From contig JAZDFZ010000025.1 in NCBI GenBank assembly GCA_043807425.1, forward strand, positions 1,827 through 65,826: DNA of 64,000 nucleotides, read 5' to 3'. Position 1 is the first letter of the stretch. Each line of letters starts with the position of its first letter. Shown one piece after another: positions 1 to 64,000 of this stretch. The notes below the pieces were generated by a model. The model saw only the letters and a program-made list of their open reading frames with translations, searched no databases and had not been told where the DNA came from. The position numbers and the translations under genes were made by a program. The stretch is from Actinomycetota bacterium (GTDB lineage: Bacteria; Actinomycetota; Geothermincolia; Fen-727; Anoxymicrobiaceae).

Positions 1-549
1 GAGGATGTCCAGGATAACCAGACCGAGCATCACTGCACCTGATACGCTCGCGAAGTAGGGGAAGGATACCTCCCGGAGAGCCGACTTGTCCGAAAAGACC
101 TTCCTTTTCTCCACCTCTTCAGTGATCCTTTCGTACAACTTCGGAAGGAAAGCGGGAAGCTTCTTGAAGAGCGACACCTCGCTCACTTCCTTCGTCCTGC
201 CCGGGAACATCTCCCTCAGAAGATCGTGTTCGTACCTGTTTAGTCCCTTGAGCGATTGTCCGGTCGAATCGAACTCGAACGTATTGAGCAGCCCGTGCCC
301 CATCTCCTCCACCATCAGGAAACCGCGGTTCGCCAGGTCGATAATGGTCGCGGTGATGTATTGCCTCTTCACCTTCTGGAAGAGCACGAAACCCGCGAGC
401 GCCGGCGGCCACGCGTCCAGGAAGTCCTCGTCGGGTCTCGCCGGCTCGACCCGGCGGACTATCGACTTCTCCATGATGAACATCACGACCGGGACCGCGA
501 GAACATAGACACTCGCCGTCACCAGGCAGAACCCCAGGAGTTTAGACAA
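1..549 (-). CDS. partial membrane protein (first 183 codons; 3' end beyond left edge), resembles the middle region of DUF2207 proteins
   Basis: Minus-strand frame is open and in phase from about 549 (TTG preceded by GGGGG) to position 1. Translation: LSKLLGFCLVTASVYVLAVPVVMFIMEK...WPPALAGFVLFQKVKRQYITATIIDLANRGFLMVEE. 'ATIIDLA.RG.L' parallels 'ATIVDLAIRGKLII' in the DUF2207 protein at 41038-42804. Absent from the ORF track because it has no stop in the window. Confidence 0.45.
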   Translation of the reverse strand, partial: MSKLLGFCLVTASVYVLAVPVVMFIMEKSIVRRVEPARPDEDFLDAWPPALAGFVLFQKVKRQYITATIIDLANRGFLMVEEMGHGLLNTFEFDSTGQSLKGLNRYEHDLLREMFPGRTKEVSEVSLFKKLPAFLPKLYERITEEVEKRKVFSDKSALREVSFPYFASVSGAVMLGLVILDIL

Positions 550-718
550 GTCGCCCCCGTTTGTCGTCAAATGGTTAGTATATGGTCTCTCGGATGCCAC
601 CACCAGACAACCGATGGGAGGACGCGAATGAACGGTACCATCAGGAAGGCCGAGCCCCGCGACGCGGTCGAGATGGCGAAGCTGTACTCCCACTCAACCG
701 AGGCTTCGCCCCGTCGGG

Positions 719-1648
719 TCAGCGCGCTCTTCGGAGGCTGAACTCGAAGCAGGCCCCGTCGTCGTTGCAGGCCCTGACCCCGCTGCCATAGGCGTCAACG
801 ATCTTCCTGACGATGGCGAGTCCGATCCCCGTCCTGCCGTCCGCGCCCTTTACGAACGGCACGAAGATCTCTTGAAGCAGATCCTCCGGGATGCCGGGGC
901 CGTTGTCCCTGACGAGGTACGTGTTCTCTCCGTTACTCGACACCATTCGCACTTCGATTCGGGGCCCTCCGTACGCGATTGCGTTCATGATGAGGTTTGA
1001 GAATACCTGATAGATCTCCAGGTCTGTCGCCCGGACACGGCCCAGGTCATCATCCACCTCGAGCCGGATGTCCTTGCTCTCGATCTCCTCCCGGTTGTCT
1101 CTCAAGACCTCCGCGACCTGCACGGACACATCAACGTCCTCGAGCTGTTTCGGCTGGTCGGCTTCCGCGAAGGTCAGCAGCTCATCTACCAGGTCGTTAC
1201 CGCGAAGCGCGCTCCTGAGTGCTATGTCCGACAGTTCCCTGGCCGTCTCGAGCGAGTCGGCTGTCGGCCGTTTCAGCATCTCCTTGATAGCGTGGAGAGA
1301 GGTCGCCACACTCGCGATCGGGCCTTTGAGGTCGTGAGAAACAGTGTGCGCATATACGGCCAGCTCCGCGTTGGACCTCTTGAGATCCTCGGAAAGCTCC
1401 TTGTATCGCGCTTCGGATTCCTGCAGGCTGGTCACGGTCCGCCAGAGGAAGTAGTACGCCAACCCTATGACAAACGCCGTCAGGACCGTGGAGGATGCGA
1501 AATTGAACGCGAACGACGTCCATGTGTCGTCTTCCGCTATGAGGTAATAGAGGTTGAGACCCAGGACGTATGCCTCTACCGTCAGGAAGATCCCCAGCAG
1601 CAGCCATCGATAGAACCGCAGTTGCTTGTTGTCCTTCAAGAGCACCAC
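719..1648 (-). CDS. sensor histidine kinase (orphan)
   Basis: 309 aa with two N-terminal TM helices. H-box HTVSHDLKGPIASV, N-box NLIMNAIAYG, G1 DNGPGIP, G2 GIGLAIVRKIV. GTG start. Confidence 0.9.
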   Translation of the reverse strand: MVLLKDNKQLRFYRWLLLGIFLTVEAYVLGLNLYYLIAEDDTWTSFAFNFASSTVLTAFVIGLAYYFLWRTVTSLQESEARYKELSEDLKRSNAELAVYAHTVSHDLKGPIASVATSLHAIKEMLKRPTADSLETARELSDIALRSALRGNDLVDELLTFAEADQPKQLEDVDVSVQVAEVLRDNREEIESKDIRLEVDDDLGRVRATDLEIYQVFSNLIMNAIAYGGPRIEVRMVSSNGENTYLVRDNGPGIPEDLLQEIFVPFVKGADGRTGIGLAIVRKIVDAYGSGVRACNDDGACFEFSLRRAR

Positions 1649-1775
1649 CTGAAGCCGGCCTTGATAGTTTCAAGAATGTTGTCCCCTGGTAAGCCCAGCC
1701 GGTCTCTATCCTACTATCGTTTGCCGAACCCGGCCACCTAAGCCCGGGCTTGCCGCGATATCCACCGAAAACCGG

Positions 1776-1804
1776 GTGAAACATTGCCGTTTCGGTGTAT
1801 AAAT
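1776..1804 (+). promoter_or_regulatory. candidate sigma70-type promoter for the giant surface protein gene
   Basis: GTGAAA, 16 nt spacer, then TATAAAT (1798-1804), sitting in a locally AT-richer patch about 135 nt upstream of ATG 1941. Weak -35. Confidence 0.25.
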
Positions 1805-1940
1805 AGGTGGGTGGGTATTTACGGCGGGTTTCTCCCGTCCAAATTCGTTGTGCTCCCGGCGCGGGTCCATTCACCAGGCCGGCCCGGGCCGTGTCCCCCA
1901 CTCAAGGACCGATATCGAAAGACCTTGGGAGGCCGTATCG

Positions 1941-4900
1941 ATGGGTTCAATAAGCATGATGTTCCGTCGAGGCAGAAAGGCGATAGCCGCCGCCGTTTTC
2001 GGGGTGCTGCTCGCGGCGTTGTTCGTCTCCCTGGGGGCGGTCGTTCCCATGGGCCGGTCGGAGGCCAGGGCCGCCGACAACGTGAACCACGGGGACCTCT
2101 CGAGCATCCAGGAGAAGGTGTGGTACCTGGCGGAGGGGTACACGGGCGGGGGGTTCGACACCTGGGTGCTGGTGCAGAACCCGTCCGATGAAGCGGCCTC
2201 GGTCACCATGGAGTTCCAGCTTCCCGGGGGGACCTACGCCCAGCCCTTCAGCCTCACGGTGCCCGCCAACACCCGGCAGAGCGTCCACCTGGACGAGCTT
2301 GCCGGCCTCGCGGATACAGAGGTCTCGACGCGCGTGACCTCCGACAGGGGTGTCTTCGTGGAGAGATCGGTCTACTTCGACTACGCGGGCATCCGCGGCG
2401 GCACAAGCACCGTGGGCTGCGTCTGCCCTGACTTCAACTGGCTCTTCGCCGAGGGCTACACGGGGAGCGCCTTCGACACCTATGTCCTGGTGCAGAACCC
2501 CGGTGACAGGGTGGCTCAAGTCACCATGGATTTCCAGCTTCCCCCGGGCGCGACAGCCGAGCCTCATACCTTCGAGGTCCCACCCGGCACCCGCCGGACG
2601 ATCAAGCTCGACGACCTGCCCGGCCTGGGCTCCACCGACGTGTCCACCAAGGTATCCTCCACCCAGCCCGTGGTCGCCGAGAGGGCGATGTACTTCGACT
2701 ACTACGGGAACGACGGGGGGCACTGCTCGCTGGGCGCCACCAGCACCGACCAGCAGTTCTACATCCCGGAGGGGTATACCGGGGGCAGCTTCGACACCTA
2801 CCTCCTGGTCCAGAACCCGGGAGACGAGCAGGCGGAGGTTGTTGTCGAGTTCCAACTCCCGGACGGCCTCTTTGGGGACCGCGTCACCTTCAACCTGCCG
2901 GCCGGGACCCGCCAGACCCTGAAGGTGGACGACGTTGCCAACCTCGCCTCGACGGACGTTTCCACTATCGTCTACACCGACGTCCCCGCCGTGGTCGAGA
3001 GGGCCATGTACTTCGACAGCGAGGGACACGACGGCGGTTCGTGCTCGCAGGCCTCCGACTCGGTCAGCGACACCTGGCACGTGCCCGAAGGCTGCACGCG
3101 CGAGGGGTTCGACACCTGGATCCTGCTGCAGAACCCCACCGATGAAACCGTGCACGCCACGCTGGAGTTCCAGCTGGCGCCGGGGTACTCCTACCCGCCG
3201 TACGGGCTGGATGTGCCGGCCAGGGGGCGAAGGACGGTCCACCTGAACGAGCTGGAGGGATTCCCCCGGGTCGACGTATCCACCACCGTGCGCTCCGACC
3301 TCCCGCTGGTAGTCGAGTCATCCATGTACTTCGACTACGAGGGCCGGAGGGGGGGACACACCTCCCTCGGCCACATCCCCAACATGCTGATGCCCGAAGG
3401 GGTCATCCTCGACGAGGTCACCGCGTCGCACGTGACCTCCGCGCCGGACGGCAAGGTGGTGTTCGCGGGGACCACCGGGCTGCTCCAGACCATCGAGGCG
3501 GGCAGGGTCATCTGCTCAGGCGCGAGCCAGGGGGCGCCGAACGGCTTCCTCAGGAAGGTCACCGAGGTACAGCGGGTCGGGGGCGTGACCACCCTGATCA
3601 CCGAGCAGGCCTCGGTGGTCGAGCTGATCCGCTACGGGAACTTCTACGGGACCAGCGAGACACCGGTGCCTGCGGGCGGGGTGAACGTCAACGTCCCGTT
3701 CGACATCGACCTGCTGGGAAAGGGCGAGCTGAAGGGGGACGTCGATCTCACCATAGGCCTGGACATCTCCATCCATATCAAGTGGAAGTGGAAGGTGATC
3801 CCCGTCGGTTTCACCTTCAGCATAGCGGCGAGCGTCGGAGAGAAGGTCAGCCTCGAGCTCAAGGCGAACGCCGACTTCAGCCTCACCCAGGAGGTCAAGA
3901 TAAAGACCTTCTACCTGGACCCGATAGACGCGGGTCCGCTGGTCTTCTTCCCGAAGGTGAACATCTTTATCGGCTTTGACGGCTCTGTCGCCGCGGGGAC
4001 GGACTTATTGTGCAGCGAGACCTTGTCGGCATCGGTGGGCTTCGGCTACGACGGGTGGTACACAATCCACGACTTCGACGCGGGCGCCACCGCGGACGCC
4101 AGTATCCCCTACAAGCCCATGGACAACAAGACCTACGTGAAGGAAGAGATCGAGTGCCTGCTCTACGACGTGGTAGGGCCCTACATCGACGTGCTGGAGT
4201 ACATAAGGCTGCACTCGGACCCGAACGAGGACCCCTGGTGGAACCTCTACCTGGGCGTTCAGAGCGACGGTGGGGTGGACATCAACCTGATAGTCTGGCA
4301 CCTCAAGTGGCACGGGGAGATATACGACCACGAATGGCTGATAAAATCCGCGCCCGCTAAGCCGGCTATCACCTCGATATCTCCTGATCCGAGCTTCACG
4401 GGTTCACAGGTCACCATCAGCGGTGCCCACTTCGGGGGCTCGAAGGCCGGAAGCTGGTACGCAGACTTCGGGGGCGTGCACGCGCAGGACTACGCGCAGT
4501 GGACGGACGGCACTATAGTCTGCACGGTCCCGGCCGGGCTGTCGGGCATCGTGCCGGTGACCGTCTGGAACGACGGAGGGCTCTCTCCTCCGCATAACTT
4601 CCACGTGCAGCCGCACATAACCGGCCTGAGCCCGGGCAGCGGCACGGTCGGCACGCAGGTGACCGTGGACGGCAGCGCCTTCGGCGCCTCGCGGGGCGGC
4701 TCCTACGTCTCGTTCGGGGGCACCCGCGTGACCCAGTACGACTCCTGGACCGACGGGCGCATCGTGTGCAGGGTCCCGGCCGGCGCCTGGGGCAAGGCGC
4801 AGGTGACCGTTGATACCGCCGGGGGGACCTCAAACAGCGTCGAGTTCGACGTGGCGCCGCACATAGACTCGGTGGACCCGACCTCGGGCATCGTCGGTAC

Positions 4901-7883
4901 GCAGGTGACCATCGACGGGAGCGCCTTCGGCGGCAGCCGGGGGACGTCCCTGGTCAGCTTCGGTGGCACGACCGTGACGGAGTACATCTCATGGTCGGAT
5001 ACGGAAGTCGTCTGCAAGGTCCCGCTGGGCGCATCCGGTCAGGTCCAGGTAACCGTCACCACGGAGGGTGGCACGTCCAACGGCGTGACCTTCAAAGTGG
5101 TTCCCCGGATCGACGTCGTGTCACCGACCGCGGGGATGGTCGGTACCGAGGTCACGATATCAGGCAGCGCCTTCGGCGGTTCGCAGGGCGGCTCGTACGT
5201 CTCGTTCGGCGATACCAGGGCCAGCTCTTACGTGGTGTGGTCGGATACGCAGGTGGTCTGCCACGTGCCGCTCGGAGCCTCGGGCAAGACCCAGGTGACG
5301 GTCACGACCCCGGGTGGGACATCGAACGGCGCGGACTTCAGCGTCGTCCCGTACCTGAGCGAGATCGATCCGATTTCCGGCATCGTCGGAACCCAGGTCA
5401 CGCTCTCCGGTACCGCCTTTGGCGACGCCAGGGGTTCCTCATACGTCTCCTTCGGGGGTACAAAGGCTACGAGTTACCAGTCGTGGTCGGATACCGTGGT
5501 CGTCTGCAAGGTCCCTCTGGGGGCCTCGGGCAACGTCCAGGTCAGCCTCACCACCGGCGGGGGGACCTCGAACGCCTTCGGGTTCGCGGTCGTACCCGAC
5601 ATCAAGGACCTCGATCCCGCGGAGGGAATCGTCGGGACGCAGGTGACCGTAAACGGCAGCGCCTTCGGCGGTAGCCGGGGCGCCTCCGTGGTGAGCTTCG
5701 GTGGCACGGCCGTGGCGGAGTACGTCTCCTGGTCCGATACCCAGGTCGTCTGCAAGGTCCCGCAGGGGGTATCCGGGCAGGTCCAGGTGACCCTGACCAC
5801 GGAGGGCGGCACCTCCAGCGGGGTCACCTTCGACGTGGTGCCCGATATCGACTCCATCGATCCGACCTCGGGCATCGTCGGTACGCAGGTGACCGCCAAC
5901 GGCACCGCGTTCGGCGCGACCCAGGACGGCTCCATCGTCCGGTTCGACGGCGTCCAGGTCACCGATTATGTATCGTGGTCCGACACCCGGGTGGTGTGCC
6001 AGGTCCCGCTGGGGGCCTCGGGAATCGCCTCGGTGACCATCACCACGGCGGGAGGCACCTCGAACGGGGTTGATTTCAGCGTCATCCCGCATGTCGACTC
6101 CATCGAGCCGGCCGCGGCCCCGGTGGGCACGCAGGTCACCCTCGACGGCAGCGCGTTCGGAGCATCACAGGGCGACTCCTACGTCTCCTTCGGCGACACG
6201 AAGGTGGCGGATTATCAGTCCTGGTCCGACACGCGGATCGTCTGCACGGTCCCCGACTCCGTGTTCGGGATAGTGTCAGTGTCGGTGACGACCGAAGGCG
6301 GCATGTCCAACCAGACACCGTTCGACGTGAACCCGCATATAGCGAACCTGAACCCGAAGAACGGGGGCATGCTCACCGCGATAACCATCACCGGTAGCGC
6401 CTTCGGTCCCCAGAAGAGCGGCTCGGCCGTGCTTTTCGGGACGACCGAGGCCGCGGGATACACGCAGTGGACCAATAACACGATACGCTGCGTCGTTCCC
6501 GAGGGCCCCACCGCCGGTACGGTATCGGTGGTGACCGACGGCGGCCAGAGCAACGGGATGGAGTTCACGGTGTTGACCCCGGACTGGTATCTCGCCGAGG
6601 GCACGACCGCCTGGGGCTTCGATTCGTACCTGTCCATCGAGAACCCGAACGACGACAAGGTCGACGTGACGGTGACCTACATGCTGCCGCAGGGAGAGGC
6701 CCCGACCCAGGAGTTGACCCTGCCGGCGCACAGCCAGACCACGGTCAATCCCGAGGATTACCTCGAGTTCGAGACCGACTTCTCGACGCGGGTGGTATGC
6801 ACCGAGGGCAAGATGATCGCCGTGGACAGGACCATGCAGTGGACCGGCACGGGCGCGCCTTCCCCTGACGGGCACTGCTCCATAGGAGTCGTTGCGCCCG
6901 CGAAGACGTGGTTCCTTCCCGAAGGCTCCTCGAACTGGGGGTTCGAGACCTGGCTGCTGATACAGAACCCCAACGACCGCGAGGCGGTCTGCGAGGTGAC
7001 CTACATGCCGGAGGGCGGCGAGACGCGCACGTTCTTCAAGAAGATACCGGCATTTTCCAGGCGCAGCTACAGCATGGCCGAGGACATGGGCGCCGTGGAC
7101 GCCTCCATCAGGGTGAACTGCGAGCTGCCGGTCATCCCGGAGAGGTCTATGTACCGGAATTCCCGCAGGGAAGGCCACTGCTCCATCGGTACCACCCTTC
7201 CGGCCCACGGCTACTATCTGGCCATGGCGGGCAGGGGCCTGTCCCACGACTGCTACCTCGCGGAGGGAAGCACCGACTGGGGATTCACCACCTACCTGCT
7301 GGTGCAGAACCCCAACAACGACCCGGCCTCGGTGGACGTAACCTACATGCTGTCGGACGGAGCCATGCCCCAGGAGGTCTTCGTGATGCCCCCGAGGTCG
7401 CGAAAGACCATCAAAGTGAACGACGTGCTCCCGAACCGGGACTTCGCCATACACGTTCACGGCAGTATCCCGGTGGCCGCGGAGAGATCCATGTATTGGG
7501 GCGGCGGGACCGCGCTCGGCGAGGCCACCCACGACACCATAGGCATGACCGATATCCACAACACCTTCTTCTTCCCCGACGGTGAGGTGTCGGACGGCAG
7601 GGAGACCTTCACCTGCCTGATGAACCCGAACCAGTCACCGGTGGTGGTCGAGGTCTCCTACCTGGGCTCGGACGGCAAGGTGCTCGCCAGCTTCCTCGAC
7701 ACGCTCATGCCGCTCACCAGGCAGACCTACGACATGGCCGACCGCGTGGTGGTCGGCAGGGCCTCGGTGCTGGTGAGAGTGACCACCCCGGGCATGCGCA
7801 TAATGGCGGAGCGCGCCATGTACTGGAACAACCGCGGGGCCGGCACCTGTACGATCGGAGGCTTCGAGGACCGGGAGCCCTGA
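1941..7883 (+). CDS. giant secreted repeat protein (putative cell-surface / S-layer-like)
   Basis: ORF 1848-7883. Preferred start is ATG 1941 (GGGAGG 8 nt upstream), giving signal peptide MGSISMMFRRGRKAIAAAVFGVLLAALFVSLGAVVPMGRSEARA. Contains 8 modules of about 104 aa and 9 IPT/TIG-like repeats of about 82 aa. Confidence 0.9.
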   Translation: MGSISMMFRRGRKAIAAAVFGVLLAALFVSLGAVVPMGRSEARAADNVNHGDLSSIQEKVWYLAEGYTGGGFDTWVLVQNPSDEAASVTMEFQLPGGTYAQPFSLTVPANTRQSVHLDELAGLADTEVSTRVTSDRGVFVERSVYFDYAGIRGGTSTVGCVCPDFNWLFAEGYTGSAFDTYVLVQNPGDRVAQVTMDFQLPPGATAEPHTFEVPPGTRRTIKLDDLPGLGSTDVSTKVSSTQPVVAERAMYFDYYGNDGGHCSLGATSTDQQFYIPEGYTGGSFDTYLLVQNPGDEQAEVVVEFQLPDGLFGDRVTFNLPAGTRQTLKVDDVANLASTDVSTIVYTDVPAVVERAMYFDSEGHDGGSCSQASDSVSDTWHVPEGCTREGFDTWILLQNPTDETVHATLEFQLAPGYSYPPYGLDVPARGRRTVHLNELEGFPRVDVSTTVRSDLPLVVESSMYFDYEGRRGGHTSLGHIPNMLMPEGVILDEVTASHVTSAPDGKVVFAGTTGLLQTIEAGRVICSGASQGAPNGFLRKVTEVQRVGGVTTLITEQASVVELIRYGNFYGTSETPVPAGGVNVNVPFDIDLLGKGELKGDVDLTIGLDISIHIKWKWKVIPVGFTFSIAASVGEKVSLELKANADFSLTQEVKIKTFYLDPIDAGPLVFFPKVNIFIGFDGSVAAGTDLLCSETLSASVGFGYDGWYTIHDFDAGATADASIPYKPMDNKTYVKEEIECLLYDVVGPYIDVLEYIRLHSDPNEDPWWNLYLGVQSDGGVDINLIVWHLKWHGEIYDHEWLIKSAPAKPAITSISPDPSFTGSQVTISGAHFGGSKAGSWYADFGGVHAQDYAQWTDGTIVCTVPAGLSGIVPVTVWNDGGLSPPHNFHVQPHITGLSPGSGTVGTQVTVDGSAFGASRGGSYVSFGGTRVTQYDSWTDGRIVCRVPAGAWGKAQVTVDTAGGTSNSVEFDVAPHIDSVDPTSGIVGTQVTIDGSAFGGSRGTSLVSFGGTTVTEYISWSDTEVVCKVPLGASGQVQVTVTTEGGTSNGVTFKVVPRIDVVSPTAGMVGTEVTISGSAFGGSQGGSYVSFGDTRASSYVVWSDTQVVCHVPLGASGKTQVTVTTPGGTSNGADFSVVPYLSEIDPISGIVGTQVTLSGTAFGDARGSSYVSFGGTKATSYQSWSDTVVVCKVPLGASGNVQVSLTTGGGTSNAFGFAVVPDIKDLDPAEGIVGTQVTVNGSAFGGSRGASVVSFGGTAVAEYVSWSDTQVVCKVPQGVSGQVQVTLTTEGGTSSGVTFDVVPDIDSIDPTSGIVGTQVTANGTAFGATQDGSIVRFDGVQVTDYVSWSDTRVVCQVPLGASGIASVTITTAGGTSNGVDFSVIPHVDSIEPAAAPVGTQVTLDGSAFGASQGDSYVSFGDTKVADYQSWSDTRIVCTVPDSVFGIVSVSVTTEGGMSNQTPFDVNPHIANLNPKNGGMLTAITITGSAFGPQKSGSAVLFGTTEAAGYTQWTNNTIRCVVPEGPTAGTVSVVTDGGQSNGMEFTVLTPDWYLAEGTTAWGFDSYLSIENPNDDKVDVTVTYMLPQGEAPTQELTLPAHSQTTVNPEDYLEFETDFSTRVVCTEGKMIAVDRTMQWTGTGAPSPDGHCSIGVVAPAKTWFLPEGSSNWGFETWLLIQNPNDREAVCEVTYMPEGGETRTFFKKIPAFSRRSYSMAEDMGAVDASIRVNCELPVIPERSMYRNSRREGHCSIGTTLPAHGYYLAMAGRGLSHDCYLAEGSTDWGFTTYLLVQNPNNDPASVDVTYMLSDGAMPQEVFVMPPRSRKTIKVNDVLPNRDFAIHVHGSIPVAAERSMYWGGGTALGEATHDTIGMTDIHNTFFFPDGEVSDGRETFTCLMNPNQSPVVVEVSYLGSDGKVLASFLDTLMPLTRQTYDMADRVVVGRASVLVRVTTPGMRIMAERAMYWNNRGAGTCTIGGFEDREP
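2121..3377 (+). repeat. 4 tandem ~104-aa coding modules (W-x-L-AEGYTGGxFDTxxLVQNP ... ERxMYFDY..GG.S..G)
   Basis: Module heads WYLAEGYTGGGFDTWVLVQNP, WLFAEGYTGSAFDTYVLVQNP, FYIPEGYTGGSFDTYLLVQNP and WHVPEGCTREGFDTWILLQNP, each ending in an ER.MYFD..G..GG motif. Confidence 0.85.
4362..6572 (+). repeat. 9 tandem IPT/TIG-type repeats (246-bp / 82-aa period)
   Basis: Repeated pattern P.I.S.DP.SGIVGTQVT..GSAFG..RG.S.VSFGGT.V..Y.SWSDT.VVCKVP.GASG.VQVTVTT.GGTSN.V.F.V, counted 9 times. 2211 nt / 9 = 246. Confidence 0.85.
6582..7880 (+). repeat. 4 further ~104-aa AEG-type modules (diverged: AEGTTAWGFDS, PEGSSNWGFET, AEGSTDWGFTT, PDGEVSDGRET)
   Basis: Same module layout as 2121-3377 (x-AEG-x-T-xx-GF-x-T..L.QNPN ... 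ER.MY) but a diverged subfamily with W-G-F. Confidence 0.8.
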
Positions 7884-7896
7884 GGCGGGCGCCTCA
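7881..7896. terminator. stop-to-stop palindrome between convergent genes
   Basis: TGAGGCGggCGCCTCA. The TGA of the giant gene and the TCA (= TGA on the minus strand) of the NDT-like gene form the two ends of a 7-bp inverted repeat. Confidence 0.25.
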
Positions 7897-8565
7897 CGTT
7901 ATGGCACGAAAGTGATAGGCCTGCGAGGCCTCGCATGCGGCCGCCAGTTCCTCGAAGAGCTCCGTCGGTCCGGCCTTCGAGCCGGGTTCGTTGAACCGCT
8001 GCAGAGATTCCCAGACCTTGCGCCCGAGGTCGGCGTTGAGCTTCACGAGCGGCGGAAGGTCCCCGGGCCTGTGGCCCTGCTCCCGGCAGCGCCCGATCGC
8101 TTTCTCGACCTCGCCCGGCAACCGGGCCGCTTCTCTGACTGGTACGAAGTCCGCTGAGAGCCCCGATATCATGGCGTTGTCGTTGCCGTACAGCTTCGTC
8201 CGGTGGTCCCGCTTGTAGAGGATGACAGGCTTGCCGGCGGTGAAGGCCACGGCGGCAAGGAAGGCGCCCCCGTCGTCGGGCACACGCCCGTTCATGTTGA
8301 AGACGAGGCAGTCGCACCTTCGCACGACCTGGTATACCTCCAGTGCGAACGCGGCGCTCTCAAGCACTGAGCGATACCTGCGCTCCAGCGCGGGGTCGTC
8401 CCCGGGGAGGGTATGTGGCGCGAGGACGGAGCCGATACCGTGACGCGACCTGAGGTAGACCTCGAACCCGCCGCCCTCGAGCAGTGCCGCCAGGCCGGCC
8501 ATGCCCTCCAGCTCCTCGGGGCTGCAGTCCGGTCCGGCGAGGTGGACCTTCAGACGCCGCTCCAA
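7894..8565 (-). CDS. nucleoside 2-deoxyribosyltransferase-like protein, paralog 1 (catalytic Glu position replaced)
   Basis: Core KVHLAGPDCSPEE...CDCLVFNMNGRVPDDGGAFLAAVAFTAGKPVILY aligns with paralog 2 at 10219-10827. Start is uncertain: TTG 8565 sits 1 nt after the deoC stop with GGCGGAGAGG upstream. Alternatives are ATG 8592 and TTG 8622 (the ORF-track start). Confidence 0.6.
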   Translation of the reverse strand: MERRLKVHLAGPDCSPEELEGMAGLAALLEGGGFEVYLRSRHGIGSVLAPHTLPGDDPALERRYRSVLESAAFALEVYQVVRRCDCLVFNMNGRVPDDGGAFLAAVAFTAGKPVILYKRDHRTKLYGNDNAMISGLSADFVPVREAARLPGEVEKAIGRCREQGHRPGDLPPLVKLNADLGRKVWESLQRFNEPGSKAGPTELFEELAAACEASQAYHFRAIT

Positions 8566-8566
8566 C

Positions 8567-9238
8567 TCAGACACCTCTCCGCCTGGCTTCATCGACGATG
8601 TACGCACCGCTGCTGGTGCCAAGGCGGTCGGCCCCGGCGTCGACCATCTCCATCGCCGTGGCGAGATCCCTGATGCCGCCGGACGCCTTGACCCGCGCCT
8701 GGCCCGACACGGCTTCCTTCATCAACTTCACGTCGTGAGCCGTGGCACTGCCGGAGCCGAAGCCCGTGGACGTCTTCACGAAGTCCGCGCCCGCCGCGAC
8801 CGCGAGCCCGCAGGCCTCGACCTTCTCGCCGTCGCTCAACAGGCTGCACTCCAGGATGACCTTGACCAGGGCCCTGCCGTCACACTGCTCTACCACGGCC
8901 CTTATGTCGTCCTGCACCCCGCGCGGATCCCCGCTTTTGAGCGCCCCCACGTTCATGACCAGGTCCACCTCTTCGGTGCCGACATCCAGGGCGTAGCGCG
9001 CCTCGCACGCCTTCGCTTCCGTGGCGGCCGCGCCCAGGGGGAACCCGACGACAACGCAGGTCTTTACGCCGCTTCCCGCGAGCAGGCGGCCTACCGTCTG
9101 CGCGTAGCACGAGTTGACGCACACGGCGGCGAACCCGTAGGAGAGGGCCTCCTCGCAGAGGCTGACGATCTCGTCCCGGGTGGCTTCGGGTCGGAGCAGG
9201 GTCGAATCGATCAGGTCCTTTATCTCCATGCTCCTCAC
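8567..9238 (-). CDS. deoC: deoxyribose-phosphate aldolase
   Basis: 223 aa. IDSTLLRPEAT, CVNSCY, VVGFPLGA, VDLVMNVGALKSGD, VKVILE, FVKTSTGF (Schiff-base Lys region), ASGGIR. The GTG start overlaps the rbsK stop (GTGA). Confidence 0.9.
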   Translation of the reverse strand: MRSMEIKDLIDSTLLRPEATRDEIVSLCEEALSYGFAAVCVNSCYAQTVGRLLAGSGVKTCVVVGFPLGAAATEAKACEARYALDVGTEEVDLVMNVGALKSGDPRGVQDDIRAVVEQCDGRALVKVILECSLLSDGEKVEACGLAVAAGADFVKTSTGFGSGSATAHDVKLMKEAVSGQARVKASGGIRDLATAMEMVDAGADRLGTSSGAYIVDEARRRGV

Positions 9239-10167
9239 GTCCCCGACCGGTCCATGGCCCGGTCGATCTCTTCACGAGTGGGCATGGCGGGGGCGGTCCC
9301 GATCCTGGTCACCGAGAGAGCGGCCGCCGTGTTCGCGAAATCGACGGCCTCGAAGAACGCCTTCCCCTCGGCGATGGCGGTCGCCAGGGCCCCGCTGAAA
9401 GCGTCGCCTGCCCCGGTCGCATCGACTGCCGCCACCTCCACACTGGGGATGAAGCGCTCCTCCGCGCCGGTGACGGCGAACACGCCCCTGGAACCCATGG
9501 TGATGACGACGCTCTTCGTCCCCTTGCCCATGAGGACACGGGCCGCCTCACCCGCATCCTCGGGGGTCGAGACGTTGACACCCGAGAGGATGGACGCCTC
9601 GACCTCGTTGGGGGTCAGGATATCGACCAGCCCCAGGAGCGCGTCCGGCACCTCGCACGCCGGTGCGGGGTTCAAGATTATCCGGACACCGTTGCCCGAG
9701 GCGATTCCCAGCGCCCTCTCCACGGCGTCCAGGTTGGTCTCCAACTGGGTGAGGAACACGGGGTTGGTCGCTATCGCCCCGCGCGCTTTGTCGATGTCGG
9801 CCTCCGTGATGTTGGAACAGGCCCCCAGCGAGACCAGTATCTTGTTGTCGCCGGTGTTCTCGTCGACCATTATCAGCGCCGCGCCGGTCGCCAGCTCGTC
9901 GTCCCGCAGGATGTACCGCGTGTCCATGCCCTCCCGCTGGAAGCTCTCCAGTGCTATCCGCCCGAAGTCGTCACGGCCTATCTTCGTGATCATGTCCACC
10001 TCGGCGCCGGCCTTGTGGGCGGCCACGCCCTGGTTCGAGCCCTTTCCCCCTGGCCCGATGAGGAAGCCGTCACCCTTGACGGTCTCGCCCGTCCGCGGGA
10101 GATGAGGGGCCCTGGCCATGAGGTCGACCACGAAGCTGCCCATCACCGTCACTCGTGCTGCTGTCAT
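9235..10167 (-). CDS. rbsK: ribokinase / deoxyribokinase (PfkB family)
   Basis: 310 aa. VMGSFVVDL..R.P.LPRTGETV.G..F..GPGGKGSNQGVAA and C-terminal DATGAGDAFSGALA. GGGGGAG SD upstream of the ATG. Confidence 0.85.
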   Translation of the reverse strand: MTAARVTVMGSFVVDLMARAPHLPRTGETVKGDGFLIGPGGKGSNQGVAAHKAGAEVDMITKIGRDDFGRIALESFQREGMDTRYILRDDELATGAALIMVDENTGDNKILVSLGACSNITEADIDKARGAIATNPVFLTQLETNLDAVERALGIASGNGVRIILNPAPACEVPDALLGLVDILTPNEVEASILSGVNVSTPEDAGEAARVLMGKGTKSVVITMGSRGVFAVTGAEERFIPSVEVAAVDATGAGDAFSGALATAIAEGKAFFEAVDFANTAAALSVTRIGTAPAMPTREEIDRAMDRSGT

Positions 10168-10218
10168 CCTTTGCTCCCCCGCTCGCGGTCCGCGGCCGTC
10201 ACCATGGCTGAAGACTGT

Positions 10219-10827
10219 TCACGCGGACATCATATTCTTCGGTTTCAGGAAAGATACCATCCGGAGCACCCCGTGGACCCTCCTGCCGAACCTCGCCACC
10301 CGGCGCAGGTGCGGTGGCGCGCAGTCGGCTCCGAACGGGTTCTCTCCCAGGGGGCGCGGGCGCTCCCCCAGGCTCTCCAGCGCGGCTGGGATGCCCTCTA
10401 CGCTGTCGACCGTCTCGAATGTGGCCGAAGCCCCCATCAGGACCGGGCTCGCGTTGCGGCCCGGCATTGCGCGCGTGTCGTTCCTGTAGATGACGACCGG
10501 CTTCCCGGCGGCGAAGGCCACGCCCGTCTCGACGACGCCTCCCTCGTCCGGGACGCTTCCGTTCATGTTGAACACGAAGTAATCGCAGGCAAGGATCTGA
10601 AAGACGTCGAGCGCGAAGGTGGCCTTGCTCATGAATCGCACTACCGGCCGGAAGATCAGCAGGTTGGCCAGCGGCTGGTTCACCGCGTTCAATGCGAACG
10701 CCTCGACCCCATCCCGGTGCGGAAGGTACGTCGAGTAGCCGGCGCCCTCGAGGGCTCCGGCGATCTCCTCCATGGCCGTCACTTCCTCCGGGCAGAAGAG
10801 GGCCCCGGAGCAATAAACCCTTTTCAT
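10219..10827 (-). CDS. nucleoside 2-deoxyribosyltransferase-like protein, paralog 2 (Glu retained)
   Basis: 202 aa. MKRVYCSGALFCPEE...CDYFVFNMNGSVPDEGGVVETGVAFAAGKPVVIY matches the NDT/Rcl pattern D.G..(F/Y)E.G.A.A.GKP. GAGGAGGA SD. Confidence 0.6.
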   Translation of the reverse strand: MKRVYCSGALFCPEEVTAMEEIAGALEGAGYSTYLPHRDGVEAFALNAVNQPLANLLIFRPVVRFMSKATFALDVFQILACDYFVFNMNGSVPDEGGVVETGVAFAAGKPVVIYRNDTRAMPGRNASPVLMGASATFETVDSVEGIPAALESLGERPRPLGENPFGADCAPPHLRRVARFGRRVHGVLRMVSFLKPKNMMSA

Positions 10828-11034
10828 GTCCTCCTCTTGGTCGGCTTGCGGGCGATCGTCTTGGACACTCCCCCGGGTCTACCACGTATCGGCGACCAGA
10901 ACCTGGCCCTGCGCCCGTAGACATCCCCGAGTCCGTCGTCCTCCGGGCCCAGCAGAAGCCGTTTCCTTATCTCGCGCTTCCAGAACCGCCAGCTTCTCAC
11001 GGCCTCATTCTACATCGAGTGCCGGGCTGCCCCG

Positions 11035-11928
11035 TCAAGGCGCCTCAGGAAGGCTTTTCAGGTACGCGTCCACGCCCGCCGCAACGCCTTCGGCGACCCT
11101 TTCGCGGAAGTCGGGGTCCTTGATCAGGGCGGCTTCATCGGGGTCGGTCAGGAAGACCGCCTCGAGCAGGGCGGACGGCATCGTGACGTTGGATACGACG
11201 TATAGGCGCGAGCCCCGGGTGCCCCGGTCGGGCCGCTCGATGCTGCGCACGACCTCCTTCTGGACGTACAGGGCGAGGAGCCTTCCATCGGAGGAATCCC
11301 GGAAGTGATAGGTGGTCGTTCCCTGGACGTCGGGCGGGCGGGCGTTGTTGTGGATGCTGACGAACACCGAGGCCCCCGAGCCGTTTGCGATGGCGCAGCG
11401 CTCAGCCAGCGATGGGTTTGTGTCCGAGTCGCGGGTCATCACGACGCGGTAGCCCTTCTCCTCCAGCAGGCGCCGGGCTCGAAGGGCGATGTCCAGGTTC
11501 ACGTCCTTCTCCCCTACGCCGTTCTCCAGCGCGCCGGTGTCCCTGGCGCCGTGACCGGGGTCAATACAGACCACCTCGCCGGTCCCAGGGGATCCCGGGG
11601 TGCCGCGGGTAGCGATCCACGCCACGACGCCGGCCGTCACAAGCACGAACGCGGACGCCGCCGAGGCGACCGCGATCCAGAATCCACGTGGGAGCCGGCC
11701 CGGCGCAGAGGCAGTCGCTGGCGCCATCATGTCTATCTCCGCATCGCTCAGCTGAAAGCGGAGGTTCAGCCTGGGGGAGTACGTCACGTACCGGAACCGG
11801 GGCCGCTCGGCGTTGGGGACGACTCGCTCTACTACGACGGATTCGCCCCTGGCGAAGGCGAGGCGCTCTCCCACCATCACGTCTTTCGTGATTATGCAGG
11901 GGTGTCCGGGGGTTATCTGTTCATCCAT
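11035..11928 (-). CDS. N-acetylmuramoyl-L-alanine amidase (Amidase_3) with N-terminal domain and TM anchor
   Basis: 297 aa. CIDPGHGARDTGA, EKDVNLDIAL, VVMTRDSD, VFVSIHNNA, ALLEAVFLTD. Confidence 0.85.
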   Translation of the reverse strand: MDEQITPGHPCIITKDVMVGERLAFARGESVVVERVVPNAERPRFRYVTYSPRLNLRFQLSDAEIDMMAPATASAPGRLPRGFWIAVASAASAFVLVTAGVVAWIATRGTPGSPGTGEVVCIDPGHGARDTGALENGVGEKDVNLDIALRARRLLEEKGYRVVMTRDSDTNPSLAERCAIANGSGASVFVSIHNNARPPDVQGTTTYHFRDSSDGRLLALYVQKEVVRSIERPDRGTRGSRLYVVSNVTMPSALLEAVFLTDPDEAALIKDPDFRERVAEGVAAGVDAYLKSLPEAP

Positions 11929-11964
11929 CAGAGTCTTCGACTACTTCTGACTGCTCGTGGAAAG

Positions 11965-12669
11965 CTACTCCCCCTCACCCCGACCCTCTCCCCCCGGGGG
12001 AGAGGGAGGAATCGGCTCCTTGGCTATCTCCAGGGCCTTCCTCTCCAGCCAGGCCGAGTACTTCTCCCAGGAGGACCAGTCCTCCTCCGTGCCGCGCCAT
12101 AGCTCGAAGTGGCACTTCTCGGCGCCGGCGGGGATGGTCTCCGTGAAGCGCACCTGCCACTCCTCCAGCCAGCCCGACTCCCTGGCGGCGTCGAGCATGC
12201 CCTGCACGAAGTACCTCTGCACCCGGCAGTCGAACGCCGAGTACTCGTCCTGGTGGGGGCACCATATTATGTCGAAGCTGACCTTGTCCTCGGAGTCTAT
12301 GACCGGGTCCTCCAGCGAGGCGTAGGCGACGCGGTTGACCACGGTGGCGAAGAAGCTGACCAGCTCGGCGTCGGAGAGCCCCTCCGGCCTCTCGTTCCCT
12401 TCGGCTATCTGGCGCCCGACGTCGTAGCCGACCTTCCTGATGGCCTCCCCCACCACCCGCTGCCCGAGCGCGCCGAACTCCTTCTCGCAGGCCTTGAGTA
12501 TCTCGATGACGGCCATCGCCTGCATGGTCCCCCACTGCCACAGCACCGCGGGGTCGAACCGGTCATCGGAGAGGACCGACTCCCTGAGGCGCTTCAGCCC
12601 GTCCCCGTACGGCTGGTTGAACTCGAACCGCTTCCAGGACTCCTCGGGGCGGTCCTCCCAGTGCTTCAT
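11965..12669 (-). CDS. hypothetical cytoplasmic protein (possibly ATC-hydrolase-like) with a repeat-encoded C-terminal tail
   Basis: ATG 12669 with AGGGAGGAA SD. MKHWEDRPEESWKRFEF...IIWCPHQDEYSAFDCRVQRYF...AGAEKCHFELW. The last 15 aa (PIPPSPPGGEGRGEGE) are encoded by the family-1 repeat. The long upstream part of ORF 11965-14112 is an antisense shadow of the GT39 gene. Confidence 0.6.
   Translation of the reverse strand: MKHWEDRPEESWKRFEFNQPYGDGLKRLRESVLSDDRFDPAVLWQWGTMQAMAVIEILKACEKEFGALGQRVVGEAIRKVGYDVGRQIAEGNERPEGLSDAELVSFFATVVNRVAYASLEDPVIDSEDKVSFDIIWCPHQDEYSAFDCRVQRYFVQGMLDAARESGWLEEWQVRFTETIPAGAEKCHFELWRGTEEDWSSWEKYSAWLERKALEIAKEPIPPSPPGGEGRGEGE
11968..12013 (-). repeat. family-1 hairpin repeat, copy 1
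   Basis: CTCCCCCTCACCCCGACCCTCTCCCCCCGGGGGAGAGGGAGGAATC. Arms CCCTCTCCCCC / GGGGGAGAGGG. Confidence 0.9.
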
Positions 12670-12685
12670 GATTCCTCCCTCGTAT

Positions 12686-12738
12686 CCGGGACTGAAGTCC
12701 CGGCCCAAGCTGTTCGGTTCCGGGCCTGAGAGGCCCGG
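12686..12738. repeat. family-2 hairpin (CCGGGACTGAAGTCCCGGCCCAAG) plus a second GC hairpin (CCGGGCCtgagaGGCCCGG)
   Basis: Lies in the 110-nt gap between the GT39 stop (12780) and the next start (12669). Likely intercistronic or terminator structures. Confidence 0.7.
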
Positions 12739-12779
12739 CTCAAGGTCGCTGTCCGGGGTCAAGCATTCAGAGGTTCCGG

Positions 12780-14411
12780 CTATGGCCTTATCTTCACCAG
12801 GAACATGTTCATCTTCTCGTTCCCGTCCTTGGGGTAGACCGCTATCACGTCGACGGGCCACCCGGCCGGGACCTCCTCGTAACCGTTTATCACCGCGTAG
12901 GTGGGGTAGGCGCACGCCGCCTCCTGGTACAGCGGCGGGAACTCGGAGTCCTCGGGGATACCCGGCAGGAACCTTATCTCCTCGTTGTCGAACACGTACA
13001 TGGAGAGCGCGGCCTCGCCGCACCCGTACCCGATCCTGCCCATGGCGATGGTCCCCTTCTCGCTCTGCGACTCCAGGAACCGTACCGTCTCGTCTATGCC
13101 CCAGCCGGCCGCCCACCCGGTGATGAACTGCGGCGTCTCCTCGTAGGGGAGCCAGGCCCGCTCCGGCTTCACGACCATGAAGCCGTCCTCCACCCCGACC
13201 GGCACCAGGACCAGCAGAAGGACCGCGACCAGGCCGGCAACTGCGACCAGCTTTCCGCGTCCCCTGCGAGGGCCGGGCTCGAACGCCCACCCGGTCAGCG
13301 ACCTGACCAGGTAAGCGCCGCCCAGCAGCAGCGGGGGTATGACCACGATGAAGTATCGGGGGAAGTGGTACCCGGCCACGAAGCACGTCGCCCCGCCTAT
13401 GATGAGTGCCCAGGCCACCAGGAAGTAGGCGGGCCGCCAGCGCCGGATGAGCCCCATCAGCAGGCCCGCTATGCACGCCAGGAACAGGGTCGGTACGAGG
13501 TAGACGAACAGTATGCGGAACAGCGCGGCGGAGTTCGCCGGGAACACCTTCATGGGGGCATCGATCACCTGGTAGAGGTCGTAGGTCCATCGTGTGCCGA
13601 GCTGATCGATGAGGACGAAGTTGGGCGATAGCTGCAGGACGTTGTACATCCCCCATCCGATGACGAACGAGCCCACCACCCCCACCGCCCATCGCGCCAG
13701 GGGACGGCTCTTCGACCTGCCCTTCTCGCGCGGCCCGCGCACCAGGTACGCGAAGGGGATGACCAGGTAGAGCAGCTGGCCGCTCGGCTTGGTGAGCATC
13801 GCGAGACCGATGGAGACGCCGGTGCCGATGAGCCACCAGTGGTTCACCGCCCGCACCGCCTTGAGGGCGAAGAACACCGCGAAGATGAAGAAGGTCAGCA
13901 GGAGGCCCTCGGCCACTGCCATCCTGTCGTACCAGAGGGCGAACGGGCAGAGCACGTAGAGCAGCCCGGCCCAGGCGCCCAGCTCCAGGTCTTTGAGCTC
14001 CCGGCCGACGAGGACCATGCCCAGCGTGCTGAACGCTCCCGCGATGACGGAGGTGATCCTGCCCGCAATCAGGGGATCGGCGAAGACCTTGAGCAGGGGG
14101 ACCATGGCCCACGCGTGCAGTGGAGGCTTCCCGTCCGTCAGCGAGATCAGGTAGTTACCCTTGTAGAGCGCCAGCTGGGACCATCGGATGTAGATGCTCT
14201 CGTCGCAGAACACGGGGAGGCTCTTGAGAGAGACCGATCGTGTCACGAGGTAGAGGGTGAACACCGCGCCGAGCAGTATCCATACGTAGTTCCGTCTCAG
14301 AAACGATGGGCTGTCGGTCATGCGCTTCAGTACTCTCTCAGCCGGTCGGCGGGGCCCTGGCCTGGACCTGCCCCGATTATAACCTTTGAGGGGGTCAGCA
14401 TTGGCTGACAT
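12780..14411 (-). CDS. GT-C fold membrane glycosyltransferase (family 39/83, ArnT/PMT-like)
   Basis: 543 aa with many TM helices. First-loop motif PVFCDESIYIRW and C-terminal soluble domain. Alternative ATG at 14321. Confidence 0.8.
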   Translation of the reverse strand: MSANADPLKGYNRGRSRPGPRRPAERVLKRMTDSPSFLRRNYVWILLGAVFTLYLVTRSVSLKSLPVFCDESIYIRWSQLALYKGNYLISLTDGKPPLHAWAMVPLLKVFADPLIAGRITSVIAGAFSTLGMVLVGRELKDLELGAWAGLLYVLCPFALWYDRMAVAEGLLLTFFIFAVFFALKAVRAVNHWWLIGTGVSIGLAMLTKPSGQLLYLVIPFAYLVRGPREKGRSKSRPLARWAVGVVGSFVIGWGMYNVLQLSPNFVLIDQLGTRWTYDLYQVIDAPMKVFPANSAALFRILFVYLVPTLFLACIAGLLMGLIRRWRPAYFLVAWALIIGGATCFVAGYHFPRYFIVVIPPLLLGGAYLVRSLTGWAFEPGPRRGRGKLVAVAGLVAVLLLVLVPVGVEDGFMVVKPERAWLPYEETPQFITGWAAGWGIDETVRFLESQSEKGTIAMGRIGYGCGEAALSMYVFDNEEIRFLPGIPEDSEFPPLYQEAACAYPTYAVINGYEEVPAGWPVDVIAVYPKDGNEKMNMFLVKIRP

Positions 14412-14504
14412 ACCTCATGCCGGGCGGGTGGCGTGTCACAGCCCGGGAGTATGTTAGTCTGGTAGCCGGCACAAGGTTATCTTTCTGGAATGGAGTGATG
14501 CGTG

Positions 14505-15293
14505 ATGACAAACGGCTCTCCCCCACCGGAGGGGCGGCCTCCTCCACCGCCGCCGCCGGCCAACCTGCCTCCGGGCAGGCCGCCCATGCATCAGCCGCCG
14601 GGACGGCCGCCCCAGGGGCAGCCTCCCGTGCAGGGCCAGCCTCAGGTGCCGGTGCAGCAGCCTCCCACATATCAGCAGCCTGGGCAGCAGGCCCCGCCCG
14701 CCGGCCCGGGACAGCCCGTTCAACCCGGATACCCCCAGTACGCCTACCCGCCGCCCCCGCAGGCGCCGCAGAAGTCGAGCGGCGTGTTGAAGGGGTGTCT
14801 CATCGCCTTCGGCATCGTCACGCTGGTCTCCATAATAGTGGTCGTCGTCCTGGTCGCCGTGGTGGGGGTCGGGGTCCACAAGGTGGTCAAGGAGATCACC
14901 AACAGGGAGACGGTCAGCGTCGGGATCGGGCAGGTTGGCAAGACGGGTCAGCTCGACGTGAAGGTGGTCGGCTGGTCGCCATCCCAGGGTGACGACGTGT
15001 TCAAACCGGCGCAGGGCAACCAGTTCGTCGTGGTCGACCTGTCAATCGCAAACAGCGGGACGACCTCCAAGCTGGTCAGCACCGTGACCGAGATGTCCAT
15101 AAGAACCCCCGACGGGTACCAGTACGACATGGCCGTGTACTTCCCCGAACCGAGATTCCCCGAGGGCGACATTTTGCCCGGCCAGACCGCCAGGGGGAAC
15201 GTGTCATTCGAGGTGCCGTCGAACGCGACCGGCATGTCATTCGTCTACAAGCCGCTGATAATAGGCGACGTGGTGAGCGTCAAGCTCAACTGA
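14505..15293 (+). CDS. membrane-anchored DUF4352-like protein with Pro/Gln-rich N-terminus
   Basis: GGAGTG SD 7 nt upstream of ATG 14505. About 85 aa of P/Q-rich sequence (PPPPPPPANLPPGRPP...), one TM helix, then a beta-rich domain: VKVVGWSPSQGDDVFKPAQGNQFVVVDLSIANSG...GNVSFEVP. Confidence 0.7.
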   Translation: MTNGSPPPEGRPPPPPPPANLPPGRPPMHQPPGRPPQGQPPVQGQPQVPVQQPPTYQQPGQQAPPAGPGQPVQPGYPQYAYPPPPQAPQKSSGVLKGCLIAFGIVTLVSIIVVVVLVAVVGVGVHKVVKEITNRETVSVGIGQVGKTGQLDVKVVGWSPSQGDDVFKPAQGNQFVVVDLSIANSGTTSKLVSTVTEMSIRTPDGYQYDMAVYFPEPRFPEGDILPGQTARGNVSFEVPSNATGMSFVYKPLIIGDVVSVKLN

Positions 15294-15392
15294 GAAGATG
15301 ACCGTTCGCGGGTATTGAATAAACACATGGCCGCCGATACGATTACTGGTTGAGCGAGCAGGTGCGGGATTCTCGAGGTGGGAGTCGGGGAT

Positions 15393-15728
15393 ATGGAAAA
15401 CGGCGAAGAGCGGCAGAGCGACATTCCCCCCGGTGCGGCGATGATACTCGAGTGCACGTCCGACACGGGGGTCACCCTTGAGGTCAAGCACGGCCAGGTG
15501 ATAGGCAGGGAGGCCGACATCGACGTGAGCGGCCTCTCCGACACTCAGTACATGTCACGCAAGCACGCCCGGTTCCACCACAGGCGCGGAAGGTGGCACC
15601 TGGAGAACCTCAGCAGCAAGAGCTTCACCTACGTGAACGGAAAGCAGGTCTCCCCCGGCGATACGATCGAGCTGAAGCCCGGAGACAGGCTTACCTTCGG
15701 GACGACGCGCTGCACCTACAAGGAGTAG
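15393..15728 (+). CDS. FHA domain protein
   Basis: IGREADIDV....SRKHARFHHRRGRWHLENLSSKSFTYVNGKQVSPGD.IELKPGDRLTFG. ATG 15393 preceded by GAGGTGGGAG. Confidence 0.85.
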   Translation: MENGEERQSDIPPGAAMILECTSDTGVTLEVKHGQVIGREADIDVSGLSDTQYMSRKHARFHHRRGRWHLENLSSKSFTYVNGKQVSPGDTIELKPGDRLTFGTTRCTYKE

Positions 15729-15737
15729 AACTCAAAT

Positions 15738-15839
15738 GATTGGGCGCGGACTTTAGTCCGCGGACACTAAGAAGACCGGGACTGAAGTCCCGGCCCAATC
15801 GGGAAGTCCCGGCCCAATCGGGAAGTCCCGGCCCAATCG
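15738..15839. repeat. family-2 hairpin repeat cluster (1 inverted copy, 1 forward copy, 3x tandem 19-bp tail)
   Basis: GATTGGGCGCGGACTTTAGTCCGCG (inverted). CCGGGACTGAAGTCCCGGCCCAATCG (forward). GGAAGTCCCGGCCCAATCG repeated at 15783, 15802 and 15821. Followed by the palindrome AGTGACTAGTCACT (15841-15854), which spans the stop of the next gene. Confidence 0.9.
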
Positions 15840-15849
15840 CAGTGACTAG

Positions 15850-16956
15850 TCACTCGACGAGGATTATCCTGGCGTCGTCCGTTATCTCCACCAGCGTGTT
15901 GCTGGTCTCGGGGACACCGCGGTCGTCCAGCCAGCAGCCCGAGTTGACCGCAAGCGTCCCGGAGAGGGGCAGTCGCAGCATCCCGGCCCGGTGGGTGTGC
16001 CCGTAGACGAAGTAGGCCGGCATCTCCTCGCAGAAGTGCTTGAGCAGGGCCTCTATCTCGACCGCGTTCTCCTCGATAGTGGAGCCCCGGTAGTTGGAGG
16101 TGCGGTCGTCGGGCGAGACCCCCCAGTACTTGCCGGTGTTGTTCAACCAGCGGTAGATGCGGTAGCGGTTCTCCACGACCCCGGGTATATAGGTGCTGAG
16201 CATCGCCATCTCGTAGTACGGAGAGATAAAGCGTTCCATGTCGTCCAGGTCGAGACTGCCGGTTCTGTTGAGTATGAAGGTACTGATGCGGGAGTGCTTC
16301 GGCTTCCACAGGGACCGCTCGAACATGCCCAGCAGGTGCCCGTGGGTTAGCAGCGCCGGCCTGCCGCGTACAAGGACCTGGTAAATGGGGTAGGTCATGA
16401 ATAGCGGCACCTGGGCGTCCCTGGGGATGAGTGGCGCGATCGCCGGGCAGTCGCGGGTCATGGGCATGACCAGCTCGGGCATCTCCAGGCTGCCTTCACG
16501 GAGGTTTCGCGCGACCTTCTCCTCGAAATACATGCGGAAGATGTGGTGATCGTGGTTTCCGGGCAGGTACACCATCCTCCGGACGTTCGGCAGCGTGAAC
16601 AGCGCGTCCAGGAGCGGCCCTCCCCTCTTCAGCGCCTCGTCGAACCTCGCGTTCCAGAAGTCGAACAGATCGCCCAGGATGACAAGGTCGTCGATGGGGC
16701 CCAGCTCGGTTATCGCTTCCACCAGCGGCTGGACGCGCTCGGGCTGGGCCAGAAGGTCGTGTGGCTCGCCGAGGTGTACGTCGCTGATGATCACGACGCG
16801 GTCGGCGACCGCCCCGGGCTCCGGCGGCTTGAGGAATGCGCGCGCGCCGGGGATGCGTGAGGCGATAAGCTCTCCGCGGCGCCTCGCCTTCTGAGCGACG
16901 CGCCTGGACGCCTCCACTGCCTTGTACTCCGATATCTTCTTGCGGTTATCGGCCAT
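15850..16956 (-). CDS. metallophosphoesterase (calcineurin-like)
   Basis: SDVHLGEP, ILGDLFDFWN, LPGNHDHH, LTHGHLL, YGHTHRAG. ATG 16956 preferred over the ORF-track TTG at 16974. Confidence 0.85.
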   Translation of the reverse strand: MADNRKKISEYKAVEASRRVAQKARRRGELIASRIPGARAFLKPPEPGAVADRVVIISDVHLGEPHDLLAQPERVQPLVEAITELGPIDDLVILGDLFDFWNARFDEALKRGGPLLDALFTLPNVRRMVYLPGNHDHHIFRMYFEEKVARNLREGSLEMPELVMPMTRDCPAIAPLIPRDAQVPLFMTYPIYQVLVRGRPALLTHGHLLGMFERSLWKPKHSRISTFILNRTGSLDLDDMERFISPYYEMAMLSTYIPGVVENRYRIYRWLNNTGKYWGVSPDDRTSNYRGSTIEENAVEIEALLKHFCEEMPAYFVYGHTHRAGMLRLPLSGTLAVNSGCWLDDRGVPETSNTLVEITDDARIILVE

Positions 16957-16983
16957 GTTCGTCCCTAATCGCAATGACTTGAG

Positions 16984-17080
16984 CCCGGCCTCTCAGGCCG
17001 GGGTCGTGCCTGCGGGGCTGAGAGCCCCGCCTCAAGCGTTTCTTGATGATAGCGGGGTTGACAACTCCCGCTCAAGAAAG
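16984..17080 (-). terminator. three consecutive GC hairpins after the end of the 13-gene operon
   Basis: CCCGGCCtctcaGGCCGGG (16984-17002). GCGGGGCtgagaGCCCCGC (17012-17030). AGCGGGgttgacaactCCCGCT nested inside TTTCTTGA...TCAAGAAA (17038-17079). No U-tract. Confidence 0.4.
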
Positions 17081-17107
17081 AATTCGCCATCGGAGAGAAT
17101 AACCCGG

Positions 17108-17845
17108 CTAGAGTATCGCGGCCAGGGCCGCGTTTATAGCACCTGAAGCAGGGCAGTCGGGCAGATCGAGGAACGAGAGCTCCTCCTCGTCGAAGCGGCG
17201 TATCGTAGGGTCCTCGGGCACCCAGCCGACCACTTCCAGGTCCGTAGCGGCGCGCACCTGCTCGACCTGACCCTCGTCGGTGACACGGTTGACCAGCAGC
17301 CCGAAACGGGCGCCGGGAGCCATGGTGGCACCAACGGCGCTGATGGTCTCCGCCGTTCGGACGGCCTTCATCGAGGTATCAGCGACCAGGAGCACGTAGT
17401 CCACCGAGCCCAGGACCTTGCGGTTCACCTGCTCTATTCCCGCCTCCGCGTCCACAACTGTCTCGTCGAAGCGAACGGCGAGCCCCTTTATGGCGTCCTT
17501 GAGGATAACGTTCACCTTGCAGTAGCAGCCGGCGTCCTCGGGGCGCCCGATCGAGAGCAGCGCCAGGTTGCCGCGCTCGGTGAGGGCCTCGGCCAGGAGG
17601 TAGTCGATGGAGACGGCCAGGTCGCGCTCGTCCCGGGCCCCCTCCTTGACCTCGTGGATGAGCTCCTTGCGCACATCGTTGAGAGTCCTGCCTGGCTTCA
17701 TGCCCAGGGCCATGGCAAGCCCGCCGGCGGGGTCGGCATCGACTATGAGAGAACGGCGCGAGCCGTCACGCGCCAGCGCCCGTGCGGCCACGGCCGCGAT
17801 CGTGGTTTTGCCGACGCCTCCCTTGCCCGAAACCGCCAGTATCAT
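17108..17845 (-). CDS. CooC/AcsF-type P-loop ATPase (metal-centre maturation family)
   Basis: MILAVSGKGGVGKTT (deviant Walker A), DADPAGGL, and the CooC-type Cys-x-Cys motif GCYCKVN. ATG overlaps the upstream stop (ATGA). Confidence 0.8.
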   Translation of the reverse strand: MILAVSGKGGVGKTTIAAVAARALARDGSRRSLIVDADPAGGLAMALGMKPGRTLNDVRKELIHEVKEGARDERDLAVSIDYLLAEALTERGNLALLSIGRPEDAGCYCKVNVILKDAIKGLAVRFDETVVDAEAGIEQVNRKVLGSVDYVLLVADTSMKAVRTAETISAVGATMAPGARFGLLVNRVTDEGQVEQVRAATDLEVVGWVPEDPTIRRFDEEELSFLDLPDCPASGAINAALAAIL

Positions 17846-18594
17846 TCTTCACCCCCACCCCGACCCTCCCCCCTCGAGGGGGAGGGAGGAATCGTACCTG
17901 CGAGACGGTCGCGTATCTTCTTCAGGTCCATCACCGAGTCGCAGACCTCCTTGTACTCGCAGGTCTCGCAGTCGAAGTTGGCCTCCTGGTACATCTTCAT
18001 CATCGCCTCGATGACCCTCTGCGCTCCCCGGGCAGGCTCGGCGAGCCGCTCCACGTCATCACGTCCCGAGGTGACGAAGAGGACCTCGGCGCACGACACC
18101 GGCTCCACGGTCTTGAGCTCCTCGATCAGCGCGGCCCCGAGGTCCGCGAGCGAGAAACCCCCGTCACGCGCCTCGGTGCTGACCCTGCACCATACGGTCT
18201 GGCGGGACGGCAGGGTGCGCACGGAGAAACCGTCCAGGTGGGTATCGTACACCGCGTCCCTGATGTCGCGGAAGGAGTCGTACTCGTTGTCGAACTCGCC
18301 CCCCACCAGGACGACCTGCCCGAAAGGTATGCTGCCCCCGCCGGCCTCAGCGACGTCAGGCCCGACCAGGGATACGCGGCCTTCCGAGATCTCGGAGGGC
18401 TCGCCCCAGGCCAGGATGGACAGCGAGGCGCCGCTGGGGTTGCCCAGCTCGAGGCCGGTATCCTCCTGCAGGACCAGGCTGTACGCGCGCGGCCAGGGGA
18501 CCTCCCGGCGCCCCAGCGTGCGCAGCCGACCTTCCCCGCTCAACTCATCAACGAACCCTCGTATCTGCTTTATCTGCTCGTCGAATAGGCCCAT
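17842..18594 (-). CDS. truncated acetyl-CoA synthase (AcsB/CdhC) middle-domain-like protein
   Basis: 250 aa from ATG 18594. SEISEGRVSLVGPDVAEAGGGSIPFGQVVLVGG...SRQTVWCRVSTEARDGGFSL...VLFVTSG...ANFDCETCEYKEVC parallels, from memory, AcsB SEITDGKIEVIGPDIDQIPEGSKLPLGILVDIYG...NINWLRVSKDAVAKGF...VTIFTD...TFYSCVLCQSFAPNHVC. Ends before the Ni-binding Cys-Gly-Cys region. Confidence 0.55.
   Translation of the reverse strand: MGLFDEQIKQIRGFVDELSGEGRLRTLGRREVPWPRAYSLVLQEDTGLELGNPSGASLSILAWGEPSEISEGRVSLVGPDVAEAGGGSIPFGQVVLVGGEFDNEYDSFRDIRDAVYDTHLDGFSVRTLPSRQTVWCRVSTEARDGGFSLADLGAALIEELKTVEPVSCAEVLFVTSGRDDVERLAEPARGAQRVIEAMMKMYQEANFDCETCEYKEVCDSVMDLKKIRDRLAGTIPPSPSRGEGRGGGEE
17850..17893 (-). repeat. 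family-1 hairpin repeat, copy 2
   Basis: CACCCCCACCCCGACCCTCCCCCCTCGAGGGGGAGGGAGGAATCG. Encodes the tail PPSPSRGEGRGGGEE of the upstream gene, and its G-rich end supplies the SD for ATG 17845. Confidence 0.9.
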
Positions 18595-18601
18595 GCAACG
18601 G

Positions 18602-19372
18602 TTAGTCCATTCCCGCGAGGAGGGCGGCGCCGAGCGCCGCGGCCAGCCTCGGGTCGTGGGGGAACTCGTAGCAGGTGCCACCCATCTTGCCCTTGATGCG
18701 GTCGTTCACCGCCGCGATGCTCGCCACGCCCCCGGTCAGGGTGTACCTGTCCCCGTCGGAGAAACGTCGCGCCTGCGCGGCCACTATGCTCGAGACAGCG
18801 TCGCACAGCCCGGCCACTATGTCGGCGGGCTGCTCGCCCGCGTTCACGTGCGTTATGACCTCGCTCTCGGCGAACACCCCGCACTGGCTGCTGATGGGCA
18901 CCGGGCTCTGCGCCCCCGACGCCGCCTCGTCGATACGGTCCAGCTCGATGCCGACAGCGTTGCTCATGACCTCGAGGAACCGCCCTGAGCCCGAGGCGCA
19001 CTTGTCGTTGCGCATGAAGTTGATCACGTCGCCGTCCTCGTCGATGAGGATGGAGGTGATGCTCTGCCCGCCGCAGTCCACCACCATGTTTATCTCCGGC
19101 AGGTAGTAGGCCCCGGCCGCCGCCACGCAGGTCACCACGTCCTCCAGGAAGGTCATGCCGCTCAGGAGCTCGGACCCACTCCCGGTCCCCGCGGTCCGCT
19201 CGATCTGCTCGCGTGACACGCCCGCGTCCGCCAGTGTCGTCTCCACCAGGGCGCCGATCTCTTCTGCCACATTCCCGGTGGTCTCCATGATGCCGCTCGC
19301 CAGCACCACGTCGTCGTCCAGGACCACCACCTTGGAGAGCAGGTTGCCCACGTCTACACCCATAGTCTTCAC
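18602..19372 (-). CDS. BadF/BadG/BcrA/BcrD-type activase ATPase (subunit 2)
   Basis: 256 aa. MGVDVGNLLSKVVV, VVDCGGQSITSILID, RNDKCASGSGRFLEVM. The GTG start overlaps the upstream stop (GTGA). Confidence 0.85.
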   Translation of the reverse strand: MKTMGVDVGNLLSKVVVLDDDVVLASGIMETTGNVAEEIGALVETTLADAGVSREQIERTAGTGSGSELLSGMTFLEDVVTCVAAAGAYYLPEINMVVDCGGQSITSILIDEDGDVINFMRNDKCASGSGRFLEVMSNAVGIELDRIDEAASGAQSPVPISSQCGVFAESEVITHVNAGEQPADIVAGLCDAVSSIVAAQARRFSDGDRYTLTGGVASIAAVNDRIKGKMGGTCYEFPHDPRLAAALGAALLAGMD

Positions 19373-20202
19373 GAGGCATCACCCGTCCTGCGGGCCAGCA
19401 CAGCGGCCCCGTAGGCGCCGATCAGTTGCGGGTCGATGTGGGGCGCGATCATCCTCACGTTCAGCATCTTCTCCAGCTCGGACCTCACCGCCACGTTCTT
19501 GGCGACCCCGCCGGTCATCATGACATCTTTCTCCATCCCCACGCGGCGTACCAGCGCCATGACCCGGTCGGCCATGGACTTGGTGATGCCGCTCGCCAGG
19601 TCCGCCCGGTTGACGCCCTTCTGGATGTAGTGCAGGACCTCGGTCTCCGCGAAGATGCTGCACCGCGACGACAGCTCGATTCGGCTGTGGGCCTCTATTG
19701 CCAGCGGTCCAAGGTCCTCGAAGGAGATGCCCAGCGTCCTGCTCATGACCTCCAGAAAGCGCCCCGTCCCCGCCGCGCACTTGTCGTTCATCACGAAGTT
19801 GACCAGGTCGCCGTTCTCGTCCACCCTTATCACCTTGGCGTCCTGGCCCCCGATGTCGATGATGGTCCTCACCTGCGGCGCCAGGGAGAACGCCCCCACC
19901 CCGTGGCAGGAGATCTCGCTCATGTTCTGCTGGGCCAGGCCCTCGGCCTCCACCCGGTCGCGCCCGTAACCGGTGCTCACACAGTAGGTGATGTCGCCCC
20001 AGCCGAGCTTCCTCTCGTCGAGCAGCTCACCCATCACGGTCCGGGCCGAGTCCAGCGGGTTCGACTTCACCCGGATGCTGCGGGCGTCGAACTTCACCCC
20101 GATCGCCTTGAGCATCGGCGTGTGCCCGTCCTCGATGAGCACCGCCTGCGCGGTCAGCGAGCCGACGTCTATCCCCGCAAAACGCCTCGTGTCACTCATC
20201 AT
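19369..20202 (-). CDS. BadF/BadG/BcrA/BcrD-type activase ATPase (subunit 1)
   Basis: 277 aa. AGIDVGSLTAQAVLI, ISCHGVGA, IIDIGGQDAKVIRV, MNDKCAAGTGRFLEVM. Confidence 0.85.
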   Translation of the reverse strand: MMSDTRRFAGIDVGSLTAQAVLIEDGHTPMLKAIGVKFDARSIRVKSNPLDSARTVMGELLDERKLGWGDITYCVSTGYGRDRVEAEGLAQQNMSEISCHGVGAFSLAPQVRTIIDIGGQDAKVIRVDENGDLVNFVMNDKCAAGTGRFLEVMSRTLGISFEDLGPLAIEAHSRIELSSRCSIFAETEVLHYIQKGVNRADLASGITKSMADRVMALVRRVGMEKDVMMTGGVAKNVAVRSELEKMLNVRMIAPHIDPQLIGAYGAAVLARRTGDAS

Positions 20203-21622
20203 CCGCTCCTCGCCGCGCCCCGCGGCCCTTCACCCTTCTCCTCTTGATAACCACGTTCTTCATGAACTCGTCAATGTCGCCCTGCAACCGGGACATGGGG
20301 GTCATGCCCGACAGCCAGGCGTCGCCCTGCAGGCACAACGTGGGCGCCCCTATGCGGTCCATGAGCTCCTTCTGGACTATGGAGATTACGCTCCAGGTCT
20401 GCTTGCAGGCGTGGTGCCCGCAGTAGATCCCGCAGTTGGCGTTCATCTCGCGGCACATGTGCACCGCGTCGTCTATCCAGGCCACGGACATGGAGTCGGC
20501 CCCCATCTGCCTGGTCATCGGGAACCGCCGCGCCGCCTCGCAGATGCCGTCCAGCATCGTCTCCCTGCTGTCGGTCGGTATGGGGTCCGGGAAGAAGAGA
20601 TCCAGCACGTCGAACAGGTAGGAGTAACCCTGCTCCTCCATCCAGTTGAAGAGCCCGTTGTAATCTATGTAGTAGCCGACGTACAGCCATCCCACGCGCG
20701 CCAGCTCTCTTGGAGCGGGGTACTCCCCCGCCTCGAGCCTGCGCCGGGACTCCTCGACCATCACCTCCATACAGCGGACCGCCTCCGGCCTTCCCCACAT
20801 GGTGAAGCGGCACCCGTAGACGAAAAAGCTGAAAAGGTTGGGCACCGGACAGGGCACGTTCTTCTTCAGCTCCCATAGCTGGTAGTGAAGCTCGGCCGCG
20901 CGGTTGCAGTTCTCCACCACGTCCCGGAGGCGCTCCTCGCTTATTTCCTCGCCGATGTACTCCTCGAGGTTGCTCACCAGCCGGTAGAAGTTCTTACGGA
21001 ACTGCTCGCGGCCGCGCTCGGTGTCGTCGACCGGCTTCTCCAGGATGAACTGGGGTATCCCCAGGTAGTGCGCGACGAACTCGTGGATCTTGGAGTTGGC
21101 GTCGCAGGCCCCCGCCGTCGAGCTCACTATCGCGTCCGCCTCGAAGTCCTGGCCGGTGAGCATGCTCCCCAGCTCGATGGTGCTGCTGCTGCAGAGGTGG
21201 TCGGGTATTCCGAGGCCCATGGCGTAGTCCCAGTAGCGATGGCCCTTGCCCTCGATGGCGCCGGCGCCGAGCGAGGTCAGAACCTCGCTGGTGAGCGGGA
21301 CCGCGTTCTCGAAGGCGTGTATCAGCTCGGGCACGAAGTTGAACGGCACCAGGATGACCTTCCTGCCGGTCTCCCTGGCCTCCCTGGCCTCGGCCATCCA
21401 CTCACCTATCATCTTCAGGTAGGCGATGCTGGCGCGGCGGACCCTCGGGTTGAGGAACCCCTCCAGGGTCTCGGCCACGTCGGGCGGCATCAGGGCGATG
21501 ACGCCCTCGCTCTCCTCGTCGGAGAGGTCGTCCGGGATACTCCGCACCATGTCGAGCATCGCGATGACCCGCTCGAAGAGGCCCTCCCGTGACGTCCTGG
21601 GTGCGCCTGCCAGTATCGTCAT
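20192..21622 (-). CDS. benzoyl-CoA reductase / 2-hydroxyacyl-CoA dehydratase family large subunit (copy B)
   Basis: 476 aa, roughly half identical by eye to the 521-aa neighbour. Shared blocks: GIPQFILEKPVDD, NLFS, LFNWMEEQGYSYL, CKQTWSV. Confidence 0.8.
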   Translation of the reverse strand: MTILAGAPRTSREGLFERVIAMLDMVRSIPDDLSDEESEGVIALMPPDVAETLEGFLNPRVRRASIAYLKMIGEWMAEAREARETGRKVILVPFNFVPELIHAFENAVPLTSEVLTSLGAGAIEGKGHRYWDYAMGLGIPDHLCSSSTIELGSMLTGQDFEADAIVSSTAGACDANSKIHEFVAHYLGIPQFILEKPVDDTERGREQFRKNFYRLVSNLEEYIGEEISEERLRDVVENCNRAAELHYQLWELKKNVPCPVPNLFSFFVYGCRFTMWGRPEAVRCMEVMVEESRRRLEAGEYPAPRELARVGWLYVGYYIDYNGLFNWMEEQGYSYLFDVLDLFFPDPIPTDSRETMLDGICEAARRFPMTRQMGADSMSVAWIDDAVHMCREMNANCGIYCGHHACKQTWSVISIVQKELMDRIGAPTLCLQGDAWLSGMTPMSRLQGDIDEFMKNVVIKRRRVKGRGARRGADDE

Positions 21623-23184
21623 AGCATTGCCCCCTCACCCCGACCCTCTCCCCCCAGGGGAGAGGGGGAATCTGGGCGACCCTCTCCCCCGAGGGGAGAG
21701 GGGGAATCGGAGGTCTTTTCCTCCAGCCGCCTGCGGATCTTTCTCTTGCCGGTCCGCTTCTCGGAGACGACGTTCTTGATGAACTCGTCTATCTGCTCCT
21801 GGATGACACCGATGGGGGTGGTGCGCTTCAGCCACGAGTCCCCCTGCAGGACCAGCATCGGCACGCCCGCCCGCTTCATCAGCTCCTCGCGCATTATGGA
21901 GGCCACGCTCCAGGTCTGCTTGCAGGAGTGGTGCCCGGAGTAGATGGCTACGTTCGCTCCCAGGTCCTTCGCGGAGTACAGCGCGTCCTCCAGCCAGCAC
22001 ATGGACATCGATTCGCCCCCGACCTGGTGGGTCATGGGCATGTTCCAGGCTTCCTCGGCCAGCCCACTCACCATGCTGTCGTAGCTGCTGGTGTCGATGG
22101 TGATGGGGAACAGCAGGTCGAGGCCGTCCCCCAGGTAGGAGTATCCCTGCTCCTCCATCCAGTTGAAGAGCGCCGCCAGGTCGAAGTAGTAGGAGGTATA
22201 GGTCAGCAGGCAGCGGGCGATCTCGCGGTCCGCAGGGTACGCGCCCTCCTTCAGGCGCCTCTTGGAGACGTCCACATAGGCCCTGATGGCGTCGATAGCG
22301 GCGTCCGTCCCCCACATCGAGAAACGCGTCCCGTAGGTGTACAGGCTGAACAGGTTGGGGACCGGGTCGGGCACGTTCTTGTGGAGGTCCCACAGCTCCG
22401 CCAGCAGCTCGTTGCAGACGTTCACTTTCTCGCAGGTGCGCCGCAACTTCTCCTCGGTGAGCTCCTCGTCCAGGAACTCCTCCATCCTGTGGATGAGGCC
22501 CAGGTAGTTCCTCCGGTACTGCTCTTTTCCTCGCTCAGAGTCGTCGACCGGCTTCTCCAGGATGAACTGTGGGATGCCGTGATACAGCGAGATGAGCTCG
22601 TGGGTCTTGGCGTTTATGTCGCAGGAACCGGTCGCGGCGTTGATTATCGCCTGCGGCTGGAAGTCGTCGCTGCCCAGCATCGAGCCGATCTCGATGGCGT
22701 TCGACGAGCAGATGTGGTCCGGCAGGCCGATCCCCAGCGCCATGTCGTAGTAGCGCTCGCCCTGCCCTTCCAGGGCGACGACCGCCAGCGAAGAGAGGAC
22801 CTCGCTTGTTATGGGGAACCCCTTGTCGAAGGCGTGGACCAGTTCGGGCGGAAAGCAGAACGGCACCAGGAACGTCTTCCGGCCCTCGTCAGGCGAGCGC
22901 TTCGCCTCGTCCAGCCAGGTGGAAAGGCACTTCATAAAGGCGAGGCTCCCCTCGCGGGCCCGGGGTATGAGCATCGCGGTCAGGGACTTGCGAGAGTCGC
23001 CCGGGAGCACGCCCATCAGACCCTCGACCTCCTCGTCGCTCATCTCGTCCGGGAGCATGTCGATGACCCGGAACAGGCTCGAGACCCTGTCGAAGAGCCC
23101 TTCCTTGGCGTCACCGGGAAGGCCCGGGGCCGCCCGGCCCTCGGGCTTGAGTATCTCGGTGAGAGTCGCGACGGAGCCGCTCAT
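21619..23184 (-). CDS. benzoyl-CoA reductase / 2-hydroxyacyl-CoA dehydratase family large subunit (copy A) with a repeat-encoded tail
   Basis: ATG 23184 overlaps the upstream stop (ATGA). MSGSVATLTEILKPEG... 521 aa, with the last ~30 aa encoded by the tandem repeat. Its stop overlaps the next ATG (ATGA). Confidence 0.8.
   Translation of the reverse strand: MSGSVATLTEILKPEGRAAPGLPGDAKEGLFDRVSSLFRVIDMLPDEMSDEEVEGLMGVLPGDSRKSLTAMLIPRAREGSLAFMKCLSTWLDEAKRSPDEGRKTFLVPFCFPPELVHAFDKGFPITSEVLSSLAVVALEGQGERYYDMALGIGLPDHICSSNAIEIGSMLGSDDFQPQAIINAATGSCDINAKTHELISLYHGIPQFILEKPVDDSERGKEQYRRNYLGLIHRMEEFLDEELTEEKLRRTCEKVNVCNELLAELWDLHKNVPDPVPNLFSLYTYGTRFSMWGTDAAIDAIRAYVDVSKRRLKEGAYPADREIARCLLTYTSYYFDLAALFNWMEEQGYSYLGDGLDLLFPITIDTSSYDSMVSGLAEEAWNMPMTHQVGGESMSMCWLEDALYSAKDLGANVAIYSGHHSCKQTWSVASIMREELMKRAGVPMLVLQGDSWLKRTTPIGVIQEQIDEFIKNVVSEKRTGKRKIRRRLEEKTSDSPSPLGGEGRPDSPSPLGGEGRGEGAML
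21630..21708 (-). repeat. family-1 hairpin repeat, tandem copies 3a and 3b
   Basis: CCCCTCACCCCGACCCTCTCCCCCCAGGGGAGAGGGGGAATC, then GCGACCCTCTCCCCCGAGGGGAGAGGGGGAATCGG. Translated as SDSPSPLGGEGRPDSPSPLGGEGRGEGAML. Confidence 0.9.
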
Positions 23185-24320
23185 GACCTGTCTCCTATCC
23201 TCTCGAGGAACGCCTGGACCCTGGTCCGGATGCGCCCGATGTCCGCCTTCGAGCCGTACTCCTTCTCGAGCTGGAGGACCGGGATGCCCTCCTTCTCGAG
23301 CGAAAGGCGGAGCTGGACGTTGTCCACCCCGTGGACGTCGCAAAACTTGTTGTGCATGACCATCACGCCGTCGGCGCCGGCGCGCTTCACCTCGTCGATG
23401 ACGAAGTCCCGTCTCCTGGGGAAGTCCTCGTACATGCGCGGGCAGAGCATCTCCTTGAGGTAGAGCTCGGCCAGCGCCTCGATGGGCTCCAGGTCAGTCC
23501 GTATTGGCTTCCAGAACGCGCGGGCCCCGTAGCACAGCGAGTCGGTGACCACCAGGCCGCCCACGTCCTCTATCTCACCGATGAGCTCCAGCTCGTCGGT
23601 GGCGGCGCCGCACAGCATGAGGCGGGCCCGGTAGCCGGTGACCCCGGTGCCCGAGCGCTCCTCTATCACGCGGTCGATCAGAGCGAGGTAATCGTCCGCG
23701 GGCATCGCGGAGGCCAGCAGGAACAGCGAGAGCGCCTCGGTCCCCGTGAACGACGGGGCGTCGCCCTCCCTCATGGCGTACACCTCGCGCAGCTTCGATC
23801 GGACGGCCTCCTGCCGCTCGATGGCCTTCTTAAGCTTCGGCTTGGTGACCTTGGTCCCGAAGCCGGCCTCCAGGGCCCTGGCGAAGAGCCTGAGCTCCTC
23901 CGTGTAGTACTCCATCGCCTCGGGCGTGGTCTGGTGCGGCACCTTCACGTAGTGGAAGAACGCCACCGGCTTGACGTACTGCCAGTTCTCGAACATCCCC
24001 CGCAGGTGGTCGCAGCCGTTGGTCTCGATCAGCCCGTCCAGGAAGTCGAAGGTCCCGTCCAGGCCCAGCTGCAGGCACGAGCGGCAGAAGCTGCAGTTGA
24101 AGCGCGCCAGGTGGGCGTCGGCTATCTCGGTGTTGGGGTTGCCCAGGGCCCGGATGCGGTATGGCAGCAGGCCCGCCGCGTCGATTATCTCCGGAGGGGT
24201 CGTCACGCAGCTGTATCCGACGACCTTGCCGCCGCCTTCCTTCCACCGCTTCACGTACTCGTTCTCGACCGCCTCCGATATCCTGACGGCCTCTTCCAGC
24301 GCGCTGGTGGTAACAGTCAT
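23181..24320 (-). CDS. benzoyl-CoA reductase / 2-hydroxyacyl-CoA dehydratase family small subunit (BzdN/BcrC/HgdB-like)
   Basis: 379 aa. VVGYSCVTTPPEIIDAAGLLPYRI, FCRSCLQ, NGCDHLR, LMLCGAA, HNKFCDVHG. Confidence 0.8.
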   Translation of the reverse strand: MTVTTSALEEAVRISEAVENEYVKRWKEGGGKVVGYSCVTTPPEIIDAAGLLPYRIRALGNPNTEIADAHLARFNCSFCRSCLQLGLDGTFDFLDGLIETNGCDHLRGMFENWQYVKPVAFFHYVKVPHQTTPEAMEYYTEELRLFARALEAGFGTKVTKPKLKKAIERQEAVRSKLREVYAMREGDAPSFTGTEALSLFLLASAMPADDYLALIDRVIEERSGTGVTGYRARLMLCGAATDELELIGEIEDVGGLVVTDSLCYGARAFWKPIRTDLEPIEALAELYLKEMLCPRMYEDFPRRRDFVIDEVKRAGADGVMVMHNKFCDVHGVDNVQLRLSLEKEGIPVLQLEKEYGSKADIGRIRTRVQAFLERIGDRS

Positions 24321-24321
24321 G

Positions 24322-25599
24322 TCAAGCTCCTCCAGTGATCTTTCTACCCACGAATGCGACGAACGCCTTTATCGTCTTCCAGAGGTTGCGCGCGAAGATG
24401 CGCGTCATCGCCTGGACCATCCCGGTGCTGGCGAACGCCGCCTCTATCAACCCGTCGGAGACGTTCCGGACCGCGATCTCCATCTGCCCCGAGTCTATCG
24501 AGGATACGAGGCGGCCGAGGTAGTCACCCACCGCGCCGGGGCGGCCCGCGGCCGACGCGTTGAACGCGGCCAGCGACTCGTTTATGCGGCGCGCCACCTG
24601 CTCGGGCTCACACGCCCGGCGGATACCCGGGTGCGCGAGGGCGGCGGCCTTCCAGTCGGCGCCGACCTCCCTGAGGAGCGTCTCCGCGCTCTCGGTGTCA
24701 ACGGCGGCCAGCCCCTTGACGTAGACCTCGCGGTTGAGGCCGGGGTTGGCGGCCCTGAACTTCAGGTCCCAGGTGACATACAGGTCGATCATGCGGCCTA
24801 TCTCCCCTGCCAGCTCGTGCCTGGCGACCTCACCCAGCTTACCCAGCCTTCCCTCGTCCAGCATGGTGAAGTCGGAGAGCATATTGCTCATGGTGCGGGC
24901 GAAGATGTTCATCATCTCGACGCTGCCCCGTGTGAGCTGCACCAGGACCTCGTCGTCCCGTATTGCCAGCTCGGTCAGGACGCCCGCTATGACCTCCAGG
25001 TCCTCGGCCAGGGCGATGGAGGCGTCAGTAGTCGCCTTCACGTCCAGGTTTTCCATCACCCTGTTCATGAAGTCGTTGAACACGGCGCGCGACTTCGGCT
25101 CGTCGCGGCCCAGTATCAGGTTGCCGGCGTGGAGGTCGTTGATCTGCCCGGCGGTCATGGTCAGTATCTTCCCGATCGATTCGGCGTCCAGAGCGCTGAT
25201 GGTATTGAAGAGCGCGGAGGCCAGTATCTCCGGCGGCAGCGCCATCTGGTCGAGCGCGTCGGCCAGTACCGCCAGCAGGCCGTTGACCAGGGGCGGGATG
25301 GTTCCGAGGAGGTTGGCCATGATGACCGGGTTGGTCAGCGCTATCCCCGAGGCGTGCTTGAGCAGCTCCGCCCAGGCCCCGATGAGCTCGCTTGCCGCGA
25401 CACGGACCTTGCCGAAGTCGATGTCCGTCAGGGCGTCGTCCAGCGCCGGGAACATCTGCTTCGCGACGTCGGGGTTCTCCTTGAACGACTCCATGACCGC
25501 CAGCGAGTAGCTGTTGACGGCCTCGGCAAGCGCCTTGCCGTCAAGGCCGGCGGCCCAGGGCTCGAGCATCGGTCGCTTTTCTTCTCCACTTGCCGCCAA
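24322..25599 (-). CDS. all-helical protein of unknown family (long paralog, 425 aa)
   Basis: TTG 25599 with AAGGGGTGAT SD inside the end of the upstream gene. No Cys/His motifs and no clear TM helix. Shares a ~45-aa module with the two upstream genes: PPLVNGLLAVLADALDQMALPPEILASALFNTISALDAESIG. Confidence 0.7.
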   Translation of the reverse strand: MAASGEEKRPMLEPWAAGLDGKALAEAVNSYSLAVMESFKENPDVAKQMFPALDDALTDIDFGKVRVAASELIGAWAELLKHASGIALTNPVIMANLLGTIPPLVNGLLAVLADALDQMALPPEILASALFNTISALDAESIGKILTMTAGQINDLHAGNLILGRDEPKSRAVFNDFMNRVMENLDVKATTDASIALAEDLEVIAGVLTELAIRDDEVLVQLTRGSVEMMNIFARTMSNMLSDFTMLDEGRLGKLGEVARHELAGEIGRMIDLYVTWDLKFRAANPGLNREVYVKGLAAVDTESAETLLREVGADWKAAALAHPGIRRACEPEQVARRINESLAAFNASAAGRPGAVGDYLGRLVSSIDSGQMEIAVRNVSDGLIEAAFASTGMVQAMTRIFARNLWKTIKAFVAFVGRKITGGA

Positions 25600-25605
25600 C
25601 TGGCA

Positions 25606-26208
25606 TCACCCCTTGTTGATCATCTCCGACAGCCTGCGTACCAGCCGTCCGGTCAGGGAAAATACGGTAAGCGCGAGGGAGCGCGCCACGGCCGTCCCGG
25701 CCCGCAGCAGCTCCAGGCCGTCCACCTGCTCGGCCACGTCGCGCAGGAAGTATGGATCGGAGGTGGCGGCGCGGTTCACCCACCGTGCCCCCGTGTTGAT
25801 GAGCCGTGCCAGCGCGCCCGCCGCCGAGTCGCGGGCACCCACCTTCTCCAGGAGCGGGCCGTAGACACGGGGCAACTCGGCGACCTTCTCCATGTCTATC
25901 CGCTCGGCCACCTGCCCGCCGAAGGCCGCTATAAGGTGCGGGGGAAGCCCGTCGAAGACCCGACCCGCCTCGAGGGCCGCCTCCAGCAGGTAGTTGATTA
26001 CTTCCGGTAGGGTCCCCGAGAGGCTGAGCGAGAGGTTTACGTCCTCGAGGAGGGCCGTCCGCACCAGCTCCCGCGCGGCTTCGGGATCAAGCCCCGTAGT
26101 GTTCGTCTTTATGATCTCCAGGAACGCGGGCGTGCGGATGACCTCGCGCAGCACCCGTGCCCCGGATCCCGCCCGGGGGACGGCCTTCGGCTCGCGCGTC
26201 TCCTCCAT
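25606..26208 (-). CDS. all-helical protein of unknown family (short paralog 2, ~200 aa)
   Basis: ATG 26208 overlaps the upstream TGA by 1 nt. MEETREPKAV...RTPAFLEIIK...LDPEAARELVRTALLEDVNLSLSLSGTLPEVINYLLEA...GLPPHLIAAFGGQVAERIDMEKV. Confidence 0.7.
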   Translation of the reverse strand: MEETREPKAVPRAGSGARVLREVIRTPAFLEIIKTNTTGLDPEAARELVRTALLEDVNLSLSLSGTLPEVINYLLEAALEAGRVFDGLPPHLIAAFGGQVAERIDMEKVAELPRVYGPLLEKVGARDSAAGALARLINTGARWVNRAATSDPYFLRDVAEQVDGLELLRAGTAVARSLALTVFSLTGRLVRRLSEMINKG

Positions 26209-26819
26209 CACAGCACCTCCTCGCCTTCACCACCCGCTCCGGCGATGTCCAGCGCCTCCCTGCACGCCCTGGCCAGCGGGCCGACTACGCTCTTCATGAA
26301 CTCCGGGTTCTCCGCGGCGAAGGAGGTTATGCCGCCCGCCAGCCCCCGGGCCAGGTCGGCGACGTTCATCCCTTCGACCGAGGAAAGCCCGCCGGCGAAT
26401 CGTCCCACGAAGGCGCTGGCCGCGTCGGCCAGTGAATCCCCCGCCGCTGCACCGGTCTTTGTGGCAAGGACGGCGATACCGCCCAGGGTCGACCCCAGCC
26501 GTTCGGCGTCCAGGCCGGCCAGCGCCTGTGCGGCGAACTGCCCGAGCAGCGCGGGAGGGAACCCCGCCAGCTGCCGAACCAGCTCGTCGATGGCCACGAT
26601 GCCCGCGTTGAGAAGGTCGGGCGCGGCCGCCATCAGGCCCAGGGAGAACTCCGGATCGGTCCAGAGCAGGGTCCTGACCAGCATCGCCGCGTTCTCAGGG
26701 TCGAGCTCGCCCAGCAGTATCCTCACCGTCTGCTTGAACTTCGGGGTGCGAAGCAGCTCGGCCAGGATCCTGCTGGTCCCTTCGATCGGCCCGTTTCGTG
26801 GAGCTGTCTCTTCGATCAT
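26208..26819 (-). CDS. all-helical protein of unknown family (short paralog 1, 203 aa)
   Basis: ATG 26819. MIEETAPRNG...RTPKFKQTVR...LDPENAAMLVRTLLWTDPEFSLGLMAAAPDLLNAGIVAI...GFPPALLGQFAAQALAGLDAERLG. The upstream part of ORF 26208-27122 is repeat-derived, not coding. Confidence 0.7.
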   Translation of the reverse strand: MIEETAPRNGPIEGTSRILAELLRTPKFKQTVRILLGELDPENAAMLVRTLLWTDPEFSLGLMAAAPDLLNAGIVAIDELVRQLAGFPPALLGQFAAQALAGLDAERLGSTLGGIAVLATKTGAAAGDSLADAASAFVGRFAGGLSSVEGMNVADLARGLAGGITSFAAENPEFMKSVVGPLARACREALDIAGAGGEGEEVL

Positions 26820-26830
26820 GGCCTCACCTT

Positions 26831-26918
26831 TCACCCTGCCCTCTCCCCCGGTGGAGGGGGACAAACAGCGACGGTCACCCCCACCCCGACCCTCCCCCCT
26901 CGAGGGGGAGGGAGTCAG
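26831..26918 (-). repeat. family-1 hairpin repeat, copies 4a (degenerate) and 4b
   Basis: TCACCCTGCCCTCTCCCCCGGTGGAGGGGGACAAAC, then TCACCCCCACCCCGACCCTCCCCCCTCGAGGGGGAGGGAGTCAG. Copy 4b ends exactly at the ACAD stop codon (26915-26917). Confidence 0.85.
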
Positions 26919-28183
26919 AGTGTCTCGCACTCGTAGAACCAGCGGGCGACCTCCATCTGGCCCAGTTGCTTGCCGCCCAGCCACAGCTGGACGATCTTCA
27001 GGTCGCGCCAGTGCTTCTCGATGTCTTGCGCGCGGTCGCTGCCGCGTGGCCCCATGATGTCCAATGCCTTGCCCGAGATCTCCACCGCCTTGTCGCAGGC
27101 GAAGCACTTGTAGGCGCGGCACTTGGCCACGATCTCGTCGGACCAGTTGTCCCCGTAGAGGTCAGGCCGGTCGAGCATGCGTGCCGACTGGTACCCGACA
27201 ATGCGGGTTATCTCTATGTCGCGGGCGATGTCGGCGAGCACGCCTGCGACGTCGTCGTTCTCCTTGAGCGGCTTCCCCCTGAACGTGGTCTCCTCGCAGA
27301 ACTCTTTGAGCAGCTCGAAGATGTTCAGCATGGCCCCGCTGGCGAACGCCACTGACAGCACGTTCCCCCAGGAGACCATCTCCTTGAAGTACAGGAAGTC
27401 CAGCCCGGGCCCGTGCGCGCGGTACCACACCGGGACCCTGACGTTGTCGAACCAGATGTCGGAGTTCTTGTCCGCCGCCATCCCCGCCTTCTGGTACGGC
27501 TTCCCCTGGGTCACGCCCGGGAGGTCCGTCGGGCAGAATATGAAGGCGAAGTCGTCGGGGTCGGTCGAGCCCAGCTTCGTGGTGCAGACCACGCCGAACA
27601 GCTTCGCCGCCCCGCCGCTGTTGGTCGGCCAGAGCTTGTGCCCGCTGATGACCCATTCGTCGCCGTCCAGTATGGCGGTGGTCTGGATGGTGCTGCCCTT
27701 GAGGAGGTCTAGGTTCTCTATGTCGCTGCCGCCCTGCGGTTCGGTCATGGCGTTCGCCGCGAAGACGGGCTCCTCTGTCTCGCAGAACATGGGCGCGAAC
27801 TCGGCGCAGAGCCTGCGGTTCACGTGCGGTTCCTTGCATATCATGAGCAGGGGCCAGTGCATCACCGCGAAGGCGACGCCCATGGCCGAGTCCGCCCGGC
27901 TGATCTCCTCACAGACCCTGAAGCCGCCCACCCCGCCGTAGTCGGAGTGCCCCATCCCGAAGCCCCCCATGTCCTCGGGGAAGAAGAAGCGCTGGAACCC
28001 CAGTTCGCCCATCAGGCTCTTGAACGCCGGCTCGATGGTCTCGTGTTCCTCCCAGTCCTCGTCGAAGCCGCGCCTGAGGGGCATGACCTCCCGCTCGGCC
28101 CAGGCGCGGGTAATCTCCCCGAGGTACCCGTCCAGCGGAGAGAGGTACTCCAGTGGCCTGGTGAAATCGTCTATGCTGCGCAT
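26915..28183 (-). CDS. acyl-CoA dehydrogenase family protein (atypical C-terminal active-site region)
   Basis: 422 aa. AMTEPQGGSDI, WVISGHKLWPTN, IEKHWRDLKIVQLWLGGKQLGQMEVAR. The MCAD-type 'YEGT' Glu position reads L-G-G. Confidence 0.8.
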   Translation of the reverse strand: MRSIDDFTRPLEYLSPLDGYLGEITRAWAEREVMPLRRGFDEDWEEHETIEPAFKSLMGELGFQRFFFPEDMGGFGMGHSDYGGVGGFRVCEEISRADSAMGVAFAVMHWPLLMICKEPHVNRRLCAEFAPMFCETEEPVFAANAMTEPQGGSDIENLDLLKGSTIQTTAILDGDEWVISGHKLWPTNSGGAAKLFGVVCTTKLGSTDPDDFAFIFCPTDLPGVTQGKPYQKAGMAADKNSDIWFDNVRVPVWYRAHGPGLDFLYFKEMVSWGNVLSVAFASGAMLNIFELLKEFCEETTFRGKPLKENDDVAGVLADIARDIEITRIVGYQSARMLDRPDLYGDNWSDEIVAKCRAYKCFACDKAVEISGKALDIMGPRGSDRAQDIEKHWRDLKIVQLWLGGKQLGQMEVARWFYECETL

Positions 28184-28359
28184 GTCCCCCTCCCTTCAGT
28201 ACCCCATTCCATGAATACGCTTGCATTCGAACGCCGATCCATCCGCACCTGCTGCGTTCCGCTCCCTCCGAGTACTACAGGAGTACGCGTCGGTCGCGCG
28301 CCTTGCACGAGCGGCGCCTCGACGTTCTCGGTGCGACACCGTACTCATGAAATGGGGCA
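28184..28359 (-). other. 176-nt structured intercistronic region closed by a 17-bp helix
   Basis: Arms at 28202-28218 and 28341-28357. On the minus (sense) RNA, CCCCAUUUCAUGAGUAC pairs with GUAUUCAUGGAAUGGGG: 15 Watson-Crick and 2 G-U pairs. Internal hairpins include GUACUccuguAGUAC and CGAGgcgccgCUCG. Confidence 0.5.
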
Positions 28360-29601
28360 CTACAGTGCCTTCAGCCCGTAGTAGTGCCGCGCCATGTTAA
28401 CGCTCGCGCAGGTCTCCGGGACCACGTACGTCTCGATGGTCTTCACGTCTCGCCAGTAACGCTCTAGGTTCCACTCCGTCGCGTACCCGGCGGACGCCAT
28501 GAGCTCCATCGCGTTATCGATCCCCTGCATCGCTCCCCGCGAAGCCTGCTTGAAGACCGACGTCGCGGTGGCGAAGATGGGTGGTGAGCCCGCCGGGCCG
28601 TAGAGGTCGGGGCGCGCGAGCATCCGCGCCAGGCTGTAGACCAGAATCCGGATGGCCCCGCACCGGCCGGCGATCTCACCCATCAGGGCGGCGGTGAGCG
28701 GGTTCTCCTTGAACACCTGACCTTTGCCCTTGATCACCCGGGTGTCGCCCCACTCCTTGAGTATCTCGTAGGACGCCAGGAGCGATCCGGCGCACACGGC
28801 CGCGCACGCCATGTAGTACCAGGACAGCAGGCCCAGTGTCCTCTCCTCTCCCTGGAACACCAGCGTTCCGCTCGCGCCGTCGAGGTCGAGGTCGGCGTTG
28901 ATGCTGGGGGCCAGGCCGGTCTTCAGGAACGGCTCGGAGGCCTTCAGCTCCTTCGACGCCGCCGGAACGATCACCAGTGCGGGCGCGCCGTCCAGCCCGC
29001 AGACGACCCCGAACAGGGTGCCGTTGGCTCCGCAGCATTGGGGCCGGACCGAGGTGCCGCTCACGGCGACCAGGGTTCCGGGCTTCATCGAATTGTCTTT
29101 GGCCGTGTTACGTACGGTTGCCGGGTACTCCATGCCGAGGAAGGCCCCCTGGTCCTTCCCGGACCCGTACCCGGGGAGAACGAGCCCGGCGAGGTTGAGC
29201 CCATCCGAGCAGAACAGCGGCGCGATCTCCTCCAGTACGGCGGCTTCGACGTTCGGCTCTATCGCGAACGATGACTGCAGCGCCAGCGTGTTGGCGCAGA
29301 CGAAGCCTATGCCGGTATCGGCGTAGCCGGCCAGCTCCAGGCAGACCGCGGCCGTCACCGCCGCGTCGGGGGTGGACATCCCGCCGCCACCGGACCCGTC
29401 CGGCATCAGCATCGACCCCAGCCCGAGGTCCACCATCAGCTTGCGCATCGCGGGCTCGAGCAGGGCGTCGTAATCCTCCCGGTGCTCCAGCCGCCCGGCC
29501 TTGACCTCCGCCTCCGCCCACTGCGAGACGGTCTGGGCCATCTGCTCGTCGGTCTCCTGCACCCACTCGACGGGAACAGGGAACAGTTCCTGGTACTTCA
29601 T
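28360..29601 (-). CDS. degenerate acyl-CoA dehydrogenase-like protein
   Basis: 413 aa with ACAD-like length and C-terminus (LERYWRDVKTIETYVVPETCASVN). The nucleotide/substrate motif is degenerate (LVLPGYGSGKD instead of TEPxxGSD). GGGGTGAT SD. Confidence 0.6.
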   Translation of the reverse strand: MKYQELFPVPVEWVQETDEQMAQTVSQWAEAEVKAGRLEHREDYDALLEPAMRKLMVDLGLGSMLMPDGSGGGGMSTPDAAVTAAVCLELAGYADTGIGFVCANTLALQSSFAIEPNVEAAVLEEIAPLFCSDGLNLAGLVLPGYGSGKDQGAFLGMEYPATVRNTAKDNSMKPGTLVAVSGTSVRPQCCGANGTLFGVVCGLDGAPALVIVPAASKELKASEPFLKTGLAPSINADLDLDGASGTLVFQGEERTLGLLSWYYMACAAVCAGSLLASYEILKEWGDTRVIKGKGQVFKENPLTAALMGEIAGRCGAIRILVYSLARMLARPDLYGPAGSPPIFATATSVFKQASRGAMQGIDNAMELMASAGYATEWNLERYWRDVKTIETYVVPETCASVNMARHYYGLKAL

Positions 29602-29672
29602 GGCATCACCCCACGGATTCCTCTCGGTCCGGTCCTCGACGAAACCGCCCTCGTGACGGACCGTTCATCCCG

Positions 29673-30296
29673 CTACCCCCTCACCAGCAGGCCGTTCAAC
29701 TGCAGGTCCACGAACCCGGCGGACACTCCCTCGATGTCGTTCTTCCAAAGCCCCGCGCTCAGGTTGCGCCCCAGGTGTATGAGGCCTCCGACCACGAACT
29801 CGGCGGCCCGTCGCGCGCTCAGGTCGCGCACGATCCCTATGCCCTCACCGAACACGATAAGCCTCTCGAACTGGTCCGTCACTCGCTCCTGGAAGTCTAT
29901 AAACAGCGCGGTCATCTCGTCGTCCACGCCGACAAGCTCGTGCAGGAAGACCTTGGTCATGCTGCGGTTCTTCGCTATGTAGTGAAAGACGTCGGTCATG
30001 ATGGCTGCAAGGCGACGCTCCAGCTCCGCCTCGTCGGGCGGCGGCAGGTCCGGCGCGGTGAATCGCGCGATGGCGTCATCTATGCCGGGCGCGAGTATGG
30101 CGAGGATGTCCTCCATTATTCCGCTCACAGCGGCGGTGAAGACGTCGCGCTTGCTGGAGAAGTAGGAGTAGAAGGTGGACCGGGCGGCCCCGGCCTCGCC
30201 GAGGATGTCCTCGACCGTCGCCTTGTGATAACCGACCTTCGCGAATACCTTCGCTCCGGCATTCACAATCTGGTCGCGCTTGCCGTTCGAGCCCAT
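29673..30296 (-). CDS. TetR/AcrR family transcriptional regulator
   Basis: 207 aa. N-terminal HTH: IVNAGAKVFAKVGYHKATVEDILGEAGAARSTFYSYFSSKRD. Confidence 0.9.
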   Translation of the reverse strand: MGSNGKRDQIVNAGAKVFAKVGYHKATVEDILGEAGAARSTFYSYFSSKRDVFTAAVSGIMEDILAILAPGIDDAIARFTAPDLPPPDEAELERRLAAIMTDVFHYIAKNRSMTKVFLHELVGVDDEMTALFIDFQERVTDQFERLIVFGEGIGIVRDLSARRAAEFVVGGLIHLGRNLSAGLWKNDIEGVSAGFVDLQLNGLLVRG

Positions 30297-30326
30297 AGGA
30301 AAGCCCCATCCCTGGAGGTACCTTAC

Positions 30327-30346
30327 CGAACATACATGTATGTTCG
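30327..30346. promoter_or_regulatory. perfect 20-bp palindrome, candidate TetR operator
   Basis: CGAACATACATGTATGTTCG, 31 bp upstream of the tetR ATG (30296), in the divergent region shared with the PAS kinase gene. Confidence 0.55.
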
Positions 30347-30478
30347 ATGTCGACTAATATACAACCGCCATCGACGTGCGTCAAGATTCCCACCGATATT
30401 TTTCTTGACCGTATTCCTGTCCACCGCTCGCGGGTTCACACGACTGTCAGCGTTGCGATACGCTTTTTTGCAGGTAAA

Positions 30479-31624
30479 ATGGCTGGGGCGGCGATGGTGG
30501 ATTCCGAGCATAACCCGGATTCGGGCTCAACTTCCGAGAACAGACTCGTCACGAGCGAGCAGCGCGTCCGCAACATAGCGGATGCCGTCTCCGAGGCCGT
30601 CCTCATGATAAACCAGTCAGGGATCATCACCTTCTGGAACCCCGCGGCCGAGAGGATGTTCGGCTACTCCCAGGAAGAGGCACTCGACTCCAACATCCTG
30701 CAACTGCTGGCCAGGCCCACGGACGCGCATGGGTTCAAGGTCGGTCTCGAGGAGATGGTGGAAGCCGGTATCGCCCCTCGAGCCGACCAGATCGAGCGAC
30801 TCGTCGGCGTGCGCAAGGGCGGAAGCGAGATGATGGTCGACGTGTCGACCTCGGGCCTTTGTGACGAGGACGGCTGGAACCTGATCCTGGTAATAAGGGA
30901 TGTGACCGAGCAGCATTCACGCGAGGAGGAGATACGCAGGGTGAACCAGGAGCTGGAGGCCTACGCGCATACGATCTCCCACGACCTGAGGGGCCCCCTC
31001 TCTACGCTGCTCACCTCGCTGGACCTGCTCGAACTGGCCCTCGACGACGCGGAGTCGAGAGCCACCCGCCGGGAGGTCATGCGGATGATCCGCCGGAGCG
31101 TGAACCGGATGTACGAGAAAGTGACCGGGCTCCTGTCGCTCGCCGTGGCCGGCCGATTCCCGTCCGAGGTCGAGACGGTGATATTGCGCTCGGTGGTGGC
31201 CGAGATCCTCGAGGACCTGGCGGGCCAGATCGACGAGCGGTCGGTGGAGGTCCGTGTCGACAAAGACCTGGGGTCGCTGGTGGGGAACCGCACCCAGGTG
31301 GCCCAGGTGTTTTCCAACCTGATAACAAACGCGATCGCCCACAACGGCCACGAGAACCCGGTTGTGGAGGTAGTCCTCGTCGGCCGCGAGGATGGAATGC
31401 TCCGGTTCCAGGTCAGGGACAACGGCCCCGGTATCCCCGAGGATTGCATGGAGCGGTTGTTCGAGCCGTTCTACACGGTCGGCGATACGGGCAGCACCGG
31501 GCTGGGGCTGTCGCTGGTGCGCAAGATAGTGACCTCCTACGGGGGCGAGATCGACGTCTGCAACGACGGTGGAGCCTGCTTCGAGTTCACCCTGGGGGAC
31601 ATAACCACGGCTCAGCAGGCTTAG
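30479..31624 (+). CDS. PAS-domain sensor histidine kinase (cytoplasmic, orphan)
   Basis: PAS: VLMINQSGIITFWNPAAERMFGYSQEEAL. H-box HTISHDLRGPLSTL, N-box NLITNAIAHNG, G1 DNGPGIP, G2 GLGLSLVRKIV. ATG 30479 preferred over 30347. Confidence 0.85.
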   Translation: MAGAAMVDSEHNPDSGSTSENRLVTSEQRVRNIADAVSEAVLMINQSGIITFWNPAAERMFGYSQEEALDSNILQLLARPTDAHGFKVGLEEMVEAGIAPRADQIERLVGVRKGGSEMMVDVSTSGLCDEDGWNLILVIRDVTEQHSREEEIRRVNQELEAYAHTISHDLRGPLSTLLTSLDLLELALDDAESRATRREVMRMIRRSVNRMYEKVTGLLSLAVAGRFPSEVETVILRSVVAEILEDLAGQIDERSVEVRVDKDLGSLVGNRTQVAQVFSNLITNAIAHNGHENPVVEVVLVGREDGMLRFQVRDNGPGIPEDCMERLFEPFYTVGDTGSTGLGLSLVRKIVTSYGGEIDVCNDGGACFEFTLGDITTAQQA

Positions 31625-32757
31625 AGCACCTTCTCCCCGTGCGCCCGTATCTTCTCCATGTCGACCTCGATCCCCAGCCCCGGCGCCTCGGGCAGCCTCA
31701 CGAAACCCTCGTCGTCGATGTCGAACGGGCGCGAGAGCATCGCGTCACGCCCCTCGGGCGTCCAGCCGGGCGGGTCGTAGGGGAACTCGCAGAATGTGCA
31801 GTTGGGTATGGCACCCATCAACTGGAGGTTCGCCGCGAAACCGATACCGTTGGTCCAGGTGTGCGGGTTGACGATGAGGCCCGCGGCCTCGGCCATGCCC
31901 GCCACCTTCTTGCCGTTCAGGATGCCGCAGGCCAGGGTGACGTCCGGCTGCAGGACGTCGTAGCAGCGGCGGTTGATGAGCTCGCGGAAGTCGTAGATGT
32001 CGTTGTTCAGCTCGCCTCCCGAGATGCCCACGCTGGTGGAGGCGGTCAGGGTGGACAGGCCGTCGTAGTCGTACATTCCCAGGGGCTCCTCCAGCCACAG
32101 CACCCCCAGCTCCTCCAGGACCTTGACCTCTGTCATCGCCCGCTTGAGGTCCCATGTCGGGTAGTCGCCGAACCCGTGGATGGGCCAGGCCTGGTTGGCG
32201 TCCACCATGATGTCCATGTCCGGCCCCACGGCCTCGCGCACGGCGGTCACCACGGCCAGGTCGTCCTTCATGTCCATGCTGCGGATACGGAGCTTGATCG
32301 CCTTGAAGCCCTTCTCCTTTATCGCGAGGGCGTCCTCGACGCGGCGGGCGGGCTCGCGTAGCTCCCCGGTGGAAGCGTAGGCGAGGACCCGGTCGCGAAA
32401 GGCTCCCAGCAGCCTGTATACGGGCTGGCCGGTCGCCTTGCCGATGAGGTCCCAGAGCGCGATCTCCATGAACCAGGCGCGGATGCCCACCGCCTTCGCG
32501 GAGCGGAAGACCTTGGTGAAGTGCTCTACCTGGAACGGGTCGCGCTCGACCAGGAACACCTTGAGCAGCTCCGGCACTCCCCGCAGCTCTCCCAGGAACG
32601 CCGGGGCCGCCGCGAAGCCGTCAAGTCCCTCGTCGGTGAGTAGCCTCACCAGCAGGAACGAGTTGTTCATGGAGGGTATACCGGGTATCCAGGTCGGGTA
32701 GAAAGGCTCGGCCAGCGGGATGTGACAGACGTACGCTTCGGCATCCGTGATCTTCAT
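31621..32757 (-). CDS. enolase-superfamily enzyme (mandelate racemase / muconate lactonizing family)
   Basis: ATG 32757 (MKITDAEAYVCHIPL). KAIKLRI, IMVDANQAW, WLEEPL, ISGGE. The upstream extension of the ORF-track entry would run into the tRNA. Confidence 0.8.
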   Translation of the reverse strand: MKITDAEAYVCHIPLAEPFYPTWIPGIPSMNNSFLLVRLLTDEGLDGFAAAPAFLGELRGVPELLKVFLVERDPFQVEHFTKVFRSAKAVGIRAWFMEIALWDLIGKATGQPVYRLLGAFRDRVLAYASTGELREPARRVEDALAIKEKGFKAIKLRIRSMDMKDDLAVVTAVREAVGPDMDIMVDANQAWPIHGFGDYPTWDLKRAMTEVKVLEELGVLWLEEPLGMYDYDGLSTLTASTSVGISGGELNNDIYDFRELINRRCYDVLQPDVTLACGILNGKKVAGMAEAAGLIVNPHTWTNGIGFAANLQLMGAIPNCTFCEFPYDPPGWTPEGRDAMLSRPFDIDDEGFVRLPEAPGLGIEVDMEKIRAHGEKVL

Positions 32758-32801
32758 CGCGCCCCCCTGTTCGAATCCTAAGCGGGATACCTGGAAAAAC
32801 T

Positions 32802-32879
32802 TGGGGTGAACGAGGGGATTCGAACCCCCGACCTCCGGGGCCACAACCCGGCGCTCTAACCAACTGAGCTACGTCCACC
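32802..32879 (-). tRNA. tRNA-His (GUG) with genomically encoded G-1 and CCA
   Basis: Sense: G-GTGGACG-TA-GCTCAGTTGGTTAGAGC-G-CCGGG-TTGTGGC-CCCGG-AGGTC-GGGGG-TTCGAAT-CCCCT-CGTTCAC-C-CCA. 7-bp acceptor stem, anticodon GTG, and the extra 5' G opposite discriminator C73. Confidence 0.9.
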
Positions 32880-32992
32880 GCGGATCGCTTCGATGATGTT
32901 AACGAACCTGGCTCCCATCTGTGGCTCAGGGAGCACGATAAAAGATAGAACTTCCGGGCCTCTAATTCAAATCCGGGTGCCGGCGCTGAGGG

Positions 32993-33910
32993 TCAGTGGC
33001 TGGGCTCCAGGAAACGCAGCGACCAGCCGATGGGAGTGTGGTACGGTTCCCCGCCGGCCACCGCGACCTCGACTGCCTCGACTGCCTCGTCCGAGAAAGC
33101 GTTCAGCATCCTGTCGCCAGCCTGCTCCGAGGCGGCGCGAGGCTCGCCGATATAGGTCGGGGGCTCCTTCATCGTGACCCAGGAGAGCATCACCCCCAGG
33201 TACCTCACGTCAGCCGCCAGTTTTCCCGCACCCAGCGCCTGGAGCACCCGGCCGACATTCCCCAGCAGCAGGTTCGGCCAGCGCCGCCGGCCTATGGCCG
33301 TGCGCTGCAGCCCGGTCCATTCACCCCGCACCTGCCCCGGGCTGGCCTTCAGCATCAGGGAGGTCTCGTTCAGCCCGGCGTGGCAGTCGTCCGTGTCGCC
33401 GCACGCTCCGGGGCCCGCGCCCAGGCGGTCCATCAGTACAGGATCGTTCTCGACCATCCTGCGGTAGAAGGAGAGGAACGGCGCACAGACGGACACCCCT
33501 CGCTTGTAGGCCTTGCGGACGGCCTTCGCCGTGGCTATCTGGTGCCGGGGGCCGCCGTGGTTGTCGGTGACGAGGAGGTATCGGAAGCCCCTGTCGGCCA
33601 GAAAACCGGCGGCGGCGCTCACGACGTAGAAGACGGCGCGGCTGTCGACCTCCACCGAGCGTGGGATCGTGTCGCTGCCCAGGCTGTATGACGGGAACAG
33701 CACGAAGTCGAAATCTGGCAGGCGCTCGGACAGCTTCGCCAGCGCGCGGTCTCGTATCTCCTCCGCTACGGTGACATCCGTCCCCAGGGGAAGGTGCGGC
33801 CCGTGGACTTCCAGCGGGCTCAGCGCCATCACGAACAACGTACGCGCGCGGTCGAGCGCGTCGATCTCCGGGCTCGTCATCTCGGCAATCTTCATCACCT
33901 TGCCGCTCAT
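32993..33910 (-). CDS. creatininase-family amidohydrolase
   Basis: 305 aa. LSPLEVHGPHLPLGTDV, VTDNHGGP, GDTDDCHAGLNETS. Confidence 0.75.
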   Translation of the reverse strand: MSGKVMKIAEMTSPEIDALDRARTLFVMALSPLEVHGPHLPLGTDVTVAEEIRDRALAKLSERLPDFDFVLFPSYSLGSDTIPRSVEVDSRAVFYVVSAAAGFLADRGFRYLLVTDNHGGPRHQIATAKAVRKAYKRGVSVCAPFLSFYRRMVENDPVLMDRLGAGPGACGDTDDCHAGLNETSLMLKASPGQVRGEWTGLQRTAIGRRRWPNLLLGNVGRVLQALGAGKLAADVRYLGVMLSWVTMKEPPTYIGEPRAASEQAGDRMLNAFSDEAVEAVEVAVAGGEPYHTPIGWSLRFLEPSH

Positions 33911-33956
33911 GGGAACAAGTATATCAGTCGGGGTATCCTTGTCCGCATCGGCGTCA

Positions 33957-33982
33957 GACCCCGATGCGAGACCCCGATGCGA
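33957..33982. repeat. 2 x 13-bp tandem direct repeat upstream of the creatininase-family gene
   Basis: GACCCCGATGCGA GACCCCGATGCGA, 47-72 bp upstream of ATG 33910 (minus-strand gene). Confidence 0.8.
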
Positions 33983-34034
33983 ATCCTGGTAAATAGACTC
34001 CTGCCTGGCACGGTCTTAGTCAGCCTCCTGCCAG

Positions 34035-34199
34035 GTCCCGCAGGTTTGAATAACATAAGCAACACTAGTTGACAGTCGAATACAGTAACCACAAGAATCG
34101 ATCCATAAGCGATCTTTGAGTCGGAGCCCCTGTTACTAAAGTTACTAATAATATCTATATACTATTATTGTTACATATTGTGATTCAAATCTGCGGGAC
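34035..34199. repeat. 165-bp AT-rich element bounded by ~21-bp imperfect inverted repeats (MITE-like or scar)
   Basis: Left arm GTCCCGCAGGTTTGAATAACA (34035-34055). Right arm TGTGATTCAAATCTGCGGGAC (34179-34199); its reverse complement is GTCCCGCAGATTTGAATCACA. The core includes TTACTAAAGTTACTAATAATATCTATATACTATTATTGTTACATATTG, far below the window GC content. Confidence 0.6.
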
Positions 34200-34206
34200 G
34201 TGCGGG

Positions 34207-34284
34207 CTATCCCTCGGCGCGGGCGACGTGGGCCAGGACGTCCAGCACGCTGTCGGGATTGAGCGAGATCGAATCGATGCCCTC
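34207..34284 (-). pseudogene. C-terminal relic of a PEP-utilising enzyme (PpsA/PPDK-type)
   Basis: The minus frame reads ...EGIDSISLNPDSVLDVLAHVARAEG*, with the stop at 34207-34209. GIDS(I/V)SLNPD is the conserved C-terminal motif of PEP synthase-type enzymes. No upstream ORF or start is present, and the frame runs into the end of the neighbouring gene. Confidence 0.4.
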
Positions 34285-34375
34285 TCGACTACATCGGTGC
34301 CAGGCGGGATTCAATTCATGCTGTCGGTAAGGCTCGCCCGGCGGCAAAGGGTGGCAGAGCTCAAGTCCAGTTGCG

Positions 34376-35422
34376 TCAGTACCGAGCGCGGTGGAACTCC
34401 ACCACCCCGAAGTAATCGTCGATCTCGTGGACCGTCCCGGCGGAGTCCGTCGCGGTGCCCCGGAAGGTCCCGAAAGGCTGGTGGAAGTCGGACATGATGA
34501 TGCCGACGTTGACCTTGCCGCATCTCTCGCCGAGCGGCTGGAATTCGAGCCGGAAGCTGTCCGGCGCGTCGATGTGCCAGGGGTCCAGGACGTTGCTCTC
34601 GTCGAAGGTGAACCCGGGCATTCCCAGGAACGACATCCGGCCGTCCACCCAGAGCACGTTGTCGTGGAACTCGTCGGTGCGGATGTTGATCCCCCGGCTG
34701 GTGTTCAGCGCCACCAGACGTCCGTCGGGATCGTGCCCGCCGAAGGTCGCCCAGTGCCAGAACGAGGTGTAGGGGAAGAACGTCTTCTGCACGTCGATGA
34801 TGGCGATGCCCTCGGACTCGCCGAACTCGTGGGTCTTGCCACTGACGGTGACCTTCCCGGCGGCGGGGCACGCAACCTTGTGCGTGTAGGCGGGCCGGTC
34901 GCCCCTCAGGATCGAGATGAGCTCGAGCGGCTGGACGCGGTCGAGGTCCTCGATGACCTCGACCTCCGCCTTTATCGCGGGCCGGTCCCCCTTGGCCGCG
35001 ATATCCACCGTGGCCGTATGCCTCTTCTCATCGAGCCGGTTCTCAATGCGGATGTCGTAGCCGGAGAACCGGAAGCCGCACTCGCCGCGCCAGATGTCGC
35101 GGGCCACCTTCGCTACGTGAGGCGGCGCCAGCCTGTCGTGCTCCACCATGGCCCCCGTCTCGCGGTCGAGAAAGTAGCAGAACGAGTTGGCGAGGAACTT
35201 GGCGTTGACGATGGCGAACCCGAAGTAGATGTCAGGAGCGATGAACCCGAAGTGCTGCCACTCCTTGAGCCTGAACCGGGAGTAGAAGCCGGGCATGGTC
35301 CTGCCCGCCGTGGTGATGTGCGCCTCCGAGATGTTCACGTCCCTGAACGGGGTTCGGAACGCCCCGAACTCATTGATGCGTCCGTCCTCGACCATTCGGT
35401 CGGGGGTCTCTTTGAGTTCCAT
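34376..35422 (-). CDS. hypothetical protein (possibly DUF2804 family)
   Basis: ATG 35422 (GGGGGTG SD) preferred over 35437, which lies 8 nt from the tRNA. MELKETPDRMVEDGRINEFG...EWQHFGFIAPDIYFGFAIVNAKFLANSFCYFLDRETG. Family name is recalled from memory only. Confidence 0.6.
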   Translation of the reverse strand: MELKETPDRMVEDGRINEFGAFRTPFRDVNISEAHITTAGRTMPGFYSRFRLKEWQHFGFIAPDIYFGFAIVNAKFLANSFCYFLDRETGAMVEHDRLAPPHVAKVARDIWRGECGFRFSGYDIRIENRLDEKRHTATVDIAAKGDRPAIKAEVEVIEDLDRVQPLELISILRGDRPAYTHKVACPAAGKVTVSGKTHEFGESEGIAIIDVQKTFFPYTSFWHWATFGGHDPDGRLVALNTSRGINIRTDEFHDNVLWVDGRMSFLGMPGFTFDESNVLDPWHIDAPDSFRLEFQPLGERCGKVNVGIIMSDFHQPFGTFRGTATDSAGTVHEIDDYFGVVEFHRARY

Positions 35423-35444
35423 CAATGTCACCCCCATGTAAGTC

Positions 35445-35521
35445 TGGCGCCCCCGGCAGGACTCGAACCTGCGACCCGCTGCTTAGAAGGCAGCCGCTCT
35501 ATCCAGCTGAGCTACGGGGGC
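35445..35521 (-). tRNA. tRNA-Arg (UCU)
   Basis: Sense: GCCCCCG-TA-GCTCAGCTGGATAGAGC-G-GCTGC-CTTCTAA-GCAGC-GGGTC-GCAGG-TTCGAGT-CCTGC-CGGGGGC-G-CCA. Confidence 0.9.
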
Positions 35522-35630
35522 TCTTCTCACGCATATCATTATATGGCACCGTCTACAACCCGGTCCTCCCCCAGTGATATGATTGGGGCGGCCCGGATAA
35601 GTTATCGAACCGTCGTCTATCGGAGGTCGG

Positions 35631-36149
35631 ATGGCCCGCATGAGCCGCTGGAGCAGCCAGGACCGCCTGTGCATAGTGTGCGGGCACAGCCTGGGCCCCT
35701 GGGGCCGCGTCTGCGATAAATGCGGCTCCATCCAGCGCCCCTCGAAGGGCGACGGGCTCGCCATACCCATCGAGGCAGCCGGCCTCTGTGAGGTGTGCGG
35801 CGTTGATCTGCCCGAGGACTACGAGGGCACTATCTGCGAGGCCTGCCTGGCCGAGTCAGCCCCCCGCCCGGTGATCTGGATCGAGGACCTTCCGACCTAC
35901 CAAAGGGCGAAACGCGTGAGCGCCGGTGTGAGCCTGGTGTCGGGGGCGGCCCTGGTCTCCAGCATCGTTCTCGTCTTCGTCGTCGGTGCGGCGGCCTGGG
36001 TCATCATCATGATGGTGGCCTCCGCGGCCGGCGCCGGGGCGGGTGGTGCCGCATACGCGGTCTACGCCAGGAAACCCACGGGCGAAATACAGCACCTCGA
36101 GGGCGTAAAGCCCGAGAGCCCTCTGCAACAGATAGGTAAGAAGGGCTGA
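35631..36149 (+). CDS. double zinc-ribbon membrane protein (hypothetical)
   Basis: 172 aa. CIVCGHSL..GRVCDKCGS and CEVCGVDL...TICEAC, then two TM helices (VSLVSGAALVSSIVLVFVVGAAAWVIIMMVASAAGAGAGGAAYAV). Confidence 0.6.
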   Translation: MARMSRWSSQDRLCIVCGHSLGPWGRVCDKCGSIQRPSKGDGLAIPIEAAGLCEVCGVDLPEDYEGTICEACLAESAPRPVIWIEDLPTYQRAKRVSAGVSLVSGAALVSSIVLVFVVGAAAWVIIMMVASAAGAGAGGAAYAVYARKPTGEIQHLEGVKPESPLQQIGKKG

Positions 36150-36177
36150 TCCCCTTGCTGCGTCAACCGTAGCAAGT

Positions 36178-36206
36178 GTAGCAAAAGGGTCAGGCCCTTT
36201 TGCTAC
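36178..36206. terminator. perfect 12-bp-stem hairpin between convergent genes
   Basis: GTAGCAAAAGGG-tcagg-CCCTTTTGCTAC, between the stop at 36149 (+) and the stop at 36223 (-). A related copy lies at 60113-60135. Confidence 0.55.
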
Positions 36207-36222
36207 ATTACCGCAAGCCGGG

Positions 36223-37989
36223 TTACTTCCTGGAGGGGGAGGTGCCGTCGGAGCGGCGCAGGATCTTGCCCGGTCGGGAGTCCAGGTCCACCTTGCCCCC
36301 CTCGACGACAACCTTCCCGTTGATGATGACCATGTCCAGGCCCTCCGGGTGCCTCTCCGGGTCGCGGAAGACGGCCTCGGTACGGAACTCCTCGGGCCGC
36401 AGCACCAGCAGGTCGGCGAAGAAGCCCTCCAGGACACGACCCCGCTTCGGAATCTCGAACCACTCGGCCGGCAGTGAGGTGCAGCGGGCGATGGCGCTCG
36501 GCATGTCCAGCAGGCGCTTCTCGTTCACGTAGCGCCCGATGAACTTCGGGTAGCAGCCGTAGAAGAGGTATGAGGGCTTGCCGATCCCCATCAGTATGGT
36601 GTCCGTTGTGACCATGGTGCGCGCATCGGTCAGCGCCGGGTAGGTGTACTTTTCGGTGAAGTAGTCGTCCGGCTCCGCCATCGACTCGAACACCAGGACC
36701 TCGCCGTCCTCCTCTATCAGCAGGTCGCACATCACGTCGAAGGGGTGCTTGCCCTGCTCCTCGGCGATCTCGGTGAAGCGGCGCCCCTCCAGCGGCCTGT
36801 TCTCCTCGCTGTGCACGGCCATAACCGTCACCGCGTCCCACCCCATCTGGCGCATCACGTTGAGAGACCAGTCGTTGCGCCCCCGGTGCGGCCAGGTCGG
36901 TTTGCCGCTCTCGATGTCGTGGAGTATCTCCCTGCGGGTCGCCGGGTCCGTTATGCGCCCCAGGACGGTGTCCCGGTCGCCGGCCAGGCACCAGGAGGGG
37001 AAGAAAGCCAGAAGGTGGGTGAACCCCGCGGTGGTCGGCATGACGTCCATGCCGATGCGGGCACCCGCGGCGCGCTTTTTGTCCAGGTGTCTGAGGATGC
37101 GGTTCATCTCGCCGTACATGAGGAAGTTGGGGATGGTCTTGTGCGCGAACTCCGGGTGGCCCGCCAGCCACTTGATCACCTTCAGGGCCTGGTTCTGCAG
37201 GGGCCCCAGCCAGGGAAGGGAGAAGATGTGCGAGACCTGGCTGCGGATGCTGTTCTTCGTCGAGACCTCGGCGACCTCGTCGATGGCCCTGTCCAGCGTG
37301 CTCTGCGTGTAGGAGCGCAGGTGACTGGTGAAGATGCCGTCGTACTTAGCCAGGGTCCGGCCCAGGGCAACCAGCTCGGCGGTGTCGGACTGGTTTCCCG
37401 GGAAGTACTGCAGGCCCGTGGACAGCCCCAGGGCGCCGGCCTCCATCGATTCGGCCAGCGACCGGCTCATCATCTCGACCTGTTCCGGGGAGGCGAGCCC
37501 GGTCTCCAGCCCGCAGGCGGAGATCCTCATCATCCCGTGCGGGGCCAGCAGAGCGGTGTTGAGCAGCACACCGTCGGACTCGATGTGGTCCATGAACTCA
37601 CCCATGGTGGACCAGCGCACGTCCTTCTCGAAGTCCATCTGGGTGAACACCTCGAGGTACATCCGCAGCCCGTCGTTGTGCTCGGTGGTAATGGGAGCGA
37701 GGGACATGCCGCAGTTGCCGCCCACGAACGTTGTGATCCCCTGGCGCACCAGCGGTGAGAGCACCTCGGCGTGGTCCCGCCGGAAGTAGGCCAGGTCCGC
37801 GTGCGAGTGGATGTCGATGAAGCCGGGGCACACGGCCCGGCCCGTCACGTCGATCCTTCGCGCGGCCTCGAGGCCGGCGAGGTCCCCTATCTTCTCGATG
37901 GCTTCGCCCTTGATGCCGACGTCGGCCGTGTAGGGCTCGGAGCCTGAGCCGTCGATGACGGTGGCGTGTTCCAGGATCAGGTCGAACAT
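36223..37989 (-). CDS. N-acyl-D-amino-acid deacylase (D-aminoacylase) family amidohydrolase
   Basis: 588 aa. VIDGSGSEPYTADVGIKGEAIEKIGDL, GRAVCPGFIDIHSHAD, and the long C-terminal beta domain typical of the family. Confidence 0.8.
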   Translation of the reverse strand: MFDLILEHATVIDGSGSEPYTADVGIKGEAIEKIGDLAGLEAARRIDVTGRAVCPGFIDIHSHADLAYFRRDHAEVLSPLVRQGITTFVGGNCGMSLAPITTEHNDGLRMYLEVFTQMDFEKDVRWSTMGEFMDHIESDGVLLNTALLAPHGMMRISACGLETGLASPEQVEMMSRSLAESMEAGALGLSTGLQYFPGNQSDTAELVALGRTLAKYDGIFTSHLRSYTQSTLDRAIDEVAEVSTKNSIRSQVSHIFSLPWLGPLQNQALKVIKWLAGHPEFAHKTIPNFLMYGEMNRILRHLDKKRAAGARIGMDVMPTTAGFTHLLAFFPSWCLAGDRDTVLGRITDPATRREILHDIESGKPTWPHRGRNDWSLNVMRQMGWDAVTVMAVHSEENRPLEGRRFTEIAEEQGKHPFDVMCDLLIEEDGEVLVFESMAEPDDYFTEKYTYPALTDARTMVTTDTILMGIGKPSYLFYGCYPKFIGRYVNEKRLLDMPSAIARCTSLPAEWFEIPKRGRVLEGFFADLLVLRPEEFRTEAVFRDPERHPEGLDMVIINGKVVVEGGKVDLDSRPGKILRRSDGTSPSRK

Positions 37990-38013
37990 CTTCTCTCCTT
38001 CGTAATACCTGTG

Positions 38014-39096
38014 CTAGCTGCAGCTCAGCGGGCTGAACCCGGGGATGGCCGAGGACTTCCTGCCCTTGCGCAAAGCCTCCAGGAGCAGCCGTACCGAGCG
38101 GTCGTGCCCCAGCGTACGGGCCAGTCCCTCCAGCAGGTCCACCCGCTCGCGCAGCGGGTACCAGACCTCCTGCTTGAAGTTGAACACCCCGGGGTAGTTA
38201 CGTGTGAAACGCGCGAACTCCCCGGCCGCCTTCGCGCGGTCCGAGACGGCGATGGCCGCGACCTTCCCGGAGACCAGCGCCCCGGATATGCCGAATCCCA
38301 TGAACGGGTCCAGGCACCCGGACATCGTCCCGCACATGATGAGCCCGTCCCTGAACAGGCACGGGTTGTCGGGCGAGACGACCGGCGCCGCCCCCACGAT
38401 GTAGTCCCAGCGGTCCTCCTCCAGGCCATCCACCCTTCGCATGAAGTCGCGGTACTTCTCCAGGCCCTCTCGGTCTATCTCCTGCCCGTAGGCGAAGAGC
38501 AGGTTGTAGTACATCCCGTTGGCGTACGAGATGTAGCCGTACTCGTTTATGCACTCGTCCATCCAGATCCACGCCGAGCTATCGTGCTCGGCCACACCGA
38601 AAGAGCGCCAGGCGAACCACTCCTTGTAGGGTATGCCGAGGTAGTCGTAGGCGGGCCGGTTCAGCCCGCAGGCGATGATGGTACCCTCGGGCAGGGAGGC
38701 GATGTCCTCCCGGCGGAGCGGGGTCTCGAACTCGAAGGAGACGCCCGCCTCGAGGCACCTGTTATACAGCAGCGTGTCGAGGCTGGACGGCCGGTCCGAA
38801 CGCTCGACGTGGTAGGCCATAAACACCGGCGCGTCGATCCGGAAGTCGTGCAGGTAGATCGCAAGCGAAGAGACCGGAACGAACGCCGGTGTGATGTCTA
38901 TCCCGATGTACTCGGAGGTCGCCTGCGGGTCCAGCGGCGTGGTGTGCAGAGAGGGGTTGAAGATATGAGAGCCGCCGTAGGAAGGCTCCTGCTCCCGGAC
39001 GACCACCTCGCGGCCTTCGCCGGCCAGGTTGCAGGCCGCGATCAGCCCGGACATCCCCGCTCCGTAGATAATGACCCTCTTTGATGCCAAGACCAT
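38014..39096 (-). CDS. FAD/NAD(P)-binding oxidoreductase
   Basis: 360 aa. N-terminal Rossmann motif RVIIYGAGMSGLIAACNLAGEGREVVVREQ. Confidence 0.7.
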   Translation of the reverse strand: MVLASKRVIIYGAGMSGLIAACNLAGEGREVVVREQEPSYGGSHIFNPSLHTTPLDPQATSEYIGIDITPAFVPVSSLAIYLHDFRIDAPVFMAYHVERSDRPSSLDTLLYNRCLEAGVSFEFETPLRREDIASLPEGTIIACGLNRPAYDYLGIPYKEWFAWRSFGVAEHDSSAWIWMDECINEYGYISYANGMYYNLLFAYGQEIDREGLEKYRDFMRRVDGLEEDRWDYIVGAAPVVSPDNPCLFRDGLIMCGTMSGCLDPFMGFGISGALVSGKVAAIAVSDRAKAAGEFARFTRNYPGVFNFKQEVWYPLRERVDLLEGLARTLGHDRSVRLLLEALRKGRKSSAIPGFSPLSCS

Positions 39097-39242
39097 CCTC
39101 CGTCAGATGCCTTTCCGCTGTGAATGTAGGCCGACCGAGCTGGAACCGCATCGTGGTGCGAGCCGAGTCTCGGCATACATTGACCAGGCTGGCCGGACAA
39201 ATCGCAAGGATATCACATTCGCGCGGCCGAGTAATTGACCAG

Positions 39243-39998
39243 TTACGTGACCCCGGGGGACCGGACCGCCTCGGCGAAGATGGTCACGCAGGCCTTGAGC
39301 GACGGCGTAGCGGAGTGGGCGGCGTACTCCCGCGCCCGGGCGCGCTCCAGCGGTCCGGCGAACGGCATCTCGCGCCGGAACAGCCACTTCCACAGGTAGA
39401 GCCAGATCATGGTGAACTGCTCGACCGCCCCACCGGCGAACCGTACCCGCCGGGCCTCGAATCCGGCCTCCGCCAGGATGGCCTCCAGCCGCTCGCGGGA
39501 GTAGTGCCGGTGGCCCAGGTAGAACGCCGGGTCCAGGGCCCGAGAGAGCAGGCTCTGATAAGGTGTCGAGAGAAGCAACCGGCCCCCCGGCTCGAGGCTC
39601 GCGCTCAAGCGCCTGAGGAAAGCCACCTCGCTCCCCTTCGGCAGGTGCTCCAGGACGTCGAATAGACACACGACCGTGAAAGAGCCCAGGTCGGAGAGGT
39701 CCCCCGAAGCGTCCCGGTGCAGGAACTCGGCGCCCGGGGCCTCTTCCCCGGCGCGCTCTACCAGCGGCTCCGATAGCTCCAGCCCCACCGCTCTGGCGGC
39801 CCCGTGCTCCAGGGCGTACCTCTCGAACCAGCCGAATCCGCATCCGACGTCCAGCGTCGAGGCGCCGGCCAGGTCGCCCGCCATCTCGCAGAGGAAGGCG
39901 TGCCTGCCGGTGAAACGCTGCCCAATCAGATCTCTCTCCAACAGACTCCTCACCGCCCGTCCGTCCTTTCGGCCTATGATACAGGAGTGAAAGATCAC
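39243..39998 (-). CDS. class I SAM-dependent methyltransferase
   Basis: Motif I LDVGCGFGWFERYAL, then VVCLFDVLEHL. Start uncertain: GTG 39998 lies inside a family-4 repeat. TTG 39941 has a GAGGAG SD. Confidence 0.75.
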   Translation of the reverse strand: MIFHSCIIGRKDGRAVRSLLERDLIGQRFTGRHAFLCEMAGDLAGASTLDVGCGFGWFERYALEHGAARAVGLELSEPLVERAGEEAPGAEFLHRDASGDLSDLGSFTVVCLFDVLEHLPKGSEVAFLRRLSASLEPGGRLLLSTPYQSLLSRALDPAFYLGHRHYSRERLEAILAEAGFEARRVRFAGGAVEQFTMIWLYLWKWLFRREMPFAGPLERARAREYAAHSATPSLKACVTIFAEAVRSPGVT

Positions 39999-40117
39999 CT
40001 CAGACCAAAACTTTCATCGTACGAGGTGTCATCGGATATCGGAGGTTTTGAAAGAAATGGTGTGAGGTATTCTTTCAAGCAACGCGTTACGCAAGAATTG
40101 GTTTGAGGTGTTTTTGC
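39989..40117. repeat. family-4 hairpin repeats, locus A (1 minus-oriented and 2 plus-oriented copies)
   Basis: A1 39989-40015 (reverse complement GAAAGttttggtctgaggtgatCTTTC). A2 40050-40076 GAAAGAAatggtgtgaggtATTCTTTC. A3 40091-40117 GCAAGAAttggtttgaggtgTTTTTGC. Confidence 0.8.
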
Positions 40118-40942
40118 GTGGAGGAGATAGAGCAGGCGGCAGGTATCCTTGCAGGGGCGTCGGACGTGCTGGTATTCACCGGGGCCGGGGTCTCCGAGGA
40201 GAGCGGCATCCCCACCTTCAGAGGTACGGGGGGGATCTGGGAGCGGTACCGGCCGACGGTATACGGGACCGTACCCGGGCTGACCGCCGCGTTCGCCTTC
40301 CGCCGCCGGAAGCTCGCGGCGTTCGCGGTCGAGGCCCTCGAGGCTTTTGTGCAGGCCGAGCCCAATCCCGCGCACCTCGCCATCGCCGAGCTGGAACGTA
40401 TGGGCATTGTCACCGCGGTCGCGACCCAGAACGTGGATGGCCTGCACCAGGCCGCCGGCAGCAGCCGCGTCCTGGAGCTGCATGGAAGCGCCTACCGGGT
40501 GCGATGCCGGCGCTGCGGTACCAGGATCCAGGTGCCGCGCGAGAGGCTGGCCCGGGTCGTCAGCGATCTGGAGGGCTCCCCCTCCAGGAGGCGGATGCTG
40601 GCGGTGCTCAGGGAGTACGGGGAAGGCTGTGAGTGTGGTGGCGGGGGCCGCCCGGACGTGGTCTTCTTCGGTGAGTCACTCCCCCCCGGTGTCTTCGAGG
40701 AGGCGGCCGAGCGAGCCTCCCGATGCGACCTCCTGCTGGCCGTGGGGACCTCCGGGCTGGTCATGCCCGCCGCCGGGATCCCCCTGCTGGCCGCCGATTC
40801 CGGCGCGAAGGTCATTGAGGTCAACCCTCTCCCATCGGGCCTGACCAGGCTCGCCGACCTGTTCGTCCCGCTGGCCGCCGGCCGGGCCCTGCCCGCGATC
40901 GTGGAAGCGGTGAAAGCGCGGTCGGACAGAACACCGGTCTGA
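40118..40942 (+). CDS. cobB: NAD-dependent protein deacylase (Sir2 family)
   Basis: [32 protein letters not shown], Zn module CRRCG...CECGG, VVFFGE, VGTSG. GTG 40118 sits 7 nt after GAGGTG. The ORF-track TTG at 40103 lies inside the repeat. Confidence 0.85.
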
Positions 40943-41037
40943 CGCCTTTCGAGCGTGTTATACTGCGGGCGACCGCGGACACGAGCGTCTCGGGCGAAGG
41001 GAGACCCGCTCGAGTACGCCCCCCAAAGGAGGACCGG

Positions 41038-42804
41038 ATGCTCGTTTCAGAAAGGCGATCCCTCCGGATCGCGGCCCTCGCTATCGTACTGGGCATTGTC
41101 GCGCTTCTCGTCCCCGCTTCGGCGTCCGGCCGCGCCGGCGGCGGACGCCAGATCCAGGAGAAGAGCTGGGACATCGAGCGCATCGACGAGGACATCACCA
41201 TCAACCCGGACTCGTCGTTCACGGTCAGTGAGAAGGTGGTCGCGAACTTCCACGGCTCTTTCAGCTTTCTCAACCACCCGATAAGCACGCAGACGGCGAG
41301 CTTCACCGGCGGGAAGACATACGGCGGGGTACGGGTCAAGAACATCAAGGTGTATGACGCGAACGGGAACCCGGCCGAGGGTGTCAAAATCGAGAAGAGC
41401 TCCGACGGGCCCGTGGTCCGGTTGAGCTTCTCGGCGACCAACGAGCAGAGGACCTGGATATACCAGTACGACTACAGGGGCGCTATAATCTTCGGCCCCG
41501 AGGCGGACCGGCTCTACTACAACGCCATCGGCTCCGAGCGGGACGTACCCGTCAAGCAGTCGCGCGTGACCGTGCACTTCCCCGAGGGCACGGACATGGA
41601 GAAGGTAGAGTACACGTTTTACGACATCCCCGGCGCCGCTCCCGACTCCATCAAGTCGGGCAAGGAGGGTAACACCGTCTGGTACACCACCGGGGAGATC
41701 CCACCTTACGCCCCGTTCACCATCGACGTGCAGTTCCCCAAGGGCGTGGTCTCGCCGCCCCCGCTCTACACCGAATGGTTCCTCACGCTGATGATCGTGC
41801 TCGGCTGCGTCCTGGCGGTCGGGATCCTAGGGCTCATGCTGTGGATGTGGTGGAGCAGGGGCCGCGACGTCGGGCGCCCCGGCCTGGACGTGGTGCGCTA
41901 CGAGCCGCCGTCCGACCTCAAGCCGGCCATGGTGGGGGTCCTGGTGAACGAGACGGCGGTCGATTCGGACATCAGCGCGACCATCGTCGACCTCGCGATA
42001 CGCGGCAAGTTGATTATCGGCCAGTACGAGAAGCCCGGGATCTTCAAGGACAAGACCGAGTTCGGCTTCGACAGGACCGGCGCCGACGAGAGCGACCTCA
42101 CGCGGTACGAGTCGGATATCATGGCCGGCCTGTTCGAGAGCGGCAGCTCGGTGCGCGAGTCGGACCTCGAGGACAAGTTCTACGTCCACCTCGGGGGCAT
42201 CTACCTCGACATGAAGGACGAGGTCCTCTCCAGGGGCCTGTTCGACGGCGATCCGGCAAAGGTGAAGGGGCGCTATGCGCTCATCGGCGCGGCCGCCGCC
42301 ATCATCGGCCTGTTCATCGCCCTGTTCGTGGTCAGATGGCTCGACCTCGGCTACTTCAACGTCCTGGCCTACTCGCTGGTGCCCTGCGCGATCGTGGTGT
42401 TCGTGGTCGGACGGTACATGCCCAGGCGCACCGCGAAGGGATCGGAGGCGCTCTCCTACGTGATGGGTTTCAAGGAGTACATGTCCACGGCCGAGAAGGG
42501 CGAGCTGGAGTGGATGACGCCCGAGAACTTCCAGGCCAACCTCCCCTACGCGGTGGCGCTGGGTGTCACCGACAAGTGGGCCGAGAAGTTCGAGGACATC
42601 TACGTCACCCCACCGGACTGGTACCGCGGCACCTACGCGACGGGGTTCAGCGCCGTCTACCTGGCCGACTCTCTCTCGCACATGCAGGACAGCATGAGCG
42701 GCACAATGGCTTCTTCGCCCTCGTCCAGCGGAAGCGGCGGAGGCGGGTTCGGCGGGGGCTCCTCGGGCGGCGGGTTCGGCGGGGGCGGCTTCAGCGCGGG
42801 CTAA
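41038..42804 (+). CDS. DUF2207-type membrane protein with Gly-rich C-terminus
   Basis: 588 aa. Signal/TM segment, extracytoplasmic domain (WDIERIDEDITINPDSSFTVSEKV), 'ATIVDLAIRGKLII' segment, TM helices, and tail GSGGGGFGGGSSGGGFGGGGFSAG. Confidence 0.75.
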   Translation: MLVSERRSLRIAALAIVLGIVALLVPASASGRAGGGRQIQEKSWDIERIDEDITINPDSSFTVSEKVVANFHGSFSFLNHPISTQTASFTGGKTYGGVRVKNIKVYDANGNPAEGVKIEKSSDGPVVRLSFSATNEQRTWIYQYDYRGAIIFGPEADRLYYNAIGSERDVPVKQSRVTVHFPEGTDMEKVEYTFYDIPGAAPDSIKSGKEGNTVWYTTGEIPPYAPFTIDVQFPKGVVSPPPLYTEWFLTLMIVLGCVLAVGILGLMLWMWWSRGRDVGRPGLDVVRYEPPSDLKPAMVGVLVNETAVDSDISATIVDLAIRGKLIIGQYEKPGIFKDKTEFGFDRTGADESDLTRYESDIMAGLFESGSSVRESDLEDKFYVHLGGIYLDMKDEVLSRGLFDGDPAKVKGRYALIGAAAAIIGLFIALFVVRWLDLGYFNVLAYSLVPCAIVVFVVGRYMPRRTAKGSEALSYVMGFKEYMSTAEKGELEWMTPENFQANLPYAVALGVTDKWAEKFEDIYVTPPDWYRGTYATGFSAVYLADSLSHMQDSMSGTMASSPSSSGSGGGGFGGGSSGGGFGGGGFSAG

Positions 42805-43360
42805 GCGTGGCGTCCGGGGCGATCCTCATCGCGGCGTCGTCCAGCTCGAAGTACTCGCGCTCCGGGAACGAGCCCTTGAGCGCGCCCGCCACTATGTTGC
42901 CCGGGAACGACTGCGTGGCGTTGTCGTACTGCATGACCGAGCCGTTGTAGTACTTACGGGCCCCGGCGATGGCGGTCTCGGTGTGCGTCAGCTCGTCGAC
43001 GAGCTTCTCGAACCCCTCGTCGGCCTTCAGGCCGGGGTAGCTCTCCACGACGAGCATCACCCCGCCCAGCGCGTTCGAGAGGCCGTCCTCCGCCGGCCCC
43101 TTCGACTTGATCGATGCGGCTGATTGCGCCTGGGAGCGTGCCACAGTGACGGAGGTCAGGACCTCCTTCTCATGGATGGCGTAGCCCTTGACTATCGCCA
43201 CCAGCCTCGGCACCAGCTCGTGCCTGCGGTTCAGTTGAACGTCTATCTGGTGCCAGGCGGTATCCACCTTGTTGCGCAGCCTGACGAGCCTGTTGAACAG
43301 CAGGATCAACACGATGAGCACGACCGCCACCACCGCCCCGATCACTATCACGTACGCCAC
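42791..43360 (-). CDS. lemA: LemA family protein
   Basis: GTG 43360 (GAGGGGAG SD) gives 189 aa: VAYVIVIGAVVAVVLIVLILLFNRLVRLRNKVDTAWHQIDVQLNRRHELVP. Its 3' end overlaps the convergent DUF2207 gene by 14 nt. Confidence 0.8.
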   Translation of the reverse strand: MAYVIVIGAVVAVVLIVLILLFNRLVRLRNKVDTAWHQIDVQLNRRHELVPRLVAIVKGYAIHEKEVLTSVTVARSQAQSAASIKSKGPAEDGLSNALGGVMLVVESYPGLKADEGFEKLVDELTHTETAIAGARKYYNGSVMQYDNATQSFPGNIVAGALKGSFPEREYFELDDAAMRIAPDATLSPR

Positions 43361-43511
43361 TGGTCGTCTCCCCTCAAATGGGATTACTCTCCAGACCGTG
43401 AGTATATCCGAGCCTCTACCCGCCGGGGAACCGCCCCTTGAGCGCGAGCACGGCTGGGCGTAATATCTAGCGGGATGAGCGGCCTTTTGTCGGAGGCCGC
43501 TTCTTCGTGAT

Positions 43512-45011
43512 ATGAACCCCCCAGGTCGCGGGAGATCGGAAGGTAAGCCATTGAACGATAAGCAGGAGAGGATCGAGTACCTGTTCAACCCGGGCTCCAT
43601 CGCCTTCATCGGAGCCACCCAGGCGAAGATCAAGTGGGGTTTCGTGATCTTCAACAACCTGCTGTGCGGCGGCTACTCCGGGAAGGTATACCCGGTGAAC
43701 CCCGGCCTGGAGGAGGTCATGGGCCTCAAGTGCTACCCGTCGGTGCGGGACATCCCCTTTGATGTCGACCTGGCCGTCTTCACGGTCCCCGCGGCGCAGG
43801 TACTCGCCTCCATGAAGGACTGCCTGGCAAAGGGGATAAAGGCCGCGCTGGTGATCAGCGCCGGCTTCAGGGAGCTGGGGGAGCGCGGGGCCGGGATGGA
43901 GGCCGAGCTGGTGGCCATGGCCGAGAACGCGGGGATCGCGATGGCGGGGCCCAACGGTCAGGGCGTGTGCTGCCCGGCGAACGACCTCTACCCCTGGATG
44001 CCCATCTTCTACCCCCGAGGCGGCGGAATGGGCTTCGTCAGCCAGAGCGGCAACATCCTCAACATGCTCATCGGGCACGCCCTGGACGCGGGCTACGGGG
44101 TGTCGAAGGCCGTTTCCGGCGGCAACGAGGCGTCCCTTCGGACCGAGGACTACCTCGCCTACCTCGCCCGGGACCCCGGAACCCACGTCATAGTCTCCTA
44201 CATAGAGGGCGTGGACAGGGGGCGGGAGTTCTTCGGCCAGGCCGCCCGTGCGACCCGCTCCAAGCCGGTGGTGCTGCTGAAGGGCGGCCGTACCGCTTCG
44301 GGGGTGCGCGCGGCGCGCTCACATACAGGTGCCATCGCTGTCAGTGAAGCGCTGTTCGACTCCGCGTGCCGGCAGGCGGGTGTCACCCTCGCGCGCGACA
44401 TCAGGGAAGCGGGAGTGACCGCCTCCGCCTTCGTCAACCGCCCGCTGCCGCGCGGCAGGAGGGTGGGCATCGTGACCGGAGGTGGCGGTCTCGGAGTGCT
44501 GGCGGCCGACGCCTGCGCCGAGCACGGGTTGGAGGTACCGGCCCTGTCGGCGACGACCCTCGAGACCATAGGCGCGCTCCTGCCGCCTTACTGGGTCCCC
44601 GGGAACCCGGTCGACCTGGTGGCCGGCCTCGACCTCAGCGTCGTGCGTCCCGTGCTGGAGACGGTGATACGCAGCGGGGAGGTCGATTCGGTCCTGTTCA
44701 TCTTCATCGAGTCTCAGCGGAGCAAGGGGATCCGGACCATCGAGACCAGCGGGCTCGGGTTCGACGTCTCGGCCGCCTGGGATATGATGACCCTGCAGCT
44801 CGGAAAGTACCTGGAGGAGCTGTACGGGATCGCGCGGGAGACGGGGGTGCCACTGTACGTGGCCTCTAACTTCGGCCTGGTCCAGGAGCCGGGGCAGGAC
44901 CGCTCCGCGGACCTGGACACCTGCAGGTTCGAGGACGTGGAGTCGGCGTGCAGGGCCATGAGGGCAATGGCGGATTACCGGGAGTACCGGGAGTGTTCCA
45001 CCCGGGGATAG
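43512..45011 (+). CDS. NDP-forming acyl-CoA synthetase alpha-type protein (CoA-binding + CoA-ligase domains, no ATP-grasp part)
   Basis: 499 aa. FNPGSIAFIGAT, VYPVNP, DLAVFTVPA, SQSGN, GGNEA, and phospho-His region ARSHTGAIA. Confidence 0.75.
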   Translation: MNPPGRGRSEGKPLNDKQERIEYLFNPGSIAFIGATQAKIKWGFVIFNNLLCGGYSGKVYPVNPGLEEVMGLKCYPSVRDIPFDVDLAVFTVPAAQVLASMKDCLAKGIKAALVISAGFRELGERGAGMEAELVAMAENAGIAMAGPNGQGVCCPANDLYPWMPIFYPRGGGMGFVSQSGNILNMLIGHALDAGYGVSKAVSGGNEASLRTEDYLAYLARDPGTHVIVSYIEGVDRGREFFGQAARATRSKPVVLLKGGRTASGVRAARSHTGAIAVSEALFDSACRQAGVTLARDIREAGVTASAFVNRPLPRGRRVGIVTGGGGLGVLAADACAEHGLEVPALSATTLETIGALLPPYWVPGNPVDLVAGLDLSVVRPVLETVIRSGEVDSVLFIFIESQRSKGIRTIETSGLGFDVSAAWDMMTLQLGKYLEELYGIARETGVPLYVASNFGLVQEPGQDRSADLDTCRFEDVESACRAMRAMADYREYRECSTRG

Positions 45012-45025
45012 GAAGGGGTGCTGCG

Positions 45026-45475
45026 ATGGGCGACGACTATCTCGAGAAGACGGCGTACTGCGGTCTCTACTGCGGCGACTGCTCTTTCGGGACCGGGGTT
45101 ATCCCCGACCTTGCACGGGATCTGCGCAAGGAGATGCGGTCTTTCCGGCTGGAGCAGGCCGCCGAGGTGATCCCGTTCCCCGAGTTCAAGAACTACGGGG
45201 AGTGCTACGAACTGCTGGGCGCCCTGGTAAAGATGCGCTGTGGGGGTTGCAGGACAAGCGCCAGGAGCCGGTATTGCAATATCGCCAAGTGCGCCGTCAG
45301 GAAGAAGCTGGACGGCTGCTGGGAGTGCGGCGAGTTCGAGGAGTGTAAGAAGCTGGAGTTCCTGGAGGGCGTCCACGGAGACGCCCACATGAAGAACCTG
45401 CGAAAGATCAAGAAGGCCGGCCTCGACAAGTGGGTCGCCGGTGGCCCCCTGTGGTACTCGAAGAAGAAAGCTTGA
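45026..45475 (+). CDS. DUF3795-like Cys-rich protein
   Basis: ATG 45026 (GGAAGGGG SD). MGDDYLEKTAYCGLYCGDCSFG...CGGCRTS...CNIAKC...CWECGEFEEC. Confidence 0.7.
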   Translation: MGDDYLEKTAYCGLYCGDCSFGTGVIPDLARDLRKEMRSFRLEQAAEVIPFPEFKNYGECYELLGALVKMRCGGCRTSARSRYCNIAKCAVRKKLDGCWECGEFEECKKLEFLEGVHGDAHMKNLRKIKKAGLDKWVAGGPLWYSKKKA

Positions 45476-45484
45476 GCGCTGGCT

Positions 45485-46435
45485 TCAGTCCGCGCCTGTC
45501 GTGTCGGCCTGGGTGGGAGGCGCGTCGATGAAGTCGACGATCTGGCCGGCGAAGTCCGTGGGGTACTGGTACTGAAGGCCGTGCCCCGCTCCCCAGTACC
45601 GCACCACCCAGCACCCCGGTATTCGCGAGCCCAGGATGCCCAGGTTCTCCGGCGGTGTCGAGACGTCCTCCGTCCCTCCGACCACCAGCACCGGCTTGTC
45701 GATGTCGGGCAGCCTGTCGTAGACACCCTCCCAGGTCTCGTATGCCAGGTCCTGCCTCCCTATACTCTTCGGTGAGCTGTGCTCCTTCGGGAACGGGAAG
45801 TCCTTCCAGTAGTCGGGGTGCTCGTCCATCCACTCGGGGGGGAACAGGGAAACCAGCACCCTCTTAAGCGGGGCGTCGACGTCCTGCACTTCCGCCAGCA
45901 CCTCTCGGTACTCGGGCGCTTCCACCTTCTGGGTGCCGCCGCAGTCACCGGCGTAGCTGATCAGCTTTATGACCCGTTCGGGGTGGTTCACCGCCAGGCT
46001 GAGCGCGATGTCTCCCCCCACCGACCACCCGAGCACGAACGCGCTCCGGTACCCGAGCGTTTCGATGAGTCCGGCCGTGTCGTCGGCGAACTGGTCGATG
46101 GTCCACTCCCTGGTCCCGGAGGTGGTCTCGCCCATGCCCCGGTTGTCGAAGATGATCACCCTGTACTCGGTGGATAACTCCTCGAGGAAGACGGGGTCCC
46201 AGACGTCCATGGTCATTGCGAACGCCGGTATCATGAACAGCGGCTGGCCCTCACCGAAGCTCTTGCAGGCCATCTCGATGTCGCCGACCTGCACCTTCTG
46301 CAGGGGCTGCGACTCGAAGAAGGCCCGGTTGTCCGAGACCTTCTTCTGCCCGCCGGACCCGCACCCGGCAAAGGAGACGGTAAGCAGCAATACGATCAGC
46401 GCCGGCGACAGGACCATCAACCTTCTCGACATCAT
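45485..46435 (-). CDS. alpha/beta-hydrolase lipoprotein
   Basis: ATG 46435 (GGAGGA upstream). Signal MMSRRLMVLSPALIVLLLTVSFAGC (lipobox). IIFDNRGMGET and nucleophile elbow GWSVGG. Confidence 0.8.
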   Translation of the reverse strand: MMSRRLMVLSPALIVLLLTVSFAGCGSGGQKKVSDNRAFFESQPLQKVQVGDIEMACKSFGEGQPLFMIPAFAMTMDVWDPVFLEELSTEYRVIIFDNRGMGETTSGTREWTIDQFADDTAGLIETLGYRSAFVLGWSVGGDIALSLAVNHPERVIKLISYAGDCGGTQKVEAPEYREVLAEVQDVDAPLKRVLVSLFPPEWMDEHPDYWKDFPFPKEHSSPKSIGRQDLAYETWEGVYDRLPDIDKPVLVVGGTEDVSTPPENLGILGSRIPGCWVVRYWGAGHGLQYQYPTDFAGQIVDFIDAPPTQADTTGAD

Positions 46436-46618
46436 TCCTCCATCAGGATCAACACGGTTCACTCTGGAAATGCCCAGCTTATTGTATTCTCCTTCGAACG
46501 GGCGCTGCGACCCGTAGTACAATCGGAGCGGTCCGCCGAGTTGCGGGAGTGCCTGACCCTTCTGCAACTCCACTTCTGCAACTCCAGCGGTCCACCGGGC
46601 ACCGGCATGGGAGGCGAG

Positions 46619-46867
46619 ATGACAGATCCGCAGGGCATGGGCTGTCCGCACAGGTACCACCAGCAACCCGATGGGAGCTTCCTGTGCTCGATGTGCGGCG
46701 CCTCATACAGGATGGACCAGCAGTTCACCGAGTTGGATCTCACGAACTCGCCGGGTGCCATCGCCGAGCAGAAGAGGGTAAGGAGCGCGCGACGGTCCCG
46801 GGTAGTGATTAACGTCCTCCTGGACGCCTTCGCCGGCTGGCGCTGGGGGGGCTGGTTCAGGCGCTGA
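46619..46867 (+). CDS. small zinc-ribbon-like protein (hypothetical)
   Basis: GGGAGG SD. MTDPQGMGCPHRYHQQPDGSFLCSMCGASYRMD... with a basic, W-rich C-terminus. No family recognised. Confidence 0.3.
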   Translation: MTDPQGMGCPHRYHQQPDGSFLCSMCGASYRMDQQFTELDLTNSPGAIAEQKRVRSARRSRVVINVLLDAFAGWRWGGWFRR

Positions 46868-46885
46868 CCCGGGCGGTTCGTGCTG

Positions 46886-47665
46886 CTAGAGCGATACGGG
46901 TGCCAGGCTCGGCAGCCGTGGCGGGGGCATTCCCTGCAGGGCGACCTTCGCCTCCAGGGCCTCCTGCGGAATCGCTATCTCGAAGTCCTTGTCCACGTCC
47001 GAGAACTCCACGGACATCGACTGCTTGAGCCCCGGAGTGTCGGGAGCCTGGATATCCGTATCCGTTCTGTACCCCAGGGGCAGGTAGGTCTTCTTCTGCA
47101 CCTCCAGGAGCAGCTTCACCTTCACGATCCTGGACAGCTCCTTGATCTCGTCGGCCGACAGGCCCGTGCTGTACTGGGGGTTTTCCAGAAGGTTCTTCCT
47201 GATCCATTCCGGGCCGGCCGTCGCCGAAACCTTCCAGCTCACGCCGTCCTGGCTCTCGAACGTCGCCTTGTCGGAGAAGCCCTGGAGCATCCCCATCTCC
47301 TCCATCATGTCCTGGCCGGCGGCATCGGACTTGTCGAACCGGTACCACTGCTCCTGCACCGGGTACACGTACTCGTACCTGCCCTGGATGTAGACCTGCC
47401 CTTTTATGTCCGCGGTCTGGTCGAAGGCCATGTGGGTCACCCGTGCTTTGCCCCCCGGAGCCTGCTCGTAGGTCGCCGTATAGGTGAGCGTCTTGCCCTG
47501 GGCGTCCGCGTCGAACTTTATCCTGGCCCGGTAGGATGTGACGTCCTTCGCCGTGGCGATGCACTTCTCCATCACCCCGACAGGGGAAGTGGGGCTGCAC
47601 GAGGACACCATGGACGCCGCCAGGACGCAAAACGTCAACGCGGCGATCGCGCCGGCTCTCTTCAT
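46886..47665 (-). CDS. lipoprotein of unknown function
   Basis: 259 aa. Signal MKRAGAIAALTFCVLAASMVSSC (lipobox), followed by a beta-rich sequence. Confidence 0.65.
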   Translation of the reverse strand: MKRAGAIAALTFCVLAASMVSSCSPTSPVGVMEKCIATAKDVTSYRARIKFDADAQGKTLTYTATYEQAPGGKARVTHMAFDQTADIKGQVYIQGRYEYVYPVQEQWYRFDKSDAAGQDMMEEMGMLQGFSDKATFESQDGVSWKVSATAGPEWIRKNLLENPQYSTGLSADEIKELSRIVKVKLLLEVQKKTYLPLGYRTDTDIQAPDTPGLKQSMSVEFSDVDKDFEIAIPQEALEAKVALQGMPPPRLPSLAPVSL

Positions 47666-47858
47666 CTGACCTCCTGTTCGCCTGACAGGTCTCCACCAGG
47701 TAACGCCACAATTATACCCAGCCGCCGGCGGGGACGGTGCGCGGCCGCCCCGGCACCCGCGCCCTTGCGGACCGTGGCATTCATATTATTAGAATGTGCT
47801 GGCGTGAAAAGTGTTCGCCCGGGGATGACCCGGTGTGACCGGAGAGCGGAGGTTCGAG

Positions 47859-49040
47859 ATGAAAGAGCTCAGGGAAGCCGTCCTGGTAGACGGAGTACGC
47901 ACCGCGAACGCGCGGGCCCATCCCGCCAAGGGGTGGTTCAGGGGCCTGCGACCCGACGAGCTGTTGAGCGCCGTCTATAGCGGCCTGTTCGAGCGGAACC
48001 CCCAGGTCCAGCCGGACCAGGTGGAGGCGGTGTTCTGCGGGACCGCGAACCAGACGGGGATGCAGAACGACATCGCCCGGTTCGGGTGGCTGGCCTCCGG
48101 CCTTCCCGTCAACGTGGCGACCAACGGCATCAACCAGCAGTGTCCCTCGGGGATGGCCGCGGTCGAGCACGCCTGCAGGGCCATCATGTGCGGCGAGGGT
48201 GACGTCTACATCGCGTCCGGTGTCGAGGACATGCAGAACGTGCCGATGGGCATGGGGATGGACTTCGCCCCGAGGCTGGCCGACTACTGGAACCCGGCGG
48301 ACCTGCCCATGGGCGCCAACTCCGAGAAGATGTCCGAGGTTCTCGGGATCGCCCGCGCCGACCAGGAGGCGGTCGCCTACCACAGCCACCTGCGCGCGAA
48401 GGCGGCCCGCGACGCGGGGAAGTTCGATAGCGAGATTGTGTTCGTCCAGGGGCTCGACGAAGATGGCAACGAGATGGTGGTCGATAGGGACCAGTGGATC
48501 AGGGAGGAGCCCAGCCTCGAGCAGATGGCGGGCATGAAACCGGCGTTCAAGCCGGACGGCGTGGTTACCGCTGCCACGGCCTCCCCGCTGACCACGGGCG
48601 CCTGCGCGGCGCTCTTCATGAGCAGGGAAAAGGCGGACGAGCTCGGCTGCTCGTACTACGTCAGGTACGGGGGCGGGGTCATGTCCGGGTACGACCCGAC
48701 CATGATGGGGCTCTCGGCGGCAAGGGCGTGCGCCAGGCTGCTCGAGCGCAAGGGGCTCACCGTGGACGACATAGACGTCTTCGAGGCGCACGAGGCGTTC
48801 GGTGTGGTCACGCTCGCCATCCTGCGGGACCTGGGCATAGACGAGAACGCACCGTTCGAGAAGGCCAACCTCTGGGGCGGCGCGCTGGCGCTGGGCCATC
48901 CTCTCGGCGAGTCCGGGTGCCGGCTGGTGATCACGCTGGCCAACGTGATGAAGACCGACCTTCCGGACGCCAGGCGCGGGATCGCCATGATGTGCGGCGG
49001 GTTCGGCAACGGTAACGCCAGCCTCTGGGAGAAGGTGTAG
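47859..49040 (+). CDS. acetyl-CoA C-acyltransferase (thiolase)
   Basis: ATG 47859 (GGAGG SD). NQQCPSGMAAV (acyl-Cys), GHPLGESGCR (His), MMCGGFGNGNA (Cys base). Confidence 0.85.
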   Translation: MKELREAVLVDGVRTANARAHPAKGWFRGLRPDELLSAVYSGLFERNPQVQPDQVEAVFCGTANQTGMQNDIARFGWLASGLPVNVATNGINQQCPSGMAAVEHACRAIMCGEGDVYIASGVEDMQNVPMGMGMDFAPRLADYWNPADLPMGANSEKMSEVLGIARADQEAVAYHSHLRAKAARDAGKFDSEIVFVQGLDEDGNEMVVDRDQWIREEPSLEQMAGMKPAFKPDGVVTAATASPLTTGACAALFMSREKADELGCSYYVRYGGGVMSGYDPTMMGLSAARACARLLERKGLTVDDIDVFEAHEAFGVVTLAILRDLGIDENAPFEKANLWGGALALGHPLGESGCRLVITLANVMKTDLPDARRGIAMMCGGFGNGNASLWEKV

Positions 49041-49089
49041 GGGGCCGGCCGATGTGCCTGAAGCGGATGCGGCCGGCGGGAGGTGGACC

Positions 49090-49467
49090 GTGAGCGACGA
49101 CCTCTACGAGAAAGGCCTGGCTGAGATGCGAAGGCATTTCGGTGACGAGGCCGACGCGCACATCGAACGTTTGAGGAGGATCTCCCCCGAGTTCGCCAGG
49201 GTCAACGTCGAGTTCCCGTTCGGCGAGCTGTACACGCGCGACGTGCTCGACGATAAGACGCGCGAGCTGTGCACGATCGCCGCGCTGACGGTCGAGGGAC
49301 ACTGCCTTCCGGAGCTGAAGATACACGCGGCCGGAGCCCTCAACTGCGGCGCCACTCGCGAGGAGGTTATCGAGGTCATCATCCAGATGATCGCCTACTG
49401 TGGATTCCCGGCCGCGACGAACGCGCTTATCGTGGTGAATGAGGCCTTCGAAGAGCTCGATGAATAG
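49090..49467 (+). CDS. carboxymuconolactone decarboxylase (AhpD-like) family protein
   Basis: GTG 49090 after GGGAGGTGGA. FPFGELYTRDVLDDKTRELCTIAALTVEGHCLPELKIHAAGALNCGATREEVIEVI. Confidence 0.75.
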   Translation: MSDDLYEKGLAEMRRHFGDEADAHIERLRRISPEFARVNVEFPFGELYTRDVLDDKTRELCTIAALTVEGHCLPELKIHAAGALNCGATREEVIEVIIQMIAYCGFPAATNALIVVNEAFEELDE

Positions 49468-49487
49468 TGGTTTTTCACGCGGCGGGT

Positions 49488-49514
49488 GAGAAAAGATGGT
49501 TGAGGTGAATTCTC
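49488..49514 (+). repeat. family-4 hairpin repeat, copy D
   Basis: GAGAAaagatggttgaggtgaaTTCTC, between convergent genes. Overlaps the stop codon of the fusion gene at 49513-49515. Confidence 0.65.
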
Positions 49515-52167
49515 AGGAGGTCATGGTCGGTTTTGGCTTCGCGGCCAGGCGCGCACGCATCAAAGGCGAGGGCTCGCGTCGCCGTCCGGTCCATTCGAAC
49601 CCCTCCATGACCTCCGGGTTCAGGATGTGGAAGGGCGCGCGGCCCTCGAGCAGTGCCTCCAGCTGATCGACGGCGATAGCGCCCTGGTGCGCGGCGGTCT
49701 CGAGGGTATTGCCGCCGATGTGCGGCGTGGCGATCACGTTACCCATGCGCACCAGCCTGTCGTCGGAGGCGGGCGGCTCAACCTCGAACACGTCCAGCGC
49801 CGCGCCGGCCAGACGCCCCGACTCCAGGGCATCCGCCAGCGCCTCGTAGTCCACCAGGGAAGCGCGCGCGGTGTTGATCAGGAAGGCTCCTTCCTTCATT
49901 ATCCCCAGGCGAGACCGGTCGAGAAGACCCCTGGTCTCCTCTTTCGCCGGCGCGTGGACGCTCACTATGTCGCTTCGCTCGAGCAGGGCCTCGAGCGAGA
50001 CCTTCTCCGCGTTCTGAAGCGCCCCGGCACCCTCCTCCACCAGCGGGTCGAAGAAGAGCACCCGCGCACCGCACGCTCTTGAACGGCGGGCAACCGCCCT
50101 CCCCACGCTGCCAAGCCCGATGATGCCGACCGTCTTCCGCCACAGCTCACGGCCCTGGAAGCTGGCGTACGCCGCTCCCATCCTGACAAGGTCCCCCGCC
50201 TCGCCGCCTGGCTCGCGCAGGAAATCCGCCGCCGCGGGGAGTCTGCGCAGCAGCATTATCATGAACCCGAGGGTGAGGTCCGCCACGGCCTCCGCGTTCC
50301 GCCCGGGCGTGTTGAACACCGGGATGCCGAACGCGGTCGCGCTCTCCACGTCAAGGTTCACGGGGTTGACCCTGCAGGAGCAGACTGCCTTGAGGCCCGG
50401 CAGCAGGTCCAGCGCCTCGTAGTCTACGATGTCAATCTCGGTGATGAGCGCGTCGTACCCTTCAAGGGCCTCGGCCAGCTCCCGGCCGCCGGTGATGATG
50501 CGCCCGGCCTCTCGCCACCCCGCGTACTCCACCTCAGCGAGCTGCTTGAGTCTCTCCAGCGCCTCTGCATCCATGGACGCGGTCACCATTACACGCGGCC
50601 GGAAGGAGAGCGGGGCGGCTCCGGCGGGCTCGCCCCTCTCCAGGAGCGCCATGGTCAGCAGTCCGGAAAGGTGCTCGTCACTCGCGGCGCGCAGCGAGCA
50701 CGTCCGGCTCCAGCCCTCATAGAGTCTCGCGTAGACCGATGAATCCGGGCCGGGGGCGTGCCACCTGGCGACACCCGACAGCTCCGCCGCCCCGGCGACC
50801 AGGTCCACGAAGACACCCGCGCCTACACCGGCGCACACCGCCGCACCCAGTGCCGTGGCCTCGCAAACGGCTGGAACAGCCACGGTCTTGCCCGTCACAT
50901 CGCTGACCATCTGCGTCCAGAGCTCGCTCCTCGACATCCCCGCGGATACCATGAGCTCGTCTGTACCCGAGCAGGTCACCTCCATCAGTTGCTCGACGTT
51001 CGCCCTGACCGACAGGGCCACGCCCTCCAGCAGCGAGCGGGCCAGATGCCACCTGCCCTCGGATGCCGGAGTGACCAGGTGCGACATCGAGATGTTCCCG
51101 ACCGGCATGTTGAGCCGGCGGGCGTCGAAGGTGCAGGCACCGAACGTAGAGAACGAGCCCGCCCCGCCCGGCCCGGAGAGCGCGGCCTCCGCGAACATCA
51201 CCGCCACAGGGTTCTCGTAATCGGCGTACACGATCCTGGCAAACCACTCCAGGACCGAGCCAGTGGCGAGCCCGTTACTCTCCAGCACGTAGAGGCCCGG
51301 GACGACGTGCAGCCCGCTCCAGAGCCTTCCCTCGCCGTCCAGCACGATCCCGTCAGTCACCACCTGGACAGGCATGCTTGTGCCGGCCACCACACAGATG
51401 TTTCCCGGCGCGACGGCCCCGGACCCCAGCAGGCCGCACTGGGTGTCGGCCCCACCAGCTGAGATTGTGATCCCCGGCGGGAGACCGAAGTGCCGGGCGG
51501 CCTCCTCCGAGAGCCTCCCGATGGGCGTCCCGGCATCAACGGTCTCGGGGAAGAGCGAAGCGGGGAGGCCTTTCGACTTGACGAGCGCGTACGCCCAGTC
51601 ACGACTCTCCAGGTCGAACAGCAGCGTCTCGGCGGCCTGCGACCTCTCGGCCACGGGCTCCGCGCCGATGCTGCAGGCGATCCAGTCCGACAGGCTCAAG
51701 ACCTTCACACCATGCAATGCATCCGGCTCGCGCTCACCAAGCCACAGCAGCCGGCTGCCCGTGAACAGCGGACCCGGCCAGTGCCCTCCCAGGGTGTAGA
51801 CCTCCTCCCCCTGCTCGGCAGCCCAGCCCAGCGCCTCGCCGACCGCTCTGGCGTCCTGGTTGGGGGTGGCGAAGACGACCGACCCGTCCGAGCTCAGCAG
51901 CACGGTGGAGTGCCTCATGCTCATGACCGCGATCCCGCCTACATCGTCCGGCCTGGCCCCGGAGACGGCCAGCACCTCGCGCGACGCCTCACCGAGCTTG
52001 CGCCGGATGTCCTCCAGATCGAGGTCGTATCCGAGTCCGCCGGTACCCGACGCCGGCGGATGCGTCCAGCGTCGCAGCGCCGTCCATGTCTTCCCGGAGC
52101 CGACGTCCACCAGGAGGCACCGGCCTGAACCGCTGCCCGCGTCGAGTGCCATGAGGTAGTCAGCCAA
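49513..52167 (-). CDS. fusion protein: FGGY carbohydrate kinase + D-isomer-specific 2-hydroxyacid dehydrogenase
   Basis: 884 aa. TTG 52167 with GGGGAGGA SD. N-terminal half: LMALDAGSGSGRCLLVD and an FGGY-like layout. C-terminal half: GKTVGIIGLGSVGRAVARR, LINTARASLVD, GAALDVFEVEP, TPHIGGNT. Confidence 0.8.
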   Translation of the reverse strand: MADYLMALDAGSGSGRCLLVDVGSGKTWTALRRWTHPPASGTGGLGYDLDLEDIRRKLGEASREVLAVSGARPDDVGGIAVMSMRHSTVLLSSDGSVVFATPNQDARAVGEALGWAAEQGEEVYTLGGHWPGPLFTGSRLLWLGEREPDALHGVKVLSLSDWIACSIGAEPVAERSQAAETLLFDLESRDWAYALVKSKGLPASLFPETVDAGTPIGRLSEEAARHFGLPPGITISAGGADTQCGLLGSGAVAPGNICVVAGTSMPVQVVTDGIVLDGEGRLWSGLHVVPGLYVLESNGLATGSVLEWFARIVYADYENPVAVMFAEAALSGPGGAGSFSTFGACTFDARRLNMPVGNISMSHLVTPASEGRWHLARSLLEGVALSVRANVEQLMEVTCSGTDELMVSAGMSRSELWTQMVSDVTGKTVAVPAVCEATALGAAVCAGVGAGVFVDLVAGAAELSGVARWHAPGPDSSVYARLYEGWSRTCSLRAASDEHLSGLLTMALLERGEPAGAAPLSFRPRVMVTASMDAEALERLKQLAEVEYAGWREAGRIITGGRELAEALEGYDALITEIDIVDYEALDLLPGLKAVCSCRVNPVNLDVESATAFGIPVFNTPGRNAEAVADLTLGFMIMLLRRLPAAADFLREPGGEAGDLVRMGAAYASFQGRELWRKTVGIIGLGSVGRAVARRSRACGARVLFFDPLVEEGAGALQNAEKVSLEALLERSDIVSVHAPAKEETRGLLDRSRLGIMKEGAFLINTARASLVDYEALADALESGRLAGAALDVFEVEPPASDDRLVRMGNVIATPHIGGNTLETAAHQGAIAVDQLEALLEGRAPFHILNPEVMEGFEWTGRRREPSPLMRARLAAKPKPTMTS

Positions 52168-52396
52168 AATCCCGTCCTCCCCTGGTCAGTCCGTGGTCCG
52201 GTCGCCTTCTACCGGACTGTATCCCCCCGGCGGCCCCCTCGGCAACATCCGCGGTCGGTCTCAACCCTTCAACGATAGACCCCTCTTGCCGATAAGAGAG
52301 GGAAGCGCATCCGTGGCACCGTTCGCTTGCATTGGAGGCCACGCTGAGTATAGTGTTCATTCCGTTGTCAGGTCCCCGGGACACAGGTTGGTGCAG

Positions 52397-52828
52397 ATGG
52401 CATTGAAGCGGAGCAGGAAAGAGTTAGAGCCGGGACCGGGTGCCCGGGACAGGGACACGATCCTCATCGTTGACGACGACCCCGGCATCGTAAAGATGAT
52501 CGGCATCTACTTCAAGGCCGCCGGCCTCGGGATCGTGACCGCCGAGAACGGGCTCGAGGCGATAAGGGTCTGGAAGCGTGGTGAGCCCGACGCGGTCATC
52601 CTCGACATAGCCATGCCCCAGATGACCGGCATCGAGTTCTGCAAGTGGCTGCGCCTGGAGAAGAGGAACCTCACCGTCCCCGTCGTAGCCATCACCGCGT
52701 TCGTCGACTCCGAAAGACGGGACAAGATCCTCAAGTCGGGGGCCAACGTCTACCTCAGCAAGCCGATCGACATGGGGCAACTGCTGGACATCGTAAAGAG
52801 GGAGATCAGGCAGAGCCGCGAAACCTGA
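52397..52828 (+). CDS. single-domain response regulator (CheY-like)
   Basis: ATG 52397. [22 protein letters not shown] (phospho-Asp), VVAITA, YLSKP. Confidence 0.85.
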
Positions 52829-52877
52829 CGGTGGAGAGCGACTCGGACCCGGCGGGATCAGCACCCTGGAGCGCACG

Positions 52878-53876
52878 ATGCCGGCATCCAGCCCGAACGA
52901 CAAACCTATGCCCACCCACGTCAAGCCGATGCTCGCGTTGCTGGGCACACTGCCGCGCGAGGCGGACCGCTTCGGGTTCGAGTACAAGTGGGACGGGACC
53001 CGCGCGCTCGCCTACATCTCCCGCGGCTCGCTGAGACTCGAGAGCCGCAACCTCAACGACGTCACGGTCAGCTACCCGGAGCTCGTGCCCCTGGCCGCCG
53101 CCTTCGAGCGCGGGAACGCGGTCCTCGACGGCGAGATAGTCGCCCTGGACGAGGACGGAAGGCCCAGCTTCAACATCCTGCAGCACCGCATGGGTGTGGT
53201 CAGCCCGGATGCGGCCGCGCGGCTGGCGCGCGAGACAGACCTTGTCTACATGCTCTTCGACATCATCTACCTCGACGGGCGGCTCGTGACCGACCGGCCG
53301 TACACGGAGCGCAGGGAGCTGCTCGAAGGCCTCGGCCTCAACGGTGATACCTGGCATACCCCCGCTTCCTACCCCGGGGAGGGAGAGGCGATGCTGTCCT
53401 CGGCGCGCGAGGCAGGGCTGGAAGGGGTGGTGGCGAAGGTTCTCACCAGCCGCTACTCGCCCGGGAAGCGGACCGGTGAGTGGATAAAGGTCAGGCTGAG
53501 GTCGGGCCAGGAGTTCGTGGTCGGCGGGTGGGAGCCCGAGAAAGGCACGGCCGGAAAGGCTGTGGGCTCGCTGCTGATGGGCTACCACGAGAAGGCGGGC
53601 GACGACCGGCTGGTCTTCGCGGGCAGGGTCGGCACCGGCTACACGGACCGCGACCGGTCCGATCTGCGAGAGGCGCTTGAGCGGATCTCGCGGCCTGACA
53701 GCCCCTTTACGGGAGAGGTTGGCCGGCGGGACACCCGCTTCGTCGACCCGGTGCTCATCGCCGAGGTCGAGTACCACGGCTGGACCGGCGAACACCACCT
53801 GCGGCAGGCGTCCTTCAAGGGCCTGCGCGGCGACAAGCCCGCGTCAGAGGTGTTGCTCGAGGAGCCGACGGGCTGA
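52878..53876 (+). CDS. ligD: ATP-dependent DNA ligase (LigD ligase-domain type)
   Basis: 332 aa. Adenylation motif [10 protein letters not shown]. Also [26 protein letters not shown]. Confidence 0.85.
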
Positions 53877-53913
53877 GGGTAATCGACGCGACTGAATGGA
53901 TTGGGAGGCGGTC

Positions 53914-54711
53914 ATGCCCAGGGCGATCTGGAGAGGGTCCATAAGCTTCGGACTGGTGAACATCCCGGTGAAGCTGTACAGCGCGGTGGTGGACCGGTCG
54001 GTCCGCTTCCACCGGCTGCACGCCTCCGACGGTGTCCGGCTCCGGCAGAAGATGTACTGCCCGGCCGACGGGGAGGACGTCGACCTGGAGGACGCCGCGC
54101 GTGGGTACGAGGTCTCGCGCGACCACTACGTCATAGTCACGGACGAGGAGATCGAGGGGATGGCGCCCGAGGCCACGAGGTCTATCCAGGTGACGGACTT
54201 CGTGGACCTGGCCCGGATAGACCCGATCGCCTACGTCCATCCTTACTACCTCGTGCCGGCCGAAGGCGCTTCCGAGCCGTACAACCTCCTGGCGAAAGCC
54301 ATGACGGACGCGGGTAAGGCCGCCATCGCCAGGCTGGTCATGCACAACAAGGCCTACCTGGCCGCCCTTCGGACCATCGACGGGATCATCTGCCTTGAGA
54401 CCATGCGCTTCGCGGACGAGATACTGAAGCCCTCGGAGATCGAGGAGGGGCCGGAGAAGACGAAGGTGGACGCAAAGCAACTCGAGATGGCGAACAGGCT
54501 CATCGACATGCTGGCCGCCGACTTCGAGCTGGAGAAGTACCACGACGACTACCGCGAGCAGCTCCAGGCGATGGTCGACAAGAAGGCAAAGGGCGAGCAG
54601 ATCGTGGCCGCCGAGGCGCCGCCGCCGCCCGCGAAGGTGATCGACCTCACCGCCGCGCTGGAGCAGAGCCTGGCGAAGGCCAGGGAGCGGAAGAAGGAGA
54701 AAGCCGGTTGA
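53914..54711 (+). CDS. ku: Ku DNA end-binding protein
   Basis: MPRAIWRGSISFGLVNIPVKLYSA, with a Lys-rich C-terminal tail. Confidence 0.9.
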   Translation: MPRAIWRGSISFGLVNIPVKLYSAVVDRSVRFHRLHASDGVRLRQKMYCPADGEDVDLEDAARGYEVSRDHYVIVTDEEIEGMAPEATRSIQVTDFVDLARIDPIAYVHPYYLVPAEGASEPYNLLAKAMTDAGKAAIARLVMHNKAYLAALRTIDGIICLETMRFADEILKPSEIEEGPEKTKVDAKQLEMANRLIDMLAADFELEKYHDDYREQLQAMVDKKAKGEQIVAAEAPPPPAKVIDLTAALEQSLAKARERKKEKAG

Positions 54712-55619
54712 GCCGCACCACCCCCGCCCGGGTCGAAGGTCACACCATAGAGCTGAGCAACCTCGACAAGGTCCTCTACCCGGCGGTCGGGTTCACCAAG
54801 GGCCAGGTGGTCGACTACTACTCGCGGGTCGCCCCGGCTATACTGCCCCACCTCAAAGACCATCCCCTGACCATGAAGCGCTACCCCGACGGAGTGGAGG
54901 GCGAGTACTTCTACGAGAAGGAGTGCCCGTTCTTCCATCCCGACTGGGTGGATACCGCGACCATGGAGAGCAGGAACGTCAGGGGATCGGTTAGCTTCTG
55001 CGTGCTCAACGGGCAGGCCCCGCTGGTGTGGGTGGCGAACCTGGCCTCCCTCGAGCTGCACGTGCTTCTCTCGAAGAGACAGGACCTCGGGCGCCCGACC
55101 GCGGTCGCCTTCGACCTGGACCCCGGGGAGGGGTCCGATATCCTGACCGCCTGCCGCGCGGCGCTGAAGCTGAGGGACCTGCTGGATGAGATGGGCCTGC
55201 GGTCGTTCGCCAAGTGCTCCGGCGGCAAGGGGATGCATGTGTACGTGCCGCTGAACACGAAGACCGACTTCGAGGCGACCAAGGCCTTCGCCCACGCGGT
55301 GGCGAGCATGATGGAGAAGCGCGAGCCGGACCTCGTGACCTCCAACATGAGGAAGGACCTGCGGAAGGGAAAGATACTGGTCGACTGGAGCCAGAACGAC
55401 ATCCACAAGACCACGGTCTGCGTCTACTCGCTGCGCGCCCGGGAGCACCCCACCGTCTCGACGCCGCTGGAGTGGAAGGAGGTCGAGCAGGGCCTGAAGA
55501 AGGAGGACCCATCTCTCGTCCTCTTCGAGTCAGATCGGGTCCTGGAGCGCATCGAGAAGCACGGCGACCTGTTCGCCGAGGTGCTGACCCTGAAGCAGAA
55601 GCTACCGCAGGTGTCATAA
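54708..55619 (+). CDS. ligD: LigD primase-polymerase domain protein (stand-alone)
   Basis: TTG 54708 overlaps the ku stop (TTGA), with an AAGGAGAAAG SD. LSNLDKVLYP..GFTKGQVVDYY, FDLDPG, SGGKGMHVYVPL. Confidence 0.85.
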   Translation: MSRTTPARVEGHTIELSNLDKVLYPAVGFTKGQVVDYYSRVAPAILPHLKDHPLTMKRYPDGVEGEYFYEKECPFFHPDWVDTATMESRNVRGSVSFCVLNGQAPLVWVANLASLELHVLLSKRQDLGRPTAVAFDLDPGEGSDILTACRAALKLRDLLDEMGLRSFAKCSGGKGMHVYVPLNTKTDFEATKAFAHAVASMMEKREPDLVTSNMRKDLRKGKILVDWSQNDIHKTTVCVYSLRAREHPTVSTPLEWKEVEQGLKKEDPSLVLFESDRVLERIEKHGDLFAEVLTLKQKLPQVS

Positions 55620-55620
55620 T

Positions 55621-55744
55621 ACGCAAAAACCCCTCAAACCGATTCTTGCGTTTCCTCCGCTTTCCGCTTGAAAGACCCGCGATGCAAAAAATGGTTTGAG
55701 GTGATCTTGCACGTAGCAAAAAATGGTTTGAGGTGATCTTGCAC
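55621..55744. repeat. family-4 hairpin repeats, locus B (1 minus-oriented copy and a 2x tandem plus-oriented pair)
   Basis: B1 55621-55651 ACGCAAAAACCCCTCAAACCGATTCTTGCGT, 29/31 identical to the reverse complement of A3 with flanks. B2 55684-55712 and B3 55716-55744 are both exactly GCAAAAAATGGTTTGAGGTGATCTTGCAC. Confidence 0.85.
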
Positions 55745-55751
55745 ATATAAT

Positions 55752-57149
55752 ATGAACATGAGCCATCAATCACTGAGCATACTAGCGGATACGATCTTCG
55801 ACGGTCTCGAGGTGAGGACCGGGCGGTTCGCCGTCGAGGTCTCCTCGGGAGTCATCACCGGCGTGAACGAAAATCCGTCGTTCGGGCGGGGGCGCGACGT
55901 GCTCGACCTCCGGGGTCTTCTTGTGACCCCGGGCCTCATCAACACCCACGCCCACACGGCCCGTGGGGGGATGTTCGATCCCGACGAGATGATCTCGGTA
56001 GACAGCATCGTGCGCAACTTCCGCGACATGCTGCGCGCGGGGGTGACGGCGCTGGGAGAGCTGGGGAACGCCGCCGGGCTCACTTACTCCCTCAGGGAGA
56101 GGTTCAGGAAGAACCCGGAGTGCGGACCGACCATCTTCGGCTGCGGACCGCTTATCACCGCTCCGGGAGGCTACCCGCTGGACTGGATGCCGAAGGCCGT
56201 GGCCATGCTGGGAGTCGCGCTCCCCTGCTCCACACCCGGGGACGCGCGCCGCGCGGTCCGGTCGGTCGTCGCCTCGCGCATGGACGGGATAAAGCTGGCG
56301 ATCATGCACCGCAGCTACTCGGAGAAGCCAATCCCTGCGATGACACTCGAGGCGGCGCGGGCGGTCGTGGACGAGGCCCATGCGCTGGGCAAGAAGGTCC
56401 TCTGCCACGCGCACTACCCGGAGGACTACGACAAGGCCCTGGAGGCGGGCGTCGACGCGCTGGTGCACTCCTGCTTCGAGCCGCTGGAGACGGAGATGGT
56501 CGAGCGGGTCATCGCCTCGGGCGTCTACTACTGCCCCACCCTGTCGATCTTCGAGAACGCCCTGAACGGGGTCGAGGAACGCTGGGACTCGCTACCCCGG
56601 TATCGCGGGCTCGTCTCCGAGAGGGTCGCGCGGGACTGGGACCGTTTCTGCAAGGAGTTCGCAGCCTCGGGCGATATAGTGCCGCCGGGGATAGCCGGTG
56701 GACTGCCCAAGGAGAGGGGCCGCGAGGCGCTCATCAACGCACCGGCCAACTTCAAGATGCTGGCCGACGCCGGGGCGCCGGTGGTCTTCGGGACCGACGC
56801 GTCCTACGGTTTCGGCCTGCTTGGACGCCCCGCGGACGAGCTGGCCTCGATGCAGCGCGCCGGCATGTCCGCGGTCGAATGCCTGAAATCCGCCACCTCG
56901 ACAGCCGCGGAGATGCTCGGCCTCCCCGGCGGGGTTCTCCGCGAGGGAGCCCCGGCCGACCTGGTCGCCTTCGACCCGGCCGCTCTCGACGACGTGTCGC
57001 GAGTCGACGACGTCCGGGCGGTCGTGCGAGCCGGGAGGTTCCTGGACGACTCGCCGTTCCGTTCCGCCCTCAGGGCGGCGCGCACGGCGGTCTCAGTGGC
57101 GGGCGGGATGGCACGGACGCTGGCCTGGGCGGTGACCAAGCGCCCGTGA
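55752..57149 (+). CDS. amidohydrolase-family metallohydrolase
   Basis: 465 aa. VTPGLINTHAHT (HxH), HAHY, VFGTDA. Confidence 0.75.
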   Translation: MNMSHQSLSILADTIFDGLEVRTGRFAVEVSSGVITGVNENPSFGRGRDVLDLRGLLVTPGLINTHAHTARGGMFDPDEMISVDSIVRNFRDMLRAGVTALGELGNAAGLTYSLRERFRKNPECGPTIFGCGPLITAPGGYPLDWMPKAVAMLGVALPCSTPGDARRAVRSVVASRMDGIKLAIMHRSYSEKPIPAMTLEAARAVVDEAHALGKKVLCHAHYPEDYDKALEAGVDALVHSCFEPLETEMVERVIASGVYYCPTLSIFENALNGVEERWDSLPRYRGLVSERVARDWDRFCKEFAASGDIVPPGIAGGLPKERGREALINAPANFKMLADAGAPVVFGTDASYGFGLLGRPADELASMQRAGMSAVECLKSATSTAAEMLGLPGGVLREGAPADLVAFDPAALDDVSRVDDVRAVVRAGRFLDDSPFRSALRAARTAVSVAGGMARTLAWAVTKRP

Positions 57150-57169
57150 CAGATTACCTCTGAAAGATC

Positions 57170-57207
57170 GCCTTGATTGAGTTTACCACTTTACTTGTGG
57201 TATATAT
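57170..57207 (+). promoter_or_regulatory. candidate extended -10 promoter in an AT-rich patch
   Basis: TTGATTGAGTTTACCACTTTACTTGTGGTATATAT, containing TGgTATATA (57198-57206). About 110 nt upstream of ATG 57315. Confidence 0.3.
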
Positions 57208-57314
57208 CAGTAAGATTGTTTGTTCCATAGACCCGCACCGGGCTCACCGCACCCGAACATCCGCTTATGCAACGTAGTCTTGTGCTTCGTTGCAGCGTGA
57301 AAGGAGTGGTGCGT

Positions 57315-58124
57315 ATGCCTCGGAAAGCCCCCATCGAGAGGGGGACCACTGCGAGCAGGCGGCTGTGGCTCAAAGGGCTGGGCCTCGGGTACGTCTTCAC
57401 CCGTGTCCCCCTGGTCCCGAAGGTCCATCCGTGGCTCGATCCCCGGAAGACCGACATGCGATGGATCCCCATCAACCAGGATATCGAGACCCCGCCGGGC
57501 GCAGCCATCCCCACCGCCCTCCTCGACCGCTTCATAGAGGAGGCGTCCCACCGCGTGATCTACCACGTGTGCGGCTGCCGCGAAGCGTTCGGCTGCTCGC
57601 ACTACCCGCAGTCCATAGGCTGCCTGTTGATGGGGGACTCGGCCCTGGACTCGCGCACGAACCTCTGCCGCGAGGTCGGTGTGGATGAGGCAAAGGAGCA
57701 CGCCCGTGGGGCCATAGCGGCGGGCCTGGTGCCGCTGGTGGGCAAGGCCAGGATCGACTCCTACATCTTCGGAATCAAGGACCGCGCCCGGCTGATGACG
57801 GTGTGCTTCTGCTGCGAGTGCTGCTGCTGGCTCAAGTACGGGCGCGCCGCCGACCCCGAGGTCCTGGACGCCCTCTTCCCCAGGATGCAAGGCGTCAGCA
57901 TCGAGGTGTCCGACGCATGCGAGGGCTGCGGCACGTGCGTGGAGCGCTGCTACCTGGGCGCAATAGACGTCAGCTCAGGACGTGCCGTAATGTCCGGGCT
58001 GTGCCGCGCGTGCGGAAGGTGCGCCGCCGCCTGCCCCAACGGGGCCATCTCGGTGAGCATCGACGACCCGGACTTCCTCGAGCGTGAGTATGAGCGCATA
58101 ACGACCTACGTGAAGCACGATTGA
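57315..58124 (+). CDS. Cys-rich Fe-S protein with C-terminal 2x[4Fe-4S] ferredoxin motifs
   Basis: AAAGGAG SD. HVCGCREAFGCSHYPQSIGC, MTVCFCCECCCW, then CEGCGTCVERC and CRACGRCAAACP. Confidence 0.7.
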   Translation: MPRKAPIERGTTASRRLWLKGLGLGYVFTRVPLVPKVHPWLDPRKTDMRWIPINQDIETPPGAAIPTALLDRFIEEASHRVIYHVCGCREAFGCSHYPQSIGCLLMGDSALDSRTNLCREVGVDEAKEHARGAIAAGLVPLVGKARIDSYIFGIKDRARLMTVCFCCECCCWLKYGRAADPEVLDALFPRMQGVSIEVSDACEGCGTCVERCYLGAIDVSSGRAVMSGLCRACGRCAAACPNGAISVSIDDPDFLEREYERITTYVKHD

Positions 58125-58144
58125 AAGAAGGGAGGGCGGCACCG

Positions 58145-59122
58145 ATGACACAGGGTTACTCGCAGTTGAAAGTCGATGAGGCGGGGCCGGTCGTGTGGGC
58201 ACGGTTCTACAACCCGCCGGAGCACCTGTTCACCCTCGAGATGACGATCCAAGCGGAGAACCTCATAAGGCGCTGCGAGCGCGACGGCCGCACCGGGGTC
58301 ATCGTCTTCTCCGGGAGCGAGCCCGGGTGGTTCGTCGAGCACTACGACGCCTCCCGGATCCTCGAGGCCGCCTCACGCTTCGCGGACCTGGGGCTCGGAT
58401 CTCCTCCGGTGGGACCGGTCATGGCCATGGCGCGCGGGCTCGGCCTGTTCATCGACCTGTTCCCGGCGGCCGGGGACGCGCTCTCGCTCAAGATGTCGAA
58501 GGGGCTGTTCTCGGGCCTCTCGCAGCTCGTGCGGTTCACCCGTCTGCTGGAGCGCATGGAACGCTCACCGCTGATACTCATCGCGGCCATATCCGGCAAC
58601 TGTATGGGAGGTGCATGCGAGTTCGCGCTGGCCTGCGACTTCAGGTACTGCATTGACGGCGAGGAGATAATGATCGGGCACCCGGAGTCGCTGGTGGCGA
58701 TGCCGCCCGCGGGCGGTGGCTGCCAGAGGCTATCCAGGGCCGTCGGGGTCGGCAGGGCCGCCGCGATGATCCTGGACGGGCGGCCGGTGCCAGCCCCCGA
58801 AGCGCTCGATATTGGCCTGGTCCATCAGTTGATACCCGCCGCCGGGTTCGAGGAAGCAGTGACCGCCCACGCCCTCCGCCTTTCCTCCCGCTCGCCCCTG
58901 GCGAACAGGACCATCAAGGACCTTCTCTACCGGGGCACCCGCCTCCCCTACCGCAAGGCGTTCACGCGTGAGAAGGAGGCGGTCCTGCGCACGTCGGCGA
59001 CAAAGGATGCGGTTGACGGGCTGACCATCTACACGAAGGGCGCACTCTCCGACCGCGAGGCCGAGGAACAGCGACGCATCGACCTCTACGAGGGAAGGCT
59101 GATCAAGTTCGCCGGCTCGTAA
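58145..59122 (+). CDS. enoyl-CoA hydratase/isomerase (crotonase) family protein
   Basis: ATG 58145 (GAAGGGAGGG SD). VIVFSGSEPGWFVEHYD, IAAISGNCMGGACEFALACDFRY. Confidence 0.8.
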   Translation: MTQGYSQLKVDEAGPVVWARFYNPPEHLFTLEMTIQAENLIRRCERDGRTGVIVFSGSEPGWFVEHYDASRILEAASRFADLGLGSPPVGPVMAMARGLGLFIDLFPAAGDALSLKMSKGLFSGLSQLVRFTRLLERMERSPLILIAAISGNCMGGACEFALACDFRYCIDGEEIMIGHPESLVAMPPAGGGCQRLSRAVGVGRAAAMILDGRPVPAPEALDIGLVHQLIPAAGFEEAVTAHALRLSSRSPLANRTIKDLLYRGTRLPYRKAFTREKEAVLRTSATKDAVDGLTIYTKGALSDREAEEQRRIDLYEGRLIKFAGS

Positions 59123-59180
59123 TATAATCCGAGAATCAACAGCGGATTTGTCGATCGACCCATAGACCGGTAACCGTGGG

Positions 59181-59250
59181 GTCGGACGTTTGCAGTGCCG
59201 TTGGAGCACCTCAATCCATTTGAGGTCATTACGCAATGAAAACGTCCGAC
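59181..59250 (+). other. nested hairpin element 27 nt upstream of the MBL gene
   Basis: Outer 11-bp stem GTCGGACGTTT (59181-59191) / AAACGTCCGAC (59240-59250). Inner hairpin ACCTCAAtccatTTGAGGT (59208-59226), which pairs a family-4-like TTGAGGT core with its complement. Confidence 0.5.
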
Positions 59251-59276
59251 GCCACTCATCATTAAAAAGGAGTGCC

Positions 59277-60092
59277 ATGGAGGTCAGCGTATTGAACTGC
59301 GGGACCATGCGCCCCAGGGGGGCGCGTTTCCTCGTACCTCAGATGTCGGCGAGCCCGTGCCTGTGCCTGCTCATCGAGGACGCGGATCGCCTCATCCTGG
59401 TGGACACCGGCCTGGGCACTGAGGATGTTGAGGACCCCACGGGGCGCCTCGGCTTCTCCAACGTCCTGCTCAACGCCCAGCGTGACCCCGCGCTGACGGC
59501 TCTTCGGCAGGTGCGGAAGCGCGGCCTCAGGATGGAGCGGGTGACCGACATCATCTGCACCCACCTGGACCGGGACCACGCCGGCGGGCTGCCCGATTTC
59601 CCGGACGCCCGCGTGCACGTCCTGCGGCCGGAGCGCGACCACGCGCTCGATCCTCCCAGCCGGCGGGAGAGGGAGAGATACCGGAGGTGCCACTTCACCC
59701 ACGGACCCCGCTGGGAGGTCCACGAGGGTACGTCCGGCGAGGACTGGTTCGGATTCAACTGCATCAGGAATATCGAGGGGTTGCCCTCCGAGGTGGTGCT
59801 GGTGCCCCTGCCGGGCCATACGCTTGGCCACTGCGGGGTGGCTGTGAGGTACGGGCAGGGCTGGCTGTTCCACTGCGGGGACGCATACTACGCGCGGGCC
59901 GAGTTGGCCGATGGGAAGAGGCCGCCGCCGGGGGTCCGCGTGTTCAGGTCGGTCGCCCACCTGGACCGCACCTGCGCCCTGCGGCAGCTCGACCGGATAA
60001 AGATGCTCCTCGCCGCGCACGGCTCCGAGGTGGCCACGATCGCCTCGCACGACCAGGCGGAGTACGTCAAGAGGTTCGGCCGCGAGCCTTGA
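59277..60092 (+). CDS. MBL-fold metallo-hydrolase
   Basis: ATG 59277 (AAAAAGGAG SD). LILVDTGLG, CTHLDRDHAGG, VPLPGHTLGH. Confidence 0.8.
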   Translation: MEVSVLNCGTMRPRGARFLVPQMSASPCLCLLIEDADRLILVDTGLGTEDVEDPTGRLGFSNVLLNAQRDPALTALRQVRKRGLRMERVTDIICTHLDRDHAGGLPDFPDARVHVLRPERDHALDPPSRRERERYRRCHFTHGPRWEVHEGTSGEDWFGFNCIRNIEGLPSEVVLVPLPGHTLGHCGVAVRYGQGWLFHCGDAYYARAELADGKRPPPGVRVFRSVAHLDRTCALRQLDRIKMLLAAHGSEVATIASHDQAEYVKRFGREP

Positions 60093-60112
60093 TCACTCCC
60101 AGCGGGAGTGTT

Positions 60113-60135
60113 GCAAAAGGGTCAGGCACTTTTGC
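60113..60135. terminator. hairpin related to 36178-36206, between convergent genes
   Basis: GCAAAAGggtcaggcaCTTTTGC, 21 nt after the MBL stop. Confidence 0.4.
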
Positions 60136-60147
60136 TACACCGTCAAC

Positions 60148-60243
60148 GACGGACTGAAGTCCGCCCCCAATCAGTGGGTCTTGGGCCGGGACTTCAGTCC
60201 CGGCAGGCGTAGTCAACGGCGGACTCAAGTCCGCCCCCAAGAG
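60148..60243. repeat. family-2 hairpin repeat cluster (forward, inverted, forward)
   Basis: GACGGACTGAAGTCCGCCCCCAATCAG (60148-60174). TTGGGCCGGGACTTCAGTCCCGG (60181-60203, inverted). CAACGGCGGACTCAAGTCCGCCCCCAAGAG (60214-60243). Confidence 0.9.
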
Positions 60244-60250
60244 ACCCCGG

Positions 60251-60460
60251 CTAATCTGCTGCGCCGCTTATGCAGTAGTAGGTTCCCACCAGGTCGTACT
60301 GGTCGGTCACCGGACACTCGGGGCAGATGCAGTTCACCCTGTCTATGCCCTTGTCGCTCTTCCCCCTCGCGCAGTAGGACCAGACGTCGTTGGCAGGGTA
60401 GCTGGGGCAGTCACCGCAGATGCAGTCCTGGTGTACCTGGTCGCTGTCGGGAACCGTCAT
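60251..60460 (-). CDS. DUF2769-like small Cys-rich protein
   Basis: ATG 60460 (GGGAGG SD). MTVPDSDQVHQDCICGDCPSYPANDVWSYCARGKSDKGIDRVNCICPECPV. Confidence 0.65.
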   Translation of the reverse strand: MTVPDSDQVHQDCICGDCPSYPANDVWSYCARGKSDKGIDRVNCICPECPVTDQYDLVGTYYCISGAAD

Positions 60461-60474
60461 ACCGCGCCTCCCGT

Positions 60475-60852
60475 CTACGCCGCCTCGGGGTCGTCCACCC
60501 AGCCGCCGAAGGCGTTCCCCTCCGGGTCCATGCATACCGACATCCAGCCGAACCCCTTGACCGGCATCTTCTCCATCATCACCATGCCGCCGTTGTCCTT
60601 GACGCGCTGGTTGAACGCCTCGAGCCCGCCCTCGGCCGTGTAGTAGTTCATCGGGCCCTGCTCGGGCATCTGCTTCTTGCCCAGGCCGCCCTCCAGGGCT
60701 CCTTCCTTATCCGGCTCGGGAGCGAGCCTCCAGTAGTCCGGGAAGTCACCGGCGTACGGCTCCACGGTCCAGCCCATCACGTTCCGGTAGAAAGCGGTCA
60801 TCTTCTCCACGTCGTCCACAGGGATGTCGAAGTGCACCATCTCTCCAGGCAT
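60475..60852 (-). CDS. VOC (glyoxalase/bleomycin-resistance) family protein
   Basis: ATG 60852 (GAGGAGGAGG SD). MPGEMVHFDIPVDDVEKMTAFYRNVMGWTV...GFGWMSVCMDPEGNAFGGW. The rest of ORF 60475-61833 is an antisense shadow of the SDR gene. Confidence 0.75.
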   Translation of the reverse strand: MPGEMVHFDIPVDDVEKMTAFYRNVMGWTVEPYAGDFPDYWRLAPEPDKEGALEGGLGKKQMPEQGPMNYYTAEGGLEAFNQRVKDNGGMVMMEKMPVKGFGWMSVCMDPEGNAFGGWVDDPEAA

Positions 60853-60947
60853 GACTACCTCCTCCTCTTCGTCACCGGTCAGCCGCCGACAGACTAGATT
60901 CTGCGCGGCCGGAGGTGTTCCTGCAAACCGGGTGTGGAGTACGCCGG

Positions 60948-61811
60948 TCAGACCATCCCGTGCTTCGACATCCACATGATGACGGGACGTGCGATGCCGT
61001 ACCGGTAGCCCAGGGCGAAGACGCGGTTCGTAAGCAACGGGAAAAACCGCTTGGCGAGCCAGCTCAACCTGGCCGAGGTCTGCGGCATGACGTAGAGCTT
61101 GCCCTTCCTTGCCCCTTTCAGGATCGACGCCGCGACGTCGTCGCAGGTTATCCTGGCGTTGCAGAACGCCGAGCGGGCGAACTCGGTCTGGAACTCGTTG
61201 GTGCAGGTCATGGTATCGAGCAGGTTCGTGTCGAAGAACGTAGGGCAGGCTACGGTCACACCGATCCGGTCCGGGGCGAGCTCCATGCTGAGCGTCTCGG
61301 ACAGGGATATCACCCCCGCCTTGGTCATGTTGTAGGGGGCCATCTCCGGAAGGTTCATGATGCCCGCGAAGGAGGCGATGTTCACGATGTGGCCTCCGCC
61401 ACCCCTCTTCATGAGCGGGATAAAGGCGTGGCACCCGTTCACGCAACCCATGAGGTTCACGTCGACTATCCGCCTCCACTCGCTTATCTCCGCGTCGCCC
61501 ACGGATCCCGCGACCGCTATCCCGGCGTTGTTCACCAGCAGCGATACCCCGCCCCACTCGGCGAAGAAGTGCCTTGCCATCGCGCCGAACTGGTCCGCGT
61601 CGCGCACGTCGCAGCGGTAGACCTCCCCCGATCCGCCCGCCTTCTCGACCAGCTCCAGGGTGCAGCCGGCGCGCTCCGCGTCGACGTCCGAGATGCCGAT
61701 GGTCCACCCCTGGCGGGCCAGGTTCAGGGCGAGAGAGCGCCCCAGCCCGGAGCCGGCCCCGGTGATGACGGCGGTGTTGCCAGCGAGCTTCTCCAGATGA
61801 TCGCGCCTCAT
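60948..61811 (-). CDS. short-chain dehydrogenase/reductase
   Basis: ATG 61811 (GGAGGAGG SD). TAVITGAGSGLGR, NNAG, YNMTKAG. The ORF-track N-terminal extension (MGRDFSPG) is repeat-derived. Confidence 0.85.
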   Translation of the reverse strand: MRRDHLEKLAGNTAVITGAGSGLGRSLALNLARQGWTIGISDVDAERAGCTLELVEKAGGSGEVYRCDVRDADQFGAMARHFFAEWGGVSLLVNNAGIAVAGSVGDAEISEWRRIVDVNLMGCVNGCHAFIPLMKRGGGGHIVNIASFAGIMNLPEMAPYNMTKAGVISLSETLSMELAPDRIGVTVACPTFFDTNLLDTMTCTNEFQTEFARSAFCNARITCDDVAASILKGARKGKLYVMPQTSARLSWLAKRFFPLLTNRVFALGYRYGIARPVIMWMSKHGMV

Positions 61812-61819
61812 GCCTCCTC

Positions 61820-62926
61820 CTATCGAGGAACATCCGGGACTGAAGTCCCGGCCCAATCAGTGGATATGGTGAACGAGACCGTCTCTTTCTCGCGATCGCC
61901 CCAGGTCAACTCGCCCGGTTTCCCGGTGCGGGCTTCCAGGGCCGCGGCTACCCTGGCCGCATACAGCGTGTCGTTGTAGGCGTTGGATATCCTCACCGAG
62001 ATGCCGCCTTCATCGCTCTCGAACGAATCGGGGTGACCCATGCCCCTGAGTGCCATCCCCAGGAAGAAGCCGTCCCAGAACGAGCCTCGCATGTCCACCG
62101 GGGAGCCGCCGGGCGACTGCTTCGAGATCTCGAGCTGAGACCTGTACAGGATGTCGGCCACGGAGGCCCCCAGCTCCGCCTCCAGCTCGCGCTGCAGGGC
62201 ATTGAGGGACTGCACGGCGAACATCACGCTGCGGTGCCCCGTGTTACGGTCGATGATGCGCCCGCGGGCCTGGTCCCAGTCGATCATCCTCGCGATCTTC
62301 AGGGGAGCCCCGCACTGGCTGCAGCGGTCGTAGTCCAGCGACATCCCGGCGGGCCGCACCTGCTCCAGGTAGAACCGCTCCACCTCGGTGTCCGGCTCGT
62401 CGGACCGGCTGACGTCGATTGTCAGCGTGTCTCCGTCCAGCCTGTAGTCAGCTTTCATGGGCACCCCTTCGACCACCTCGACGGCCCCCAGGAAGCTCCC
62501 CACCAGGCGTGGAGCGAGGCAGGCGTTCTCCACCCGCAGCGACATGTTTTCCCCCGCCCTGTACGACTGGACTCTGACAACACCGAACCCGATGGCGGCC
62601 AGGTCCTTTCCCACCCGGTCGATTATCGCCTTGATCGCCCACTGCGGCCTGGCGAGACGGCTGCGGGGGATGTGGTCGATGAGCGGGATGGGACGGATGG
62701 CATATATCGCCTTGCCGACCCTTCTCTGGGCCTCGACCAGGGTGTGGTCGACCGAGAAGCCGATCTCCTCGGAGACACGGTCGAAGAGGCTCTGCAGCTC
62801 ATCCGCGTCGAGCAGGGCGATCTGCAGCAACACTCCACGTTGCTTCATCACTATCGTGCCGTCCCCGCGCCACTCGAAGAAGTCCGCGAACCTCGCCGGG
62901 AACCCGCACTCGGCGCACTGCTTCAT
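61820..62926 (-). CDS. internally duplicated Zn-ribbon + ligand-binding-like domain protein (unknown family)
   Basis: 368 aa with GGGAGG SD. Half 1: CAECGFPARFADFFEWRGDGTIV...LQSLFDRVSEEIG...GFGVVRVQSY..GENMSLRVENA. Half 2: CSQCGAPLKIARMIDWDQARGRII...LNALQRELEAELG...GMGHPDSFESDEGGISVRISNA. Confidence 0.65.
   Translation of the reverse strand: MKQCAECGFPARFADFFEWRGDGTIVMKQRGVLLQIALLDADELQSLFDRVSEEIGFSVDHTLVEAQRRVGKAIYAIRPIPLIDHIPRSRLARPQWAIKAIIDRVGKDLAAIGFGVVRVQSYRAGENMSLRVENACLAPRLVGSFLGAVEVVEGVPMKADYRLDGDTLTIDVSRSDEPDTEVERFYLEQVRPAGMSLDYDRCSQCGAPLKIARMIDWDQARGRIIDRNTGHRSVMFAVQSLNALQRELEAELGASVADILYRSQLEISKQSPGGSPVDMRGSFWDGFFLGMALRGMGHPDSFESDEGGISVRISNAYNDTLYAARVAAALEARTGKPGELTWGDREKETVSFTISTDWAGTSVPDVPR
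61834..61860. repeat. family-2 hairpin repeat copy
   Basis: CCGGGACTGAAGTCCCGGCCCAATCAG. Encodes the last residues (DWAGTSVPDVPR) of the upstream gene. Confidence 0.9.
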
Positions 62927-62947
62927 CTCTCGCCTCCCTGCTTGCTT

Positions 62948-63778
62948 TCAGCCTGTGGACACCCGGTCGTTGACCACGCCCACGATCCTTCGCATAAGGC
63001 CCGGAGCCACCCGGTGGAAGTAGTAGAGCAGGTAGGCCTCCCTGCCCGTCAGGCACAGAAAGCGGCCCTTCTCGACGGCGGCGAGCACCTTCAACGCCAC
63101 CTCCTCAGGCCGCATCCCACCCTTCTCGAGCCTCGCGGCCCACCTCTCCTTGAACCTCTCCTGCCCGGGGTCGCCCCCCGGCGGCGTTCGCGTACCCTTC
63201 ATTATGTTCGTCCTGATGGCCCCGGGGCAGACCAGGGTCACTCCTACGCCGTGACGCCGCACCTCCACGGCCAGCATCTCTGAGAAGCCGACCAGTGCGT
63301 ACTTCGTGGTCGTGTACGGAAGGTGGAACGGAAGGGGCACAAGTCCGGAGAGGGATGCGACGTTGACGATGTGCCCCGCGCCCCGCTCGATCATGCCGGG
63401 CAGGAACAGCCTCGTCCCGTACACCTCTCCCATCAGGTTGATGCCCACGATCCACTCGAAGTCCTCGAGGGGGACCTGCACCAGCTCGCCGCCGACGCCG
63501 ACCCCGGCGTTGTTCACCAGGATATCCACGCGCCCGAACTCGGAGAGCACCTCGCCGGCCAGGTCCTCCATCCGCGCCCGCACGGAGACGTCCGCGCATC
63601 GTGACACGCACATCCCCGGGGCCCCTTCCGTGATCTGTGCCGTCTCCGCCAGGCCGTCCACGTCGAGGTCGACCCCCACCACGGTCGCGCCCCTCCGGGC
63701 CAGCTCGACCGCGACGGCCCGCCCCAGGCCGGAGCCTGCCCCGGTGACTACGGATATCTTGTCGGTGAAGAAAGTCAC
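62948..63778 (-). CDS. short-chain dehydrogenase/reductase
   Basis: GTG 63778, preceded by GAGGGG from the repeat. ISVVTGAGSGLGR, NNAGVG, YTTTKYA. Confidence 0.85.
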   Translation of the reverse strand: MTFFTDKISVVTGAGSGLGRAVAVELARRGATVVGVDLDVDGLAETAQITEGAPGMCVSRCADVSVRARMEDLAGEVLSEFGRVDILVNNAGVGVGGELVQVPLEDFEWIVGINLMGEVYGTRLFLPGMIERGAGHIVNVASLSGLVPLPFHLPYTTTKYALVGFSEMLAVEVRRHGVGVTLVCPGAIRTNIMKGTRTPPGGDPGQERFKERWAARLEKGGMRPEEVALKVLAAVEKGRFLCLTGREAYLLYYFHRVAPGLMRRIVGVVNDRVSTG

Positions 63779-63823
63779 TACCCCTCACCCCGACCCTCTC
63801 CCCCAAGGGGAGAGGGAGAATCA
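63778..63823 (-). repeat. family-1 hairpin repeat, copy 5
   Basis: CTACCCCTCACCCCGACCCTCTCCCCCAAGGGGAGAGGGAGAATCAG. Fills the gap between the stop at 63824-63826 and GTG 63778 exactly. Confidence 0.9.
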
Positions 63824-64000
63824 GTAAGGTACCGGCTTCTTGAACTCCCCGCGGTTCAGCTTCTTGAAGTAGTACCCGAAGTCGTAGGCGACCACCGCCC
63901 TCACCGCGTCCCGCTCGCAGATCGCCGCGCAGTCGTTACACGACATGCACTGGGGAAAGACCTCCTCCAGGTACGCCTTCTTCTCCTTGCCCTCGCCACG
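63824..64000 (-). CDS. partial Fe-S (ferredoxin-like) protein, C-terminal 58 codons
   Basis: The minus frame is in phase with the window edge: RGEGKEKKAYLEEVFPQCMSCNDCAAICERDAVRAVVAYDFGYYFKKLNRGEFKKPVPY*. Contains a CxxCxxCxxxC motif. Not in the ORF track because it has no start in the window. Confidence 0.6.

Follow-up and report, generated by a model that had tools for sequence, protein, structure and literature searches.

Three adjoining genes in the window (the whole 64-kb stretch of DNA analysed here) encode paralogous proteins, S1, S2 and L, that form a real family of all-helical repeat proteins for which we found no earlier description. Their genes lie just ahead of those for an uncharacterised ATP-driven iron-sulfur enzyme akin to benzoyl-CoA reductase (BCR), and the proteins are probably structural components of a new enzyme complex of anaerobes. 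S1 (26208..26819, minus strand) is a 203-aa helical protein with an ATG start and an acidic C-terminus, S2 (25606..26208, minus strand) is its 200-aa paralog, also with an ATG start, and L (24322..25569, minus strand) is a 415-aa helical-repeat protein. The first-pass annotation of this DNA had placed three minus-strand open reading frames at 24322-26819, between genes for acyl-CoA dehydrogenases (ACADs) and genes for HGD/BCR-type subunits, and had made no claim as to their function. The coordinates and strand were correct and the position was confirmed in the window, with the refinement that a GMC oxidoreductase takes the place of the ACADs in one subgroup of related loci.

Coding capacity and gene junctions

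S1, S2 and L are real coding genes. Their GC3 values (0.84-0.89) are near those of the adjoining enzyme genes, and a near-identical ortholog of S1 (P0059, 203 aa) shares 94% identity with it. A long antisense ORF at 23971-26010 on the plus strand was ruled out as a gene by its GC3 of 0.71, and so was a 5' extension of the S1 ORF by its GC3 of 0.52. With the TTG at 25599 as its start, the L ORF would span 24322-25599 and encode 425 aa; we took the start of the NCBI protein (P0001, 415 aa) to be the ATG at 25569.

The S1 stop and the S2 start overlap in a TGATG, with a ribosome-binding site (GAGGAGG) before S2, and the ATG of the next enzyme gene, HGD1, lies one base past the L stop and is preceded by GGAGGAG. 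S1-S2 and L-HGD1 are translationally coupled. The gap between S2 and L measures 3-35 nt, depending on the choice of L start. The earlier description of starts and stops that overlap or abut holds at three of the four junctions and fails at the fourth, because 95 nt separate ACADa from S1. The proposed co-expression with the enzyme genes stands as probable, and the coupling suggests that expression may also be stoichiometric. The idea that an intergenic 40-nt repeat forms a conserved regulatory hairpin was discarded, since the repeat is missing in 50 of 50 related loci and folds no better than shuffled sequence.

A common helical unit, triplicated in L

The paralogy of the three genes, already proposed by the first-pass annotation, is confirmed by BLASTP and profile comparison. 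S1 and S2 share 34% identity across 125 N-terminal residues (BLASTP, E 2e-16), and the conserved N-terminal module of S1 comprises residues 1-125 (26445-26819, minus strand). BLAST matches L to S1 in the module recognized at that first pass (E 7e-5) and to S2 at just E 0.3. When profiles were compared with hhalign, after natural S-L fusions had been taken out, the S profile matched the core of L with 96.2% probability (E 2.4e-9, S residues 51-125 against L residues 76-154), and L matched itself with 98.1% probability (E 1.2e-13), which reveals internal repeats. L is thus a tandem array in which a ~120-aa helical unit, common to S1 and S2, occurs about three times, each S protein comprising ~1.5 units. 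The internal triplication of L had gone unmentioned in the first-pass annotation. All three proteins carry this unit with its NPxxxxN, PPxLL and (L/V)DxExL motifs. The best-conserved L unit (residues 76-154; 25108..25344, minus strand) is the module common to S1, S2 and L and contains NPVxxAN, PPLxN, LPPEILASALFN, LDAE and the beginning of HxGNxxLGxxEP. Strictly conserved polar residues in L are D51, N86, N96, E114, S118, H147, E157, E192 and Y350, and H147, G149 and P158 are retained even in the most distant subgroup. AF2 modeled L with 20 helices (pLDDT 79.4, pTM 0.58) and a natural S-L fusion as an all-helical protein (pLDDT 85.1, pTM 0.67); since these all-helical models are confident, a defined fold is favoured over disorder.

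The description of these proteins as an unrecognised family stands, as neither Pfam, NCBIfam and PDB profile searches nor Foldseek on two models assign them to any known one. S1, S2 and L match zero Pfam or NCBIfam families at E<=0.01, and no Pfam match is consistent across 55 family members and 10 distant ones. Searches of PDB sequences (phmmer and profile hmmsearch) returned nothing significant, the best hit (E 0.011) being a haemoglobin that we regard as noise. Foldseek gave a best E of 7 for the L model and zero matches for the fusion model against the PDB, and nothing significant against BFVD (best E 3.8), null results to be read as absence of evidence only, given that Foldseek is weak for long all-helical repeats. 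Full-text literature searches yielded no account of the S/L family or of its gene cluster. Earlier statements on composition were likewise upheld: each protein holds 0-1 Cys and 0-4 His, none has a Pfam/NCBIfam domain, the hydrophobicity of the highest-scoring 19-residue window (Kyte-Doolittle mean 1.59) stays below transmembrane level, and neither the Pfam/NCBIfam libraries nor composition reveal a redox or nucleotide motif.

Distribution and conserved gene order

An exhaustive profile search delimited the S/L family as 414 clusters at 50% identity, 309 of them with E<=1e-10, and dispelled the impression of a rare family left by word-indexed searches (48 and 41 clusters). According to NCBI labels and record titles, members belong to Actinomycetota, Syntrophomonadaceae, Pseudomonadota and Spirochaetota, and they come only as MAGs or metagenome contigs; record titles point to peat fen, marine sediment and mine water as source environments. 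Natural S-L fusions account for 47 of the 219 L homologs. The N-terminal S module of most of them scores better against S2 than against S1. S2 and L represent, in split form, what many genomes encode as one fused polypeptide.

Gene order is strongly conserved. A BzdN-like HGD gene directly follows L in all 45 loci having downstream sequence; scattered homologs with no link to HGD genes, which the first-pass annotation had named as the outcome that would overturn its proposal, were not seen. The order flavoenzyme-(S1)-(S2)-L-HGD1 is kept in all 50 loci, wherever the flank exists, the GMC variant included. The complete cluster runs from a flavoenzyme (an ACAD pair or a GMC oxidoreductase) through optional S genes and L to two or three HGD genes, two BcrAD genes, a gene similar to the ACS middle domain and a CooC-like ATPase, and the 64-kb window has the same order. 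In one subgroup the GMC oxidoreductase replaces the ACAD pair and no ACAD is present, which weakens the idea of an ACAD-specific adaptor. The invariant partner of S/L is the HGD/BcrAD/CdhC-like/CooC-like module, not the ACADs. Identity across loci amounts to 26-47% for S and L, against 68-81% for ACADa and 50-78% for HGD1; this faster evolution of S/L would fit the pattern usual for structural subunits.

All other genes of the cluster in the window also lie on the minus strand. A TetR-family regulator (29673..30296) stands at its head, followed by ACADb (28360..29601), a highly divergent ACAD-fold partner that gives no match to the middle domain, and by ACADa (26915..28183), a complete acyl-CoA dehydrogenase that immediately precedes S1. 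Beyond L come three HGD-D subunits: the BzdN-like HGD1 (23181..24320; E 1.7e-55 to BzdN, 8s02_B), HGD2 (21619..23184), whose true start, the ATG at 23184, overlaps the HGD1 stop (ATGA), and HGD3 (20192..21622). They precede a BcrAD/BzdQ-like ATPase (19369..20202), a second BcrAD-like ATPase (18602..19372), a CdhC-like protein (17842..18594, start taken as Met30 of the ORF) with a C-terminal CxxCx5C, and a MinD/CooC-like P-loop ATPase (17108..17845) that holds GKGGVGKT and a CxC motif (GCYCKVN). A metallophosphoesterase (15850..16974) marks the cluster end in many Actinomycetota-type loci. The CdhC-like protein (~250 aa) matches only residues ~335-490 of ACS, that is, the middle domain; a Ni-containing ACS was ruled out, as the C-terminal A-cluster domain is missing. 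The MinD/CooC-like ATPase has no match to a CooC-specific model, its best NCBIfam hit being archaeal MinD, under the cut-off of that model. The CdhC-like and CooC-like genes, at the operon end, are likely maturation genes; S and L sit amid the genes for catalytic subunits.

Comparison with known BCR and dehydratase systems

The genes downstream of L have the heteromeric ATPase arrangement of BCRs and share with the class I (Bzd-type) BCR, BzdNOPQ, a BzdN-like subunit, BzdO-like HGD-D proteins and two different BcrAD/BzdQ-like ATPases. Compared with BzdNOPQ, the present cluster adds the flavoenzyme, the ACS-middle-domain protein, the CooC-like ATPase and often a third HGD-D subunit. The neighbouring HGD and BcrAD proteins belong to the superfamilies PF06050 and PF01869; they score below every Bzd equivalog cut-off (174.8 versus 453.8 bits for BzdN, 15.9-27.7 versus 448.6 for BzdO, and 195.2 versus 380.2 for BzdQ). 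To our knowledge, the solved BzdNOPQ and MbdNOPQ complexes contain four subunit types only, and we know of no characterised ATP-dependent BCR/HAD enzyme composed of anything other than HGD-D subunits and ATPases. Phmmer and profile searches found no S/L-like chain in the PDB; such searches do not show which subunits those entries contain.

The operons of the Had/Fld/Lcd 2-hydroxyacyl-CoA dehydratases encode HGD-D subunits, an activator-type ATPase and an ACAD together, and by Pfam the present cluster combines the same three components. However, those systems have one homodimeric activator, an ACAD that works with EtfAB and no helical proteins in between, whereas the present cluster encodes two ATPases, lacks Etf and includes the S/L genes and a second ACAD that is degenerate. 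The terms HGD-D and BcrAD_BadFG also occur in a published article (PMC13159169).

Possible role of S1, S2 and L

Our working interpretation, which we hold tentatively, casts S1, S2 and L as helical-repeat adaptors without cofactors, structural subunits of a new complex that unites a flavoenzyme with a BCR/HAD-type enzyme and is probably tethered to the membrane. The system would comprise the flavoenzyme (a heteromeric ACAD pair here, a GMC oxidoreductase elsewhere), an ATP-dependent iron-sulfur module of the BCR/2-hydroxyacyl-CoA-dehydratase type (two different BcrAD ATPases together with a BzdN-like and one or two BzdO-like HGD subunits), the ACS-middle-domain-like protein and the CooC-like ATPase. 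S1, S2 and L may stack as a single extended helical-repeat array that docks the flavoenzyme on the BzdN-like side of the reductase/dehydratase. Both gene order and fusion speak for association and are silent on what it does. A bolder version, doubtful as it stands, would make S1, S2 and L the defining subunits of a new membrane-associated multi-enzyme machine that occurs in anaerobes from several phyla. Its helical-repeat array, of new fold, would physically link a flavin dehydrogenase (the ACAD pair or the GMC oxidoreductase) to an ATP-driven BCR/HAD-type iron-sulfur module, which would depend on an ACS-derived protein and a CooC-like metallochaperone.

ATP-dependent BCR/HAD enzymes catalyze reductions and dehydrations that are among the hardest of anaerobic metabolism. 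The conserved version described here calls for more components, namely an ACS fragment, a flavoenzyme, a CooC-like ATPase and an unannotated helical-repeat family for which we found no structural relative. If the coupling were real, it would be a new wiring of substrate oxidation to ATP-driven low-potential chemistry that bypasses ferredoxin and Etf, possibly with a hydrophobic substrate. The testable flavoenzyme-adaptor-reductase architecture suggested by S/L could lead to a new route of electron delivery or a new substrate class, possibly in the carbon turnover of peat, sediment and subsurface. The definition of the family provides a sharp genomic marker for the system and takes three 'hypothetical proteins' out of many anaerobe genomes.

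Another function for S and L, which we judge unlikely, would be that of assembly or maturation chaperones for the HGD metal clusters, which would work alongside the CdhC-like and CooC-like proteins and would not remain in the mature enzyme. Functions in metal-centre maturation are plausible in this cluster because it encodes a CooC-like ATPase with CxC and an ACS-derived protein with CxxCx5C. Maturation proteins of the TorD/NarJ type are all-helical, ~200 aa long, devoid of cofactors and encoded within metalloenzyme operons, and the S proteins share all these traits. However, they show no detectable sequence similarity to TorD/NarJ or to any other chaperone family, and they have a large repeat protein as their homolog and frequent fusion partner. 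L itself is large (415-600 aa) and a repeat array, and its gene order ties it to a flavoenzyme that needs no such maturation. Moreover, S and L do not adjoin the CooC-like gene but lie between the catalytic subunits, to which they are translationally coupled.

Quite unlikely, in our view, is that L is a ligand-binding subunit for a hydrophobic acyl-CoA or lipid, or that it contributes catalytic residues through HxG(N/S)xxLGxxEP. The conserved polar residues of L exceed what a passive scaffold usually needs and could form a ligand or catalytic site. His, Gly and Pro are near-invariant throughout the 414-cluster family, and the helices of the conserved module are very hydrophobic, with positive GRAVY. 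Heteromeric alpha2beta2 ACADs, which the ACAD pair of this cluster resembles, act on bulky steroid-CoA esters, and apolipoprotein-type Pfam matches, all insignificant, appear in two members (best E 0.005), with a separate match at E 0.03. Nevertheless, we found neither a known binding domain nor a structural analogue, the sequence diverges fast outside the motif, and the conserved residues could just as well make contact with the BzdN-like subunit, which is itself highly conserved.

It is highly improbable that S and L build a self-assembling lattice, shell or cytoskeleton-like scaffold placed by a MinD/ParA-like ATPase, forming an enzyme compartment or cluster: an ATPase of the MinD/ParA superfamily is always present in the cluster and membranes can serve repeat proteins with amphipathic tails as a surface for polymerisation, but the CooC-type CxC motif of this ATPase would favour metal insertion over positioning, S/L resemble no shell or encapsulin protein, and their gene dosage is that of ordinary subunits. 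Very distant kinship with the ARM-like repeats of FliG and MgtE-N, which would make S/L a conformational switch or sensor domain, has an equally small chance: both groups have short-helix repeats with an hhxxLDxxxLxxLL-type signature, FliG_C (PF01706) was matched in 2 of 55 members (best E 1.9e-5), and P0039 aligns weakly (E 0.011) with the middle and C-terminal domains of Thermotoga FliG, with a locally striking resemblance of VLRAVNTEQLELVLKGAADDLKQ to VLREVDTRDLALALKGASDELKE, but S/L differ in unit length (~120 aa) and conserved motifs, S1, S2 and L of the window lack any FliG match, PDB profile searches return no FliG, Foldseek on two confident models finds none despite several FliG structures in the PDB, and the common pattern is a generic helix-turn-helix repeat signature.

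C-terminal tails of S2 and L

The tethering part of the adaptor interpretation draws on the C-termini. S2 ends in a basic amphipathic and hydrophobic tail (residues ~165-200; 25609..25716, minus strand; hydrophobic moment 0.72, net charge +3), whose charge is kept at +3 to +6 among S2 orthologs, and L carries a cationic amphipathic C-terminal helix (residues ~385-411, RIFARNLWKTIKAFVAFVGRKI; 24337..24417, minus strand; hydrophobic moment 0.65, net charge +4 to +5). Across the 152 L homologs listed at the higher scores, the last 30 residues bear +5 to +6, whereas a stretch of 30 residues elsewhere in the protein averages -1.3 to -1.9. Both tails combine a hydrophobic moment of 0.55-0.72 with a conserved Trp, the rest of the proteins being acidic. 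In ACAD-type systems, the two tails may hold the assembly at the membrane or at another hydrophobic surface. Enzymes of the HAD/BCR family that work on membrane lipids, PlsA/PlsR and Ger, offer a precedent for action at membranes, although they have no S/L-like subunit and their domains are fused differently; the membrane association proposed here is one that the tails suggest. The basic tail is absent from GMC-type L proteins, and membrane tethering therefore cannot be the core function of the family; the tails could possibly bind a partner protein instead of the membrane. These basic amphipathic ends of L and S2 had passed unnoticed in the first-pass annotation. S1-type orthologs, for their part, end in acidic tails.

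A minus-strand operon with three paralogous genes of no assigned family

The operon opens with a TetR regulator, followed by ACADb (28360-29601), a very divergent acyl-CoA dehydrogenase without a match to the middle (FAD-contacting) domain, and the complete acyl-CoA dehydrogenase ACADa (26915-28183); the two look like a heteromeric pair, presumably recalling the alpha2beta2 enzymes of actinobacterial steroid catabolism. Genes 4 to 6 are the ORFs S1 (26208-26819, 203 aa), S2 (25606-26208, 200 aa) and L (24322-25599, 425 aa if begun at a TTG). L is 100% identical to the NCBI 'hypothetical protein V1748_02855' of an Actinomycetota MAG, a 415-aa version for which the start is taken as the ATG at 25569. 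Next come the HGD-D subunits HGD1, HGD2 and HGD3 (genes 7 to 9), two different BcrAD ATPases, a CdhC-like protein (17842-18594), a MinD/CbiA-like P-loop ATPase (17108-17845) and, last, a metallophosphoesterase, all on the minus strand. HGD1 is BzdN-like (best PDB match BzdN, 8s02_B, E 1.7e-55), and all cut-offs of the BCR-subunit equivalogs were missed by a wide margin; the neighbouring enzyme lies within the BCR/HAD (benzoyl-CoA reductase/2-hydroxyacyl-CoA dehydratase) superfamily without being one of its known members. Genes for ferredoxin, Etf, CoA ligase and CoA transferase are lacking from the cluster. HGD2 (521 aa) starts at the ATG at 23184, overlapping the HGD1 stop as ATGA; the mechanical ORF 21619-23343 (minus strand, 574 aa from a TTG) overlaps HGD1 by ~160 nt, and tblastn matches to this false N-terminal extension elsewhere reflect conservation of the overlapping HGD1 frame.

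In a window of 65% G+C, third-codon-position G+C is 0.84-0.89 in the S1, S2 and L frames and 0.93 in the flanking enzyme genes, against 0.71 in a long antisense ORF (23971-26010) and 0.52 in the upstream extension of the S1 frame, both of which we rejected as coding; the minus-strand frames and the S1 ATG at 26819 are therefore the real ones. The first-pass annotation had the starts and stops of the three genes overlapping or abutting their neighbours, which holds for S1/S2 (stop and start overlapping as TGATG, preceded by GAGGAGG), L/HGD1 (one base between the L stop and the ATG, preceded by GGAGGAG) and S2/L (3-35 nt according to the L start chosen), but not for ACADa/S1, separated by a 95-nt spacer. 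This geometry makes translational coupling likely from S1 to S2 and from L to HGD1.

A helical-repeat family without detectable structural relatives

The paralogy proposed for the three genes at 24322-26819 was borne out, S1 and S2 sharing 34% identity over residues 1-125 (E 2e-16). The module said to be common to all three was recovered by BLAST between L and S1 (E 7e-5) and only at E 0.3 between L and S2, but profile comparison, for which the L alignment had been cleared of natural fusion proteins, matched S residues 51-125 to L residues 76-154 (96.2% probability, E 2.4e-9), with a further match at L 205-283. The L profile also matches itself off the diagonal at shifts of ~120 (98.1%, E 1.2e-13) and ~243 residues (81.5%), so that L repeats the building unit of the S proteins about three times in tandem. 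As described from the sequence, the proteins are poor in cysteine (0-1 each) and have no transmembrane-grade stretch in the hydrophobicity profile.

Neither Pfam nor NCBIfam yielded a match for S1, S2 or L, no domain match was consistent across the 55 members of the alignment plus ten more distant relatives, and searching the PDB by sequence and by profile returned only noise. AlphaFold2 models of L (pLDDT 79.4, pTM 0.58, 20 helices) and of the natural S-L fusion P0042 (pLDDT 85.1, pTM 0.67, 25 helices) are confidently all-helical, as had been anticipated. Foldseek gave a best E of 7 against the PDB for L, nothing at all for the fusion, and no match in BFVD. S/L is a genuine protein family that lacks annotation and any structural relative we could detect.

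Word-indexed searches (48 L clusters, 41 S clusters) gave the impression of a tiny family, which an exhaustive profile search overturned (414 representatives at E<=1e-3, 309 at <=1e-10 and 145 at <=1e-30). All members examined come from MAGs or metagenome contigs, with no cultured host among them. Those labelled Actinomycetota include Geothermincolia, Anoxymicrobiaceae and records labelled Acidimicrobiales or Acidimicrobium; outside this phylum, by label, are one Syntrophomonadaceae, one Pseudomonadota and one Spirochaetota MAG. Full-text literature searches found no published description of the cluster or of the S/L proteins; the nearest work concerns HAD/BCR enzymes of the PlsA/Ger type that act in ether-lipid synthesis (PMC13159169).

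Invariant linkage to the BCR/HAD-type module

Homologs of L are not scattered: in 50 loci scored by tblastn with the window's proteins as queries, a BzdN-like HGD1 is the gene next after L in all 45 that have sequence downstream, and the order HGD, two BcrAD, CdhC-like and CooC-like is kept wherever the contig runs on. The reported position between ACADs and HGD/BCR subunits is accordingly invariant on the HGD side, but not on the other. Most loci have ACADb, ACADa, S1 and S2 upstream of L; some have a single S gene (L009, L027) and others an S-L fusion (L017, L022, L047, L049). A divergent subgroup (L020, L021, L050), from a Pseudomonadota MAG and metagenome contigs, with one relative labelled Spirochaetota, has no separate S, 2-3 HGD genes and, where the two ACADs would otherwise precede the L-like gene, a short (~433 aa) GMC-family FAD oxidoreductase (L020 155-1456; L050 8700-10004), the remainder of the module being unaltered. 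With a constant HGD/BcrAD side and a variable flavoenzyme, the BCR/HAD-type module is the invariant partner, and S/L is obligately linked, in its genomic setting, to an uncharacterised form of a known enzyme superfamily. In the same loci, identity to the window's proteins is 26-47% for S and L, 68-81% for ACADa and 50-78% for HGD1.

In L047 an 867-aa Peptidase_S8 gene (4615-7218) separates the first HGD-D gene from the second, in the usual place of HGD2. Genes for URO-D-type methyltransferase, B12-binding, ferredoxin-like and O-methyltransferase proteins occur near the cluster in L002 (1-1648 and 19893-20909) and L006 (1-4639); they look like an O-demethylase set, which is not a conserved link since other loci have different neighbours.

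Fusions, basic tails and possible function

Many L homologs of 500-645 aa in our broad alignment start with a complete S-type module, which BLAST found in 47 of 219 L-family sequences examined, most of these modules scoring higher with S2 than with S1. Such fusions provide Rosetta-stone evidence that S2 and L act together as a unit, with S1 a further paralog. On the best-supported reading, the three proteins serve as adaptor subunits, built of helical repeats and carrying no cofactor, in a new complex of the flavoenzyme-plus-BCR/HAD type. This function is inferred from their location, which in either variant of the cluster is flanked by the flavoenzyme and the BzdN-like gene, from the likely translational coupling, the S2-L fusions and a confidently predicted, defined fold, and from sequences that are only loosely constrained apart from a few motifs.

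L as a whole is an acidic protein (pI 4.8), but its C-terminus RIFARNLWKTIKAFVAFVGRKI has a hydrophobic moment of 0.65 and a net charge of +4 to +5; a similar segment ends S2 (moment 0.72, net +3; +3 to +6 in orthologs). Among the 152 L homologs listed at higher scores, which we read as the ACAD-type group from the gene context of a sample, the last 30 residues have a median charge of +5 to +6, compared with -1.3 to -1.9 for the same length of the protein body, and a tail Trp is conserved. C-termini are acidic in S1 orthologs and in the lowest-scoring listed subgroup (P0194-P0235, including the GMC-type P0200). The basic tails resemble membrane-targeting amphipathic helices and suggest that they may hold ACAD-type assemblies at a membrane or hydrophobic surface; PlsA/Ger-type enzymes are a precedent for the HAD/BCR superfamily acting at membranes.

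Among alternatives, S/L could be maturation chaperones that work with the CdhC-like protein and the CooC-like ATPase. The similarity of the CdhC-like protein to acetyl-CoA synthase is confined to that enzyme's middle domain (~residues 335-490), with no match to the A-cluster domain, and the protein ends in CxxCx5C; its gene is always paired with that of the P-loop ATPase, whose deviant Walker A and CxC motif (GCYCKVN) are, we assume, as in CooC-type metallochaperones. An acetyl-CoA synthase fragment and such a chaperone are unusual inside a BCR/HAD-type operon and suggest a non-standard metal centre; S and L themselves sit on the flavoenzyme side of HGD1, and we consider a chaperone role unlikely. 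The invariant polar residues of L, among which D51, H147 and E157 stand out (H147, G149 and P158 being kept even in the GMC-type subgroup), disfavour a purely passive role; a ligand-binding or catalytic accessory subunit nevertheless seems quite improbable for proteins so variable elsewhere. That the proteins assemble by themselves into a scaffold which the MinD-like ATPase positions is very improbable, this ATPase bearing the CooC-like CxC. Equally remote is a distant FliG/MgtE-N-type switch domain: FliG is the sole lead obtained towards a known family, two of the 55 homologs matching FliG_C (best E 1.9e-5) and phmmer matching the homolog P0039 to Thermotoga FliG (E 0.011), and it is unconfirmed, since neither the window's own S1, S2 and L nor the fold searches show it. 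The cautious first-pass reading is supported and sharpened, and the family and its cluster should surprise specialists in anaerobic radical enzymes and are directly testable.

A repeated element within the operon

A ~40-nt element of G/C runs, CTCCCTCCCCCTCGAGGGGGGAGGGTCGGGGTGGGGGTGA, occurs in two identical minus-strand copies in the operon, against zero expected by chance: one inside the ACADa-S1 spacer (26867-26906) and one at the CdhC-like/CooC-like junction (17849-17888), its final TGA just before the ATPase ATG. None of the 50 related loci has it, the ~90%-identical sister MAG included, and its predicted fold is no more stable than that of shuffled sequence. Where two ORF extensions run through it, its translation yields the spurious peptide 'PSPSRGEGRGGG'.

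Follow-up and report, generated by a model that had tools for sequence, protein, structure and literature searches.

The closest described counterparts of the repeats analysed here are the REP, BIME and REPIN elements together with their RAYT (TnpA_REP) transposases, as exemplified by REP Y/Z and YafM of E. coli and by the REPINs of Pseudomonas fluorescens (PMC2817692, PMC3116915, PMC3479197, PMC8266576). Quentin 2018 (PMC6006769) describes one RAYT per REP family, with dimorphic REPs on its flanks, and also REP types without GTAG from other subclasses. In published systems, REPs occupy gene 3' flanks and convergent spacers, where their termini provide stop codons (PMC3733652). A related group comprises the TIRtrons and their TIRYTs (Di Nocera 2013, PMC3733652), which correspond to TnpA_Y1 subclass 2.1 (Quentin 2018, PMC6006769) and to RAYT Group 1 (Bertels 2017, PMC5581495). 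For subclass 2.1 in Quentin 2018 (PMC6006769), the key motifs are NH[YF]H, Y[IV]xLNP and an SS tail, the length is about 238 aa with a C-terminal HTH, and the entry for these proteins is 'REP: no', with none in the vicinity. In Bertels 2017 the flanking 16-mer of Group 1 has only ~12 occurrences (PMC5581495). The last two reports count against a REP interpretation of the elements described below.

The window analysed here, a 64,000-nt stretch of an Actinomycetota MAG, contains seven copies of a hairpin repeat (family 4) that had been listed in a first-pass annotation of the same DNA. All seven were present to within ±1-2 nt and were recovered by a genome-wide nhmmer profile, which gave 204 matches, or 202 non-overlapping copies, in 3.07 Mb. 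We consider it very probable that family 4 is REP-type non-autonomous mobile DNA, largely in the form of REPIN-like doublets, spread in trans by RAYT-like Y1 (HUH) transposases of the same genome. The genome scan with a covariance model, suggested by the first-pass annotation, was carried out and revealed that the loop is kept far outside the window (~200 copies): at least 150 matches were detected in this MAG and at least 150 in the same-genus genome of the sister species (G001), and of the 39 relatives scanned beyond the genus one gave two weak matches and the other 38 gave none. The exact pattern of the TGAGAA class occurred 67 times in the MAG, 39 times in the same-genus genome and not at all in 39 other relatives. 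Within the window alone, the bare 12-mer pattern with one mismatch allowed was found 7 times versus 4.5 expected, which is not significant. Across the genome the full element is overwhelmingly non-random, and a reversed control pattern gave no matches. As in REP/REPIN systems, the family is a lineage-restricted, vertically inherited population of short imperfect palindromes with hundreds of extragenic copies in inverted doublets and clusters, but its host belongs to an uncultured genus of Actinomycetota and not to the Proteobacteria.

Several other assignments were rejected. An Rfam scan of the window at gathering thresholds returned two tRNAs only, which argued against a known RNA family; a CRISPR-like array was excluded because the copies adjoin each other at 0-14 nt and spacers are absent. 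None of the RNA runs searched for the region contained it, and the DNA runs contained only relatives plus one identical 283-nt contig.

The core of the element is 29 nt long and hairpin-forming, with a stem of 6-10 bp, and in size and palindromic structure it corresponds to a REP. Three stem classes (TGAGAA, TGAAAG and TGCAAG) have the loop core TGAGGT in common. In the alignment the pairs G4:C30 and A7:T27, the G14 and the TGAGG of columns 17-21 were invariant, and covariation was seen at the stem pairs 6:28 (47 AU / 47 GC), 8:26 and 5:29. The covariation score was 0.334 compared with 0.211 in shuffles, none of 500 shuffles reached it, and 76% of the cells were paired. The invariant loop columns and the covarying stems agree with the earlier description of variable stems around a conserved loop, and suggest a mode of recognition that is unlike the GTAG foot of proteobacterial REPs. 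The hairpin foot of family 4 is R-TGA (GTGA or ATGA), GTAG and GTGG do not occur there, and the lack of the canonical 5' GT[AG]G of classical REPs counts against the REP interpretation; the invariance resides in the TGAGGT loop and in two stem pairs. Single hairpins of the TGAAAG class were predicted to fold with -7 to -8 kcal/mol (z about -5); those of the TGAGAA class are weak (-2.3 kcal/mol, z = -1.2), which counts against the REP interpretation.

The palindromic arms, the class-specific half-sites and the invariant positions would also be expected of double-stranded operators of a dimeric regulator, with half-sites TGAAAG / CTTTCA 17 bp apart and the classes serving paralogous regulators. 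We regard this as extremely improbable: the compensatory stem changes keep the pairing and not the half-site sequence, the centre is conserved though strongly asymmetric, the sites, about 200 in number, form tandem or inverted arrays and lie mostly at gene 3' ends or in convergent spacers rather than in promoters, and the flanking of a Y1 transposase gene would be unexpected.

Three copies of the REP-like family lie at the first locus of the window (coordinates are those of the 29-nt core, and the strand is the one carrying GGT..GAGGT). A1 (39988-40016, minus strand) belongs to the TGAAAG class, is a 'T' variant (minus-strand sequence TGAAAGTTTTGGTCTGAGGTGATCTTTCA) and forms the left half of an outward doublet; the right half is A2 (40049-40077, plus strand), a TGAAAG-class copy with the 'A' variant TGAAAGAAATGGTGTGAGGTATTCTTTCA. 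Together with the 32-nt spacer between them they constitute a REPIN-like doublet of one 'T' and one 'A' variant (39988-40077) that was predicted to fold into one long hairpin (-18 kcal/mol, z = -4.6), and this ~90-nt unit (query positions 288-378) had about 50 matches in G001. At the orthologous locus of G001, A1 is kept and the counterpart of A2 is merged with A3 as a hybrid copy. A1 had been placed at the start of the methyltransferase gene, but it probably lies ~40 nt upstream, as the GTG at ~39947 gives complete Pfam methyltransferase domains. A3 (40090-40118, plus strand) belongs to the TGCAAG class and its final base is the G of the GTG start codon of a Sir2/CobB deacetylase gene (40118-40942, plus strand; Pfam SIR2, 2e-43), which lies 3' of A3 and is missing from the orthologous G001 locus owing to a deletion.

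The remaining copies of the window are found next to stop codons or in tandem. Copy D (49487-49515, plus strand, TGAGAA class) is situated in a convergent spacer: read on the opposite strand, its terminal TCA gives the TGA stop of a minus-strand FGGY-kinase/2-hydroxyacid-dehydrogenase gene (49513-52167), and a plus-strand CMD-family gene stops 19 nt to its left. B1 (55622-55650, minus strand, TGCAAG class) begins 2 nt past the TAA stop (55617-55619) of a LigD primase-polymerase gene, in whose mRNA sense it reads ACC..CTCAAACC; in G001 the same gene end is occupied by a TGAAAG-class copy. B2 (55683-55711, plus strand, TGCAAG class) contains GAGGTGATC, forms an outward doublet with B1 and is absent in G001, and B3 (55715-55743, plus strand) is a tandem duplicate of B2 with the 32-nt period that had already been recognised.

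Genome-wide, 70 of the 105 loci held at least two copies, and neighbouring copies were outwardly inverted in 57 cases, tandem in 40 and inwardly inverted in none. Among the same-class (TGAAAG) doublets, 16 of 17 were heterotypic, pairing an 'A' variant with a 'T' variant, and the outward order of the dispersed doublets was the same as the order around the transposase genes described below. The dispersed doublets are REPIN-like, and their dimorphic variants are another feature shared with REP/REPIN systems. A comparison of the two species showed that orthologous spacers (~92% identical) differ by entire units or doublets, which adjoin existing copies, and that one gene end can hold different stem classes in the two genomes. 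Many copies were positionally conserved between the species, and the copy number per site varied freely. A clean pair of empty and filled sites was sought in these two-species spacers and none was found, the spacers being too divergent.

Although ~90% of the genome is coding, 199 of the 204 matches (97.5%) were intergenic. The median distance of the cluster edges was 3 nt to stop codons and 49.5 nt to start codons; 74 of the 128 stop-facing edges lay within 5 nt of the stop, and in 38 copies the TGA stop was supplied by the element itself. Convergent spacers harboured 39% of the clusters as against 13% among all spacers, a three-fold enrichment, and eight clusters resided in divergent (promoter) spacers. 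Because the genes were called with a home-made finder, the position of any one start codon is uncertain. In copies adjacent to genes, it was mostly the complementary strand (ACCTCA) that lay in the mRNA sense. A first strand tally gave 71 stops on one side of the element versus 7 on the other. A strand rule relative to the upstream gene was nevertheless rejected, since singletons showed no significant bias toward the upstream gene (13 vs 6, p = 0.17) and the inner sides of outward doublets never touch genes; the apparent rule results from the outward-facing doublet architecture. Copies survive where the harm is small, mostly right behind stops and in convergent spacers; the neighbouring gene often has its stop in their TGA...TCA ends. 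The preference for gene 3' ends and the donation of stops by element ends are likewise known from REP/REPIN elements.

This distribution could alternatively reflect host 3'-end signals under selection, such as terminators, exonuclease-protecting 3'-UTR hairpins or translation-termination tuning, the transposases being incidental. Besides the proximity to stops, the shared TGA codons and the convergent enrichment, such a function would account for the many copies held in position between the two species, and comparable secondary roles of E. coli REPs are documented (Quentin 2018, PMC6006769). On the other hand, an intrinsic terminator has a GC-rich stem followed by a U-tract, whereas the stems here are weak and AT-rich and lack a T-run behind them; the singletons have no significant orientation preference, eight clusters occupy divergent promoter spacers, the number of copies per site differs freely between the species, and a search for RNA data found none. 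We therefore consider selection as 3'-end signals improbable as the origin of the family. A 3'-end role is compatible with the data as a secondary, co-opted one and does not replace the REP origin.

The loop of family 4 had drawn attention as a super-SD complementary to the 3' end of 16S rRNA. No 16S gene was found in this MAG; that of the same-genus genome is bacterial, so that an archaeal origin with a promoter or terminator element was rejected, and ends in ...GGATCACCTCCTTTCT, with the canonical ...GATCACCTCCTTTCT. The complementarity was borne out against this same-genus 16S. GAGGT was present in 197 of the 202 copies and GAGGTG in 88, and the full 9-nt GAGGTGATC occurred in only 6 of 202. 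The first-pass annotation had considered the elements as ribosome standby or decoy sites or as SD-sequestering leader switches, and had itself named the lack of a bias toward start codons as evidence to the contrary. We found that the genome-wide bias is toward stop codons and that, of the 199 intergenic copies, only 12 are followed on the GGT strand by a called start within 15 nt, that is, in the SD sense; placement 5-10 nt before starts in the mRNA sense is not the rule.

At about five copies, including those at cobB and coaX, the element does adjoin a start codon, and its GAGGT(G) is 7-9 nt upstream. In A3 the GAGGTG (40105-40110) is 7 nt ahead of GTG 40118, precisely as noted earlier, and the gene finder chooses this GTG; the SIR2 profile begins at residue 22 of the cobB product. 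A3 is a plausible donated SD of cobB. The clearer case is on contig C71, where the arrangement is nadC-TGA[REP][REP]ATG-coaX and the N-terminus of coaX is confirmed by Pfam. Because of these two arrangements, a handful of copies plausibly donate an SD, and co-option as the gene's SD is probable for the few that adjoin starts and are suitably oriented. In B3, the GAGGTG ends 24 nt ahead of the conserved ATG 55758 of the amidohydrolase gene and is therefore too distant for an SD.

As a function of the whole family, a translation device acting at the RNA level is very improbable, although the loop is complementary to 16S, a few copies sit at SD distance as in SD-sequestering leaders and standby sites, and inverted copies can pair with forward ones. 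The stop bias, the scarcity of copies near starts and the complementary mRNA sense together imply that standby, decoy or switch activity is not the family function. The three-fold enrichment concerns convergent spacers, where leaders do not exist; placement is mostly at 3' ends and not leader-specific, copies are gained and lost between the sister species while the genes are retained, and the transposase association accounts for the family without translation. Regarding the proposed pairing of an inverted with a forward copy, A1 and A2 do fold together, but this is the hairpin of a REPIN doublet repeated at dozens of loci and not a leader-specific switch. The evidence supports the last option offered by the first-pass annotation, a REP family whose SD-like loops are coincidental, and the SD likeness of GAGGT(G) is a mostly incidental by-product.

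Pfam Y1_Tnp genes numbered 7 in the MAG and 13 in the sister genome. One clade of Y1 proteins had four members, C19:4497-5285 and C52:36375-37088 in the MAG and L036 and L037 in G001, with 62-98% mutual identity, and all four genes had family-4 copies on both sides, within ~130 nt, their GGT strands directed outward. The 'A' variant preceded the gene (5' side) and the 'T' variant followed it (3' side). The flanking stem class was TGAAAG for C19 and L037, TGAGAA for C52 and a TGGGAA/TGAGAA variant for L036. A transposase gene with its inverted flanking copies is a REPtron, and, as in REP/REPIN systems, each of these classes has a cognate HUH/Y1 gene between inverted copies and several class/transposase pairs coexist in a genome. 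For the TGCAAG class no cognate transposase was found in the MAG, which is 78% complete. Among the other Y1 genes examined, no convincing family-4 flanks were detected (two matches only, E = 7-9); those inspected carry different repeats, and C37 and C20 are flanked by repeats of the GGGGTCAGG type (GGGGWSAS-type), as is known for TIRYTs.

The clade proteins scored 40 bits with Y1_Tnp (Pfam cut-off 23). Their best NCBIfam match was REP_Tyr_transpos (NF047646; E = 3e-17 over the whole profile), but the scores of 62.8 and 60.9 bits are below the curated cut-off of 80, which distinguishes them from established RAYTs and counts against the REP interpretation. A single-sequence PDB search with the transposase yielded spurious kinase matches only. 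With a profile from 30 homologues the sole PDB match was E. coli TnpA_REP (4ER8), the alignment covering HyH/HmH, YIvLNPV/YIYINPV and DWPWSSY/DWPFSTF. H60, H62, Y119, N123 and P124 were invariant in the 30 homologues, corresponding to the HUH and Y-x3-N-P motifs. The clade motifs are GNHYH/GHHYH, YIVLNP and WSSY; the clade proteins have weak HTH matches (LacI, IclR, sigma70 r4) and homologues bear HTH_23/HTH_28. Judged by their sequences, the transposases look RAYT-like and resemble the HTH-bearing subclass 2.1 / Group 1 / TIRYT.

With TIRYTs they share a length of ~240-260 aa (249-254 aa measured), NH[YF]H, Y[IV]xLNP, the 'SS' tail (WSSY) and a C-terminal HTH, the latter being an extension that sets them apart from REP/REPIN transposases. 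Some TIR families are also self-complementary, moderately abundant and present in dimers or clusters. In contrast to TIRs, the family-4 flanks are true TGAGGT-loop hairpins and not GGGGWSAS inverted repeats, and the family is large (about 200 copies). The subterminal hairpins of IS200/IS605 (TnpA_IS200) offer a further parallel in the Y1/HUH catalytic fold and, by analogy, in a presumed ssDNA hairpin substrate, but the family-4 hairpins flanking the clade genes are inverted rather than on the same strand, and amplification has affected these hairpins and not the transposase gene, which has not multiplied together with its ends.

If the E. coli TnpA_REP system is taken as a model, the hairpins would be recognised, cleaved and mobilised as ssDNA. 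The 29-nt element would fold when single-stranded. Recognition by the transposase probably depends on what is invariant, namely the G:C and A:T stem pairs and the TGAGGT loop. Each subfamily is probably paired with a paralogous transposase of its own through the stem pairs particular to its class (TGAGAA, TGAAAG or TGCAAG). Following cleavage and strand transfer, new copies of single elements or doublets would arise at other intergenic sites. HTH-bearing subclass 2.1 (Group 1, TIRYT-like) is the largest and most widespread group of RAYTs. Tentatively, and at slightly less than an even chance, we propose that RAYTs of this group maintain large class-specific REPINs recognised by the loop and not by a GTAG foot, and that the host has begun to use the element ends as TGA stops and as SD in the configuration GAGGTG-N7-start.

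Read as REP/REPIN mobile DNA, the ~200 intergenic hairpins of this genome and at least 150 of the sister species are explained, and a riboswitch-like leader or super-SD annotation is unneeded. REP biology, with clear cognate pairs and one transposase per stem class, thereby appears in an uncultured Actinomycetota lineage; the novelty is modest and lies in transposases that look like subclass 2.1 (TIRYT), a group reported without REPs. For gene calling, it is relevant that 38 stops and a few SD/start contexts come from element ends.

The stretch 59208-59226, which had been taken for a variant of family 4, does not belong to it. It is contained in a copy (59160-59262) of another repeat family, ~90 nt long, whose arms are GGGGTCGGACGTTT...AAACGTCCGAC. 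This arm motif was counted 52 times genome-wide (at most one mismatch, both strands), and full-length matches with 83-87% identity are located on contigs C15, C44, C34, C21 and C70.

All seven copies that the first-pass annotation had described in the window (A1 to A3 at locus A beside cobB, D, and B1 to B3 at locus B between the LigD and amidohydrolase genes) were present, with positions right within 1-2 nt. A search of the window by itself for the bare loop 12-mer gave 7 matches versus 4.5 expected, which is not significant. The window is part of contig C25 of a metagenome-assembled genome (MAG; G000) of 3.07 Mb in 90 contigs, with 64.8% G+C and a completeness of 78%, from which the 16S gene is absent. 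When this MAG was searched with an nhmmer profile, 204 hits corresponding to 202 non-overlapping family-4 copies were detected. Genome-wide, the elements, each 29 nt long and built around a common loop, fall into three stem classes: TGAGAA-AWRATGGTTGAGGTKAA-TTCTCA, TGAAAG-AAATGGTYTGAGGTKTT-CTTTCA (with a 'T' variant, TGAAAGTTTTGGTCTGAGGTGWTCTTTCA) and TGCAAG-AWNTGGTYTGAGGTGWT-CTTGCA. The pattern of variable stems around a conserved loop proved real when 96 distinct copies were aligned without gaps: G4:C30, A7:T27, G14 and TGAGG (columns 17-21) were invariant and compensatory changes occurred at pairs 6:28 (47 AU / 47 GC), 8:26 and 5:29. The covariation score was 0.334 compared with 0.211 after shuffling, none of 500 shuffles reached 0.334 and slid controls stayed at or below 0.18, the covariation counts being inflated by the relatedness of subfamilies.

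The sequence at 59208-59226, previously listed as a variant copy, does not belong to family 4. It lies inside a copy (window 59160-59262) of another repeat family, whose units of ~90 nt have arms GGGGTCGGACGTTT / AAACGTCCGAC, also written GTGGGGTCGGACGTTT ... AAACGTCCGACGCCAC, around a variable centre. Genome-wide, 52 occurrences of the arm motif were counted, and the many other copies of this family include C15:20907-20995 and C36:3364-3449. In the sister species (G001, the single other genome of the genus), family-4 copies are inserted inside one element of this ~90-nt family. Apart from two minus-strand tRNA genes (32805-32878 and 35448-35521), nothing in the window matched Rfam.

The exact pattern of the TGAGAA class, searched in 185,579 species genomes, was found almost only in the MAG 'Actinomycetota bacterium Modern_marine.mb.309', which is G001. 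It was counted 67 times in G000 and 39 times in G001; 39 further genomes sharing the family, order or class had none, and the control with the pattern reversed gave 0 matches. A scan with a covariance model built from the alignment gave at least 150 hits in each of the two members of the genus; of the genomes beyond the genus, one had two weak hits and 38 had none. Thus, family 4 is large and confined to the genus.

Two or more copies were present at 70 of 105 loci. Among neighbouring copies, 57 pairs were inverted with their GGT strands (those carrying GGT..GAGGT) pointing outward, none pointed inward and 40 were tandem, so that the observed patterns were -+, -++, --+, --++ and --+++ and never +-. 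The arrangement noticed earlier at loci A and B, one inverted copy before two forward ones, is an ordinary instance (-++) of this order. Doublets were mostly of the same class, and in the TGAAAG class 16 of 17 consisted of one 'A' and one 'T' variant. Folding predicted that the A1-A2 doublet forms a single long hairpin (-18 kcal/mol, z = -4.6), and the whole ~90-nt doublet unit recurs at about 50 places in G001. Both order and unit recurrence match the published description of REPINs, which consist of two REPs in inverted orientation that are mobile as a unit (PMC3337134, PMC3116915). In addition, perfectly symmetric variants, e.g., TGAGAAAACACCTC / TGAGGTGTTTTCTCA, were seen at C71:97861-97890 and C24:23444-23474 of G000; these look like an inverted doublet without its centre, similar to the 'double-foot' REPs of Quentin et al.

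Intact genes matching Pfam Y1_Tnp (IS200-like HUH tyrosine transposase) numbered 7 in G000 and 13 in G001. Four of them, C19:4497-5285 and C52:36375-37088 in G000 and those at loci L036 and L037 in G001, form one clade with 62-98% mutual identity, next relatives being at most 58% identical. All four have family-4 copies on both sides within about 130 nt, with the GGT strands outward. Moreover, the flanks are class-specific: the C19 gene and its 98% identical orthologue L037 carry TGAAAG copies, with the 'A' variant 5' and the 'T' variant 3' of the gene in both genomes, the C52 gene carries TGAGAA copies, and L036 a TGGGAA/TGAGAA variant with a GGTTTGAGG loop. Two-sided flanking would be expected by chance at about 3e-4 per gene, an estimate given ~one element per 15 kb. 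Convincing family-4 flanks were absent from the other Y1 genes examined (only two matches, E = 7-9), and those inspected carry other repeats. The genes at C37:10241-11080 and C20:28986-29732 of G000 are flanked by GGGGTCAGG-type repeats matching the TIRYT motif GGGGWSAS, which implies that several independent transposase/repeat systems exist in this genome. These repeats are of the kind of GGGGTCAGRCAC, a repeat family of this genome distinct from family 4. Further Y1-like genes of a divergent clade (C67:54901-55680 and C75:1521-2285 in G000; motif FHV.SHG...THYHLIVDT) had no family-4 copies nearby, and one of them is immediately preceded by a 16-nt repeat (AGCATAGCAAGCTAC) in three tandem copies.

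The proteins of the four-gene clade scored 40 bits against Pfam Y1_Tnp (cut-off 23), and their best NCBIfam match, which spanned the full profile, was 'REP-associated tyrosine transposase' (E = 3e-17; 62.8 bits, under the curated cut-off of 80). There were 3,844 homologues at E <= 1e-10, and among those listed with a source name many were 'REP element-mobilizing transposase RayT'. The HUH histidines and Y-x3-N-P were invariant in the homologues. In the PDB, a 30-homologue profile matched E. coli TnpA_REP (4ER8) and no other entry, with an alignment spanning the HUH, YIxxNPV and DWPxSxx motifs. Judged from their sequences, these proteins are RAYT-like. A REPtron is defined in the literature as a gene that has inverted REPs of its own class on its flanks (PMC2817692, PMC6006769), and we consider the link to cognate flanked transposases decisive: the family-4 elements, for which a REP family was one alternative in the first-pass annotation, are of the REP/REPIN kind with cognate RAYT-like transposases.

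That annotation had also listed translational roles for the Shine-Dalgarno (SD)-like loop, namely ribosome standby or decoy sites and SD-sequestering switches; our results do not support a translational role of the family as a whole. The 9-nt GAGGTGATC is indeed perfectly complementary to the 16S end, as judged from the 16S of G001 (...GGATCACCTCCTTTCT). Among the 202 copies, the 9-mer was found in 6, GAGGTGA in 61, GAGGTG in 88 and GAGGT in 197; by a rough estimate, an SD-region 5-mer in a conserved 11-13-nt loop would arise by chance at about the 10% level. Positions were evaluated against 2,621 genes called by a codon-usage finder written for this analysis, individual starts being approximate. 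Intergenic hits made up 199 of 204. Convergent spacers, 13% of all spacers, held 38 of 98 clusters (enriched) and divergent spacers 8 of 98 (depleted). A facing stop codon lay at a median of 3 nt from the cluster edge (<=5 nt in 74 of 128), compared with 49.5 nt for a facing start codon (Mann-Whitney p = 1e-9). Read on the opposite strand, the terminal TCA of 38 copies, including D in the window, is the TGA stop of the adjoining gene. Downstream of the GGT strand, a called start followed within 15 nt in only 12 of 199 intergenic copies; given this and the stop-side bias, the preference for start codons implied by a translational role, whose absence the first-pass annotation had counted against its own proposal, was not seen. 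In mRNA sense beside genes, the copies usually present the complement of the SD-like strand. The copies seemed at first to obey a strict rule of orientation to the gene upstream (71 stops on one side, 7 on the other), but this resulted from cluster architecture, and the orientation bias of singletons in tandem-gene spacers (13 vs 6) was not significant (p = 0.17).

A few copies do adjoin a start codon at the correct spacing. A3 was correctly identified as one, with GAGGTG 7 nt ahead of GTG 40118 of cobB, whose product matches the SIR2 profile from residue 22. Outside the window, two tandem copies make up the whole nadC-coaX spacer of G000 (C71:87061-87121), one providing nadC's TGA stop and the next contributing GAGGTGA, 6 nt and then the A of coaX's ATG; the coaX N-terminus was confirmed by Pfam and the layout is kept in G001. 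In B3, GAGGTG is 24 nt from the conserved amidohydrolase start, too far for an SD. SD donation is thus plausibly an occasional co-option and not the function of the family.

Family 4 behaves like REP/REPIN-RAYT systems and has the structural features defining them, except the GT[AG]G foot. By sequence motifs, its transposases resemble TnpA_Y1 subclass 2.1, sharing NH[YF]H, Y[IV]xLNP, the SS tail, length and a C-terminal HTH; this subclass equals Bertels' Group 1 and overlaps for the most part with the TIRYTs (PMC6006769, PMC5581495, PMC3733652). Quentin et al. did not find REP-like sequences for subclass 2.1 (PMC6006769), Bertels et al. reported only low flanking 16-mer counts for Group 1 (PMC5581495), and Di Nocera et al. 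described TIRYT flanking inverted repeats (GGGGWSAS), a part of them self-complementary and moderately abundant (PMC3733652). Here, a large, clearly hairpin-type and class-specific population is tied to such proteins. The phylum Actinomycetota goes unmentioned in the four papers compared. That REP termini donate stop codons and that REPs prefer unidirectional and convergent spacers is already documented (PMC3733652). The element would be recognised as a single-stranded DNA hairpin through its loop and class-specific pairs, and would then be cleaved and subsequently copied. At 3' ends, the elements may have a secondary role at the RNA level.

Syntenic DNA of the two species is about 90-95% identical. 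At about half of 24 orthologous element sites both genomes had the same copies, and the remaining sites differed by whole units or whole inverted doublets. At locus B, the copy that comes within 1-2 nt after the LigD stop is of the TGCAAG class in G000 and of the TGAAAG class in G001, and B2 and B3 are missing from G001. At locus A of G001 (L049), A1 and the spacer are kept and A2/A3 are fused as one hybrid copy, after which come the last few cobB codons, the remainder of Sir2/cobB being missing (window 40072-40934 compared), which suggests a deletion accompanied by recombination of neighbouring copies. These differences imply that the family has been active or recombining since the species split. 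A 283-nt contig identical to window 55508-55790 (locus B) was found in one biofilm-metagenome run, X2, possibly the sample from which the MAG came; also present in this run is a more abundant relative (about 94% identical) whose sequence departs shortly before the LigD gene ends.
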